Origin: Azolla caroliniana
Lineage: Eukaryota > Plantae > Polypodiophyta
Length of the DNA stretch: 64,000 nucleotides
Direction: 5' to 3'
Assembly (NCBI GenBank): GCA_043228905.1
Contig: JBHGNT010000002.1
Location: 7,130,001-7,194,000 of the forward strand
Under the pieces are notes generated by a model. It was not told the DNA's origin, made no database searches, and saw only the letters and a program-made list of their open reading frames with translations. Of the stretch, positions 1 to 64,000 are shown in pieces. Each line of letters starts with the position of its first letter. Position 1 is the first letter of the stretch. The translations under genes and the position numbers were made by a program.

Positions 1-1118
1 ACTTCGCCAACATGTTCGATGGTATGCGGGATGTTATCTCCCGTTTCGACAACCCCTCGTGATTCGAGCTTCTCCAAGTACGAGAACCATTCCTCGTGAC
101 TTATCATATGATTCGACGCTCCGGAATCCACATACCACACCTCACTCGATTTCGAGGTGTTCACGGCCATTGAGTTGGCCTTATGCTTCATTACGAAGGC
201 AGGGCCCGTTCCATTTCCGGCTCGTTCAGAGCCTTCCGTGTTCTCTTGCCGTCTTCCGGCGCCACCATGACTCCCCCTGCTTCTGGAGGGTTCGGAATTG
301 CTTCCGACATCTCGATTATGCCATCCATTCTGCTCCTTTCGGCCGCCTCCATTGCGCGCTGATCCGCCTCGTCCACCACGACCACGGGGCCTATCATCCT
401 CCGTGTAGAGCATCTTGCCATCGGCGTGCGCACTCGTTGACGCACCCGCATGGTTTTCCTCTACGAGCAACATTACCTAAAGCTCGAAAAACGAAAGCGT
501 ATTCTCCCTGGTGCAGACCGCCGTTCGGAAAGCTCCGAAATTAGACGCTAACCCGCTAGGACAAACCTACACCATCTCGTCCTCCTTGACGTTCACATTG
601 ACAGAGGCGAGTGAATCACAAATTTCTTTAATCTTGGTGGTGTAGTCAGCCACTGACATATCTCGTTGTCGTACATTGCTCAACTCTTGCCTAAGTTGAA
701 GCTTCCTGGTTGTAGTGCTTGCGCTGAAGACCTTTTTTAGGTTTCCCCAAGATTCTTTGGGCATCTTGGCGTCTCGGATATGGCTCAACAGCTGGTCTTC
801 GACACTGGACACAAAGCAATACATCACTCTGCTTACTGCTTGTTCCCACATTGGGAAGTCCTTGTGTGTCGCATCAAGTGTTGTGTCGTTAGCTATGTCG
901 ACATAATTCCACTAGCCATGCCCAAGCAGGTACTAGTGCATCTTGTACGACCAAGATGCGAAGTTGGATCTGTTGAGTTTCTCCACAGGGAGCGAGCTAG
1001 CCATTCCTCAGTCCATATTACTATCTTTTTCTTTTCCGAACAAAAAAAACGAAGAACAACTTCAACTCTATTTTATCGCAAGCTTTCCTTGTCGGCTACA
1101 GAGGACTTCAACCCTCGC

Positions 1119-1130
1119 GCTCTGATACCA
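1119..1130 (-). promoter_or_regulatory. Primer binding site, initiator tRNA-Met
   Basis: gctctgatacca = reverse complement of TGGTATCAGAGC, directly next to the LTR end at 1131. Confidence 0.9.
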
Positions 1131-1199
1131 TGTAAAAGAATAGCGTATGCGAAACACAGAGTACATAGTTCTGAAAACAAAAGAAAACATAGAGAGGGA

Positions 1200-1234
<35 letters not shown>

Positions 1235-1335
1235 CAACTTAGTTCTATTTCAAAATAATGGTACTTTGTACATAGGATGTGCTTAGTGAGCACTTTTATA
1301 CAAGTCCATACAGATTGACAAAAGTACTGACACGT

Positions 1336-2107
1336 TGTCATGCCTTTTGGCGCCAAATCACTATGTGAGTCAGGTGGGAACCACTGGGGTTTTGGACTAG
1401 GAGGAGGAGAGTTTTAAGGCTATTGTATTTATTAGATTATTCAATATTAAGATAAGAATATGAATTTGGATTAAAAGAGAGATATTAAAAACTGTGAATC
1501 CCACAAGTATAGATTATTAGATTTATTAATATTTAGAATCCTAATAACAATTTATCATAGATTGAAAGAGATAGATTTTATAAAACTTTGTGAATCCCAC
1601 GATTATATTTTATTAATTGGTGTTTTAGGAAATATATCCAATTTCCAAATATTCCACACCCCCCTATTACATTGTGCTCCCCATCCTTATATAGTGATGA
1701 GAGAGTCTTAATAATCCATGCTTTTTCTCTAACAATAGACTATATGCTTTATCTAACATACTTTTTCTAAAGTGATCTTGCTTTTTCTAACTTGATGTGT
1801 TTTTATCGACTATAGTGTTTATGCACGCTAGATGTGCATCTGTAGCTTTTTCTTTTATCATGCATTTTCTTCTAACTATAATTTATCCTAGCATGAACTT
1901 ACCTTTCTATGTGGGACATCTACATTATTATTATAAATGTTGTGTTAGTGTAATGGTAAGGCTTTACATTATTAATATGGAGGTGCAAGGTTCAAATCTT
2001 GCCCTATAAATTTAATTTATATTTTAATATTTTCTTCTATTTCTTCATATTTATTGAATCTAGTACTATATATGTTTTTCACGTAGTGTACGAAATACAT
2101 TACGACA
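1336..2107. mobile_element. Solo LTR (TGTCATG...CGACA) with 4-bp TSD ACGT, inside the Copia LTR
   Basis: ACGT at 1332-1335 and 2108-2111; TG...CA termini; removing it restores a Copia LTR collinear with 7008-7246. Confidence 0.85.
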
Positions 2108-2556
2108 ACGTACTTCAATGCTCAAAACTGAGCTCTACACTAACTCCCAAAATATATTCCTACACGGAATATCTTTCCAACAGCCTCGCGGTTTACGCAC
2201 CGCTACGGCTTACGTTATCACGCACAGTGTTACGCACCCAACGTTGAGCTTGTCACTCAACAATATTCTCATTTTTACGCCAAGCATGGAGGAGCACACC
2301 CACCAAGTCCGATTAGTTCTTGCCAAACTTTGGGAGCATGGCCTTTATGCCAAAAGGGAGAAATATGAGTTCGACTGTACCTTAATCGAATTCCTTGGCT
2401 ACATCATCTCACCCATTGGCATCATGATGGATATGAAGGTCTCAATCATTCGGGAGTGGGCAACTCCAAGTCAACATAGAGATGTGCAATCCTTCCTTGG
2501 CTTCGTGAATTTTTACCGACACTTTATTAAGGGGTTTTGCAACCTAGCACAATCTT

Positions 2557-2786
2557 TGTCATGATATGGCAAGACTCAAACCCATGACCTTATGTTATAT
2601 GGGTCGAGCTCTTGACCATTATACCATCTATTGTAATACGCAGGATATTATTTTCATTTAAGTTTTATTATAGGAAATTAATGTATATTCCAGATTTCTC
2701 TAAAACATTCTAGAAGCTTCAGGACTCCTCTTGAGAACACTATAAAAGGAGGCACAAGGAAGAGGAGAGAGAGAGAGATAGTGAGG

Positions 2787-2823
<37 letters not shown>

Positions 2824-3313
2824 ATAGCAGATGATATATTATATGAAGAGTAAGTACAAAATGGTTATGAGTCTTAAGACGCCAGTGTCATGATATGGCA
2901 AGACTCGAACCCATGACCTTATGTTATAGGGGTCGAATCTTGACCTTTATACCATCTATTGTAATACGTAAGATATTATTTTCATTTAAGTTTTATTATA
3001 GGAAATTAATGTATATTCCAGATTTTTCTGGAACATTCTAGAAGCTTCAGGACTCCTCCTGAGAACACTATAAAAGGAGGCACAAGGCATTATATTGAAG
3101 CAAATTGGTTCAATGCCAATCTTAAGCCTCATAGCCATTTTGTACTTACTCTTCATATAATATATCATCTGTTATCATCATCTCTCTCTCTCTCTCTCTC
3201 TCTCTCCCCCTCTCCCTCTCTTGGGAGTTTTACGCAGTCCCGTCCTCTTAGTACTAATAGTACTTCCCTTCTCCAATACTAATTCTCTCTCTGTTTTAGT
3301 ACTATTCCTGACA
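2557..3313. mobile_element. Rearranged solo-LTR-like insertion (internal duplication plus inversion)
   Basis: TGTCA...GACA termini; flanks atctt/atctc; 2557-2758 repeated at 2886-3088; ~2790-2879 is the reverse complement of ~3120-3205. Confidence 0.7.
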
Positions 3314-4958
3314 ATCTCTTATCGTCCTCATCCGCAAAGGTACTCCCTTTTTATGGACCTCGGTGGCACAAAACGCGTTTGACTCAAACAAACATTCATC
3401 ACTGCCCATGTGCTTCTACATGCCAACCCCAAAAGACCCTTCCAGGTCGAAACCAATGCCTCTGACTTCACCATTGGTGCCACCTTATCCCAGGCAAATG
3501 ACCCAAGCACCACACACCTAGTGGCTTACTAGTCCCGAAAATTCATTGCATCTAAAATCAATTATTTTATCTACGACAAGGAGCTTGCTACTATCATTGT
3601 TGCCTATGAAGAATGACGCCCATACTTGGAAATTGCACAACATCGTGTTCAGGTAGTGACTGATCATAAGAATTGAGTCTATTTTTCCACCATTTGTACT
3701 TTGAATCGAAGGTCTGCCCGATGGTCAACATTTCTCAGTGACTATGATTTTGAGATCGTATTTCGACCTGGTCGACAACATGGGAAGGTCGATCCCCTTT
3801 CTCATAGAGCCGAACTTCCAATCTGCCTATGGGATGCCGCTTATGCTCAACAATCTCGATGTTTGCTAAAACCCAACCAATTGCATCTTTTGCCACTTGT
3901 ATGTTACAAGATGATTCCTTACTCCAACAAATCACTGATGCATCCACAATCGATATGTTCACTGACGAGATTCGAGATAGTCTTCAAAACCATTCAAGGT
4001 GACCAAAAGGACGGACCTTGACCACTTCACCATACCAGATGATTTGTTATTCCAAGATCGTCTCTTATACGTCCCGAAGGGCTCATGTCGCACCCGGGTG
4101 TTGCGGGAATGCCATGATGACCCACTTGCGGGTCATTTTGGGGCCGCAAAAACCCTCGAACTAATCTCTTAGGGGTATTGGTGGCCACAACCATGGAATT
4201 TGGTCAAAGAATAAATCAAGACTTGTGATGTTTATGTTGTCATGAGGATTTTCGTCTATGGTGAGAAAACCCGGGCGGGATGAATAAAATGGGGATGTGC
4301 AACATTGCACGTCCACTTGATAGAATTGTAAAATAAAGTAACAAATGTAAAAGGAAGGGTAGAATGTAAGGTGCTAAAAGTGCACTACAAAGTTTGTGAA
4401 GTGTAAAGGTGATGTGTACTTAGGGGCTCATGCCCATGTAGACTAAAGGGGAGTCCATAGGAGTACGGATGTAGTGGGTAGTGGCATAGAGTGTGAGGGG
4501 AGAGAGTTAAGGCCCCATCAATCTATAATCAAGGGGAATATTCCCTATTAAAAGAAGGGGATTTGACCCCTCCTTATGTAATGTGCCTCACCCCTTACTA
4601 CTATAAAAGGGAGCGAGGGGTCACTTTAGAAGGGCTTCCACTTTGGGGTTTCTTTGGGTCGTCATTTTGTTGGTTTGGGTAGACCATTAGGGTTTCGGAT
4701 CTTAGGATTTCGGGTTTAGGGTTTCGGTTAGGGTTTCATCTAGCGGTTTACATTCGGCCTACACGGCCATGGTTCTAACTCATGTGGTGTTTTTGTAATA
4801 TAATCATTCAATGGATCTTTACTCGGTTAAACTCTCAAGCTTCCTTCCCTTTCCTCAATCCCTAGTCCAAGATCCCCGCGGTTCCGTCCTACCCGACACG
4901 CACGCGCAAATTTCCACGACATCTTTGATGAACAAGACGTGAAGGGCGGCCAGGGAGA

Positions 4959-5600
4959 ATGATGATAGAGGAAGAAGATTTAGAGGAAGTGATGTTGAGC
5001 ATGATTATGAAGTTTTCAAAGGAAAGAGAAAGCCGGGATGCGGCTCAACAAGCCGTCGAGAGCATGGTTAAGAAGGTCGGTTGTTTCTTTGGGAGCGAGG
5101 TCCCGAAATTTTTAGAAGCCTACAATGCCGAGATGACGGCGAGGGGGGTAGACAAAGCGACGAGGCTAGAGTATTTTCACCGGGTGGCGGCCATGTTGGT
5201 TCATGAGGAGATAAGGACGCTTCAAGGACGTCATGGGTCACGGGTGTCATTCGAAGAGGCACTATTAGAGACATACAGGTATGAGAAACCAGAGGGGCAA
5301 GGTCAGCGTGAGTTCGATCGATGGGTGACGTCGGTGAAGGCCCATGAACGCAATGAAACCATTCCAAGAGTTCAAGCGCCCTTTTGCTTAACTCTCGGAG
5401 CGGGATCGGAGATCGGTGGGGGCGGACAAAGTAAAACTATTTTTTAAGTCGGTCCATCGGGAGGAAAGGATGGACATTCTACTCGAACTCGAAGATGATT
5501 ATGGGGCACACGGCCTCACTGAGGATTGGACCGAAGTGGAATGGGTATGTCGGTGACATGAGGAGAAGCGGTCGGCCGCAACATGACCCGCGAGCGGCGA
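4959..5600 (+). pseudogene. Decayed gag N-terminal region of the tRNA-Trp element
   Basis: KKVGCFFGSEVPKFLEAYNAEM...RLEYF...SFEEALLE; frameshifted; a similar peptide (QKIGQFYGEDIMRFLEVYE) lies on the minus strand at ~30200-30257. Confidence 0.6.
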
Positions 5601-7246
5601 TGAAAAGAGGGTGGTGAGTGACTACGCACTACCACTAGGAGAGAGCTCATTGCGTAAGGGTTCGGAGGAGTTCAACCTAGAAGTATTGGTACGGGAAGCA
5701 TACGAGATCTTGAAGAAAAAGGTCGAAGCCGAAGAAGGGTTTATTATGGAGTCGAGCATGAGAGGATCAGAGGACGGGGCAGAAGACACCTCCCTAAGCA
5801 GGAAGGACAGGGCCTATGAGGAGGCCGAAGAACGGTGGTGGAGTTCGACGGGAGAGGGTGCAAAGCAAGCCACCCTCTCGACTTGTGGAGGAAGACTGAG
5901 CGAGGATAAGGTCAGAATTGGGGAGGCAAAGGTTGCAGGTTCGGAAGAGGTCTGATGGTTTCGGGCACGGTGGTCTGAAACGTCGCTTGCATAATCGATG
6001 ATGAGATGGCCACGGAAAATGGCGTCTGGATGAAGGTGGCTTTAGCCAAGTTGTCGGCGAGTGATGGTACTGGGACATTCCCCACACCGATTCTAGAGAC
6101 TTGGGCAGTCAGGCCCGAAAGCCAACGTGAGACCGGAGAAATGGAAGGTGGCGGCAGGGAAGCGAAGGACAAAAATGGTGATATGGGAGACGGTGCAGAG
6201 CGAGCGACCCTCTTGTCTTGCGGAAAAAGGACGACCATGGAGAAGGTCGGGGACTACGGAGCAATAAGCGCCACTTTGAGAGTGGGCGGAAGTTTCGGGA
6301 CACGGTTGCCCGAAAAATCGAACGAGGAGGAGGCAAGCGTAATCGAGGCTTGCGTAATCGAGAACGGGGTAGCCACAGACAACGGCGTCCAAATGGAAGT
6401 AGCTCCGGACATGACATCGATGAGCGAGGGTGCCGGGACTTTGCCCACACCGGTTCTAGAGTTGCGGCAATTCTCGGGTGCGCTTGGGTTGTGACACCTC
6501 GATGTGCCGAACTTGAGGGGGAGAGAAGTCCAGGAAGACCACGGCAAGGAGCAAGAAAGGAGCGAAAAAGACCGTTACGCCGAGTTGGATGACAAAATCG
6601 ATTTCGGGTCGGCTGAGGAAGCCGAGGGCGGATCTGCAAAAGAGTTCGAAAGTGGACGTGAGGGCAATAGTCAAAAAAAAGAGCCGAATCCAGCCAAGCA
6701 TGGGGGAGATGAAGCCAACTCGGATGAGAGCGAAAACCGATCGCAGGAAGCCAATTCGGTTCGGATGTTTGATTCAGAGACGCTGAATCAACCAAGGGCC
6801 AAGCGGAAGAAAGGGCAGTCGAAGAGGCGCCAACACCGCAACAGCAAGGGAGCTGAGAAGGGTCACACAAGCACACACGCTGACCGGAAGGGTCGAGGTG
6901 CGCGGAATCGAACAGGTCGAGGAGCGCGAGCGAGGCGTGAAGCTAGAAGAAACCGGAGCGGTGATCCGAAAGAACCAGAAGAGCCTCAAGTTGAGCTTGA
7001 GGGGGAGTGTTGAGATACAAGCTCAACATTGCCCGGATCGGTTGTGCAAGCCGAGAACCAGATCGGTTGGGACCGATCGGTTAGGCCGGACCGGTGCATA
7101 AACCAGGTGCGTAAACCGGTGCGCAACAAGAAGCCGTAGCAGTGCGTAAACCACAAGGCTGTTGGAAAGATATTCCCCGTAGGAATATATTTTGGGAGTT
7201 AGTGTAGAGCTCATTTATGAGCATTAAAGTACGTGTCAGTACTTCA

Positions 7247-7681
7247 TGTTAACTCTTAGGGCTAGACAATGGCCTAACACAGGGTGTCTACGGAACACAC
7301 TTCACCAAAGGGATGTTACGGCAAGAGGATTAGGCTCAACGATTAATCCGACTTAATTAGGTTACTTAGCAAGATCGTCCTTAATAATCACACGCGTAAG
7401 ATATAACAATGAATGCAGAACGGCAATTAACACAAAGAGATAAAAAACATTAAGCTTTATTAATTAACCGCTCCTCATTACATTGCATCCGGGCCTTTAA
7501 ATAGGTTTCCGGTTTGTAGTACAAAACGGTGCCATCCGCACCTGTTCAGGATCGGTCTGGATCCGGAACGGCATACCATTCCGGTCCGTCCGTCCACACT
7601 GATAGCTTACTTACAACCATTCCTTAATAATTAAATAACTCCTTCGTTACACACTCTGGACTCCTTTGCCGGCCAGTAACA
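7247..7681 (-). repeat. 3' LTR of the Gypsy element
   Basis: Direct repeat of 17437-17872 with TG...CA ends. Confidence 0.95.
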
Positions 7682-7683
7682 CA

Positions 7684-7700
7684 TGGCACGCCCGTGGGAC
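7684..7700 (+). promoter_or_regulatory. tRNA-Arg 3'-end-matching site at the position where the PPT should be
   Basis: tggcacgcccgtgggac, 2 nt from the LTR; matches the Arg-type PBS TGGCACGCCCGGTGGGAC (recalled) with one gap; no purine tract on the element strand. Confidence 0.7.
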
Positions 7701-7736
7701 AGTACCTTGTACGTCGAATCCACCATCCGACCCTTG

Positions 7737-10700
7737 CTATTCTTCGTCCAAAATATCCAGAATGCTTTGTTCAAGAGTCTCCAATGGTTCATCTGGAATT
7801 GGTTGTGGTTGTTGTTGTTGTGGTTGCTGCTGCTACTATTGCTGCTCCATTGATGGCTGCTGCGACTGGTCCGTTGGTGGCTGTTGCGACTGCTCCTCCG
7901 TTTGTCGCTCTGACACCGGCGTTTCCGTCGTTGCTCCCACCATCGTAGTGGTCTCCGATTGACTAGTTCCGGCCTGGCCCTCGGCCGGCGACGGTTCCTC
8001 ATCACTAAGGTTAATCGTTGCCGCTTCCCCTGCTTTTTCTTCCCGAACCCGGGACCGCTCATAGCTTTCAAACTGGATTTGAGCGTCCAGCCTATCATCG
8101 TCTAGCTGAGCTACGAGTTGCCAGACCTGTACCAGTTGTTCATCCGCCAGGACTTGGAAGTCTTCAGCCAGCTCGTCCCGTATGGCGATGAAGTCCTCGG
8201 AAGTCAACGTGTAACAATCATCTCCTTCCTTCCGCCGGTTTGCCACGTCTGCCCGTAGCAATTGGAGTTCTGTCGTATTTTGTGCCCACTTTGTCCACCA
8301 TCTTACGGAGCTTTCGTCAATCAAGCGTTTTGTCTAATTCAGCCATGCCCGGAGGATGCACTGAATCCGGCCCGTTCCCATCTGCGATTTGATCTCCGCA
8401 GCTTGCCGTTCCTCCTTCAATTGCTTGATGATTTTGACGTTGTCTTCCGCCTGCTCCTTGTAATGCGTCAATTGCCTTTGATATGTGCTTTGTAATTTTT
8501 GCAATACCGTTGACGCTCTCTCCATTTCTTCCTGCTGCTGCCTCTGGACCTCCATCCGGACCTTCTCCGCCTCGTCCAACCGTCTTGTATTTTCCGCTCA
8601 TTCGTCGGCGAGCGCCGTCGCCGCCTGATCAACTTCCTTCTAGAGCTCGGCCACCCGTTCCTTATGCTCCGTTTCCAGCCGTTTGTAGTCCCGGTGCAGG
8701 TGCTCAAAATCATCTGTCTTTTGTTTGAGCTATGCGTTGATCTGTCGACGGGCCCGGTTCTCGCGGTCCTTCTACTGGCGGAGCTCCTCCTTTAGCCGTT
8801 CAATTTCCGTTTCCGCCGTCTTCCGCAGGTTGTCCTTTTCTTGCAGCACTTTGTCTTTTTCCTCCCTTAGCCGGTCGTAAGCTTGATGGCCTTTCCAGAG
8901 GCTCTCCTCTGTCTGGCGGAGGTTCTCAGCAGTCTTCTTTAATTCGGCTTCAGCCGCTGTCTTCAATTCCCGTTCACGGCTCCTTAGCGCTTCTTGTGCG
9001 GCAAGTTCATCTCTCAATTCTGCAAGCTCCCAGGCTTGCGCCACATCTCTCTCTGGAACGGTTTCCGTTGTCGGGGTCTTATTAGTATGTACAGGTTGGT
9101 CTGTTCCTTTATTCTGTACAGTTACCAGAGTCATCGGTGATTGGATCTGTGTTGCTGTTAAGGCCATTTTGGCCATTTCTGCCATGACCTGATCCAAGTC
9201 TTTTTCAAGGCACCGGATTCTGGACCGGGCCGTCTCTAGTTGTTCGGTTGTGACGAGCAACCGTTCGCTTTGCGCTCTTTCTTCCGCCTCAATATACCCC
9301 ACTGCTCCGGCAATCTGTTCGCCTATCCACCGGAGCCACAGGCTACCGGTGCATTGTTGTTGCGCTTGCATGGCGGTTTGACGGATGGGCTCGCTTGTGG
9401 ATGGGTGGTCCCGCCTGATTGCGCCGAGTTGCAATTCCGTTTCTGCCCGTGGACCATCCTGCTGTCCTGGTTCCCCTTGCGCTTCTTCTTGGTTGGCCGA
9501 GGGAGGCTGCATTGACCTTTCTGGCACTGGCGGAATGGGACTTGCCGGTGCTGCCGGTGGTGCAGGGGCTTCTGATTCCGGTGCCATGCGCGCCGGTTCC
9601 GGTTCCTCCCTTGGCGTGGGAGTCTCAGTATGGGGAGCTGGTGTTCCCTCCGTCTGAGGGTCCAAACGTTTCCCGGCTGCCTCAACGGTCCTTGCCGACG
9701 ACCGTCGCTGGAGGTGCTCTGTAGGCTCCTCCTCTATTTCCTCTTCCTGAGTCCCGGTATTGAGTTTCGCCGCCAAGGGGTTCGCTTCTCTATTCACCGG
9801 TTGGCGGAGTGTGATCTTTACGGGCCGTACCGGTGATTCCTCCTGCGTATCCGTTGGCCGCTTCCGGCTGGCGCTCTCCTTTCCCGCCTGTTCTGCGTCC
9901 GCCGCCTTCCCCTTAGTGGCCTTAGAGGCCAACAACTGTTGTCTTTTGGAAGCAGTCTTTGGGGTGCCGTCCGCCACTCTTCCCCGCTTCTTGGGCTCGA
10001 TGGGCTCAACGGATGGCACAAGCAAGGTGAGACACTGCGTTACTACGTGCCATATCCTCCGTCCGTCTCGGCCTTCTTTGCCGTCTTTTCCTCTAACGAT
10101 TTCGATCGCCGCACACAAACCGTCTGCGATCAATACCGGCCAATCCACCTTGATCCCTTCATAGGTGGCGATGATCATCCTTGCCCGGTTCTGCGGCATG
10201 ACAGGGGGTCTAGGGTACACATGGCCGTATTCGTGGAGCACACGGCCAATCTCGCGGAACAACATATCTCCACCGCCTTGTGTCCGATAGCCCTTGCTGG
10301 CTAGGGAGTACTCACCAAAATACCTGATGAGTTGCTCCGAGGTCGGATTGTCAATCGTGAATATGCCTCCCTCTGGAAGGCCTGTTAACGCACGAACCGC
10401 CTCATCCGTTATGACCTCTGTGTCAATTTCCTTGATCACCTTGTCAGCTTCTTTGTGTGGCAGTGCCTCCATAATCGTCAAGAAGCCCTCGAGCCCGTGT
10501 AGCTTTAGCCATTTCTTGGCGGCTTCCGACAGCGTCTGCGGGTCCATGTCTGTGTCGAGGTCGGATTGTGGTGGTGAGGTTGGATGCTGATGAGAGTGAG
10601 AGTGACCGAGAGAGAGTTCAGAAAGCGGGGGTTCTCTGTGCGTAGGTTCTCGTTTGATGATCTTCCAACGCCTTGGTGCTTCTGTGCTCCTGGGTTCGCG

Positions 10701-10844
10701 AAAGTAGAGGGTCTCCATGCGCAGTGGTTTTTCTCTGTGCATTCTGGCGCCTTTTTCGAGCGTGTGTACTAAAATAGCATTATGTGATGTGGCAGCCCTT
10801 AAATGCCTACTACGTACCTTTTCGCTCCTCGCTCTCTCGTCCAT
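7737..10844 (-). pseudogene. Extra ORF 3' of pol (690-aa open part 8772-10844, continuing through stop/frameshifted pieces 8334-8771 and 7836-8324); globular N-terminal domain, Pro/Glu-rich linker, long coiled coil
   Basis: ORF track; heptad-rich E/K/R/Q segments; sense orientation between integrase and the 3' LTR. Confidence 0.7.
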
Positions 10845-10937
10845 TCATACCTCGCTTTTGCATGATTACTTCGCTTTTTTTTTCTTTTTTTTTTGTCGTG
10901 TGAGGTTACAGACCCTTACCGGCCTCATTCTCCCCAG

Positions 10938-12154
10938 TTATCGGCTCGTCGTCTCGGTGGTTGCCGTTTCCGCACTGGTGTCGGTCCTTTGCTCAAATGG
11001 GTTCTTGGGCATCGGTTCTCTATATGGCTTCAATCTGAATCCGTTGACCCATTTGCCTAGCACTTCGCCGGCAAGTGTTCCTAACTGGTAGGACCCATTA
11101 TACTCACGTGTCAGCCAATACGGGCCGGTCCATCTAAACCGTAGTTTACCCGGCATCTTGCCCATCCGGGTCTGAAATACTAACACCGGCTTGCCGATTC
11201 CGAACATTTTTTCATTTCCTTTCCTATGCCGGTCGACAAATGCTTTCCGTCGCCGTTGTTCCAATTCTAAGTGCAGGATGCTTGCCAGTCGTTGTTCCTC
11301 GAGTTCACACAGCGTTGTTAACCGTATTGCCTCCAACTCCTTCTCGTTCAGCCGTTCCCGTAGCTGGATCCGTAAGCTTGGTACTTGGAATTCCACCGGC
11401 ATGACCACCTCTAGTCCGAACGCTAACCGAAACGGTGTTGTTCGGATGCTCGTTTTGTATGATGTCCGGTATGCCCAAAGCGCGCTATGTAGCTTGGTAT
11501 CCCAATCCGTTCGGTTTTCGTTGACGATCTTCCGGAGGATATTCTGGAGCGTTTTGTTCGTCGACTCAGCTAACCCGTTTGCTTGCGGATAGTACGGTGT
11601 GCTCCGTTTATGGACAACGTCATAGAATGTCGTCAGGCTTTCAACTACTTGGCCGAGAAAGTGACCCCCTTGGTCGCTTATTAATTCGATAGGGCATTCG
11701 TAACGGCACCAGATGTATTCGTATAGAAATTTTGCCATTGACACAGCGGTGTTGTCTCTTAAGACTTTGGCATCCACCCATTTCGTGCAGTAATCCGTCG
11801 CGACGATGACGTACAGATTACCTGTTCTCATTGCCGGTGGTTTGAACGGTCCAACAAAGTCCAGCCCCCACTTCTGGAATGGTTCGAGTGGTAGTACAGG
11901 CTGGTGTGGCATCCGAGCCTGCTCCGTTGGCTGGCCCATTCGTTGGCATAGGTCACATTCTCTTGCATACCGTTGTCGTGAAGATTTTCGTCCACGAGCA
12001 GAAACCCGAGCAACGAGAGCCAAAGAGCGATGTGCAACGTTGCACACGTACATAATGTATTTGTAATAATAATAGGGGAAAAGGGTATGGTGCTAGAAAT
12101 GCCCCATAAGATCCCTAAGGTATAAAGGCGATGTGGTCTTGTGCGCACATCCAC

Positions 12155-12198
<44 letters not shown>

Positions 12199-15100
12199 CT
12201 ATGCGGTACATAGGTACCTAGTTGTTTGTGAGGAGGTGGGAGTTAAAGGGCCATCAATCTCACCCTCCCCAAATCAAGGCAAATATCCCCTTTGAATGAA
12301 AGGGGATATTTTAGTCTCGTTTTTGTAAACGGTCTTCCCTCCTTGTGCTATAAAAGGAGAGGGAAGGCACCATTGTGAGGGTTGCCTATTTTGAGTGTGC
12401 GAGGTATACCACATAGGTCGAGCGTTAGGGTTAGGGTTTCTTTATCTTTATCTTCATCTTCGTCGGTTAGGGTTTCAAGTAGTCGTTTGGTGCGGTCTAT
12501 GCGGCCACCATTTTGTAATCGTTCATTTCGTTTTAATACATCTGGTTGATCATCTTGTCTCCATCTTCCTCTTGTTCAATCTAATCTCTTGTTCATTCTT
12601 CTTCTTCTTGAGCAAAGCTTCCATTCCATGTCCGATTCCTTCTCCTCTACTCCTTAGTCCAAGACCCCCATGGTCCCACCCTTCTCCACGCACGCGCGTA
12701 GCAACGCGACACCGTACAGCATCTCTTAATGTCGTTGGCCACCATAGGCCACTTTGCCATATTTTCCTGGCCGTCGCATCTCCGGCATAGTGACCTCCGG
12801 CAACTCCGCAGTGGGCTTCCCTCAGTATGAGGTCCTTTTCATCGCTGCGCACAGCCCGTCTCCATATGTCGTTCGCGCCCTTGTGGTAAAGTGTGTCTCG
12901 CAGTAAGCAAAAATGTCGGCTTTGCAACGCCAGGCATTTCCTTTTGTCCCGGTTCATCTCCTCCGGAGGCAGTCCAGTGCTCAAAAACTGGTGCATGTTT
13001 GTGAGCCACTTGTCTTCCTGTGCCACCGATTCATCTGCTGCAGTTTCCGTAGTGACTCGAAATAGCTCCGCATCCGGAAACTCGTCCGCTACTCCGTCGC
13101 CCGTCTCTCCGGACTCTAGACGGCTTAAATAATCCGCTACGGCATGCTGTATACCGGGTCGGTGGAATATTTCGAACTCGAATTCTTGTAACAGTAAGGT
13201 CCACCGGGCCAACTTACCGGTGAGTGACGCAGTGCCGAATGATCTACATGGAAGGAAAACTTCCTTCCCAATAAATAATGTCGAAACTTTGTCACACTGT
13301 AGATCATCCCTAGGGCTTCCCGTTCCGTGGTAGAGTAGTTTCGTTCCGCTTGGGATAGCTTTCGGCTGGCATAGTACACTGGCCGGTACCACTTTGGCTC
13401 CGTAAGCCGCATCAATGCGCTTCCGATTGCGATGTCGGAGGCGTCCACGAACACATGAAATTCTTTACTCCAATCCGGAGGTTGCACTACCGGTGCTTGC
13501 AACAATAGTACCTTGAGGGCGGTATACGCCCTATCCTCGGTGGTCATCCACTGGAATGGTGTTCGATGTACCGCGGCATGCAACGGTGTAGCCAGGTCGG
13601 CCAAGTATCAGAGCATCCGGCTGTGCCACCGGATCAGACCTAAGAACCGGTTCAATGCCTTTGCCGTTACCGGCACTGGTGCTTCTAATATGGCTTTCAC
13701 TTTGTCCGGGTCAACTGCAATGCCTTCCTAGCTCACAATATGTCCTAGTAGGGTTCCACTGGACACGCCAAATACACACTTCGCCGGATTCAAGCTTAGC
13801 CGGTAAGCTCTACACTTTTCTAGACAAAGACGGAGGTGCTGAAAATGATCCTCTTCCCGGCTATAGACGGCGAAAACGTCAAGGAAAACCTGCATAAAAG
13901 CCGGGATATATTGACCAAAGATTTCCATGATGATTCGTTGGAATGTTGCCGGTGCCGTTTTGAGTCCGAACATCATCACGACGGCCACAAACATCCCCCA
14001 TTCGGTGACGAAAGCCGTTTTCTCTTGGTCGTCGGGGTGCATCCGGATCTGATTATACCCGCTAAATCCGTCTAGAAAGCTATAGACCTCATGGCCGGCG
14101 ACAGCATCCAACACTCCATCTGTGAATGGAAGTGGAAACGCATCCGTTACCGTAGCCGCATTGAGTTTCTGGTAGTCCACACAAACTCGAATTTTTCCGT
14201 TCTTCTTCGGTACGACTACGATCGGGCTCAGCCATGTCGCTTTCTTTACCGGACGGGTAAAGCCAACTCTTAGCAGTTTGTCGATTTCCTCCTTGACTTT
14301 GGCGGCATAATTGGGATTCATCTGGTACCGTCTTTCTGCCACTGGTTTTGCGTCCTTGCTCAAGTGAATCTGATGCTGGTATAAGCATGTCTTCGTATGA
14401 CCAGGCAAACATGTCGCGAAATTCCGTGAGAAGTGTGATCATCGTCGTTTTGTCTTCGGACTTCATCTCCTTGGCGATGTGCACCGGTTTTGCTTCGTCC
14501 GTGGTCCCTAGGTTCACCTCTTCAAGTTGCGACGCTTTTACGCGCTGTGAAATGGTCATTTCCCGTTCCAACGCTTCCTGCGCTTGCCGTAACTCTCGGA
14601 TTGCGTCCTTATCCGGTTCTGCTTTAGTCTCTTCCGGCTGCAGTAAGTATGGTGCTACTGCTTCGGCAATGTCAATTTCGAAGAGGGGTACGATCTTCGG
14701 GTTTTTCCTACAATTACTGAGCTTCTTCTTTGTCAGATAACCCTTCTAGCATGTTGACGCACTCTACATACAACGGTGTACATTCCTTTCCAGTGCTCGT
14801 CCTTGGCAGTGTTGGTACCCGTACCTTGGTTTTTCCTCGCCGGAAGGTAATTATATTTTTCCTCCAATTCTGTTTGATATGTGCCGTTTTCAACCACGGC
14901 CGCCCCAGCAATAGCGGGTATGCGCCTTGTGCCTGTAATTGTAGCACTACTGTCGAGATGTGAAATGTATGACCGCCAACGGTGACTTCTAATTTTCGTA
15001 TTAATCCTGTCGACCGCATTGAGCTTGTATCAGCCATCCATAACCAGAACAGACATGGCTCCCACTCGTGGATTCCCAGGGCATCACACGTCCAGAGGCT

Positions 15101-15292
15101 TATTACATTCACACAGGAGCCTCCGTCTATTACTGTGCCGGGGAGTTCTTTCCCTTTTACAATGGCAGTGATTACCGGATTGTTGGTGTCCACCACCGTT
15201 GGTCCCTCCTTCGGATTCGAGAAGAGTACTGGTGCCGATGATGATTCTCCTGCCGTCATGGTCATCTTCAGTCCTTCCGTGAATCTCGGCAC
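10938..15292 (-). pseudogene. Gypsy pol (protease, RT, RNase H, integrase), disrupted
   Basis: PR VIDGGS (14714-15292); RT LDGFSGYNQI...FGLKTAPATFQR...FLDV (DD mutated); RH VFVDASD; IN AHCGVAGGH...CDLCQ, WGLDF, ISDQG, GLAE and GPY; frameshifts and a solo LTR at 11974-12711. Confidence 0.9.
11974..12711 (+). mobile_element. Solo LTR related to the 4238/19057 LTRs, 4-bp TSD CCGT, inserted in integrase
   Basis: TGTCGTGAAGATTTTCG...CGACA; ccgt at 11970-11973 and 12712-12715; removal restores DAVRYARECDLCQ. Confidence 0.9.
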
Positions 15293-15325
15293 GAGCTATA
15301 GGAGTCTTCCTAGTGGCAGCGTAAT

Positions 15326-17393
15326 CTAGCATTCTTGCAACGCCAGCCATGTCTCGTTCTCGGAGTGACTGCCGTCGGCAAGCCCTATGGTGTTCTCCTT
15401 TTGCCACTCTAAGTCTGTTATGTTTTGCTCGTTTTCTTTCCTCACCCATTCCGTCGCTTGCTTCCGGATGGTCTCCTGCGTCTCCCATTCCTTGGCCATG
15501 CCCTTCGATCTTGTGGTCACTTGTTGCAGATCTGCCACTTCAGGTACTACCATATTTACTGCCGGTCGTTTGTCATAGCTCTTCGCCGGGCATTGATTAC
15601 TATAATGGCCTTCCTGTCGGCAGTAGTAGCAGTAGGCTTTCCGGGTATTGCTGGATTCGGCATTGTTTGTTGTATCCGGGGCAGGTCCTGTGGTAAGCCC
15701 GGGGTTTTGGGCCGGTTGGCTGCTTGAAGCTCCTTGTTCCGGATCCCGTGGGTGGCCGCCTTTTTTGAAATGCCGTTTTCTGTTATAGTTCTTCTTATTG
15801 CGGTACTCTTGACGAGGTTGGTCGTTATATCTGCCATATTCCTCCCGTTGTTGACGATACTCGGGGGAGTGCTCCCGGTCGTAATGTTCGTATCGTCTAT
15901 TGTAATCCCGGTACCAATCATATCTATCATACCGGTCATAGTTATCCCGCCGATCACCGTACCGGACATCATTCTCCCGTCGATCGCCATACCGGACATC
16001 TTGTGCCGGTCGGTCGCGGTCCGTTTGCCGCCAGCGTTCCTCTTCTTCATCCCGGCTGCTGCGTGGCTCTATTTGTCGGACGGGCGGTGCTTGCTGGTTC
16101 AATAGATTATACTCGCACCTATCCGTCGTATGGCCCTTGGATTGACAGATTACACATTGCGTCCTCATAGTGCATTCTAGTGCCGAGTGTCCGGAATTCA
16201 AGCAGGTTGTGCACTGTATTGCTTGCCGAAACCGGAGGTCTTCATCGGATGGTAACGCCCGTTGGAGTGCTCCCAGTGTGAGCCAGGAACTTGTCTTTTC
16301 CATCTCTCTCACCCGGTCAAGGACCTGGTCGATGGTACTTGCGCGGAAGTCAATTACCGTGCAAACCGTGCGTAGGGGTTCCCGGAGCGCATTTAGGAAT
16401 ATAGTCCGTAATTCCTCCTCCGGGGGTGCGCGGGCAAGTTGACTATGCATCCGTTGAAACCAGATGACGAACTGAGGAATGCTCTCCCCTGCCTCCTGTC
16501 GGATGGTATAAAACAAGCCCACCACTACTGTCTGGTCCACCTCCTTTTGGAGAAAATGCAAGAATTTAGCTTTTAAATCTGCGAAGGTGGTGATGGTAGA
16601 CGAGTCCTGCGTCCGGCGCCATCTTGCTGCCGGTCCCTCCAATGTGACGCCAAATTCCGCTATCTTAGAGCGTTCCTCTTCCTCCGAGGTCAATCGCTGG
16701 GACACATGGTTTGCTTCCTATGTCTGTTCAAAGGTGTGAACATGAGCTTCCGCGTCCGGGTCATCTCTATACTTGGAGTACTGGAACGGCATGTTGTCGT
16801 CCGGTATCGGTGTGCGGGCTGGTGGTATTGGTGGTCGTTCCTGGTTTTTCTCCGGCGTCAGTGGTCTTTCCTTATTTGTCTCCTGCGTTGGTGGTCTTTC
16901 CTCTTCTTTTGGTGATGGAGGCCTCTCCTCCTCGACTTCCGGTGTCAGAGGTCACTCTTCCTCTGCTTCTGGTTCCGGAGGTTCCAGCCTTAGCACTTCC
17001 GGTTCCGGTGTCGGTAAGGTGTCTGATCCTTCGTCCTCTGGTCCGCCCGGGGTGTCGTTACTGCTACGGTAGTTCGTGTGCACGTTGTATCCCTCTTCGG
17101 AATCCGATTCATACGCTAAAAAGGCTTCTACGTCGCCTTCCCCACTTGCCAACACCTGGAGAAGGGATTCGGTTTGCCGAAGGCTGCTTAGGCTGCTGCC
17201 ATCGTTCGGGTGCGATGTTTGCTGTAACCGGAGGGACTCCTCCACTACTCTCCGGATTATGTTGGAAAATGAGCGATCCGCTCTAATTTCCTGTGCCACT
17301 TGCTGGAAAGCCTCACGTCTCCTTTGCCTTTCGGCAAGGCGTCGAGTTCGATCTGTAACCAGGTCGTGCGTTGATCTAGTCATCCATTCATGC
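15326..17393 (-). pseudogene. Gypsy gag (459-aa open part 15326-16705, upstream part broken) with three CCHC zinc knuckles
   Basis: Retrotrans_gag-like LEGPAARW...LKAKF; CTTCLNSGHSALEC, CVICQSKGHTTDRC, CYYCRQEGHYSNQC. Confidence 0.85.
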
Positions 17394-17419
17394 CGTCGTT
17401 CGCTACAATAACAGGAATC

Positions 17420-17429
17420 GTGGTCGCCA
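17420..17429 (-). promoter_or_regulatory. PBS, probably tRNA-Arg(UCG) type
   Basis: Minus strand: LTR-CA, spacer cagtttt, then TGGCGACCAC (10-nt match to a recalled tRNA-Arg end ...GTGGTCGCCA). Confidence 0.6.
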
Positions 17430-17436
17430 AAAACTG

Positions 17437-17872
17437 TGTTAACTCTTAGGGCCGGACAATGGCCTAACACAGGGTGTCTACGGAAGACACTTCACCAAAG
17501 GGGTGTTACGGCAAGAGGATTAGGCTCAACGATTAATCCAACTTAATTAGGTTACTTAGCAAGATCGTCCTTAATAATCACACGCGTAAGATATAACAAT
17601 GAATGCAGAATGGCAATTAACACAGAGAGATAAAAAACATTAAGCTTTATTAATTAACCACTCCTCATTACATTGCATCTGGGCCTTTAAATAGGTTTCC
17701 GGTTTGTAGTACAAAACGGTGCCATCCGCACCTGTTCGGGATCGGTCCGGATCCGGAACGGCATACCGATTCCGGTCCGTCTGTCCACACTGATAGCTTA
17801 CTTACAACCATTCCTTAATAATTAAATAACTCCTTCGTTACACACTCTAGACTCCTTTGCCGGCCGGTAACA
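17437..17872 (-). repeat. 5' LTR of the Gypsy element
   Basis: Direct repeat of 7247-7681. Confidence 0.95.
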
Positions 17873-20800
17873 CTTCAATGCTCATAAATGACTTCTATCA
17901 ATCCATATGGACTTGTATAAAAGTGCTCATTGAGCACATTCTATGTACAGACTGAGTATTATTTTTTTAATAGATTTGTGTGTATTGACTCTCTCTCTCT
18001 CTCTCTCCCCCCCGCATACTCTATGTGTGTCCAAGCTCTCCATTAAACCTGTGTTTTCCTACGTTCTGCTTTCTGTTGCTTCCGCACGTTGTTCTTTTCA
18101 CACGAAGAATGCACTACGGCCGCTTGAGGGCCAAGGAACAAGCATGCATCCGGAGGAGCCGCAACGAGTGACCAACGATAGCAGTCGAGTCGAGCCTTTG
18201 AGAAGCAAGTACGAGACGAAAGATAGAGCGGCGAGGTGCCAAGATCAACGGAACGAGTTGAGCGTGATTGGCATGAGCGGAGGGTTGTGTCTAGGGAAAC
18301 AGAGGAGGTGCGTGGAGAACGAAGGGCTACACACTAGGAAGAGCAAACACGGCATCCCGAAGGATGGGTGGGGCCGAGCGGGCCGAGAGGGTGTGCATCA
18401 AGATGAAGTGGTAACGAGATCCACGAAGGACACCGAAGCGGAGAACCACGACATGGATGTTGGGATGGAGGTGTACTCTATCCTGAGAGAGCACCATGGG
18501 CAAGGGAGATACGAGGAACGTGTGACATGGTCACGTAAGGACCTAAGAACGAGTGTGTATTCGGAGGTCGACATCGACGCACAGGTAGAGCCTTCGAAAG
18601 GCACGCATGGAATGAAGGGAGACGGCATGCCGAGGTGCTTGGGACGAGGAGACAATTGAGCCGAAGGAGGAACACATGTGTTATGCGAGGGGTTGTATCC
18701 GACATACAATCGGAGTGATCAGGAGTCCAATCGGATGACGTGCACGGTGGACAAAGGAAGAGAGATCGAATCAACGACTCCTTTAGGGAGGTCTACTGCG
18801 ACCAGCTGGGGAGGAAGGTGTGAGCATCGGATATGGTAAATCGGATGGAGCCAACGGTTCGGGGACATGTGGCGGATACAGTGGATCGGGAGGCTATGGT
18901 AGTTTGTATGGGAAGGATGGGCATGCTCGAAATGGAAGACGAAGTCGATCGAGGTCAACAAGGGCGTAAAGGAACCCGGTTAATCACCATTGCCAAATCT
19001 CACATCTTTCCCTTTCTTGGCACATACCGGTGGATGTGCGGTTTGGTGGGGGTGGATGTCATGAGGATTTTCGGCTATGGTGAGAAAATCCGAGTGGGAT
19101 GAATAAAATGGGGATGTGCAACATTGCACATCCCCTTGATAGAATTGTAAAATAAAGTAACAAATGTAAAAGGAAGGGTAGAATGTAAGGTGCTAAAAGT
19201 GCACTACAAAGTTTGTGAAGCATAAAGATGATGTGTACGTAGGGGCTCATGCACATGTAGACTAAATGGGAGTGCATGGGAGTACGGATGTAGTGGGTAG
19301 TGGTATAGAGTGTGAGTGTGAGGGCTGAGAGATAAGGCCCCATCAATCAAAGATCAAGGGAAATATTCCCCATTAAAAGAAGGGGATTTGACCCCTCCTT
19401 ATGTAATGTGCCTCACCCCTTACTATTATAAAAGGGAGTGGAGAGGTCACTTTTGAAGGGCTTCCACTTTGGGGTTTCCTTGGGTCGCCATTTTGTTGGT
19501 TTGGGTAGACCATTAGGGTTTCGGGTTTAGGGTTTCGGTTAGGGTTTCATCTAGTAGCCATGGTTCTAACTCATGTGGTGTTCTCGTAATATAATCATTC
19601 GATGGATCTTGTCTTGCCTTTAATCTTAATCTCTTCGATCTTAACCTCTCTAATCTTAACCCTTCTACTCGGTTAAACTCTCAAGCTTCCTTCCCTTTCT
19701 TCACTCCCTAGTCCAGGACCCTCGCGGTCCTGTCCTACCCGACACGCACGTGCGGATTTCCACGACAGTGCTCGCTCCAAAGTCGCTCATCATTGGGCAT
19801 ACGGCTTACTCTAGCCACCTCCATTCCCAAGCCTTCCTTGGGCCTCTATCTCTATGGACCTCATAACAGATCTACCCTTGGTCAATAGTTATGTCTCTGT
19901 GTTGGTTATTGTCAAAGATTTTACAAAGATGGCTCACTTCATCCATGCTCAAAAACCATTTCCAGTGAAGGAATGGTGCATCTATTCCTCAACAATGTGG
20001 TTTGTTTGCATGGACTCCCCAACCATGTCATCTCCGATCGCGGATCCCAGTTTGTCTCTCACTTCTCGTAGCGCCTGCTGTAAACTTTAGGTTGCCATCT
20101 CTATCAAGTTATCCTCTGCCTATCACCCCCAAACCAACGCCTACAATACCTCGTCTTGTGGAAGGTTACCCCATGTCTGACACCACGTGGGAACCAACGA
20201 AGAATTTACAAAATGCCCTAGAGGTGGTCCAGGATTTTCATCACCGGTATCCCCACAAACCGGCAACCGGTTTGGGAAGACAGTGTAAGAGGGGGGATAA
20301 TATCACATTCTAGATGTGAACCTCTAACCTACAACACACCCAATACATAGTGTTAGATAAACCATATGGAAAATCTTAAGTTATATGTGAACTTATATAT
20401 GTTTTAATATTGTATAGTTTAGCATATAGTACATTTGAGAATATTCTAGCCTTTAGTATATTCTAGAAATATTCTATAGTATATTTTAGACGGGTATATT
20501 CTAGAGATATTTCTTGGGTATATTTTAGAGATATTCAATTTCGGAACTTGTATAAATATGTGTGTTCACCTAGAGTACAATCAAGGTGAACAACGCCAGT
20601 TACGGAGTCTTTCAATTCATCAACTCATCCATTTGATTTTCTTCTAGTGTCTTGTGCATATTATCTATCCATGGCAGACATCAGTGGTGCAGTCTAGGAT
20701 TTCGTCACAACGGTCGTGTTAATCTCTTCCAAGGTATTAGTCATCCTAATATCTGGCAGTATGGGACGTTGGTGATAGGTTGACTATGTCTAGATCATAG

Positions 20801-20897
20801 GTCAGGGGTGGTCAGATGGAATGGGTTCTTCTATCTAGTTTATTTACCTTGTTTTTACTTTACTTTGGTCTATTGATTAGTAATAGAATCTTAACAC

Positions 20898-20909
20898 TGG
20901 TATCAGAGC
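20898..20909 (+). promoter_or_regulatory. tRNA-Met PBS of another decayed LTR element (LTR end at 20896)
   Basis: ttaaca-c-TGGTATCAGAGC; no intact coding region follows. Confidence 0.65.
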
Positions 20910-22239
20910 ATTTATTAACAAATGTTTTTGTTGTTTTGATGTTTTTCGTGTGAGTGATGGGGATCTAACAAGGCTCGTCATGCTCTTCTCAGGATCAAAA
21001 CAGCACTCTAAATCCAGTACTTTCTTCTTTCTCGATCTCTCTTCTTTTCTATGATGCATTATTCTTGGTCACATGGAAATTGTATTACGTTTTCTTTTCT
21101 TTCTTTCTTCATTACTACCATGAAATCACCATTTTAATTCTAATTCTGCATCAAGTCGAGCGTGTTTGCACTAATCGCCACCCTCAACTCATGGCCCTTT
21201 TTCAGAGTGCGTTGTATATCCCACTCTCCCCTCTATTGCGTCATCTCTTACAATAATAAGTATTCTTATGCATCGGGCCGAGCGTGTTTGCACTAATCGC
21301 ACATGCTCACCTCATCACCCTTTTGAATAGGTTGTTGTGTATGTCATTCTTCCCTCTATTCAACCATCTTTTGGTCATTCTATGGGATGTTTTGGTCTTG
21401 ACGAGGTGTATGTCGACTACCTATGCCACTCTACTCTCTATTGAGCCATCTCTTGGCCAATTCTATGGGATGGTGTGGTCTTGATGAGGTGCATGTTGAC
21501 TACACTAGGGTTTCTTACCTTCGGGCATGCTTAATGTTTCATACACCTATTTGATTATTTTTCTAATTATTTTCTAATTATACAAGTTATCTTCCCACTT
21601 TCTTAAGATTTTCTTGTGATTGTCATCTACCCACCCATACTTCACTCTCTTTTTACCCTTACTTTTCACATTTAAAATATTTACGTACGTTTACCTATGA
21701 TGTCACACTTCCATGTAGACTATTTTTTCATATTGAACCATTTTTGTAACATGTCATCTAGGGTTAACTCATGTTATCGAGCCTTAGAACTCAATTAAAA
21801 CCACATGAGTTCCCTTATTGATGTTTTACTCGTAGATTTGAGTACTACATCTTTGCACACAACACCACCATCACTTGTATCAATTAGTGGCTTAGGTCAC
21901 AATTGTGCAAATTACAACCACTGTATTGGGATGGATATGTGCATACCTCACACCATCCATTTATTTGTGACATTTTTTTTAGTAGGTAACACATGGTTTT
22001 TTAAACCTTGTTTTCGTCACTTATTGTCTCGTATAGGTAGTGATTTATTTTATCTTGTTTTTTCATAACATTTGCTTGTAACTCACAACACTACTTGCGA
22101 GTGCACTTGTTTTTGTACGTAATACCCTTTCCCAACCATATCAATACATGCTAGGTTGGCAATTTAATATAAGGCTTACTAGGAAATTACATTGATGGTA
22201 GAACCATGGTTGAGCCTCTAGAGATGTACTCTCCCATAA

Positions 22240-24400
22240 TCTTCTTCACAAACTTCGGCGAGCCTACATCATATGAAGAAGCATCGGCTGATCGATTCGG
22301 CCACATGGCATCTGGCAATGGAGTTAGAGATGAACTTCACTCGGCAAAATAAGACTTGGGATCTAGTCGAACTACCGAAAAATCAACATGCTCTCCCTTG
22401 CAAGTGGGCTACAGATTAGAAGAGACATCTGATTTGGCCAACCAAAAATTCAAGGCCAGATTAGTAGCGAAAGGGTTTCGACAGGAATATGGCTTTGATT
22501 TCGATGAAATATCTTCACCAGTGGTGAAAATGACGACCCTACGCTTTATGCTCAACGTCATGGCAACCGAAGATTTGGAGCTTATGCAGCTAGATGTCAA
22601 AATGGCATTCCACCATGGTGACCTAGAAGAGGAGATCTACATGGAGTAGTCGAAAGGCTTCGTGGTATCCATCTTGAAGCAGGCACCCAGTCAGTGGTAT
22701 AAGAAGTTCGACGATTTCATCCAATCAGCCGACATCTCAAAGAGCAATCAAGACCATTGTCTCTTCACCAAAATAGTTCGAGATGGGTCACCCATCTTTC
22801 TCATCGTTTACGTGGATGACATGCTACTCTCCAGCCAACATGTCGGAGAGCTCGCCGAACTCGTTCGGCAACTAAAGTTGAAGTTTGACATGAAAGACCT
22901 CGGTCCGGCACAACACATTCTAGGGATGAAAATTAGTCAGCTTCGGAATCGACGACAACTACTCTTGTCACAAGCCGACTACATTGGATGTGTCTTAGAA
23001 CACTTCAACATGAAATAGGCAAAATTTGCTTCGACCCCACTCCCAATTAGCCTTTGGTTATCTCAGAAGGATTGCCTGACATTCGGTCCGGAGGGGGAAA
23101 TTATGATGTCGGTGCCATACGCATCGATTGTCGACTCCTTAATGTACGCGATAGCCACCACACGGTCAGACTTAGTTCACGCCATAGGAGTCGTCAGTAG
23201 ATTTATGCACAATCTCGGTCAATCGCATTGGAATGCAGTAAAGCATGTGTTCAGATATCTGGTGGGCACAAAAGACTATGGCATCCTATTTGGCCTAAAT
23301 AAGACTTCAGGTGTAGTCGGTTACACTAACTCAGACTTTGTTGACTGCTTGGACAGCCGAATCTTGACAATTGGAAGTCAAACTCGGCAATGGAGCAATC
23401 TCGTGGAAGTCGAAAGTACAAGATTGCATGACCACTTCAACGATCGAGGTTGAATATGTAGTCACATTCGACGTGGCGAAAGAGGCCTTGTGGCTCGGTT
23501 GTCTAGCACGCACGTTTCGACAAGCTCACTCCGATTCGACTCTAGTTGTCTATAGCGACAATCAAGGCATTGTCTCTTTGTCAAGAAATCTAGTCCATCA
23601 CATCGGCTCGAAGCATATAGACGTAAGGTATCACTTCGTTCAGGACTACATCATTTCAGGGAAAATCGACCTAGAGAAGATATTTACAAATGATAATGTC
23701 ACAGATGGGATGACCAAGTGTCTTCTGGTAGACCATTTCCGGTCTCTTCAGCACCATACGGGCATTCAATGAAATCAGTCTAATTGAGTCGGACATTCAG
23801 GATGGTTTCGGATAATCGGCATCGATATTTCAAGATTTGGCAATCAACATAGTTGACTCGGCTTCAAACTCTCCGACTGGGACTCACTTTTAGACTAGCC
23901 GATTCGACCTCAACCCTCTCGGCTTCCAGTTTTTCGGACATTGCTGAATTTGGACAAAAGCCTACTTGTTCGACAACCTTGTATAAATCTATATCTTTGT
24001 TCATTCCTTTTACAAAGTTTTGTTGTATACGCCCATTACAAGGGAGTGTCGAATACGGGTTCATAATGGACGTATTACACATTGTCCCATTGGACAGACT
24101 AGGTTTAGGCTAAATTTATATATATTGGGAAGGGAAGTTGCCCTAGGTCGGTTAGTATTTAAATGACCTTTGTAACCTAGTTAGTGGTTGTTGTGTCATT
24201 GTAACTTTGAGAGCAATAATATAGTTACATATCTTTGTGCCTACTTTGGTGTCTCCTTGTTCTCTTGATCTTGTTTCTTGTTATTGTTGCCTCCATTAAT
24301 TCTTGTAGAGTTGTTCTTTAAGACTTTGTTCATTAACAAATAAGGATCTTCATAGGAGAAGTGTTGGTTTTGTTTTGCATCCTGACGGACGCCTCCAATA
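22240..24400 (+). mobile_element. Decayed Ty1/Copia 3' half (RT-RNase H pseudogene 22240-23772, PPT, 3' LTR ~24047-24400)
   Basis: KARLVAKGF, QLDVKMAF, IVYVDDML, DMKDLG, ISWKSK, SKHIDVRYHFV; stops and frameshifts; acaagggag followed by TGTCG. Confidence 0.85.
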
Positions 24401-24409
24401 GATAATTTA

Positions 24410-24584
24410 ATGACTCGAGGTATGAGTCGTGGGTTTTCGAAGTCTTCTCGACTGATGGAGAAGACACCCATGACTCGAGTGTGAGTCGTGGGTTTTTCAA
24501 GCCTTCTCAACGGATGGAGAAGATACACATGACTCAACGTGTAAGTCGTAGGTTTCTAAGTCTTCTCGAGGTTTGAGTCATGGG
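24410..24584. repeat. Tandem repeat, ~60-bp unit, about 3 copies
   Basis: atgactc...gagtcgtggg...tcttctc...gagaagac starting at 24410, 24470 and 24529. Confidence 0.8.
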
Positions 24585-25465
24585 CTTGTGGCATTGTCGT
24601 GAAGCAATTTCACGATAAAAAACAAACTCAAATATTATATAAAGTGAAATTAGTGAGCCTTGAAACCACAACCTTATATATCAAATACAAAGATGTCTTA
24701 TGTCTATTGTCATATGTGGGAACTCCGATGAGCAGGATGGCTATCGTGTATCGCATGTAACACATGTGCGCCAAATGGCAATCATGCATCACATGCATTG
24801 CATGCACCCTCACATACATCTTGTGCTTGTGAGCACCTATATAAAGAGAGGGAATGGATGTCTAAAGGGACAATTAATTTAAGTGAGTTAATGGAACCTA
24901 TTAAACTGGATAGAGGGTGGTTGTGGTATGTTCACTGGGTCCAAATACTTCACCTAACCATCCTTTGCATAGTAGAGTAGTGTCGGTCATGTGAGTCCGA
25001 TCAAAGATCCATACTAATTATAAAACATTTTGATGGTGTAACAAGGGGGGAGCCACATTTGCATTAAATGTAAATGTGCCTTTCTCTATATTTAAAGTGA
25101 AATAAGTATATTATTAAAGGTAGTTCTAAGAGGAATCGAACTTTAGTCCTCTTACAAAAATTGAATGGCCAAATCTACTAGGCCATTCAATTTCATTAAT
25201 CCCTTAAACTTTATACTCTTACTCCCTTTTTTCTTGTTCCACATGCTACCCCTCCTCTCTCTTACTTTTTCACCCTCAACACGCCACATCACAACACCGT
25301 GATTAAGGTGTGAGTCATGGGATTGTTGCGTGTGTACTAGCCAAGACGCACACGTTTCACAACCTCCGTGAGTACACTTGACTTGCATACAAACTTAGGT
25401 TATATCCTAGAGGGCCCACCCCTCTTGGTGCTTGAACAATGGGGCACGTGAACGGACGTCAAATT

Positions 25466-25845
25466 TGGGGGATAAAATCTCCCATGTGTGTTCAATAACC
25501 TTATAATAAATATAATGTACTCAAATACCTATGTGAGGGATGGAATCTCTCACGTGTGTTCAATGACCTTATAATAAATAAAAGGTGTTGAAGTACCTAT
25601 GTGGGGGATGAAATCTCCCATGTGTGTTCAATAACCGTTTAATAAATATAACGTATTCAAGTACCTATGTGGGGGATGGAATCTCTCACGTGTGTTCAAT
25701 AACCTTATGATAAATAAAAGGTACTCAAGTACCTCTTGTGGGGGAAGAAATCTCCCATGTGTTTTCTATAACCTTATAATAAATATAAGGTACTCAAGTA
25801 CCTATGTGGGGGATGGAATCTCCCATGTGTATTCAATAACTTTAT
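25466..25845. repeat. Minisatellite, 68-bp unit, about 5.6 copies
   Basis: Unit starts at 25466, 25534, 25602, 25670, 25739 and 25807 (tgggggat..aatctcccatgtgtgttcaataacc...). Confidence 0.9.
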
Positions 25846-26129
25846 GAGTTGCATTATTCTTGTTGAGAAATTGGACAGCCACTATGTCCGTCCGCGTTGA
25901 TTTACTAGGCACAACTATAGAGTCGCGTGACATTTAATGAGGAACAAATTATGATGTCTTATTTAAGTTGGATAGAGGTTGGTTGGGCGATATGTTCAAC
26001 ATGTCCAAATGCTGCTAAGTAAATTATTCACACTCCCTCTTCAATCCGTCTGGATTCAAGATCTAAGTTAAGTTTTGAGTCCTAGCCACCGTCACATACG
26101 AATCCGAGTCCATTCGAAGATCCACTTAG

Positions 26130-26690
26130 CAATGGGCATGGTTTGGGCTTAAACCAAAGTTCGTAGAATACTTAGCATAAAATACATGTAAAATACGTAT
26201 TCTAAGTATTCTACATGTATTCTAACTTTTTTTTTAAAATACTTAGAACAACGTATTTTATAGATAAAATACGTTGAATACGTGTAGAATATTTGTAAAA
26301 TACGTTAAATACTTTGTAAAATCCAAAGTTTTTTTTTCAAAAAACAATTTAAAATTTTTTTGAAATGATAAATACTTGTTAAATACGTAAAATACATCTA
26401 TTAAAAAATTTAGAATACGTCAAATTGTAAATGGCAATTCTAAAACGTAGAATACTTCAGAGTATTCTAAAATGTACTCTAAATGTAGAATAAGCGTTTT
26501 TTAACAACTATGAACCGAACCAAACTATTAAGCCATGGTTTAACGGTTTATTGGTTCCAAAGAAATTTAATGGTTTGGATTTTCGATAAACGGTTCAATT
26601 TCGGTTCGGTTCGGCTCTAAAACTCGGGTTTATAGGTTTGGTTTAAAGGTTTATAGGTTTTTGGTTAACTTTTTTTTACCTTAATAGTCT
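26130..26690. mobile_element. Possible non-autonomous DNA-transposon/MITE remnants (AATACGT-rich block within a CGGTT/AACCG-rich block)
   Basis: Repeated aatacgt/agaatac and ttcggtt motifs; no clear TSD. Confidence 0.35.
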
Positions 26691-28399
26691 ATTAATTTAA
26701 TGGTTTTTTACGTTAAAGAGCATCATGGGGATGCCATGATCCCCAAATTAAGAGTTTTTCTGCGAATGGTCTCAATAAAGGTGGACCACGTACTTCGGGA
26801 ATTGGATAACACGACAAGCCTTGAGAATGCCATAGAAATAATTGTGGAAATTGCTGTCCACTTCGATGGGAGGGATTTAAGGAGAATATATGTATTATAA
26901 AATACACAAGTCATCCACACATTCATGAATTATTCACACATACACAAATTTATGCATAAGTGTAAATGTGCAATAACAAACACACACCAAAATAGTGATA
27001 TAAAATAAAACATATACTAGCAGACTATTCACCAAGTGCACAATTGCACATTAATAGGCACCAACACATATATCATTTGTGAGCATACAATTCTATACCT
27101 TCTTGGCACACAAATTTCTTTCTATATAACACTCACAAAAACAAGAAAAGTAAAGCAAGAAGACCTAACACTTGTGCACCCACTCACATGTACATTCTCT
27201 AAGGGAAATAGCATTTGCTCTAGAACATATTGAGTGGGAAAGTTTTGGGCACAACAAATACGAGTCACTTCAAATTGACAACTTCAACAAACTTTAAAAG
27301 ATGTAACCTCCAACCCTATCTTTGCTCAATACTTCACATGCATGCAGGGATTTCCTAGAAATCAACAACCCATGGGTTGTCCGACAATTATAAAAAATAT
27401 GTTTTACATTATAGAAAGATGATACAATCTATCATAATAAAAATATTAAATACATTATAAACCCATGTGATATTATAGGAGGATGATATTTCTATACCTA
27501 TGGCATGACATATCTATTGATCAATGTTGTGTTGTTTATAATTATCCAACTCTTCTATTCCTTATACCCTTATACTAATTAAAGCATTTACTGAAGATAG
27601 CCTCTTTAAAGTTGGTTTCATTTGTTGTAGTGATGACCACAAACATTAAAACTTTTAAGATCAAGTTGGTTTTGGTCTTATTCGTCTTAAAGAACCCAAT
27701 TTCACATGGAAAACAAAGATTATGCTCCGTAGTTTTCATTATCAATGGAAAACCCCAACATTTTGATTACACCAATCTTTCCAAGTCTTGTGTACATTGT
27801 CGTCAAGTGTATCTTTGCCAAACATCTACGCAAACCCTTAAATTTGATCTTGAGAGATAATAAACCTTTATAATGAACTAGCTTAATCTCTTAATGATTG
27901 ATTTTTTTTGTGGTGCTTCAAGTCCTATTTAAATGGGTTTTTGAATCACAATTGTTTGATCACCACTTGGCAGACATGTGCTATGTGTGATGCATGATAG
28001 CGATATTGCTCATTCAAATCCCCATGTATGCAATGCTTCATGAGACATAAGTATGAAGATGAAAATATAAACTTATAGAAGAACTTAATTCTAATTGTTC
28101 ATACTTAGTGGTTGATATTTCAAGTTATGGGTTCGAGCCATTTGAATTTGTTTACATATCATGAAGTGATTGCTTCAAACACCCACCCCCTTTGAATTCG
28201 CACTCTTGTTGTGCAAGTTCATGCCTTTTGGCCTTCAACGATACCTCTATTCTATAAATCATTTACTACCTTGTTATTATCAGCAATCACTATATTTGTG
28301 CCACTAGTTGACATTGCACACACACCCCTTTTACTTCTTCTTCTTATAACCTTGGAAATTCAATTATTGTTCAGGCCATCACAACCCCTTCCTATTAAG

Positions 28400-30430
28400 C
28401 CCCGTCCTAGAAATCATGGAGAAAGTCTTCAGATTCTTGCATTAGATGGTCATGAATGTGCTCTTTACTTCGAACATGGTTCAATCAAATAGTAAGGAAC
28501 TAAACTAAACTTCTTTCATCTTGGTTTTTGATCGCACAAACATTGATCCGTGTTGTCTATCACCTTCTTCTCCATTTAGAGTGTAGTGATACATGGCTAA
28601 CCCTTAATAACTATGTTGAGAAACTTATCTTGAACAAAGAAATCATGATCTAGAAAAACATTCCCAATAATTACTTTAATGTTGGGATATGGTTCGTAAA
28701 GATCTTTGATTGCTTCTGTTGCCGCTTGAACTTCCTATCCATGGTTTTTCTTGATTGGTCACTTCCCACGATTATGTAAGTCAAACGACATTATATTAAT
28801 TTCAGAACCATGTTTGCTTGATGTAATACATTATTCCATCTCTTCCCCGATCTTGAATAGGCCTTATGTCATCGCTTGAGCCCAATGACCACGAGTATAA
28901 TGACTTCTATCTTTGTCTTGATTGATATCTTTATTTGCACCCTTACACCTGCTAATAATGCAACTTCCTCATCCATATTTTCTTGGATTTTCAATGTATT
29001 AAATCTTGTAACTTCATCCTCCACTTGCATCTTTCTTCCCTTTGCGTAAATTATAACCGCATGAAATTCTTTCTTCGCGACTCCCAATAGCTCCTTGAGA
29101 GTAAGCTTGACCTTATTATCAAAGTTCTAGTTTCTTAATAAATCTTTCTATTATTGATGGAAATCTCTACATCCAAAACTAGCTAAAATGTCAAGGTTGT
29201 TAAATTTTGCTTTAACTTTCCTTATGCAACGACTTTAACTTTTTGCTCCTTGGTTTCTAGTCTTTGAAAATGACCAATTTCATCTACCTTTCGTTTTTTT
29301 GTTCTCCCTGGTTTCTAATCTTCGATGATGACCAACTTCATCTAGTTCTTTTTGTCTTCTCTTCTACTTGAACTTCATGCGCGTTCACCTCAACAACTTT
29401 TGCAAACATTTTTAATGTGTATACTAGATTATTCCACCTAGTACTACAAACCTCATTGTCGGCCTTCCTTAAGTCCTTTGTTTAGACCGTTCCTTCACCT
29501 CTAGTTGGACTTTTCCTTTACTTTTCGAATAGTAAGTTGTCAACGTCTGAAGTTTTCTTTTTGTCCTTAGGCTTTTATTGACTCAAGCTTTCAACTTTCT
29601 CCAACTTGACGAACTTGAATTGTAGATCCTTCATGCCTTTTTATTAGTTTGTCAAGTGGTGCTTCTAATTCTTTCTCTTCTCGCTCGAGTAGTTGATTCT
29701 TGTGTTGGATGATTTGATACAATAATATTGTTTGAAATTTTCGCATTATCCTCCATCCTCAATGCCCTTCTTCTAGGTATACAACAAGCCTCTAAGACCT
29801 CAATCCAGTTGGACATAATTTCAATTGTGCTTGTATGATCCCCCAAAAGGATCGATATATCTTTTTTCAATTTTTTTGTTATTTGAACAAACAAATCTAC
29901 ATTCTCTTGATCTCTTACTAATAGCTTGTTGGACTTCTTTTTAAATTCTCTTAGTAATTCTGATAATAAGAAACATTTCCTTCTTTTCTCGGTCCACTCA
30001 AGGATGGCCTTCTTTGTCACTCTAGTACAATCATCAAGCATATACTCATCTAATAGTTCTTGACAAAACATATTCCAATGTACGCTGAATCTTTCTTGAA
30101 ATTTTGCTACCTTTACTTGAACCTCTAGAGTCGCCACTCTATTGAACTAAGCCACCATGTGTAGCCCAGTTCCACATGGTTTGGCCATTTCATAAGTCTC
30201 ATAGACCTCTAGAAATCTCATAATGTCTTCGCCATAGAATTGACCAATCTTTTGAATAATCAACTATGTAATAAGTGTCAATTTGTTTTCCTATTGTTTA
30301 GTTTCCCTTTGTTCTTGTATGATTTGACACATCATGGTCATCATGAAGTTGACAATGTTAAAGCTGTAGTCAGCCACTTCTTTTATCAAAGACCTCTTTC
30401 ATCAATAGTTCATGTCAAATTCACCAAAAT
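28400..30430 (-). mobile_element. Highly decayed Gypsy gag region of the tRNA-Trp family
   Basis: Minus-strand tggtgaatttgacatgaa (~30410-30427) resembles the Trp PBS with transitions only; gag peptide similar to 5068-5130; ORF pieces 29652-30137 and 28869-29087. Confidence 0.55.
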
Positions 30431-30962
30431 TTATCCTAGGGTTCGTGATCAATCAATGTGTTGAATCATCGGGGTTATGATTGAGGAGAGTTTGTAAGGC
30501 AAAGGGAGAGAGATGAGAACAAACAATAGACGGAGATAGTGTAGGATTCAAGAAGCAAAATGATCAAATTTTGGTCTATTAAATTGAGAATACAAGATGT
30601 TATTTACTAAGGTTACAATATTCTATTATAAGCATGTTACTGTATCAAGCCAAACTTCGGCTCTAACCCATAATTTTCTTAATGATAAACTTTCCTAATG
30701 AGCTAGGTTAATTTCTTGATTATTAATGAATATATTTTTCTTGATATCGATGTGCTTCAATTCCTTTTGCTTAAATAAGTGTTTGAATAAGAATGCATAT
30801 GATGTGTGAGTGCAAGTAATGCATGCGATGTTGCGATGCATGACAACCATGTTGCTCATCTAAGTCACCATGTATGCAATATTGCATAAGACATAATTAT
30901 AAGAATGAGAATGTAAATTTGTACAAGAACTTATCCTAGTAATTCAAACTTTATACTTGATG

Positions 30963-31270
30963 TAGTGGAAACAACGATGTAGGCGAGTCTTCTCCAACCA
31001 AACCACACATCCAACAAAGTTACCGCAAGAGATATGGAGTGAAATTGTAGCCACTCTGAAGAGCCAATATGATGGCCTTAAGGGCGGCTCCGATGGAGTT
31101 GAAAGACAATGAATAGCCTTTATCCAACAATGGTCGTCCTCTCCCTTTATTGAGTCAGTGGGCATCCACATAAGATGGAACTATTGAGTCCCTAAAGGGA
31201 TTTGTACATAATCGTCTCATTTGTAAAATTTTATAACTAATGGAAGGAGTTATTTTTTTGGAAAATAAAA
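30963..31270 (+). mobile_element. 5'-truncated LINE (3' ~300 bp) with 17-bp TSD
   Basis: TSD aaactttatacttgatg at 30946-30962 and 31271-31287; encodes EIWSEIVATLKSQYDGLKGGSD, similar to the ORF2 C-terminus at ~45480-45560; A-rich tail. Confidence 0.85.
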
Positions 31271-32135
31271 AAACTTTATACTTGATGGTTACTATTTGGG
31301 GTTATGGGTTTGTTTTCATATTGTGAGAACATTTTTCAAATTCTTTAACAACATTGCAAACATCATAATTGAATATTGTCTTTATCCTTTACATTCTTTT
31401 AAATTAAATAATTGCCACGAATCTTTCCCAAAATGGTTGCACAACACTTGTTACCACTCTCTTACGTATGTGTGTACTTTTTCTGAATCTTTATCATAGT
31501 ACTATGGACAAAAGAACTTTACAACACACAGCCACATAATGCAATAATCAAAATTCCCATAAATATAGCTCTGGTTTATATCAATACTATGAGCATTGTA
31601 TATGTAGTATGCGTCATGTCATGTATCTTTATACACTAGACCCAAAAGTAGGCGATGTTGACGTGAAATGCATTGAATATTGGGACAAATCACAAATGTT
31701 TGCTCTGTAACTCTATAGTGTAATAAGTCTCCTACCTAAAGGAGTAATACAACCATCCACCGCAAAAAAGCAACACTATACATCCATTTCCACATAAGCA
31801 AGATGGCTTACTCGGATGGAGAATAATATGTCACGAACAACGTATAATGAATTGGCATCTCGCAGCTTGCTTCAGCCGGAGCATGGATCGTGACAAACGG
31901 ACAGATGATAGCCAGGCATTTGTGAATCCGATAGTCACCGGAGAATTTATGGTACTTTCGGGTATGAGAACCATGGGGGGGTGGGGGGCCCATAAACCCG
32001 AGTGAAGGTGTTGAAGCCCAATGAGAGAGAATTTATATGAGCAGTTGTTATTGTTAATGAGTCTTGGGGCCCAATATATATACATATATGATATATTCAG
32101 TGACTGAGCAGAGTGACCGAACAGAGGAGCAGAGG

Positions 32136-35100
32136 ATGGGAGAGGCTCCATTAGAGGAGGAGAAGATCGTATCAGACGTCACACAGGCATTCCTTCTATA
32201 GCATTCCTATGTCTCTGTGTGCGTGCGTGTGTGTTTGAGAGAGAGAGAGAGAGAGAGGAGGAGAAGGAGAAGGAGATTTATTTTGCTTGTGTGTTGAATT
32301 ATGTATAGTTGATCGGATGGACACCTTTGATTGAGCTCAAGACCATTGCTCGCAAGGAGGGAAGTTTGGCTAGAATCATAGGCAAGCTAGAATGCCAACA
32401 ACCTTTTGGATCTGTGAAAGATCGGATCGCTCTTCAGTGAGTGATTGATGCTGTTCGGATTTCCCAGATTATTATAATTTTCTTTTATCTTATGCTAAAT
32501 CACATTATGTATTACCTGCCTACGTGCACACATATATACACATGTATGTATATACACGCGTACGTATGTAATGTATGTATGTATGCATGTAATGTATGTA
32601 TGATTTGCACAGTTTGGCCTCTCTGTGTGTGTATAGGGCTGATTTACAATGATACGTATGTAATGTATGTATGATTTGCACAGTTTGGTCTTTGTGTGTG
32701 TGTATAGGGCTGATTTACATACGTACGTATGTAATGTATGTATGTATGCATGTAATGTATGTATGATTTGCACAGTTTGGTCTTTGTGTGTCTGTATATA
32801 TAGGGCTGATTTACAATCAGATTTTTGTGGTTTGATGATATACTAATATACGTTGGGCTTTGATAGCATGTCTGAGTACATGATCTCTCTGCAATATATG
32901 TGAATTTGCTTTTAATATGTATAAAAACCAGGTTTTTATATTTTCTTTGCAAAATCCAGTATGATAGAAGATGCTGAAAAACGTGGATTGATCAAACCTG
33001 GCGTAAGTACCCTTGTGGAGCCCACCAGTGGGAATACTGCCATTGCCTTGGCTGGTATAGCCACTCAAAAAGGTTACAAAGTTGCTGCAGTGATGCCGAA
33101 ATTTTCATCCTTGGAACGCCGAATGCTCTTGAAAGCATTTGGAGCAGATGTTTATGTCACAGGTCAATTGTTAATGTCTCTGAATATTATGGAAAAGCGC
33201 AGAAATATTACTGTTCTTTTCTGTATCTCCCCAAAGAGAAAGAAAGAAAGTTATCTTGATGTCTACTAGGGCCAATACGGACCTATGATTACAAATATAT
33301 GTGAATTCATGTTATCCACACTGGAACCAAAAGTAACAGCTCTAGGCTTGAACCTAAAGATCACTGATAATGATATTAATGAATGTGGTGAAATGATTTT
33401 GGAGATGGTTTACAAGCATGAAGTGCATTAACTAATATGTAAGAGTTGAGCTATGGTAAGCAGATCTGAAATCTAAGGTTGGTTTTTGTAGTGGGGTGAG
33501 GATATAAAGAAGTTCACAAATTGCATTGGGTGTCCTTGGGGGAATGAAATCCATGATCTTATCCAGGTACTCCCAGTCTCTGCTGTTGTGGACATTCCTC
33601 TGCTTGCTCTATGGTGACGCCTCCGCATGTTTTCAGTAGAAGTTTGGGCCTACAAAAGAAGTTACTGATGTGTGATTGTTGTTACATCCCATGTAGTAAT
33701 GTAATGTAAGGGTTGATTCTCTATGCTTTTGGGTCAAAGTGCCAGGGTGAGAGAGAGAGAGAGATGTTATTATTTATGTGACCAGCTGTGAAATATTTTA
33801 CATAGAACACATGGAATTGAATAGAGACTCTTAGTGTTCAAGAATTTTACTAATGAACATTGCAATCGAAAGTGCACATCATAACCATGGTAGGAATGTG
33901 TGTAGGGAGTGGATCAGTTGGCAATGTGTGAAAAGCAAACTAAATGTTTTAAGAAAGACAGTGGATGGGATAGGGGAAGGGGATGAATTGCCAATATAAG
34001 TGGTTATAGAGCACGTATAATTTCACTTGACCAAAGATGTCGGGGAAATAAAACAAGATCAGGGGCATTTGGGGGGATAATGAAAAACTCAGGGGTATTT
34101 GGAGTTTTCCACTAAATATTATTCCTAACAACTTTGTCATTCTTTTCAACAAATGATAATTTCCATGATTGTTGTATGTCAGATCCTGCTCTGGGATTTG
34201 ATGGTATGTTTGCCAAAGTTGATGAACTACTTGCCACTATTCCAAATAGTTATATGCTGAATCAACTAGCCAATCCAATGAATATTCAAGCTCACTATGT
34301 AACCACAGGTGCTTGATAATGCTTGAGGATTCACTGCTTTCAAGGCATAATTTAAGCTCCCATTAGTTGTAAATATTCCATGAAATTAAATTTACTCTTT
34401 TCTATTCAATTTGTTAATATCCCCTTTATATAGTACAGTTCTATACGTAAAGAATACCTTAGAATTCCTGTGATAACAGTTATGTATTTCATAGTTATTC
34501 ATGATTTGTTTGAATTAAGGACTCAATCTTAGAAATGAATCAGGTCCCGAAATATGGAAAGACACGGCAGGAAAGGTAGATATTCTCATAGCTGGCGCAG
34601 GAACTGGGGGCACATTTTCTGGAGCTGGAAAGTATCTGAAGGAGCAAAACCCATCTATCAAAGTCATTGTTGTGGAACCTTTGGAAAGTCCTGTCCTATC
34701 AGGTGCTTCTTTTGTTCCTGTTGTACTCCTTGTTTTCCCTTTTGCTTTTACGTTTATTCTAATATTTCTAATGATGAACATATATCATTCTATTTGAAAG
34801 GTGGATGCAAGGGTCCACACAAAATTCAAGGTATTGGCCCAGGCCTTATACCAGAAAATACCCGTGTTGAAGTTAGTGATGAAATTATGGTTATCTCTTC
34901 TGAGGAAGCTTTGACATATGCACGAAGACTTATAAAAGAGGAAGGCTTGCTTGTGGGTATTTCATCAGGTGCTGCTTTTGCTGCTGCCCTGAAGGTAACT
35001 AATCCATTGATGTATCTTTACAGGCCTTTTGTGTATGTGTGGTAAAACTATTCTATTCTACTAGCAGGAAGTATGTTTGTGTCTGGAGATAGTGGATCTT

Positions 35101-35880
35101 CATTTCTCACTATCATGCTCATAGAATGATAATTCTATTGAACTCTTCCCAAGCCTACAAGTCTTTGAATCTATAGTAATTTCTTTACTTGACTTTCTTC
35201 AGCTTGCCATTAAGTTTTTGCTAGAGTTTTCTGCTGAAGGTCTGTCTCATTATTAGCCTGTTCTGGTAGATTCATCCCACAAATGATGTATAGCTGTTAG
35301 CCTCAGTTGCTGACTTATCAGCATTCATATTTTTGAAAGAGGTTTTCTTTTTTGCAGAAGGTGCACATAGTACAATAATAAGCTCCAGTCCCAGAGTTAG
35401 TTTTGATGATTTATAGTAGTTCAATAAAATTTTGGAAAGTTGGTAAACATTTAATTAATAAATTTCATATAAGAAAAACACTTACAAATGATCAATATCA
35501 AAGTTATGGTTGAAAAGAAAAACTATGGATAATTGGCATCTAAATTCTTGTGCAACTTTATTTACCAATTCTTGGCTCATGACCTTCTTTGTACCAACTC
35601 CCACATTACGTCAATCAATAGTTTACATTTTGTATTGATGGGGTAATTTTATTCTGCTTCTCATATTACACCAGAATGAAGGGATTTTTAAAAGTCTTTC
35701 TATAATTTATTTTCCCTTTTTCTTCTCTCTCACACTCACACACTTGTGTGACAGGTTGCAAAAAGATCTGAGAATGCTGGCAAGATGATTGTAACAATGT
35801 TACCTAGTGGCTCGGAGCGGTACATGAGCACGGACCTTTTTGCTTCAGTTAGAGAAGTGTGTGAGAAAATGACTTATTGA
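32136..35880 (+). CDS. Cysteine synthase / O-acetylserine(thiol)lyase-family protein, 7 exons (32136-32186, 32309-32436, 32960-33162, 34183-34308, 34544-34702, 34801-34994, 35755-35880), 328 aa
   Basis: Spliced length 987 nt with no stops; motifs LIGWTP, SVKDRI (PLP lysine), [36 protein letters not shown]; GT-AG introns except a GC-AG first intron. Confidence 0.9.
32560..32820. repeat. Intronic tandem repeat, 3 copies (gtatgt-rich plus gatttgcacagtttgg...agggctgatttac)
   Basis: Core repeated at ~32602, ~32673 and ~32765. Confidence 0.75.
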
Positions 35881-36758
35881 AGTCAAATAAACACAAACCA
35901 AGAATGCTACTGTTTTGTGGTTTGTAAGTTTGAATAAAAAACATTATGACTTTGTGAACGCGTAACTTAAAATAAACTAAGGACATTCCCTCAACCTCAA
36001 AGATGTGTTTGAGTATTCTTTGCAACTGCTATGACTATAAAGCGGAGCTAGCATACTGAAACTTTTGCCCCAATTTTAACATGATTATGTAAACCATGTT
36101 CAAAAACCAGTTATAACCCACTAAGAAACATAGTTTAATATTGCTGCAATATTCGCTGAGTTCTTTCACCATCCTTTATAAGATTTGCCTTGATCAATCA
36201 CATCTAAATCAGAACTAAAGAAAACCAGTTGTTTTGTCCTGTTCAGCAAGATCTTGTGCAAAGGGGGGCATAATAAATGCCTTGTCAGTAATTGACAATT
36301 GAGAGAGATGCAGAACATGGTCAAATGCAAACAGAGTAGCAATAAAAGGTTGAGCAAAATGAAGAAAACAGATTGCAAAAGAGAATCAAATTATTAATTG
36401 ATGATATAAACTTAAAGCATTTAAGTGATTATGGTACAAGGAACCTTTCTGCTTCATTTAAATCACACATTCCCTAGAGACGTATGTTTTACGTGTATTC
36501 TGCACACTGTTCTCTTTCTTCTAGTCCTTGTACACATGCATTGTTGATCTTTTTCATCCAGAAACATTTTCCATGCGTAAATATATAATTGTTTTCTTTC
36601 TTCTAGCAACAATTCAATGCATATAAACATATGCATTGTTGTGATCTGTCTCTTTGAAAAGCAATTTCAATGCATACATACATACGTTATTGATCTGTTC
36701 ATTCCAAAAGAAATGTCTTTCCATACATGCGTACATTATTTTCCTTTTTTCTTTTCAG

Positions 36759-37117
36759 AGTATGCCTATACAATGAAAGTCACTGAAAAGAGTGACATAT
36801 ACAGTTTTCGAGTAGTTTTGCTAGAGCTACTTACAGGTCAATACTCAGTCCAACCTCAGAATCAAGAAGGAGATCTTGTAACTTGGATAAAAGAATGCAT
36901 TGATCTTAAACGAGACCTAAACGAGATCTTTGATTCAAAGCTACACATAAACGATCCGCTAATTGTTGATGAAATGATACTCACATTGAAGATTGCATTT
37001 CTGCGTACGAGATTTCTGCCGTCCGAGAGGCCTACGATGAGGGAAGTGGTTCGGATGCTGGCTTCAGTGAGAAAGCCTGCAGGGACAGAGCCGCCCTGTC
37101 GAAGTGAATCGCCATAG
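36759..37117 (+). pseudogene. Orphan terminal exon of an LRR receptor-like kinase (subfamily XI-like)
   Basis: Acceptor ttttcag then EYAYTMKVTEKSDIYSFRVVLLELLTG...ERPTMREVVRML; conserved G and C changed to R; no upstream kinase exon between 35880 and 36758. Confidence 0.75.
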
Positions 37118-38103
37118 GCGTCCAAAATTGAGGCATCCGCGAGTAGAAGAAGAAGAAGAAGAAGAAGAAGAAGAGAAAAACCTAACCTCAAATCTAGACC
37201 CCTAATATTTAGAATTTACAAAAATGGGGTCATTAATCCCTATTCTGGGACAGAGTCCAGACCATTGAACGTCAATCTCTATTGTATACAAATACTAAAG
37301 TGTTAAGCATTGAGGGTTACTCCATCGTCACAATAATCCACTGCGAGCAACAAGTGCATGCAAGACACAGACACAGACACACAACCACCATCGATCATTG
37401 TCATTGTCTCGCTCCGTGAACATGTATGTATGTATCATATGGACAGATTCGGCATGTTTGTGTGCCCATATACCAAAAATATCTACATTGTCGATGCCTG
37501 CACACAACGTCTTCGTTGGTCAATATAAAATAGACATGGAGCAAAAAAGGCAATGTTTGTGATAGTATGTTGATGCGGCACATTGTTTCATTCACCAAAG
37601 AAAGTATGAGTAGAAGGGGAAGGCATTGGGTTTAAGGCGTTCATTGATATCCAAGAGACAGGTGGTTGTGTCTAACATCCAATCGATCTCTCTTCAAAGG
37701 AGGCAAAACACTGCTTGTCTTTCACCCTAGAAAATGGCAATCGGTCAATAGCTTATATAAGCTATGGGAATGGTGAGATCAGTTTTACATTTTTTTTATT
37801 TATACTTTGGTGACAATCTAAATCACCCGCTTACTATAAATACCCTTATTCAAATCTTGCAAAACCAAAAGTACCTCTCAAAGTACTTGCCATAGTATTG
37901 CTTTGAAGATCTCATGTTCCATTCATACATTAAATAATTAGGAAAGTATGAGAACATACCAAACATTTATGCATGTAATTATGCCAATGTTTGTTTCCTT
38001 TGATCAATAACTTCAACCGACCAAATAAAAATTTGAAATTATTTAATGTATCATCCCACACAATGCTCATTATTCTTTATATTTAGTTGTGCCATCAAGC
38101 TTC

Positions 38104-38709
38104 TCATGTATACTAGTACTACAAAATAGAATGGCATTTTAATACAGCACCTAATTAATATGTTGAGGGGGAAATGGCATACTAGTCGTTATTGTAAATC
38201 AACAAGGGCAACCTACTTGAATTTAATCTGATTTTTCATTTGGCATTGTATTTACCCTACTATAATCCTCAAGTCACATAAATGAAAACTTATGCGCAAC
38301 TCGACTCCATTACATGAAATAAATGCACATTGACGATTTCATATTTCTATCTTACATTGCTCTAGAAATTTCTTGATTGTGTAATCATATTTTTATGTCA
38401 TCAAGATCATGTATACTAGTACTACAAAATAGAATGACATTTTAATATAGCACCTAATTAATATGTTGAGGGGGAAATGGCATACTAGTCATTATTGTAA
38501 ATCAACAAGGGCAACCTACTTGAATTTAATCTGTTTTTTCATTTGGCATTGTATTTACCCTATTATAATCCCCAAGTCACATAAATGAAAACCTATGCGC
38601 AACTTGACTCCATTACATGAAACAAATGCACATTGTCGATTTCATATTTCTATCTTACATTGATCTAGAAATTTCTTGATTGTGTAATCATATTTTTATG
38701 TGATCAAGA
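38104..38709. repeat. Tandem duplication, 304-bp unit x2
   Basis: tcatgtatactagtactacaaaatagaatg at 38104 and 38408; near-identical throughout. Confidence 0.9.
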
Positions 38710-39329
38710 GCCTCAATTTAAATTTTAGACCAAGCATGTATATGAAAATGAGAAAGCATACATTTATAGTTTCTCATTAATGTTAGCATATTCAACAAAT
38801 TGTCTTCTAATTGTCTAGCAATACTCAATGATATAGTGAACATTGGCTTCAAATATTAATCTACCGGTTCATAAAGGCATCTTAAATGGGAATAGTCCAA
38901 ACTAAAATCATTAAATAAGTGACAATACTTAATAAGCAATTCAGCTAAATGGAATATTAATTCAGAAAGAGATGGCTAAAGTATTCTCATGATACCTAAG
39001 TTATAGTGTCTTTCAAAAAAAAAAAAATCCATAAAACATATGCTCCATTGGTATTAATAAAAGGCCAGAGGCAGAGCATGGCGAGAAGAGGAAATGGCGA
39101 GCAGGAGCAACACGGTGAGGAACGCGAGCGCTGGTTAGCTGTGTGCCGCTGTCCAAGAACTTGGCCGCTCGTCAGAGGCTGTTCGGCTGCACAGAGTGCC
39201 TCGAATGAACCACATTGCTTGTGAGCTTACCTACCCCTACAGTGTCAGTTACGTTCTGATTAGGGAATAAGACTAAGTGTAGAGCACTAGAGGATAAGGG
39301 AGCCTAAGGGCTGCGGGATACAAGAAAAC

Positions 39330-40904
39330 ATGGTGGCAAGGGAGCCATCTGAGGGTGGTAAAGTAGACTCAATGTCATCGATTAAAGTATCAGCGGCAAG
39401 GGTGCCGCCCGTGCGGTGGGTGGAGTCGAGGTATGCACTACAAAGGATGGTTAATGGCCGCGAGAAGCAGCAAGTTGGGAATTTGGAACACAAGGAAACA
39501 AGTGACGATTGGAAAGTCGTAGGGAATCATATTAATGGAGGTGCTGGTAGGATAGGTAAGGATTCAGTGAATCAAACAGATAAGAGGGGATGGATGAAAG
39601 AGATGATTAGGGCTCCTTCCAGCAGTATGGCTACAACCCTCTTTGCAAATGATGGCATTGAGGATTCACGAGTGTGGGGAGAAGCGGAGGTTTGGAAAGT
39701 AGATGCACGGAAGCAAGAAGCTGGAGGAGATCATGCCAACCTTGCATCATGGCAAATGGATGAAGAGGGAGTAGAAGAGGGGCAGCGGGGATTGCAAGGA
39801 GGATCGTCTCAAGGGTTGCCTATGGTGGAGAGTGAGGCCAAAGAGTACACGTTACAAGTGGAAAATCTTTTGAATGAATGTGGTCAGGCACATAATGCAC
39901 ATAATACATGCACGAGAGGAGATGATGATAAGGATTTGAAAATGGTGGAGACTTCCGATGTACTGGATGTTTTTCTGTCCGAAGAAGAAAGTACAATCTT
40001 AAATGCCGAGATCAAAAGATTAAAAAAATGTTTGTTCATTTGTAAGCTATTTGGTGGTAGGCCCAACAGAGGTATGGTCCGTGATATGCTACAAGTAGCT
40101 TTAATGGATAAGGTCCCACATATAAAGCGTGTGGATAATATGGGTCGAAATTTCTTTCACATTGAAGTGAACGAAGGGAGTGATGTATCGCAAATTATCA
40201 ATATGAAATGTGTAGAACTCAAATACGGAAGAGCTTTGTTGTTGGAGTGGCATGCTAATTTCAATGTTATGGATGAGGCTAAGAAAATTGGTAATCCCAT
40301 GGTGATATCTATGGTATTCCCTAATCTGCCTCGACACTTATATCCGTTGATGCAAAATATTGGGGAGAAGATTGGCACAATTTGTCCTTCCAAGGCATCC
40401 ATGGTAGACAAAATCCGAGACTCCCCTAAGATTAGGGTGCTTGTGCAAAGTTTGTCCACACTTCCCTCCCTAATTAGAGTGCATGATGTGGAGGGAAGAT
40501 TGATAGATGTGGAGGTGGAATATGAGGGTTTACCTGGCCAATGTTTCTATTGTAAAAGAAAGGGTCACATTGCCAAGGAATGTCCAAGGAAGATTAATAG
40601 AAATGTAAGGGGGGAGAAGGATACTGGGCTGTTAGATAAGCAAGAACCGATAAGGGAGTCAAGATTGAGCAACCTCATTGGGGCTGAGAAGGCGAACAAT
40701 AGTGCAAATGGTTGGACTCATGTTTCGGGACGGAAAAATGGCTTGCAACGAGAAGTAAACACGAATACACCTCATGCAGATTTGAGAAATTGTTTTGAAG
40801 TGTTGCAAGAAGAGGAGGACCTAGCACAAGATTCAAAGAAAACTATTGTTGAAGAGGTGGTAAGTATGTACACCCGAGGTCATGTTAAAAAGTGGAACAC
40901 TTAG
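39330..40904 (+). CDS. LINE ORF1 (DUF4283/RRM-like region plus CCHC knuckle), 524 aa
   Basis: ICKLFGGRP...MGRNFF; VEYEGLPGQCFYCKRKGHIAKEC. Confidence 0.85.
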   Translation: MVAREPSEGGKVDSMSSIKVSAARVPPVRWVESRYALQRMVNGREKQQVGNLEHKETSDDWKVVGNHINGGAGRIGKDSVNQTDKRGWMKEMIRAPSSSMATTLFANDGIEDSRVWGEAEVWKVDARKQEAGGDHANLASWQMDEEGVEEGQRGLQGGSSQGLPMVESEAKEYTLQVENLLNECGQAHNAHNTCTRGDDDKDLKMVETSDVLDVFLSEEESTILNAEIKRLKKCLFICKLFGGRPNRGMVRDMLQVALMDKVPHIKRVDNMGRNFFHIEVNEGSDVSQIINMKCVELKYGRALLLEWHANFNVMDEAKKIGNPMVISMVFPNLPRHLYPLMQNIGEKIGTICPSKASMVDKIRDSPKIRVLVQSLSTLPSLIRVHDVEGRLIDVEVEYEGLPGQCFYCKRKGHIAKECPRKINRNVRGEKDTGLLDKQEPIRESRLSNLIGAEKANNSANGWTHVSGRKNGLQREVNTNTPHADLRNCFEVLQEEEDLAQDSKKTIVEEVVSMYTRGHVKKWNT

Positions 40905-41625
40905 ACAAGAATCTACCATGGGCTCCCCTTCCTCTATTGGTAAAAGTGGAAGTATGGGACTGAGAGCAATGAAAGACTGGCTGCGTAATGGGAGATGTCA
41001 AGAAAGCTCACCCAACGCTCCTGAAATTAAGTTGCAAGCAGTGGGAGAAAGAAGTAAGGAGGCAAATGTTAGAGTTCCAATCAAATTTGTTAGGTCAAAA
41101 ATATTGGAAGGGGACATGCTGGACAAGGGATATAGGTTTAGTCAGCAAGCTCTCACAAGACTGACAGATTTGTCACAAGGGGAAGCTCTAGGGCTAAGGG
41201 TTTATGTAATTGTTGCTGAACGAAACAAGATGCCGGCTATAGGCTTCTCTTTTGATCTAACAGACCTAGAGGTTACAACTAGTAACATGCCACGGATCTC
41301 CAACTTTATAGAAGTCAAGGCACACAAATACTTTCGCAGCCTACCTATCAATTGGAATGGAGATAATTGGAGGTTGATGTGGTTGAATGCTGGAATGATA
41401 TGTGGGAGTTTTCATAATTCTTGCATTAAAAAACAGATTTTACTATGCCTAGAGGAGATGATAGACCCTCTTGATGAGGTGTTGCACTTCCATGAGGAGG
41501 AAATGGCTGAAGCTACAAGGCAAGATGTTGTTTTAGGATGGGAGAGGATCAAGTCGGGAGGTTGGGCATGGGCTAGTGGGGAGGGACTATGTCCGGCTTG
41601 GGAGACCTCACAATTGTTCTCATGA
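40882..41625 (+). CDS. LINE middle ORF of unknown function (or frameshifted ORF1 C-terminus), up to 247 aa
   Basis: Open frame between ORF1 and ORF2; its TGA overlaps the ORF2 ATG (ATGA at 41622-41625). Confidence 0.5.
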   Translation: MLKSGTLRQESTMGSPSSIGKSGSMGLRAMKDWLRNGRCQESSPNAPEIKLQAVGERSKEANVRVPIKFVRSKILEGDMLDKGYRFSQQALTRLTDLSQGEALGLRVYVIVAERNKMPAIGFSFDLTDLEVTTSNMPRISNFIEVKAHKYFRSLPINWNGDNWRLMWLNAGMICGSFHNSCIKKQILLCLEEMIDPLDEVLHFHEEEMAEATRQDVVLGWERIKSGGWAWASGEGLCPAWETSQLFS

Positions 41626-44600
41626 AATTAATCACGTGGAACATACAAGGTCTAGGCGGTAGCAAATGTATGTTGGAGAGGAAGAACCTCCGCCAAGAGT
41701 TCAAATCCCCTAGCTTTAGGGGGATCCCAGACATTTTGCTCTTGCAAGAGCACCATTTGAGTGCGAACAGAATCTCGAGTATTGGCAATCCTCTAGCGGG
41801 GGATTGGCATACTATTTGGTCCCCAGCGCAAGGTGAGCATGGTAGAAAAGGGGGTGTTTGTACATCTATTAAGAATAATCCAGATATAATTGTTGTGGGC
41901 CAAGGCACCATCGTGGAGGGACGTGCCATCTATGTGACAATCAGATGGCAACAACGTATCATTGGAATAATAAATGTGTACGCGCCCAATTCGACAGTGA
42001 TGCGGGCCCTTTTTTGGAGGCAATTGGCTGATGGATTGCCGATGGCAGATGCATGGATCCTCGCAGGGGATTTTAACATGACTATGCACGCAGAAGACAA
42101 GGTGGGGGGCATGCATACGGCGGTGCAGGGGTCAGAGCTAGTTGCATGGGATTTGTTGATGGGCAGAATGGGAGTGAAAGATGCTTGGTATGTACTAAAA
42201 AAGCCTCGGAGCTCATTACGCTTCTCAAGAGCAGGCTGTAATATAAATGGCTATTGTATGTCTCGCATAGACAGAATATACATAAGCTCGGAACTGGAAA
42301 AATATGGCAGCAATGTTGAAATCATCGCAGGTTCAGCTTACTCTGATCACATGCCGGTTTCGATTACGTTGGTCACTCAGAGGCTGAACAAAAGGGACTG
42401 CAACTTAAGGATTAGTAATAAGCTTTTTGAGGATGTGGAGGTGAGAAGTAAGATAAGGAGTATATGGGAAAATAATCTAGTTGGTTGTGGTGCTTTGGAT
42501 AATCTTCAAGGAAAGATTATTGAAACTTCAAAGTATTTGCATGAAGAGACTAAAAATAGATTGGAGAGATCTAAGGAAAGAGAGGTGAGACTAAGAAGAT
42601 CGATAGCGGCTGCCCAAAGAATGCTCCAAAAAAATCCCAAGTGTCTTTGGTCAAGATCAGGTTTGGAGGCTGCCAAAGAAACACTACAGCGGCTGATTGT
42701 GTCAAGAAATAAGATGGTATTCAGGAGTTCAGCAGCTTGGTGGAGTAGGAATGGGGACAAGGTGAACCAAGAATTTTTTAAGTTTAAAAAACCGTGCACA
42801 ATTGGTAACTTCATTCCTAAATTGATCAAGGAGGATGGTTCACTGTCAGAAGATGTATCAGAGATCATGGAGGCAGTCACATCTCACTATAATGGGCTAC
42901 TATCAAATAATTATAATCTCCCAGACCAGCCCTCACTGGCAGAATTTGTATTGGAGGGAATGCAACCAAGAATTTCAGAGGTTGCACAAGTTAAGTTGTC
43001 AGGGCCACTCTTGGAAGAGGAGGTGTCAGATGCTCTGGCAAGTATATGTAGAACGTCTTGTCCAGGAGATGATGGATTATCAAAAGATTTTTATGAAAAT
43101 TTTTGGGAAATAATTAAGGTTGACCTGGTTTCTGGACTAAATGAGGCATGGGATGATGGGTACCTCCCTGAACATTTTAAAGAGGGACTAATATTTCTAA
43201 TTCCTAAGGTAAAGGGTATAGTATCAGATGTGAGGCAATGGAGACCGATTACGTTGCTCAACACAATCTATAAGATTTTTGCTAATATGCTGGCCAAGAG
43301 GGTCAAACCCCACTTACATGCGCTAATTAATGTTGGACAAACAGGATTCATGGAAAATAGATGTATAATCGATAATGTGTTGACCTTTTGGGAAGCGATA
43401 GCCCTGGCGAAGAAAACCAATCAACATATTGCATGCCTCATGCTTGACTTTGAGAAGGCATATGATAGAGTACAATGGCCTTTTTTAGACAAAGTCATGG
43501 AGCGGTTGGGACTACCCTCAAAATGGAGAGCAGCTGCGTTGGCGCTTTACAAAGGAAGCTTGAGTAGGGTGTTGGTACTAGGGCAACGGGGCCCATCAAT
43601 TCCATTATGCAAGTCTGTCAGACAGGGGTGCCCATTGGCCCCCTACCTTTATTTATTTATCTCAGAGGCATTCTCTTTCTTTTTAAATAGACCGGATGCA
43701 GGAATTCGAGGTTTGGTTGTCCCACATGCTTGTAAGGACTTGTTGGACTCCATGTATGCAGATGACACCATGCTCTATCTGCAAGGCAATGATGCTAATT
43801 TACAGCAGGCTGAAAATCAAATTGAGTTGTTCTGTAAAGCATCAGGTGGGAAAATTAATTGGAACAAAAGTAGAGGGTTTTGGGTAAGTCCAAACTCTTG
43901 GCCGAATTGGCAACCTAATGCTGATTTTCAATGGGTTCCTAATGGAAGGGCTGTTAAGTATTTGGGCTTTTTGGTGGGAATAGAGATTCAGAAAAATTAG
44001 CAACTTGAGCAAGTGAAAGACAAAATCAGAAAAAAGCTTCGGTTATGGGCATCAGTAAAGCTTTCCCTTGCAGGTAGAGTGGTTGTGGTAAACCATATCT
44101 TGTTGGCCACCATGTGGCACTCGTTGGCATGCTGGATGTTAGATAAAGAGTGCATAAAAAATATTAAGGCAATGGTGAGAGGGTTCCTTTGGTCGGGTAG
44201 AGACCATGAGACTGCTTCAACTAAAGTGGCCTGGAGTTTTTTGATCAAGGCAAAAAGTCAAGGTGGACTTGGGATGGTGGATCCAGGTCACCAAAGTAAG
44301 GCTTTACTTGGTAAGCTCTTGGTGCGAAGTCTCCAACCTGGACCAGAATTGTGGAAATTGCTTCTTAGAGACAGAGCTGAACTCTGGAGTCCGAGGAATG
44401 GCGGCCCTTGGAAGGCAAAGATGTGGTGGTTGTTCAGTCCAGGCCTAACGTTAAAAGAACCTACTAGCATGGAGGATAGGGTGGCCCGCACCATAATGAG
44501 GGCCTGGTCAAGTTTAAGAGAGGGGCTGGTCTTAATGCAGCCAAAAACAATGGAGGAACAACTCCGTCAACCTCTGTTTTGGAACCCCAGGATTCGAAGT

Positions 44601-45678
44601 GATGATGGTATGATGCTTGGTCAGAAAAAATACTTGCCATGGGGGAAAATGGTAGGGTACAATGTTAGTTCAGTAAGAGACTGGGAGGAGTTCAAAAGGA
44701 GAAGAAGGGAGGGTCTGGTTGGAAGTCCTAGATTTACCGGCAGGCTGGAAAAGGTTACCCACTTGATAGATAAGGCTGTTGATGGTCTAGCTAGGTTGAA
44801 TGAAGAAGAGGGGGTCTGGTTTGGGTGGTTTGTGGTGGCAGAAACCGGGTACAGACAAACTTGAACGGTTTTTCGAGTACATTACCAAGCTAGGAAGGCA
44901 AATCATTGGCTCTAAATTGATGGGTGCTGGCCTAACTCGCAATAGTTGGAAGGATAAAGGCATTTCTGATGACTGGTTGAAGTCGTTTTGGAGGAGGCTA
45001 TGGGCGTTTGATATGCCAGAAAAAATAAAGCTTTGGTTGTGGCTTCTTAGTCACAAAGCGGTGCCGGTGGGGGAGTGGCTTAGGTGTCGTGGTGGTGAGG
45101 CTGGATGCAAAAGTTGTGGACACCCTTTGGAATCAATTCCTCATTGTTTTTGGAACTGCAGCGAGGCTATTAACATTTGGGGTAGAAGTCTCAGGATAGT
45201 GGCAACATGCGGAGTGAATGGGAGAGTTGTATGGGGGTCCGTACAAGGGCTGAAGTTAACAGGGGAAGGCTGGGCTGAACAGTTAAATCCCCACGGACAT
45301 GGTTTTATAGTGCAGGATGGCAAGGTGTTTCAACGGGCTGGAGTTCGACATGGCACTAACTCAGAATTTTTTGAGGAGATATGGATGATGGTGTCTTGTT
45401 TATCGGTCTGGCACATTTGGACCAACCGTTGTAAATTTGTTTTTCAACAACAAAAGATCCCTAGCGGTGAGGTATTATTAAATATCTGGTTTGAGTTGGT
45501 ATCTTGGTTGCGGGGACGATACGACTCAATCAAGGGGGAATCTGATGCAGCTGAAAGATCTCGATCAAAGTTCTTGCTGAAATGGGGTAATTCTCCTATG
45601 GTGGGCAGATCCTCATCAGGGCCTCAATGGAACTACCAAGCACCCCGATGGTTGTTTCTGGTTTCCAACAGCATCTAG
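41622..45678 (+). pseudogene. LINE ORF2 (APE endonuclease, RT, zf-RVT), with a stop at 43998-44000 and a frameshift near 44840
   Basis: LITWNIQG, LLQE, GDFN, SRIDR, SDH; WRPITLLN, LDFEKAYD, RQGCPLAP, YADD; CKSC...HCFWNC. Confidence 0.9.
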
Positions 45679-46823
45679 GTGCTGTAAATCTGTATAGATA
45701 TGGTACAAATTATTAGGTTATTGGAGTTGTTTGGATACGTTTGTTGAAAATGAGGTGGGGACTATGTCCACTTTGGTGGGAAGGCCAGAGTGAGGGCTGG
45801 TGAGAAGAACTTTGGGTGTTCTATGATGTAATTTTGTTTGCTAACTAATGCGAAGTAGTGTTTTTTTGGAAAAAAATAAAAAAAATAAAAGGCCAGAGGC
45901 AGTATACAAATAGTACATAATATTTTTTCATCTCCACAAATATATATTATCCAAAACGAGACCAAATATAAGCTTTGGCATTTGGCAAGATAATGATAAT
46001 TATAATACATGAATACAACTCTCAGCCTTGCCAATAACGCCTTTGCTACGTCGAGCTAGAAGACCACATATAAAGGTGAAAACAATCTCCAACATGGTTG
46101 TCCACCATGGCTGGTAGTTTGAAAACTTCATGTTCGCATTTTGTTTTGCATGTATTGAAGACCATACTCAACATATAAACAACATCTCTGAGTATCTAGC
46201 TTTTTCGATGGTTCAATCACACAAAGCCTGATGCTTGCATCTAGTGATAGGCTTTTTAATTTAGCACTTAGTTCCATATCACTACCCTTCAAAATAAACC
46301 TTGAGAAGGCATCCACTTTAGCACGAATAAACCTCTTTATCACCTGTGGCCTTTGATATTGACTTCCACTATATAAAATATTAGCTCCAATCCAATTGCT
46401 TGAAGGTCCAACATCATCTCTTTTATAGAGTATTCCATTTGCACAACCTTTTGGTCCTTGATTTTATCATCTGAAACAGAAGAATATGGTTGGAAGATGA
46501 CCATCAGCGTCAAGAACAAAATAGTGACTGTTAATCCCAAGCAAGATGCATGACTGAATAAGCTCTCCTGACTGAATTGTGACCTTGTTGAATCTTAAGT
46601 ACTTTCCACTGCCTATAAGAATAGAAGGCCCTAGAGGCATTTCGTGACTCGTGAAGAGTTGTTCCATCATCGTTCTGCAGGCCTATAGACCCACCTCCAC
46701 CATCATAAATGTACTCATCAATTGAAAAACAGTCAACTATATGTGGCCTTCTCGGTGATAGGATCATTTCTTTGTCCTCTTGTCTAAACATTGGTTGATC
46801 AAGATAAATTCCAACCTGAAGAT

Positions 46824-48050
46824 TCATAGGATCCTCCTATGTCTCCATCGAATTAGAACCCTTAGAAAGAAGTGATCACCAATCTCAAACTTTCCCACAT
46901 TTCCATAATCGGCCTGAGATACCATCATACGTCGCCCACGGAATACCGTCGCTGTATCTACTTCAGGATCATCCAAACCTTGCACAACATTGCTTGGAAA
47001 CATCAAGCTAGCCTCTGCTGCCCTCGAGTCCACCATGAGCATCACCTCTTTTCCATTCACCTTTGCTAGAACATGTGGGATATTGTGAAATAGAAACATT
47101 CTCTGCCATTTTCGCTTCTTCGCCACTGCCATTGATTTATATTCCATGGGATCATATATTGAAAATGTGCGATGTTTTGGAGACATCTCGATGACATAGC
47201 CATAGAACAAATCAAAACCACATAATCCATCCACCTCCTTCAATAGTTTGTCAATGTTAATCTCCATGAATACTAGGTTGGTTATTTTGACATGTCCAAG
47301 TTGCAAGCTTTTTCCTCAAAAAAATTGGGACTTCATCACACCACCACCAGAAATACTAGTTGCATATACTTCCCCAAAACCATGCATGCCTAGTTGCATC
47401 GCTTTTTTCTTATTGATCGCAAGACAACCTGTCCCAGTATCAATAATGAAACACCCAACCTCTTTACCATCAACTATAGGACGGACCATGTAATGACCAC
47501 TTTTTGTATATCGCATCAAGACACATTGCCAGTTAGATAACTTCCATCGATCTCTCAAGAGAACTTTTGAATCGAAACCCATAGTGGTAAGCATGTAACC
47601 TTATCAATGATAACATAGGCAACTACCTATTTTTTCTTCAATTTGACTGAGAACAAGAGTTCTTTATCGAGAGCATGATGCACAAGTCTAGAACCAGAAC
47701 TTTCCTGTTGAATGTCTAAATACTTTTGGGCTTCTTCTGTTGCCCAAAACCCAGTCCTAATCCATGTGGATAGCACATAAACCTCACCCTCATCAAGCTC
47801 TAGTCTTGAGACACCACTTGCATCATCAACATACCATGTAAGCATGCCGTCATGGCCCCATTCATGAGTAAATTCTTCATTTTTAAATGGCTCGAAAAAG
47901 AAACTGTCCATTCCCCACTTTAGAGTCCATTCACTCTCAATTCCCCATGTCACTGCCTTGCCTGAAAGCATCAACTTTTGATTAGGCAAGCAATCCTACA
48001 TCTTTCAAGGAGAGGAGGTGTACCACCTCTCGTCGTAGACCACCAACGCC
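46824..48050 (-). pseudogene. Intronless, frameshifted pseudogene of a protein with two retropepsin-like aspartyl protease domains
   Basis: GCFIIDTGTG and MLMVDSRA catalytic-like motifs plus GLCGFDLF in successive broken ORFs (47627-47989, 47316-47594, 46824-47306). Confidence 0.55.
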
Positions 48051-48384
48051 CTGTACATACAAAAAACATAATGACACTACTGTCTGGATCCCCTCATTAA
48101 ATTATGCTTCTTCCCCCGACACCATCGTCACTCATCCTTGTCAGAAATAGATAATGTGCTTCGTCTTCTATCAACAGTGTCATCTTTTACTACCAAGGTC
48201 CTTGAGATTGGAAGACGCGATGACCAACATCCAGTATGCTCTCCTTCTCCCCTCATGAAAGTATGCTTCAGCCCCTACACCATCAAAAAATAGAATGAAT
48301 CACTCTCCTCAGACTAGTGTCTTTCAAAATTATTATCCATGCCTCCCCTTTTGCGTTAGGATACATCTAATAGTTCTTTTATTT

Positions 48385-49630
48385 TATGTTTTTTCAAAAA
48401 AAAACTACTTCCATTAGTTAAGGCAATGTACATAGGATAATATACAACTCATATCTTACAGGCCAACTTGCATGTCGAAAAGAAAACGGGTGTAAAGGAA
48501 ACAACAAAAAAACTCCAAAACACCACATTATTCGATGAGCATAGCATTACTCAACAACATACCCTCCATGTGAGCCTCATACAACCCAAATTCAGCATAG
48601 CCATCCTCCACTCTCTTCTCATGGCAACACCCATCTATATGTTAGGCACACTCGGAGGGAACAACCACCGTGATGATAGATAATTCCACTTCGCTTTGCC
48701 ATCCACCATCTGCAACATCGAAGTACCGCTCCATTTTAGAAGGAACCGAGTTGTAGCTTCTTCACTTGAGTCTGAGGGCTCTTGAAGGCTTTCAAACCCT
48801 CCTGGTAACATAGAAATCAGATTAAACCAGATCATCATTAAACTCTTGGCTGGGGGGGTTCGCTTACTTGAGAAAGTCTCCTTGCACCTAGATACCCACA
48901 CTTGCCAAACTGTAAGGCTGACTACTAATAACCATATGTCCATGTAGCGTTCCTGTATGTAGAATGAACCTCCTTGTGCTGGTTGTATAGTCCCTTGCAT
49001 CACCTTTAAAGAATGACTATTTCCATTCCACCTTTGAAACCACGCAACCGATTCAATGGCCAACCAAGTGACTGTTGCGCTCGATACATGAACCTCAACC
49101 CCGAATCGAGCCAAGATTCTTAAGCTCCTCAGCCAAACTTCTTGGGCTTGTGGGCAGATCCACAAACAATGTGCGATGTCCTCCAAGCTCGCATGGCAGG
49201 CCTTGCAACTACTCATGCCATCTCTTTTCCCAAGCCACTCTCCCGTTGGAACAACCCGATGGGTGATTAACCAGAAAAACACTTTGACTTGCTCGGGGAG
49301 GGATGAGTTCCATATCCTGCTCCTGGTTCTATCCATGAAGACCAAATTGACAACTACATGGGTCCATTTGTTGGCACACTTCTCACGATGCCAACATTAC
49401 TTTCTCCCTAAGCGTGTCGAGTATTCGAAGAAACCTATTGATTTATCTTGTTCTCCCTTCCACTTATATTCAGCAGGATCCCATTCTAAGCACTCAAGTG
49501 GCTTGCCTTCAACCACGTACAAGATCCAATCCTCCTCAACCTCATTGACTAGTGGATTCACCTTCCACTTCTTGCCGTCTTGTGCCACAATTCTAATCGG
49601 GCACCAACCCCAGGGACTCCACTATATATA
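48385..49630 (-). mobile_element. 5'-truncated L1-type LINE (ORF2 C-terminus with zf-RVT, 3' UTR)
   Basis: IWNSSLPEQVKVFFW...CKAC...HCLWIC...WLFPP, homologous to 44800-45678; same 3'-end motif at ~48389-48420. Confidence 0.85.
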
Positions 49631-50888
49631 AGAAGGTTGTATCACGTGCGTTCATGACATCATTTATAAACCCCTTATACGTATGTTTTTTACTATTTTA
49701 GTGACCCTCGTGTAGAAAAACAATTAATAAAAATACCCCTTATTAAGAATATATTTTTTGATAACCACCCATTTTAAATACCCTTACATATAAAATATAC
49801 ATGCACACATAGTTTCTATTCCTAGAAAGGATCAATGACCGGCTTTACAATTGATGACTCACAAAATTATGAATCAACATTAGACATCATATGCAAATTC
49901 CTTGAAATGCTTCATCAAGTGCCACATAGATTGAAAACACAATATGTAAAGTACAAAGTAATGCACACACAATTAGGAAACATTACCCAAAAACACTAGA
50001 GGTATAACATATATAAGCCACATACAAGTTTTTGTTTTTAGTTTATTGAGATGTATGAAGAATATAGAGTGACAAAAAACAATGTAATTTACAATAAAAC
50101 AATCTTGAACTTGACATATTGTAAAATGCCTCTAAACTCTCCTCATTTTCCATTTCATCTGAATGTATTTATACACCATGGTAATACATTCCAAGATCCA
50201 TTCGGTTATCTTGGCACACTTCTATTTACTTACTTCTAACTAACCCTTTACTAACTATAGCCTAACTAACTAACCCAAGGTCTAACACCCTAACCCTAGT
50301 TATAGCTACTTGGGTTAGGTGAGGGGTTTTATCCTGTGGTTTTACCAAGTGACTCCACAGCTCCCCCCTTCGAAAAAATCAAAGCATGTTGACTGTGTCT
50401 GATGGAGTCTCTGCTCCTTTACTGTGGGAGCTACCGCCGTCGCGTTGCTATGGCAGAACGCGTCGCGCTTGCTCGTGTACGATGGTGGCTCTGCGTCATC
50501 TTGCTTGCTCGTGTGTGATGGCGGCTCTACGTCGTCTTGCTTGTTCGTCTGTGATGGCGGCTCTGCGTTGTCTTGTTGGCTGGCTGCGACCGAAGGGTTT
50601 CCGGAGTCCTCTTCGCGGGGGTCATCATGGTGAGTTTCCTCTTCATGGGCTGATTTAGTTGTGGATGGGAGTAGATATGGCTTCATCCGGATCACATGCG
50701 CATAGGTAATCCGTCCATTAGCATCTCGACGGAGAGAATAGGTGTTGGCCCTCATTGAACGGATGACCGTAAAAGGGCCAATCCATCGATGCATCATTGA
50801 TTCACTAAGTCCTTGTCGCCGGATTGGAAAATAGACTAGGACCTTTGCGCCAATTGCATATTCTACCACCTGACGGCCCTTATCATAG

Positions 50889-53800
50889 TGTGAAAGTGTT
50901 TTTAGAATCTAAGCCATTGAACATTAGGAGAATATAAAGTATAGATAATTCACCTTTTGAGGATAAGAACACGAACTAAGACCTTAGGGAAGAAGTCAAA
51001 AGTAAAAGTACGAGACCAAGAGAAAAGTAAAAAGAGAAAACGCAGACTATAAAAAACAGTAAAAATAGAATGGTCATAACTCCCTCGTTGTTTATCCAAA
51101 TATCACGTTTAAATATGGATTAGAAAGCTTGTAAAAAGAGCTTTCTATAGCTTTTTAAATCGCTTAATTTGGATATCGGATGAGGGAGATATGACGATTA
51201 GAAGGTTGATGTGTCATAGCTAAAAATAGGGAGATAAAAAGCTTCTAAAAATAGCATGAACGTGGATAAGAAGAGGAAGGTTATAAAAGAAGAAGTAATA
51301 TTAGTGAGAAGGGGGCTAAGAGTGAAGGCCAAAGAGTGGATGAGGAGTGTTAGGAAGAAGTGTCTTTGTGGAAGAGGAAGTGTCTTAGAAGAGGAAGGTC
51401 TTTGGTTTTAGTTCAATGTGGAGTTTGTCTCCTTTGTATTCTCTTGATGTTGGAATATCAGAATATTCTTATTTCTAGCTCGCTTTCTCTATCTTTTTTC
51501 TTAGTTTCTTGAGTTATACTCTCTAATCATAATTACCTAGAGCTATATAATATATTATGATTTTCAACTCCATCTAATCGGTTTGGTCAAGCCCTCATAT
51601 AGTGTATAACTATCTATTATCTTATACACCCTATCATTTTGGCGCTCCAGGGAGGGTGGATCCTTTCCGTATAGGAGGGAGAACTTATCATTTAATTGTG
51701 TTACTATATTACATTAACTTAGCTATGCAATTTGCATTTTCAGGTGAAAGAACACAAGATGCGGGTGCCTTTTTGGCATCTTTTGAGCATCATGCTGTCT
51801 CTATTGGACGCATCACCGACAATGAGAAGTTACCTTTATTGGTAGCTACATTCTATGGTCGAGCTCGAGATTGGTATGACTCTCTTCCTCCAAACCAACA
51901 GGGAGCATATCAATTGTTGGTGCACCAGTTTCGTGCCAAATATATTCAACGACGAAGTGCAACCGAAGTAAGGGAAGAGCTATTTCGACTAAAGATGGAA
52001 TCACCAATTGGTTTCACTGAGTATGAAAGAAATTTCAAGGATTTGTGGACTACATGGATTCGTCTTCGTGGCGGCACTGAAGACGAGTGGTTTAAAATGG
52101 AACGATTCAAGATGGGTCTTGATATGTATTTCCGTTTGGAAGCAAACTTGAAGGATCCCACATCGTTTCAAGCTCTTATCCAAGTTTGTCAAGCTTATGA
52201 TCGACAAGTGAAGATGATGAGCTCCTTGGGGGATCCCCAAATGACGGCTTTGGGTGCAAATTTGATGCCTCGTGCCAACTTTCAAGCCTCATCTTCAATT
52301 GTGCATGGGGGACAAGTGTTTCCAAATGTGTATACCACCACAACAATAAACCCAACAAGTATATCCCAAGAAGTTGAACAAGTGAGGAGTGAACAAGATA
52401 CCATGGCATTGGTAAATCGGCGCTTTGATGAAGTGATGACCCACTTGCGACAATCCCAAGCAATTCACAACACTATTCCCGATGGTGGTGGCTCTAGAGG
52501 GCATCACGGTGTAATTTGTTATTCTTGTCAAGAGGAGGGACACATCTCAACAAGATGTCCTCATCGACAACAAAGAGGCATGGGAAGAGGCATTTATCAA
52601 GTGCAAAGGAATGGACAACGACCTAACAACAATGAAGTCGAAGGAAACGTAACACTCCCAATGACTCAGGTTCCTACAATTCCTCATAATGTGAATCTTC
52701 TTAATTTTATTGATGATAGTGATAGTGCTTGTGAAGTAGCTCTTGTGAAAAGGACAAGAGCCTCGCAAAAGGAGAAAGAAGTTGAAGGAGAATCTAGTGA
52801 CTCAAGACAAAAGAAGAAGTCTAAGGAGAATGAGAAAGAGGAAAAATTGAGAAGGAGACACTCTAGAAGAAAGATCAAGATGGAGGACATTCCTATGGGT
52901 GAAGGTGTAGAAGCTTTCAATTTGAAGCATGAGTTGATTTCAAGTGGACCAAGGATAACATGGCCGCAACTTCTCCAATTATCTCCCACATTACAAAATG
53001 AGTGGGGGAGACTTGCAAGTATTCGCCAAAGTCGGAAGACTGTGCATTATGTGGGAATCGTGCGAGTAGAAGATCGAAAGGACATACGACCCACCATCCC
53101 CGTCTCCATCAAAGGGTTTCACATCAAAGATGCGTTGGTTGATAGTGGTGCTAGAGTAAGCTTGATTTCTGAATTTGTGGTAAACAAAGTGGGAATTCCT
53201 ATTAGTAGGTCATCTTCAACAAGGGTGGTTGTAGTAGATAGTGGAGTGGTGCATTGCACAAGCATAGTGGAGGATGTGTTCATCAAGTGTTTTGGAATAA
53301 GAGGAGAAGCTTGCAACAAATACCACATCAACTTGAAGGAAAGTGTATCAATTTCCCCAAAGCTTCGGCAATTGAGTGTTGAACAAAAGGAAGAATTTAT
53401 GCAAGAGTTCAACGCATGGTTACAAGAAAGTTCCAATTATAAGATGGAAGATTTGAGGTGTGTGTCACCTATAGTTTTGGTTCCAAAGAAGAATGAGATC
53501 AATTTCAAACCCTTGAATGATTCGACCAAACGAGATGAATTTTCACTTCCTTCTCGAGATGAGATTGTCGATAAAATGGTTGTTTATACAAAACAAGGTA
53601 GTGTGGACAATATGTTGTGCCAAAAAGGATTTCATGTGGATGATTCAAAGATTAACATAATTACAAAGATGACAATTCCGACAAGTCTTGAAGCTTTGAA
53701 AGTATTTGTGCAAAAGGTGCGCTCGCTCGAAAGATTCATTTATATGTTGACATGCTTACTGCTATCAAGAGTGATGTATCCCATGGCCCTACTAGTCTTT

Positions 53801-54831
53801 GGAGAGTTAACGAAGACATAATGATTGTGGTAACCTCTTTCTTTGTGTTGACAAGGAGAAAGATGATGATGGAATTGTCAATGTGTGTGTGGGTGTGTCT
53901 AGGAGTGTGAGGTTTTTCCTACCGATTAGCGGGGGTTTTACTCACATCTTTTTATTTTCTTTTTATTATATCTCTCTCATTGTCTATAGCCAAGAGATTG
54001 GCGAGAGAGCTTTTGTTTGTTAAGTACTGCCAATAAGTGCTTCGCCATAAATGGCTTAGCCTCTAACAAGGGGGAGGGCTAAATGTGAAAGTGTTTTTAG
54101 AATCTAAGCCATTGAACATTAGGAGAATATAAAGTATAGATAATTCACCTTTTGAGGATAAGAACACGAACTAAGACCTTAGGGAAGAAGTCAAAAGTAA
54201 AAGTACGAGACCAAGAGAAAAGTAAAAAGAGAAAACGCAGACTATAAAAAACAGTAAAAATAGAATGGTCATAACTCCCTCGTTGTTTATCCAAATATCA
54301 CGTTTAAATATGGATTAGAAAGCTTGTAAAAAGAACTTTCTATAGCTTTTTAAATCGCTTAATTTGGATATCGGATGAGGGAGATATGACGATTAGAAGG
54401 TTGATGTGTCATAGCTAAAAATAGGGAGATAAAAAGCTTCTAAAAATAGCATGAACGTGGATAAGAAGAGGAAGGTTATAAAAGAAGAAGTAATATTAGT
54501 GAGAAGGGGGCTAAGAGTGAAGGCCAAAGAGTGGATGAGGAGTGTTAGGAAGAAGTGTCTTTGTGGAAGAGGAAGTGTCTTAGAAGAGGAAGGTCTTTGG
54601 TTTTAGTTCAATGTGGAGTTTGTCTCCTTTGTATTCTCTTGATGTTGGAATATCAGAATATTCTTATTTCTAGCTCGCTTTCTCTATCTTTTTTCTTAGT
54701 TTCTTGAGTTATACTCTCTAATCATAATTACCTAGAGCTATATAATATATTATGATTTTCAACTCCATCTAATCGGTTTGGTCAAGCCCTCATATAGTGT
54801 ATAACTATCTATTATCTTATACACCCTATCA
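50889..54831 (+). mobile_element. Young non-autonomous LTR element (748-bp LTRs 50889-51636 and 54084-54831), TSD CATAG, inserted in the integrase of the host Gypsy
   Basis: Only one substitution seen between the LTRs; catag at 50884-50888 and 54832-54836; PBS tggcgctccagggaggg; PPT aagggggaggg. Confidence 0.95.
51725..53821 (+). CDS. Gag-zinc knuckle-protease polyprotein with a vestigial, internally deleted RT
   Basis: Open frame from MQFAFSGE; CYSCQEEGHISTRC; LVDSGA; RT fragments SPIVLVPKKN and NFKPLN...RDEF but no YxDD, RNase H or integrase. Confidence 0.8.
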   Translation: MQFAFSGERTQDAGAFLASFEHHAVSIGRITDNEKLPLLVATFYGRARDWYDSLPPNQQGAYQLLVHQFRAKYIQRRSATEVREELFRLKMESPIGFTEYERNFKDLWTTWIRLRGGTEDEWFKMERFKMGLDMYFRLEANLKDPTSFQALIQVCQAYDRQVKMMSSLGDPQMTALGANLMPRANFQASSSIVHGGQVFPNVYTTTTINPTSISQEVEQVRSEQDTMALVNRRFDEVMTHLRQSQAIHNTIPDGGGSRGHHGVICYSCQEEGHISTRCPHRQQRGMGRGIYQVQRNGQRPNNNEVEGNVTLPMTQVPTIPHNVNLLNFIDDSDSACEVALVKRTRASQKEKEVEGESSDSRQKKKSKENEKEEKLRRRHSRRKIKMEDIPMGEGVEAFNLKHELISSGPRITWPQLLQLSPTLQNEWGRLASIRQSRKTVHYVGIVRVEDRKDIRPTIPVSIKGFHIKDALVDSGARVSLISEFVVNKVGIPISRSSSTRVVVVDSGVVHCTSIVEDVFIKCFGIRGEACNKYHINLKESVSISPKLRQLSVEQKEEFMQEFNAWLQESSNYKMEDLRCVSPIVLVPKKNEINFKPLNDSTKRDEFSLPSRDEIVDKMVVYTKQGSVDNMLCQKGFHVDDSKINIITKMTIPTSLEALKVFVQKVRSLERFIYMLTCLLLSRVMYPMALLVFGELTKT

Positions 54832-57700
54832 CATAGCACCGTTTTTGTTGTGCCTGAGCCAATTGCAGATTCTTGTGTATGCTCGTCCGTACGATAGGTT
54901 GGACCTGCTGCAAGTGCAACTACCAATCCATGGCATCGGTTCAAGTATGTTTTTTGGGCAAATCCACCTTGATGTCGGGGGGTAAACGAGGGTCTCTTCC
55001 ATATAGTGCTCTAAAAGGACTAATTTGAGTCGAGGCCTGCACCAAAGTATTATACGCATGCATGATGAATGGTAGGATCAAGTCCCACGTTGTGTGTAGT
55101 GGATCGAGGAATGCGGTAAGTTGTTGTTTAATCGTCTTGTTCATCCATTTTGTCAATCCATTTGTTTGGGGATGATATGGGGAGGTAAAAATTTGTTGAA
55201 TGCCTAATTGTGTGGCTAATGCTTGCAATACCTCTCCGCTAAATTGTGGGCCTTGATCTGACAGGATGCGAGCTGGGCAGCCATGTGAGAAAATGATCCA
55301 CTCCATCAACTTTGTTGCTATGGTGACAACTCGTGCATCCGGAATTGCGGCGGTTTCGGTCCATTGTGTCAAGTATTCCGATATGACTAAGATATACATG
55401 TTTCTTGCCTGGGATTCGGGAAAGGGGTCAATGATATCCCATCCTATTAATTCAAAGGGTTCAGAAACAATAATAGGCTAGAGTAAGCCGTCATTGGAAT
55501 GGGGTGGCTTAATTTGTTGACATGAGTGACATTATTTGATGTAGGTTGTGATTTTTGTACGCATTTGTGGCCAATAATATCGGAGACGGATCTTGTCCAA
55601 CACCTTGTGGACTCCGAGGTGGCTAGACATCGGGTGATCGTGAAAAAATTGCATATGTAAATTCCTCAAGCTTTGTGGTATGTAGATTTGTGGCTCTTTT
55701 CCTGTTTGTATAAAGTATAAGACATTATTTTGCAACTGGAAATGGTTGTGTACCTTGTTGCTTGTGGTCGATTGGATGCCGTGGGTGATTTGTTGTATTT
55801 GTTCGTCGGCTTGTTGTAGGGCTGCTATCTGGGCCATCGTTGTGGGTAATTGGACTACTGTAGGGTTGAATTGAACACATTGTGTTTTACTCTTGACAAC
55901 CCATCGGCAATCACATTTTGGACTCCTTTTTTATAAGTTAATGTGTACCGTTACTCCTGTAAAGCCATTGCCCATCTTAATAGGTGACCTGGTGGGTGGG
56001 GCTTGTTAATTAGATGGACTAGGGATTGGTGGTCTGTTTCGACGTTGACGTGGGTGCCGTGTAAATAGGGATGGAACTTTGTGAAAGCCCGTACGATTGC
56101 TAACCATTCCTTTTCTGTTGTGGAGTAATTCTTTTCTGCAGGGGTAAGGGATCGACTTATATAGGTGATTGGGCGCTCCACTCCTGTCGCATCCGTTTGT
56201 TGTAGGACGGCTCCCAATCCATGATTGGATGCGTCTGTCTGCAAAAGAAAGGGGCGTGAGAAATCTGGGTGAGCCAACTGACCTGCGTGGTGTAGTGTAT
56301 TTTTTAATTGGATGAAGCTGTTTTCACATTCTGTTGTCCACTTAAACTTGGAGCCTTTTCGCAATAGGGTCGTAGGGGTGTTGTCATGGTGGCCATATTT
56401 GGAATGAATCGGAGTGAAAAAGTCGCCATGCCTAAGAAACGTTGCAAGGACTTGATTGTGGTTGGTCAAGGAAAATTAGTCACAGCCTCGGTCTTCTTTG
56501 GGTCCATCTGGAGGCCTTCGGCAGAAATTATGTAGCCCAAAAACTTTAGTTGTGTGCTACCCCATCTGCATTTTTTCCATTGTAATTTCAAATTGTGTTG
56601 TTGTATTCGTTGTAGAATTGATCGTAATACTTGAAGATGTTGTGGCCATGTGGAAGTATGAATTAGAATGTCATCTAGGTAGACAAGCACTGTACCATCA
56701 GAGATCAGGTCAGCAAAGATTGAATTTGTCATCCGTTGAAAGGTGTTGCCTGCATTGGACAAGCCAAATGGCATCCTGTTGAACTGGAATAGGCCTCTAC
56801 TTGTTCTGAAAGCTGTCTTATGTGCATCTCTTGGGTCCATTGGAATTTGCCAATATCCGGCCGCAAGATCGATAGAGGTGAAGTACTTTGAGCATCCCAA
56901 CTGGTCCAAGAGGTCATCTATTCTCGGCAGAGGGTAAAGGTCATGGATGGTCACTTGATTGAGATTGCGAAAGTCCACACAAAATCAGTATGTGCCATCA
57001 TCCTTTTTGACCATGTGTGGTTCTGATACCCAATCACTATGTGAGGGTGAGATGATCCCTTTTTTTAGCATCTCATTCACTGCTTGGTCGATGCGTGCAT
57101 GATCTAAAGGAGAACGTCGTCTTGATGTTGTCCGGACAGGTGTTGTGCTTCCGGTGTTGATGACATGTTGGACCGGAAATGAGACTGTAGTGGGCTTGTC
57201 AGATGAGTTGATTAGCTCGGGGTATTGAGTTAAAATCTTGTGGACAGCATTTAGGCAAACCTCCTTGCTTAATGCTACCTGTGCATTGCTGATTTGGTGG
57301 TTGCATTTGCTTGTGAACAGGGGAACTGAACTTGCTTGTGGTAATGTGAGGCGATGCGTATGGAAATCGAGTTGGGCCCTGCTCTTGATGAACCAATCAC
57401 ATCCGAGTGTGAGTGGAAACAATTGATGTGGAAGTACGTAGAAGGTGTGCGTGATTGTGGTGGAACCTAGCTTGAGTGTGCAGGCAACTGTGGTGTCGAA
57501 CTTATATAGGCGTTGGTGATCGCCAAACAACACCCTGATGGGGGGGGCTTTGGAGGTTGAAAGATTGAGGCGGGCAACTAGATCTTGGCTAATGGAAGAT
57601 ATGCTACTACCGGAATCGAAGAGAACTTCCTGCGGGCTATTGAGAATTGTGGCCATGGTCGTGCACACGGGAGAACTTGAGGATGTGGATGCTTGTATAT

Positions 57701-57743
57701 GCGGGGGTTGTGCTCCCTTCAACACCCCGCGACTCAGTTTTCC
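57701..57743 (-). promoter_or_regulatory. Putative -1 ribosomal frameshift signal at the gag/pol junction
   Basis: GGAAAAC-TGA (gag ...SEN*), 6-nt spacer, stem GCGGGGTGTTG/CAACCCCCGC; pol is in the -1 frame. Confidence 0.7.
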
Positions 57744-59718
57744 GACAGGTCGGCCCGGTAACTGTTGTCAGCCAACTATACTTGCACATTCTGCTTCTGT
57801 GTTTGGTTGTTCCATTTTCGACAGTGTTTCTTCACGTGCCCATAGTTGTTGCAAAAAAAACACTTAGGTCGTCCTTGTGCATCACAGGTTGGCAAGTTCC
57901 TTCTTGCTTGTAGTTGAGCATTCTGGATATCGATTTCCATCGGTGTGGCATTGTTGTTGTACTGCTTCTCGGAATTGACATTGGATGACCAGCTCATCTG
58001 GAGTTCTGTTTGTGTTGCTGCTTCAATGCGTTGCGCAATGAGGATGGCTTCTTGAAATGTTTTGGGGCCTTGGTCGCGCACTCGACGATATAGTTCTGGG
58101 CGTAGCCGTGGCCATAAGAAGAATAGCTTCATCGATTCAAGCATTGTTGGATTTGCACGAGTAAGTAATTGTTGTAATCGGATTGCGAATTGTGTTATTG
58201 GCTCATGTTGTTGTTGTTCGATAGTCTCTAGTTGCTGTAGAGCTGTCTGAGTTGAGTCATGGTGAGCAAAATTCCCGATCATGAGGGATTTAAGTATCGA
58301 CCAATTGTTCTTGGACTCCTCTGGTTGCTGTATGAACCATGTGGTTGCAATGCCCTCTAATAAAGTTCGCATCTCTAGTGCTTTCCGTGCTTCGGGCCAC
58401 TGATGATAGCTTGCCACCATCTCAAAATGATCGAGCCAAGAAAGGATGTCCTCAGACGGCAGACCTGAGAAGGATTTAGGTCGTACTCATGGATCTGGGC
58501 AATTAGCATGCCTATCTGTCTGCGAAGAGAAAAAAGACAGCATGGCCTGATTAGTCAAATTGGATTGTATTGCTATGTTAGATACCGCTTGTATTAGTTG
58601 ATCCATCTAAAAAGTTTGACGATTTTCTTGGTGTTGTTGCAGAAATTCAGGATTCATGTTGGTGCATTCTGTTGCATTGTTGTTCTGTATTGGAGATGTC
58701 ATTTGTATGTTGGTTTCGACCTGCTGTTGTTGCGTCTTGTTGTGTTGGGTATGGTTGTTTCAGCTTGTTATTGTTGTGTCTTGTTGTGTTGGGTATGGTT
58801 GTTTCAGCTTGTTATTGTTGCGTTTTGTTGTGTTGGGGCAGCGTTGCGGCGCCTTCTTCTTGATGTGGTGGTGTCTAATCTGTTGGAGTAGCGTCTTGTT
58901 TTTGTTTCAGCTTTTTCTTGAGTTGGTGTTTTCATTGTTGCCTGTCTTCTCCACCAAAGTGTGTAAAATGCCTCTAAACTCTCCTCATTTTCCATTTCAT
59001 CTGAATGTATTTATACACCATGGTAATACATTCCAAGATCCATTCGGTTATCTTGGCACACTTCTATTTACTTACTTCTAACTAACCCAAGGTCTAACCC
59101 CCTAACCCTGGTTATAGCTACTTGGGTTAGGTGAGGGGTTTTATCCTGTGGTTTTACCACATGACCCCACAATATATATATATATATAAAAGAACACATG
59201 GAACAATCTAAAATGCATATCAATAATGAAATTACTAACAAATTAACATTATGTTTGGTTTCATGGATAGACTCATATGAAGCCATAACATTATTTTTTC
59301 TCAAACACATTGATCAAACAAATGGCAACCTACTTCATATTTCTATTTGAAATGTAAGACATCATCTATTCACACATTCTTACCCAAATAAAAAAATGAA
59401 ATAAAATAAATCATTTTGTTATTGCAGTGTCTACTTTAAAAACTTATTACAATAAAAGTTGCCCTTATAAAGACCAATTATATAAAAAGAAAACCCTAAG
59501 AAGTTCATTTTAGGCTATAAATTTCATGTCGTTTCCATCTTCAACGTTGGACCTGTATTATAACATGTAACAACAAAGGCAAGAAAACTTAATATACATG
59601 GAAGTAAATAATATCTTAAAGAAATCAAAAAATATATTTGGAATACCGTAGGTTTATATTTGGTTTCTACTCTTTTCTCCTTTTCTTGTTAAAGTAAAAG
59701 GCATAAATATTAAGTTAC

Positions 59719-60107
59719 GTGGTATGTTTGTATGTGGTATGCATGTGTGTCGTGTGTTATGTTTGTGTGTGTGTGTATGTATGTTTTATACATCATATAT
59801 GTTTGTATGTGGTATGCATGTGTGTTGTGTGTTGTGTGTTATGTTTGTGTGTGTATGTATGTTCCATACATCATATATGTTTGTATGTGGTATGCATGTG
59901 TGTTGTGTGTTATGTTTGTGCGTGTGTATGTATGTTCCATACATTATATATGTTTGTATGTGGTATGCATGTGTGTTGTGTGTTATGTTTGTGCATGTGT
60001 ATGTATGTTCCATACATCATATATGTTTGTATGTGGTATGCGTGTGTGTTGTGTGTTATGTTTGTGCGTGTGTATGTATGCATGTATGCATGTGTCTATG
60101 TGTGTTA

Positions 60108-60152
<45 letters not shown>

Positions 60153-60333
60153 ATATTGTTATGTGTGTTATGTTTGTGCGTGTGTATGTATGCATGTATG
60201 CATGTGTGTATGTGTGTTATGTTTGTGTGTGTGTGTGTGTGTTTACATATTGTTATGTGTGTATATGTGTATGTATGTATGTGTATATATGTATTGTATG
60301 GATAGTATTGCATGTGTATATAGGTATGTGTGT

Positions 60334-60370
<37 letters not shown>

Positions 60371-60459
60371 ACATATTGTTATGTGTGTATATGTGTATGT
60401 ATGTATGTGTATATATGTATTGTATGGATAGTATTGCATGTGTATATAGGTATGTGTGT

Positions 60460-60494
<35 letters not shown>

Positions 60495-60585
60495 ACATAT
60501 TGTTATGTGTGTATATGTGTATGTATGTATGTGTATATATGTATTGTATGGATAGTATTGCATGTGTATATAGGTATGTGTGTTA

Positions 60586-60622
<37 letters not shown>

Positions 60623-60866
60623 ACATATTGTTATGTGTGTATATGTGTATGTATGTATGTGTATATATGTATTGTATGGATTGTATTGCATGTGTATATA
60701 GGTATGTGTGTTATGTTTGTGTGTGTGTGTGTGTGTGTTTACATATTGTTATGTGTGTATATGTGTATGTATGTATGTGTATGTATGTATGTGTATATAT
60801 GTATTGTATTGCATGTGTGTATAGGTGTGTATGTATGTACATATTGTATTGTATTTTATTTAATTG

Positions 60867-60933
<67 letters not shown>

Positions 60934-61260
60934 CATTATATGTGTATATAGGTATTGTATGGATTGCATTGCATGTGTATATAGGTATGTGTGTATTATG
61001 TACATATTGTATTGTATTTTATTTAATTGCATTTATTGTATGTATAGCATGTATGTTGTGTGTTATGTTTGTGTGTGTATGTATGTTCCATACTACATAT
61101 ATATGTGTCCATATGTATATGTATATTCTACACACACGTGTGTGTGTGTGTGTGTATTGTATTGTATTCCATGTGTATGTATGTGTTATATATGTAAATG
61201 TGTATGTATGTAAGTGTATATATGTGTATATAGGTATGTGTGTATGTATGTACATATTGT
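59719..61260. repeat. Compound TG/TA microsatellite array with higher-order units
   Basis: (TG)n, TATG and TTG motifs; ~60-70-bp units early and ~125-bp units at ~60240-60800. Confidence 0.95.
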
Positions 61261-61261
61261 A

Positions 61262-64000
61262 TTTTTTTTTTTTCCGGAAAAATATCCTTTCATTAGTTAT
61301 GAACAACATTACAAAAAATTGACCTACCATCAAGCTACCATTGATCTGGTGCATTCTTCCTTAGGTCCCATCCCTCAACACTCCACCACTCCTTAACCAA
61401 GTTATGTGATTGGTGGTGGGAACAACCATACTGGTGGCGCTAAGCACCATTTAGGTCTTGAATTTTGTATTGTGAGAAAAGGGGTCTTCTTCCAATAGAC
61501 AATAAATTCGAGACGTTGCAACACTGCAACATCTGTCTCACCTTTAATATCCTCATACCACCCTTTCAAGGTATGTACCAACTCCATCCAGACATTCCGT
61601 GTACTTTCCACTGGATGAATAGTAGTATTACCAAACACCTTAGAACACCTAGGAGTCCAAATAAACCACATTGTGGTGGTGCATAGTAGCTCCCATACCT
61701 ATTGCATTGTCTTTACCATGTAAGGAGCCTCCATTTGACTTTGTTGCACCGCCATTATCCTTCCTCTTTGAATTCTAATAATCGTGTCATTTGGGCATGC
61801 ATCATATGGCCACACCACTTGTGCCACTGTGGCCCATACTACCATACCCCACGAAAAACTGCAATCCCTAAACATAAAGGCAAGAACTCGGAACACTCGC
61901 CTCCAAACTTGCTGTGCAGCATGACATTCCCACAAGCAATGTTTCAATGTCTCCATCTGACAACAACAATAGATGCATGCGGTCGGTGCAGCTGATTGTT
62001 GCAACCATTGGCCAATTGGCAATGCTCTATGTATTACTAACCATTGGAAGACATTTATTTTCATATCTTGCTTCCTTTTCCATAATGTTCCCCAAAACTT
62101 TGTTAGGAATTCCGATGTGATCCCTTGGTGGTTCCAAAATTGACTAGCTCGTGGTGTAGTCCTACGTTGAGCTGCCAAAATGTGTCGTCCCATCTTAACT
62201 GAATACTGAAAAAAACCATACCTTTTTCCCATACGATCAAACGGATCTTTCCACCAAAATTCTCCCGGATCCCATTGCAACCTTATCAAAGGTTTCTTTT
62301 CAAAAACTCTCAGTTTCCAATGCTCCTTGACCGCCTCAACTTGTGGGTCGATGAGCCACTTAGATCCGTCATAAGCAAGGACCCTTATTTTAGAAAATGT
62401 AGCATATTGCAAGATCTCTGTTTGTATCGTTGCACTACTTTTACTGCCATCTTCCTCCACCTCATAGTCTTGACATCGTCCGCAAGACAAATGTCCCCTT
62501 ACCCCCACTAGCACTTAAAGCCTCGTAAGTGCTCCTTCCCACTTGGGAGGGTTAAAGGACCATATCGTAACATCAGAGTGCCCCAAAACTGACTGCACTT
62601 GGTCCCACATAATCAGCCCCCCTCTCAAGGAAGACAAGAATTCTGATCTGTCATTTATATTCAGAGTATGAAATGATTTCCATCCATCAACGGACGCTCC
62701 TGGCCCTACATCGAGCTTGGCCCAATCCAATCGCGTTCGGGACCCCAACATGTGCCCTGATGGCAAACGCATATTCGGATTCCACACTAAGTTTTGTCTC
62801 AAGTATTCCTCCTCACATGTTGGTACACAATGTTCCAACCCTTTATGTACATGCTCCCATGCTCGTAGAAGACCATTAAAAAATTTGTCTTCCCAATTCC
62901 TAGACATAACATGTTTCTTGTCTGGTATAAAAATCCACCTTATGCTATCAGCCCATAATCCACCCATCGACGGAGCACAACTATACAATCTTTGCATAAG
63001 TAATTGCTTCCAAGGAGCATGTCCTGGTAAAAGGCCACGAATTATTAGTTTTGCTAACAAGGCCATGCATTAGTCTAATGGATCTATAATCCCCAAACCA
63101 CCGTATTGTTTTGGGGTTATCAATGTACTCCAAGCCACCTTCGGTCTTACATGACTCTTATCTTCCCCAGCCCATATAAAATTCCTAACCAGCCTTCGAA
63201 TTTGTCCAATGCACGATTTTGAAAAGATCCAAGATGAGGCTATATACCACACCGTAGATAGTAGCACATGGTTGACAACTATCACTCTACCGGCCAAAGA
63301 TAGTTTAGCATGACTCCACAAGAATAACTTTTTCCTCAAAGTTAATAGTAATGGTGCAGCATGTAATTCTGGAACCAAATCAATCCCAACCTGCACTCCA
63401 AGATATCGAACCGCAACTCCTGTTTGAGTCCATTGGAAAGTATGATGCGGTGCCCAACAAGGCGGCGGCTCCTTGCTTACCCAAAATGCAACAGTTTTCT
63501 CCCAATTTAACTTAGCTCCAGCCGCTATACAAAACTGTGACAAAGCCCCTTGTACTTGTTGCAAATTCGTTAGAGTCCCATCCACATATAATGCAGTGTC
63601 ATCTGCAAATTCCGAGTCCAATATATCTTGTCCATGCATTGGCATTGCCAAACCACGGAAGCCTATAGATTGTGATGATATAAATGCATGCATTGCTTCC
63701 GCAAACAGAAGGAACAAAAATGGTGCAAGTGGACAGCCTTGGCGAACTAATCGAGTAATGTTAAAATGAGGTCCTACTGCACCTGCCAACAACACCTGAC
63801 TGTGTGCATTTCTATAAAGACAAGAAACACCTTTAATCCATGCCGTGTTGAAGCCCAAGTGATGCATAGTACCTTCCAAAAAATTCCAGTCAACCCTATC
63901 ATACGCTTTCTCAAAATCTAAAAGCAACACGGCTAGATTTTGTTTGTTTTTTACCGCTACTGCAATAGCCTCCCAAAATGTAAAAACATTATCCATAATA
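61262..64000 (-). mobile_element. L1-type LINE, 3' part of ORF2 (RT, zf-RVT) with in-frame stops; runs off the right edge
   Basis: LDFEKAYD, RQGCPLAP, FADD, GGLG, CIYC...HCLWEC, WLFPP; poly-A at 61262-61273. Confidence 0.9.

Follow-up and report, generated by a model that had tools for sequence, protein, structure and literature searches.

A tRNA-Arg(UCU)-like block at the polypurine tract position of a Ty3/gypsy lineage present in Azolla caroliniana, a candidate site for tRNA-primed plus-strand synthesis

Priming in described LTR elements

By the textbook rule, retroviruses and LTR retrotransposons alike initiate the plus strand at a polypurine tract (PPT), as set out in the available sections of PMC5371799 and PMC10886601, and in those of the survey by Neumann et al. 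2019 the PPT appears only in the background and the abbreviations (PMC6317226). The closest solved reverse transcriptase (RT) and integrase are those of Ty3 from Saccharomyces cerevisiae, where tRNA pairing is bipartite and includes the T arm, but where the tRNA serves the minus strand only and the plus strand starts from a 12-nt PPT (excerpts of PMC5371799). In HIV-1, according to the accessible part of PMC13191261, an 18-nt primer binding site (PBS) bounded by m1A58 is accompanied by a second segment that pairs with the tRNA T arm, an arrangement that serves minus-strand synthesis on genomic RNA; the same source describes m1A at position 58 of retroviral primers as blocking pairing and halting RT.

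Architecture and classification of the Azolla element

The window, a stretch of 64,000 nucleotides of Azolla caroliniana contig JBHGNT010000002.1, carries on its minus strand a Ty3/gypsy element of 10.6 kb (17872-7247), with a 5-bp target site duplication (TSD) and a pair of LTRs (17872-17437 and 7681-7247) that are 96.6% identical. The 5′ LTR (17437-17872, minus strand, 436 bp, TG...CA) and the 3′ LTR (7247-7681, minus strand, 435 bp) are bordered by the TSD TGAAG at 17873-17877 and 7242-7246, respectively. The 5′ junction reads TTAACA, then CAGTTTT, then TGGCGACCAC (spacer and PBS, 17420-17436, minus strand), and the PBS (17429-17420), which the sequence-only reading had proposed as separate from the structure at the other inner end, indeed starts 7 nt past the LTR; all 6 relatives in which the search located this junction have it in identical form. 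The distance from PBS to LTR (17430-17436) is 7 nt throughout the window family and 2 nt in L093, the distant relative treated below. The first 12 letters of this PBS equal those of a retroviral PBS quoted in the available part of PMC4724089, where it is labeled Arg or Trp, and a pattern search of viral contigs gave no tRNA matching it.

The gag-pol region (10941-17390, minus strand, start coordinate approximate) retains the order GAG-PROT-RT-RH-INT with frameshifts and an insertion, and is 53-88% identical to the intact family polyprotein P0158. The insertion, about 740 bp in the integrase zinc-finger region (11973-12711), is solo-LTR-like, with TGTC...GACA ends and an apparent 4-bp TSD, and the repeat pair 4238-4921 / 19057-19767 has similar ends. 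An extra 3′ ORF (7738-10844, minus strand, in several pieces including 8772-10844 and 7836-8333), for which no Pfam family was found, stops just upstream of the tRNA-like block. The remnants of gag, RT, RNase H and integrase lie, like the extra ORF, all on the minus strand, and the LTR holds a single AATAAA, at position 222, on the ORF strand and downstream of a TATA-like site at 180; the earlier statement that LTR signals and ORFs all point the minus way is thereby upheld. The element itself is nested in LTR-like sequence (7050-7246 and 17878-18007) that resembles 2108-2238 and 1212-1325, with a TGGTATCAGAGC PBS nearby, at ~1130 on the minus strand.

The window element has two TG...CA LTRs, a TSD, the RT-RH-INT order and a 5′ PBS, but no PPT, and is classified here, from its predicted domains, as a non-chromovirus Ty3/gypsy element. 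The intact family polyproteins P0158, P0163 and P0175 gave no Pfam match to a chromodomain, which separates the family from chromoviruses with their chromodomain at the integrase C terminus, or to an archaeal-type RNase H (aRH), which separates it from Tat (TatI-III, Ogre, Retand). Phygy and Selgy are characterized in the sections consulted of PMC6317226 by a 4-bp TSD, a tRNA-Trp or tRNA-Ala PBS and a size of 5-9 kb, unlike the 5-bp TSD and 10.6 kb found here. The likeness is greater to Athila, which has the same GAG-PROT-RT-RH-INT order without aRH or chromodomain, a 5-bp TSD, a size of about 10-13 kb, an extra 3′ ORF and an AT-rich spacer of several bases from LTR to PBS; nevertheless, Athila is described in the accessible portions of PMC6317226 and 10.64898/2026.03.20.713144 with a tRNA-Asp/Asn (also Ala) PBS and a conserved PPT at the 3′ junction, whereas the window clade has another PBS and no PPT, and in quick trees it falls among liverwort and fern sequences, away from the angiosperm rows. 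In both of these maximum-likelihood trees, with no REXdb references among their rows, a single clade unites the window family with L093 and a few unnamed proteins (SH-aLRT 99 for RT-RH-INT, 41 rows, and 97 for integrase, 34 rows). In the integrase tree, Adiantum nelumboides L7F22_069343 belongs to this clade and L094 and L095 fall outside it; the wider group contains Marchantia, Riccia and Adiantum proteins and is separate from the angiosperm rows, which makes a seed-free plant host likely.

The tRNA-like block and its conservation

On the minus strand, the 3′ junction reads GTCCCACGGGCGTGCCA (7684-7700, from 7700 to 7684), a 2-nt TG spacer (7682-7683) and the LTR start TGTTAC at 7681, which agrees with the initial observation of a CCA end exactly 2 nt from the LTR. 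A polypurine tract is absent from this junction, as had also been noted, the nearest purine run of at least 8 (8031-8024) being located about 340 nt upstream, within an ORF. The segment GTCCCACGGGCGTGCCA corresponds to positions 59-76 of tRNA-Arg(UCU), counted backwards from the CCA end, minus one base, and its complement in the cDNA would constitute a putative second PBS. The proposed resemblance to a tRNA-Arg(UCU) end with one gap was substantiated by pattern search, which retrieved a phage-contig tRNA (L019, called tRNA-Arg(tct) by ARAGORN) whose 3′ end, GTGGGTTCGAGTCCCACAGGGCGTGCCA, is one base longer and matches GTCCCACGGGCGTGCCA in 17/18 letters; for the second match of that search, L020, ARAGORN made no tRNA call. 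The likeness, which had been recognized for 7684-7700, continues beyond that segment to 7723, a part that had been missed. The block 7723-7684 represents tRNA positions 49-76 with a 13-nt insert after position 58, directly after the m1A site of retroviral primers; the insert (7701-7713, minus strand) holds a small internal hairpin and separates the acceptor-proximal part from GTGGATTCGA (7714-7723, minus strand), which is like positions 49-58 (5′ strand of the T stem plus T loop) and matches those of L019 in 9/10 letters.

The last 28 nt of the L019 tRNA are predicted to pair through 27 bases on the cDNA strand of the window while the insert loops out; the energy, -48.7 kcal/mol, compares with -17.1 +/- 4.3 (minimum -33.6) for 3013 other windows of the element, RNA parameters being used as a proxy for the RNA/DNA hybrid. 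With up to 3 mismatches allowed, the motif has a single occurrence in the window, against 0.07 matches predicted by shuffles. ARAGORN called no tRNA gene across the window, nor did Rfam match a tRNA in 7560-7860, a silence that is expected because the tRNA piece is split and only 28 nt long. Two other LTR elements of the same window have ordinary PPTs. A gag-protease-only element (50889-54831) with near-identical 748-bp LTRs and both PBS and PPT is nested in an older, likewise PPT-bearing gypsy element (50120-59171). The window also includes a LINE-type element with endonuclease and RT (39291-45678, plus strand) and a protein kinase exon (36581-37117).

To recover relatives without recourse to the motif, the window piece of the last ORF was aligned with 24 of its 37 matches (25 rows in all); in the 49/64 parts of the collection scanned, this alignment yielded 18 metagenome loci (L001-L018) with about 64-78% DNA identity to the window element. 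Four of the 18 stop before the junction or are interrupted, and 14 extend to it; among these, the motif is present in 13 (exact in 7, with one change in 5 and three changes in 1), L015 carries a 13-nt deletion, and a PPT is found in 0/14, which answers the earlier question of whether sister copies have a normal PPT. Because the 18 loci come from one assembly series and several are collapsed contigs, these figures describe conservation at the subfamily level, not 14 independent insertions. Identity to the window reaches 97.9% in the T-arm part (137/140 letters in the 14 relatives), 96.2% in the insert (175/182), 91.6% in the 17-mer with the deletion counted, and 98.8% in the TG spacer together with the LTR start; directly upstream it falls to 63.8%, and it is 80.0% at the ORF end and 74.6-79.3% within the LTR. 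No relatives emerged from protein scans of viral contigs.

In the four DNA runs, which carry four organism labels, bin 7692-7732 has the top summed contig depth in 4/4, depth not being copy number. In three runs (at least 33, at least 40 and at least 37 contigs) loose contig ends gather at 7723, where the tRNA-like sequence begins, and in one run (at least 39 contigs) at 7678; judged on the loose ends among the matches listed, a minority of copies in the four runs may bear a PPT.

An integrase alignment searched against prokaryote assemblies returned five loci (L093-L097), one of them a whole element (L093, 2954-16714) with 1.65-kb LTRs that are 93% identical, and 61% identity to P0158 over RT-integrase. 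L093 is a single copy without a clean TSD, a eukaryotic element on a contig fused to bacterial DNA. Its 5′ junction reads AACA, CT, TGGCGACTCCGCTGGGGA, an 18-nt PBS unlike that of the window; its 3′ junction consists of a hairpin, TCCACCAGGTGTGCCA, AG and the LTR start TGTTGG, and both inner LTR ends read AACA, CT, TGGC. Thus, despite a different LTR, PBS and extra ORF, in L093 too a CCA end resembling that of tRNA-Arg(UCU) stands 2 nt away from the LTR. TCCACCAGGTGTGCCA is collinear, with a single C-to-T change at a CpG, with an acceptor variant read from the host runs, whose host may differ from that of L093. L093 is without the T-stem hairpin, and its T-arm-like second segment comprises only 5-6 bases; on these alignments, what is common to the window family and L093 is tRNA likeness, not a fold. 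Their extra ORFs have no significant similarity, and that of L093 is fused with pol into a single open frame of 2444 codons. In L094 and L095, with 45-47% identity in integrase, PPT-like tracts, judged independently of the LTRs, follow directly on the integrase stop, and L096 and L097 end short of a junction. A 13-letter pattern found in G001 and G002 only the L093 site, besides control-level matches. Contig C10 of G001 (L121-L124), a prokaryote genome record, is chimeric, with about 22 kb of eukaryotic LTR-element DNA and bacterial genes.

Three readings of the junction were rejected. An upstream PPT would have to rely on purine runs that are distant from the LTR, by about 340 nt in the window and 150 nt in L093; for self-priming, the 3′ block would have to pair with the 5′ PBS, with which it has only 4 letters in common in both lineages; and a mis-oriented element is not a solution, since L093 reads as a PBS from both directions and flipping yields no PPT.

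With the viral tRNA-Arg(tct) gene L021 as bait, alignment of four host DNA runs gave tRNA-Arg(UCU)-like contigs in 4/4. A tRNA-like sequence of the type called for by the sequence-only reading thus occurs in the host DNA runs, but the fit of its best-read variant is imperfect: loose ends that finish in CACGCCT (7 contigs in 3 runs) place the acceptor strand one base and one gap off the family site, leaving 9 contiguous pairs plus 7 past a small internal loop, in readings that are partial and derive from short loose-end consensus strings. In three CCA-bearing copies beside LTR-like ends the alignment is three bases longer, and these copies point to a probable second tRNA variant nearer the family site, with 10+7 pairs. 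Along L021:147-196, runs X3, X4 and X14 contain contigs with an LTR-like AACA end, a 2-5 nt spacer, TGGCA and 37-47 nt of tRNA-Arg(UCU) complement, unbroken and copied beyond position 58, as read in mixed loose-end consensus only. One X4 loose end resembles the family junction and, if it is one, would be the footprint of an unremoved primer.

Proposed plus-strand priming, alternatives and comparison with known systems

The tRNA-like junction feature is real, lineage-wide and under selection. The reading preferred here, with a probability of roughly 0.6, is that a host tRNA-Arg(UCU) anneals to the minus-strand cDNA and primes the plus strand in a clade without a PPT. One tRNA, bound at the usual 5′ PBS, would first start the minus strand; the block would then be copied into minus-strand cDNA, and clearance of the RNA by RNase H would expose a PBS 2 nt beyond U3. 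The last 18 nt of tRNA-Arg(UCU) could anneal there, and a further duplex could form between its T arm and the second segment, the 13-nt insert looping out at position 58 in the manner of the HIV primer activation signal. RT would extend the CCA end through TG into U3, and removal of the tRNA by RNase H would leave a 2-bp extension to be trimmed by integrase. The primer end is most likely defined at CCA because the CCA-U3 gap is fixed at 2 nt in two distant lineages that have no PPT. A family site one base short of the tRNA and a best-read host variant with only 9 contiguous pairs count against priming in trans.

The main alternative is a primer in cis, in which the element's own RNA, mimicking a tRNA end, would survive RNase H, be cut after CCA and act in a PPT-like manner. 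The block sits exactly at the PPT position, and the two T-stem halves fold, in the RNA of the L001-L018 subfamilies, into a perfect 7-bp hairpin that leaves 10 nt ending in CCA; the 13-nt insert, which is not tRNA sequence, is conserved like the tRNA-like parts (96%), and both the insert and the hairpin would fit a cis structure as well. The window version, however, has a weakened RNA hairpin and retains the tRNA pairing through a G-T wobble, and L093 is without such a stem, yet still collinear with the tRNA-Arg(UCU) end, both of which are expected if the tRNA primes in trans; moreover, a cis primer would have no evident reason to follow the tRNA sequence. This alternative is considered unlikely.

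The block may instead be a captured tRNA copy serving another job (packaging, dimerization or tRNA-fragment decoy), with plus strands starting from undefined RNA remnants. Accidental reverse-transcribed tRNA copies beside LTR ends occur in MLV and HIV, according to the part of PMC12220202 consulted, and in host contigs LTR-like ends are fused to long tRNA-Arg(UCU) copies; nevertheless, CCA lies at a constant 2 nt from the LTR in two distant lineages, a spacing that requires the primer to end precisely there, and no PPT is available to set the LTR start, which renders this explanation improbable. Slightly more doubtful still is a model with two RNAs, sense and antisense transcripts, each tRNA-primed at its own PBS and giving cDNAs that complete each other. 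The symmetric inner ends, clearest in L093, and the annealing of tRNA to RNA, as usual, speak for it, whereas the sole AATAAA of the window LTR lies on the ORF strand, and long sense-antisense pairs would invite silencing. A one-off chimera, inversion or chance match in the window copy can be regarded as refuted, since the feature is common to 13/14 relatives and L093, and the TSD and LTRs are intact.

Returning to priming by host tRNA-Arg(UCU), its wider form stands at slightly better than even: a Ty3/gypsy clade of seed-free plants would have abandoned the PPT and would use host tRNAs to prime both strands, the second on DNA via a bipartite PBS with a T-arm duplex like that of the HIV primer activation signal, as the first natural LTR lineage of that kind. 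The feature appears to be undescribed, and the earlier statement that no LTR element is known to work in this way stands for the searchable literature, in which none with a tRNA end in place of the PPT was found, most subscription papers and Repbase reports being outside its scope. Under either of the two leading mechanisms, an abundant and long-lived clade without a PPT indicates that the PPT rule is breakable, and the clade offers a natural system for studying how RT/RNase H chooses a plus-strand primer and how PPTs originate or are lost. A further prediction is that tRNA-fragment silencing would have a second target, on the antisense strand; in annotation, members of this clade could be given the wrong orientation by tools that rely on PBS and PPT for it.

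Among the known systems, the Helenus, Ajax and Cassandra TRIMs are also LTR elements bearing small-RNA-derived sequence, but, in the available sections of PMC10886601, this sequence lies within the LTR as a promoter, with a PPT present and no priming role. In the Mauriceville/Varkud retroplasmids, as cited in the accessible part of PMC12220202, the RT also recognizes a tRNA-like CCA end; there, however, CCA is the 3′ end of the template for first-strand initiation, and neither LTRs nor integrase are present. Bipartite pairing, as proposed for the Azolla element, is also found in Ty3 and HIV-1; compared with HIV-1, the window layout lies on the opposite strand, at the position of the PPT.
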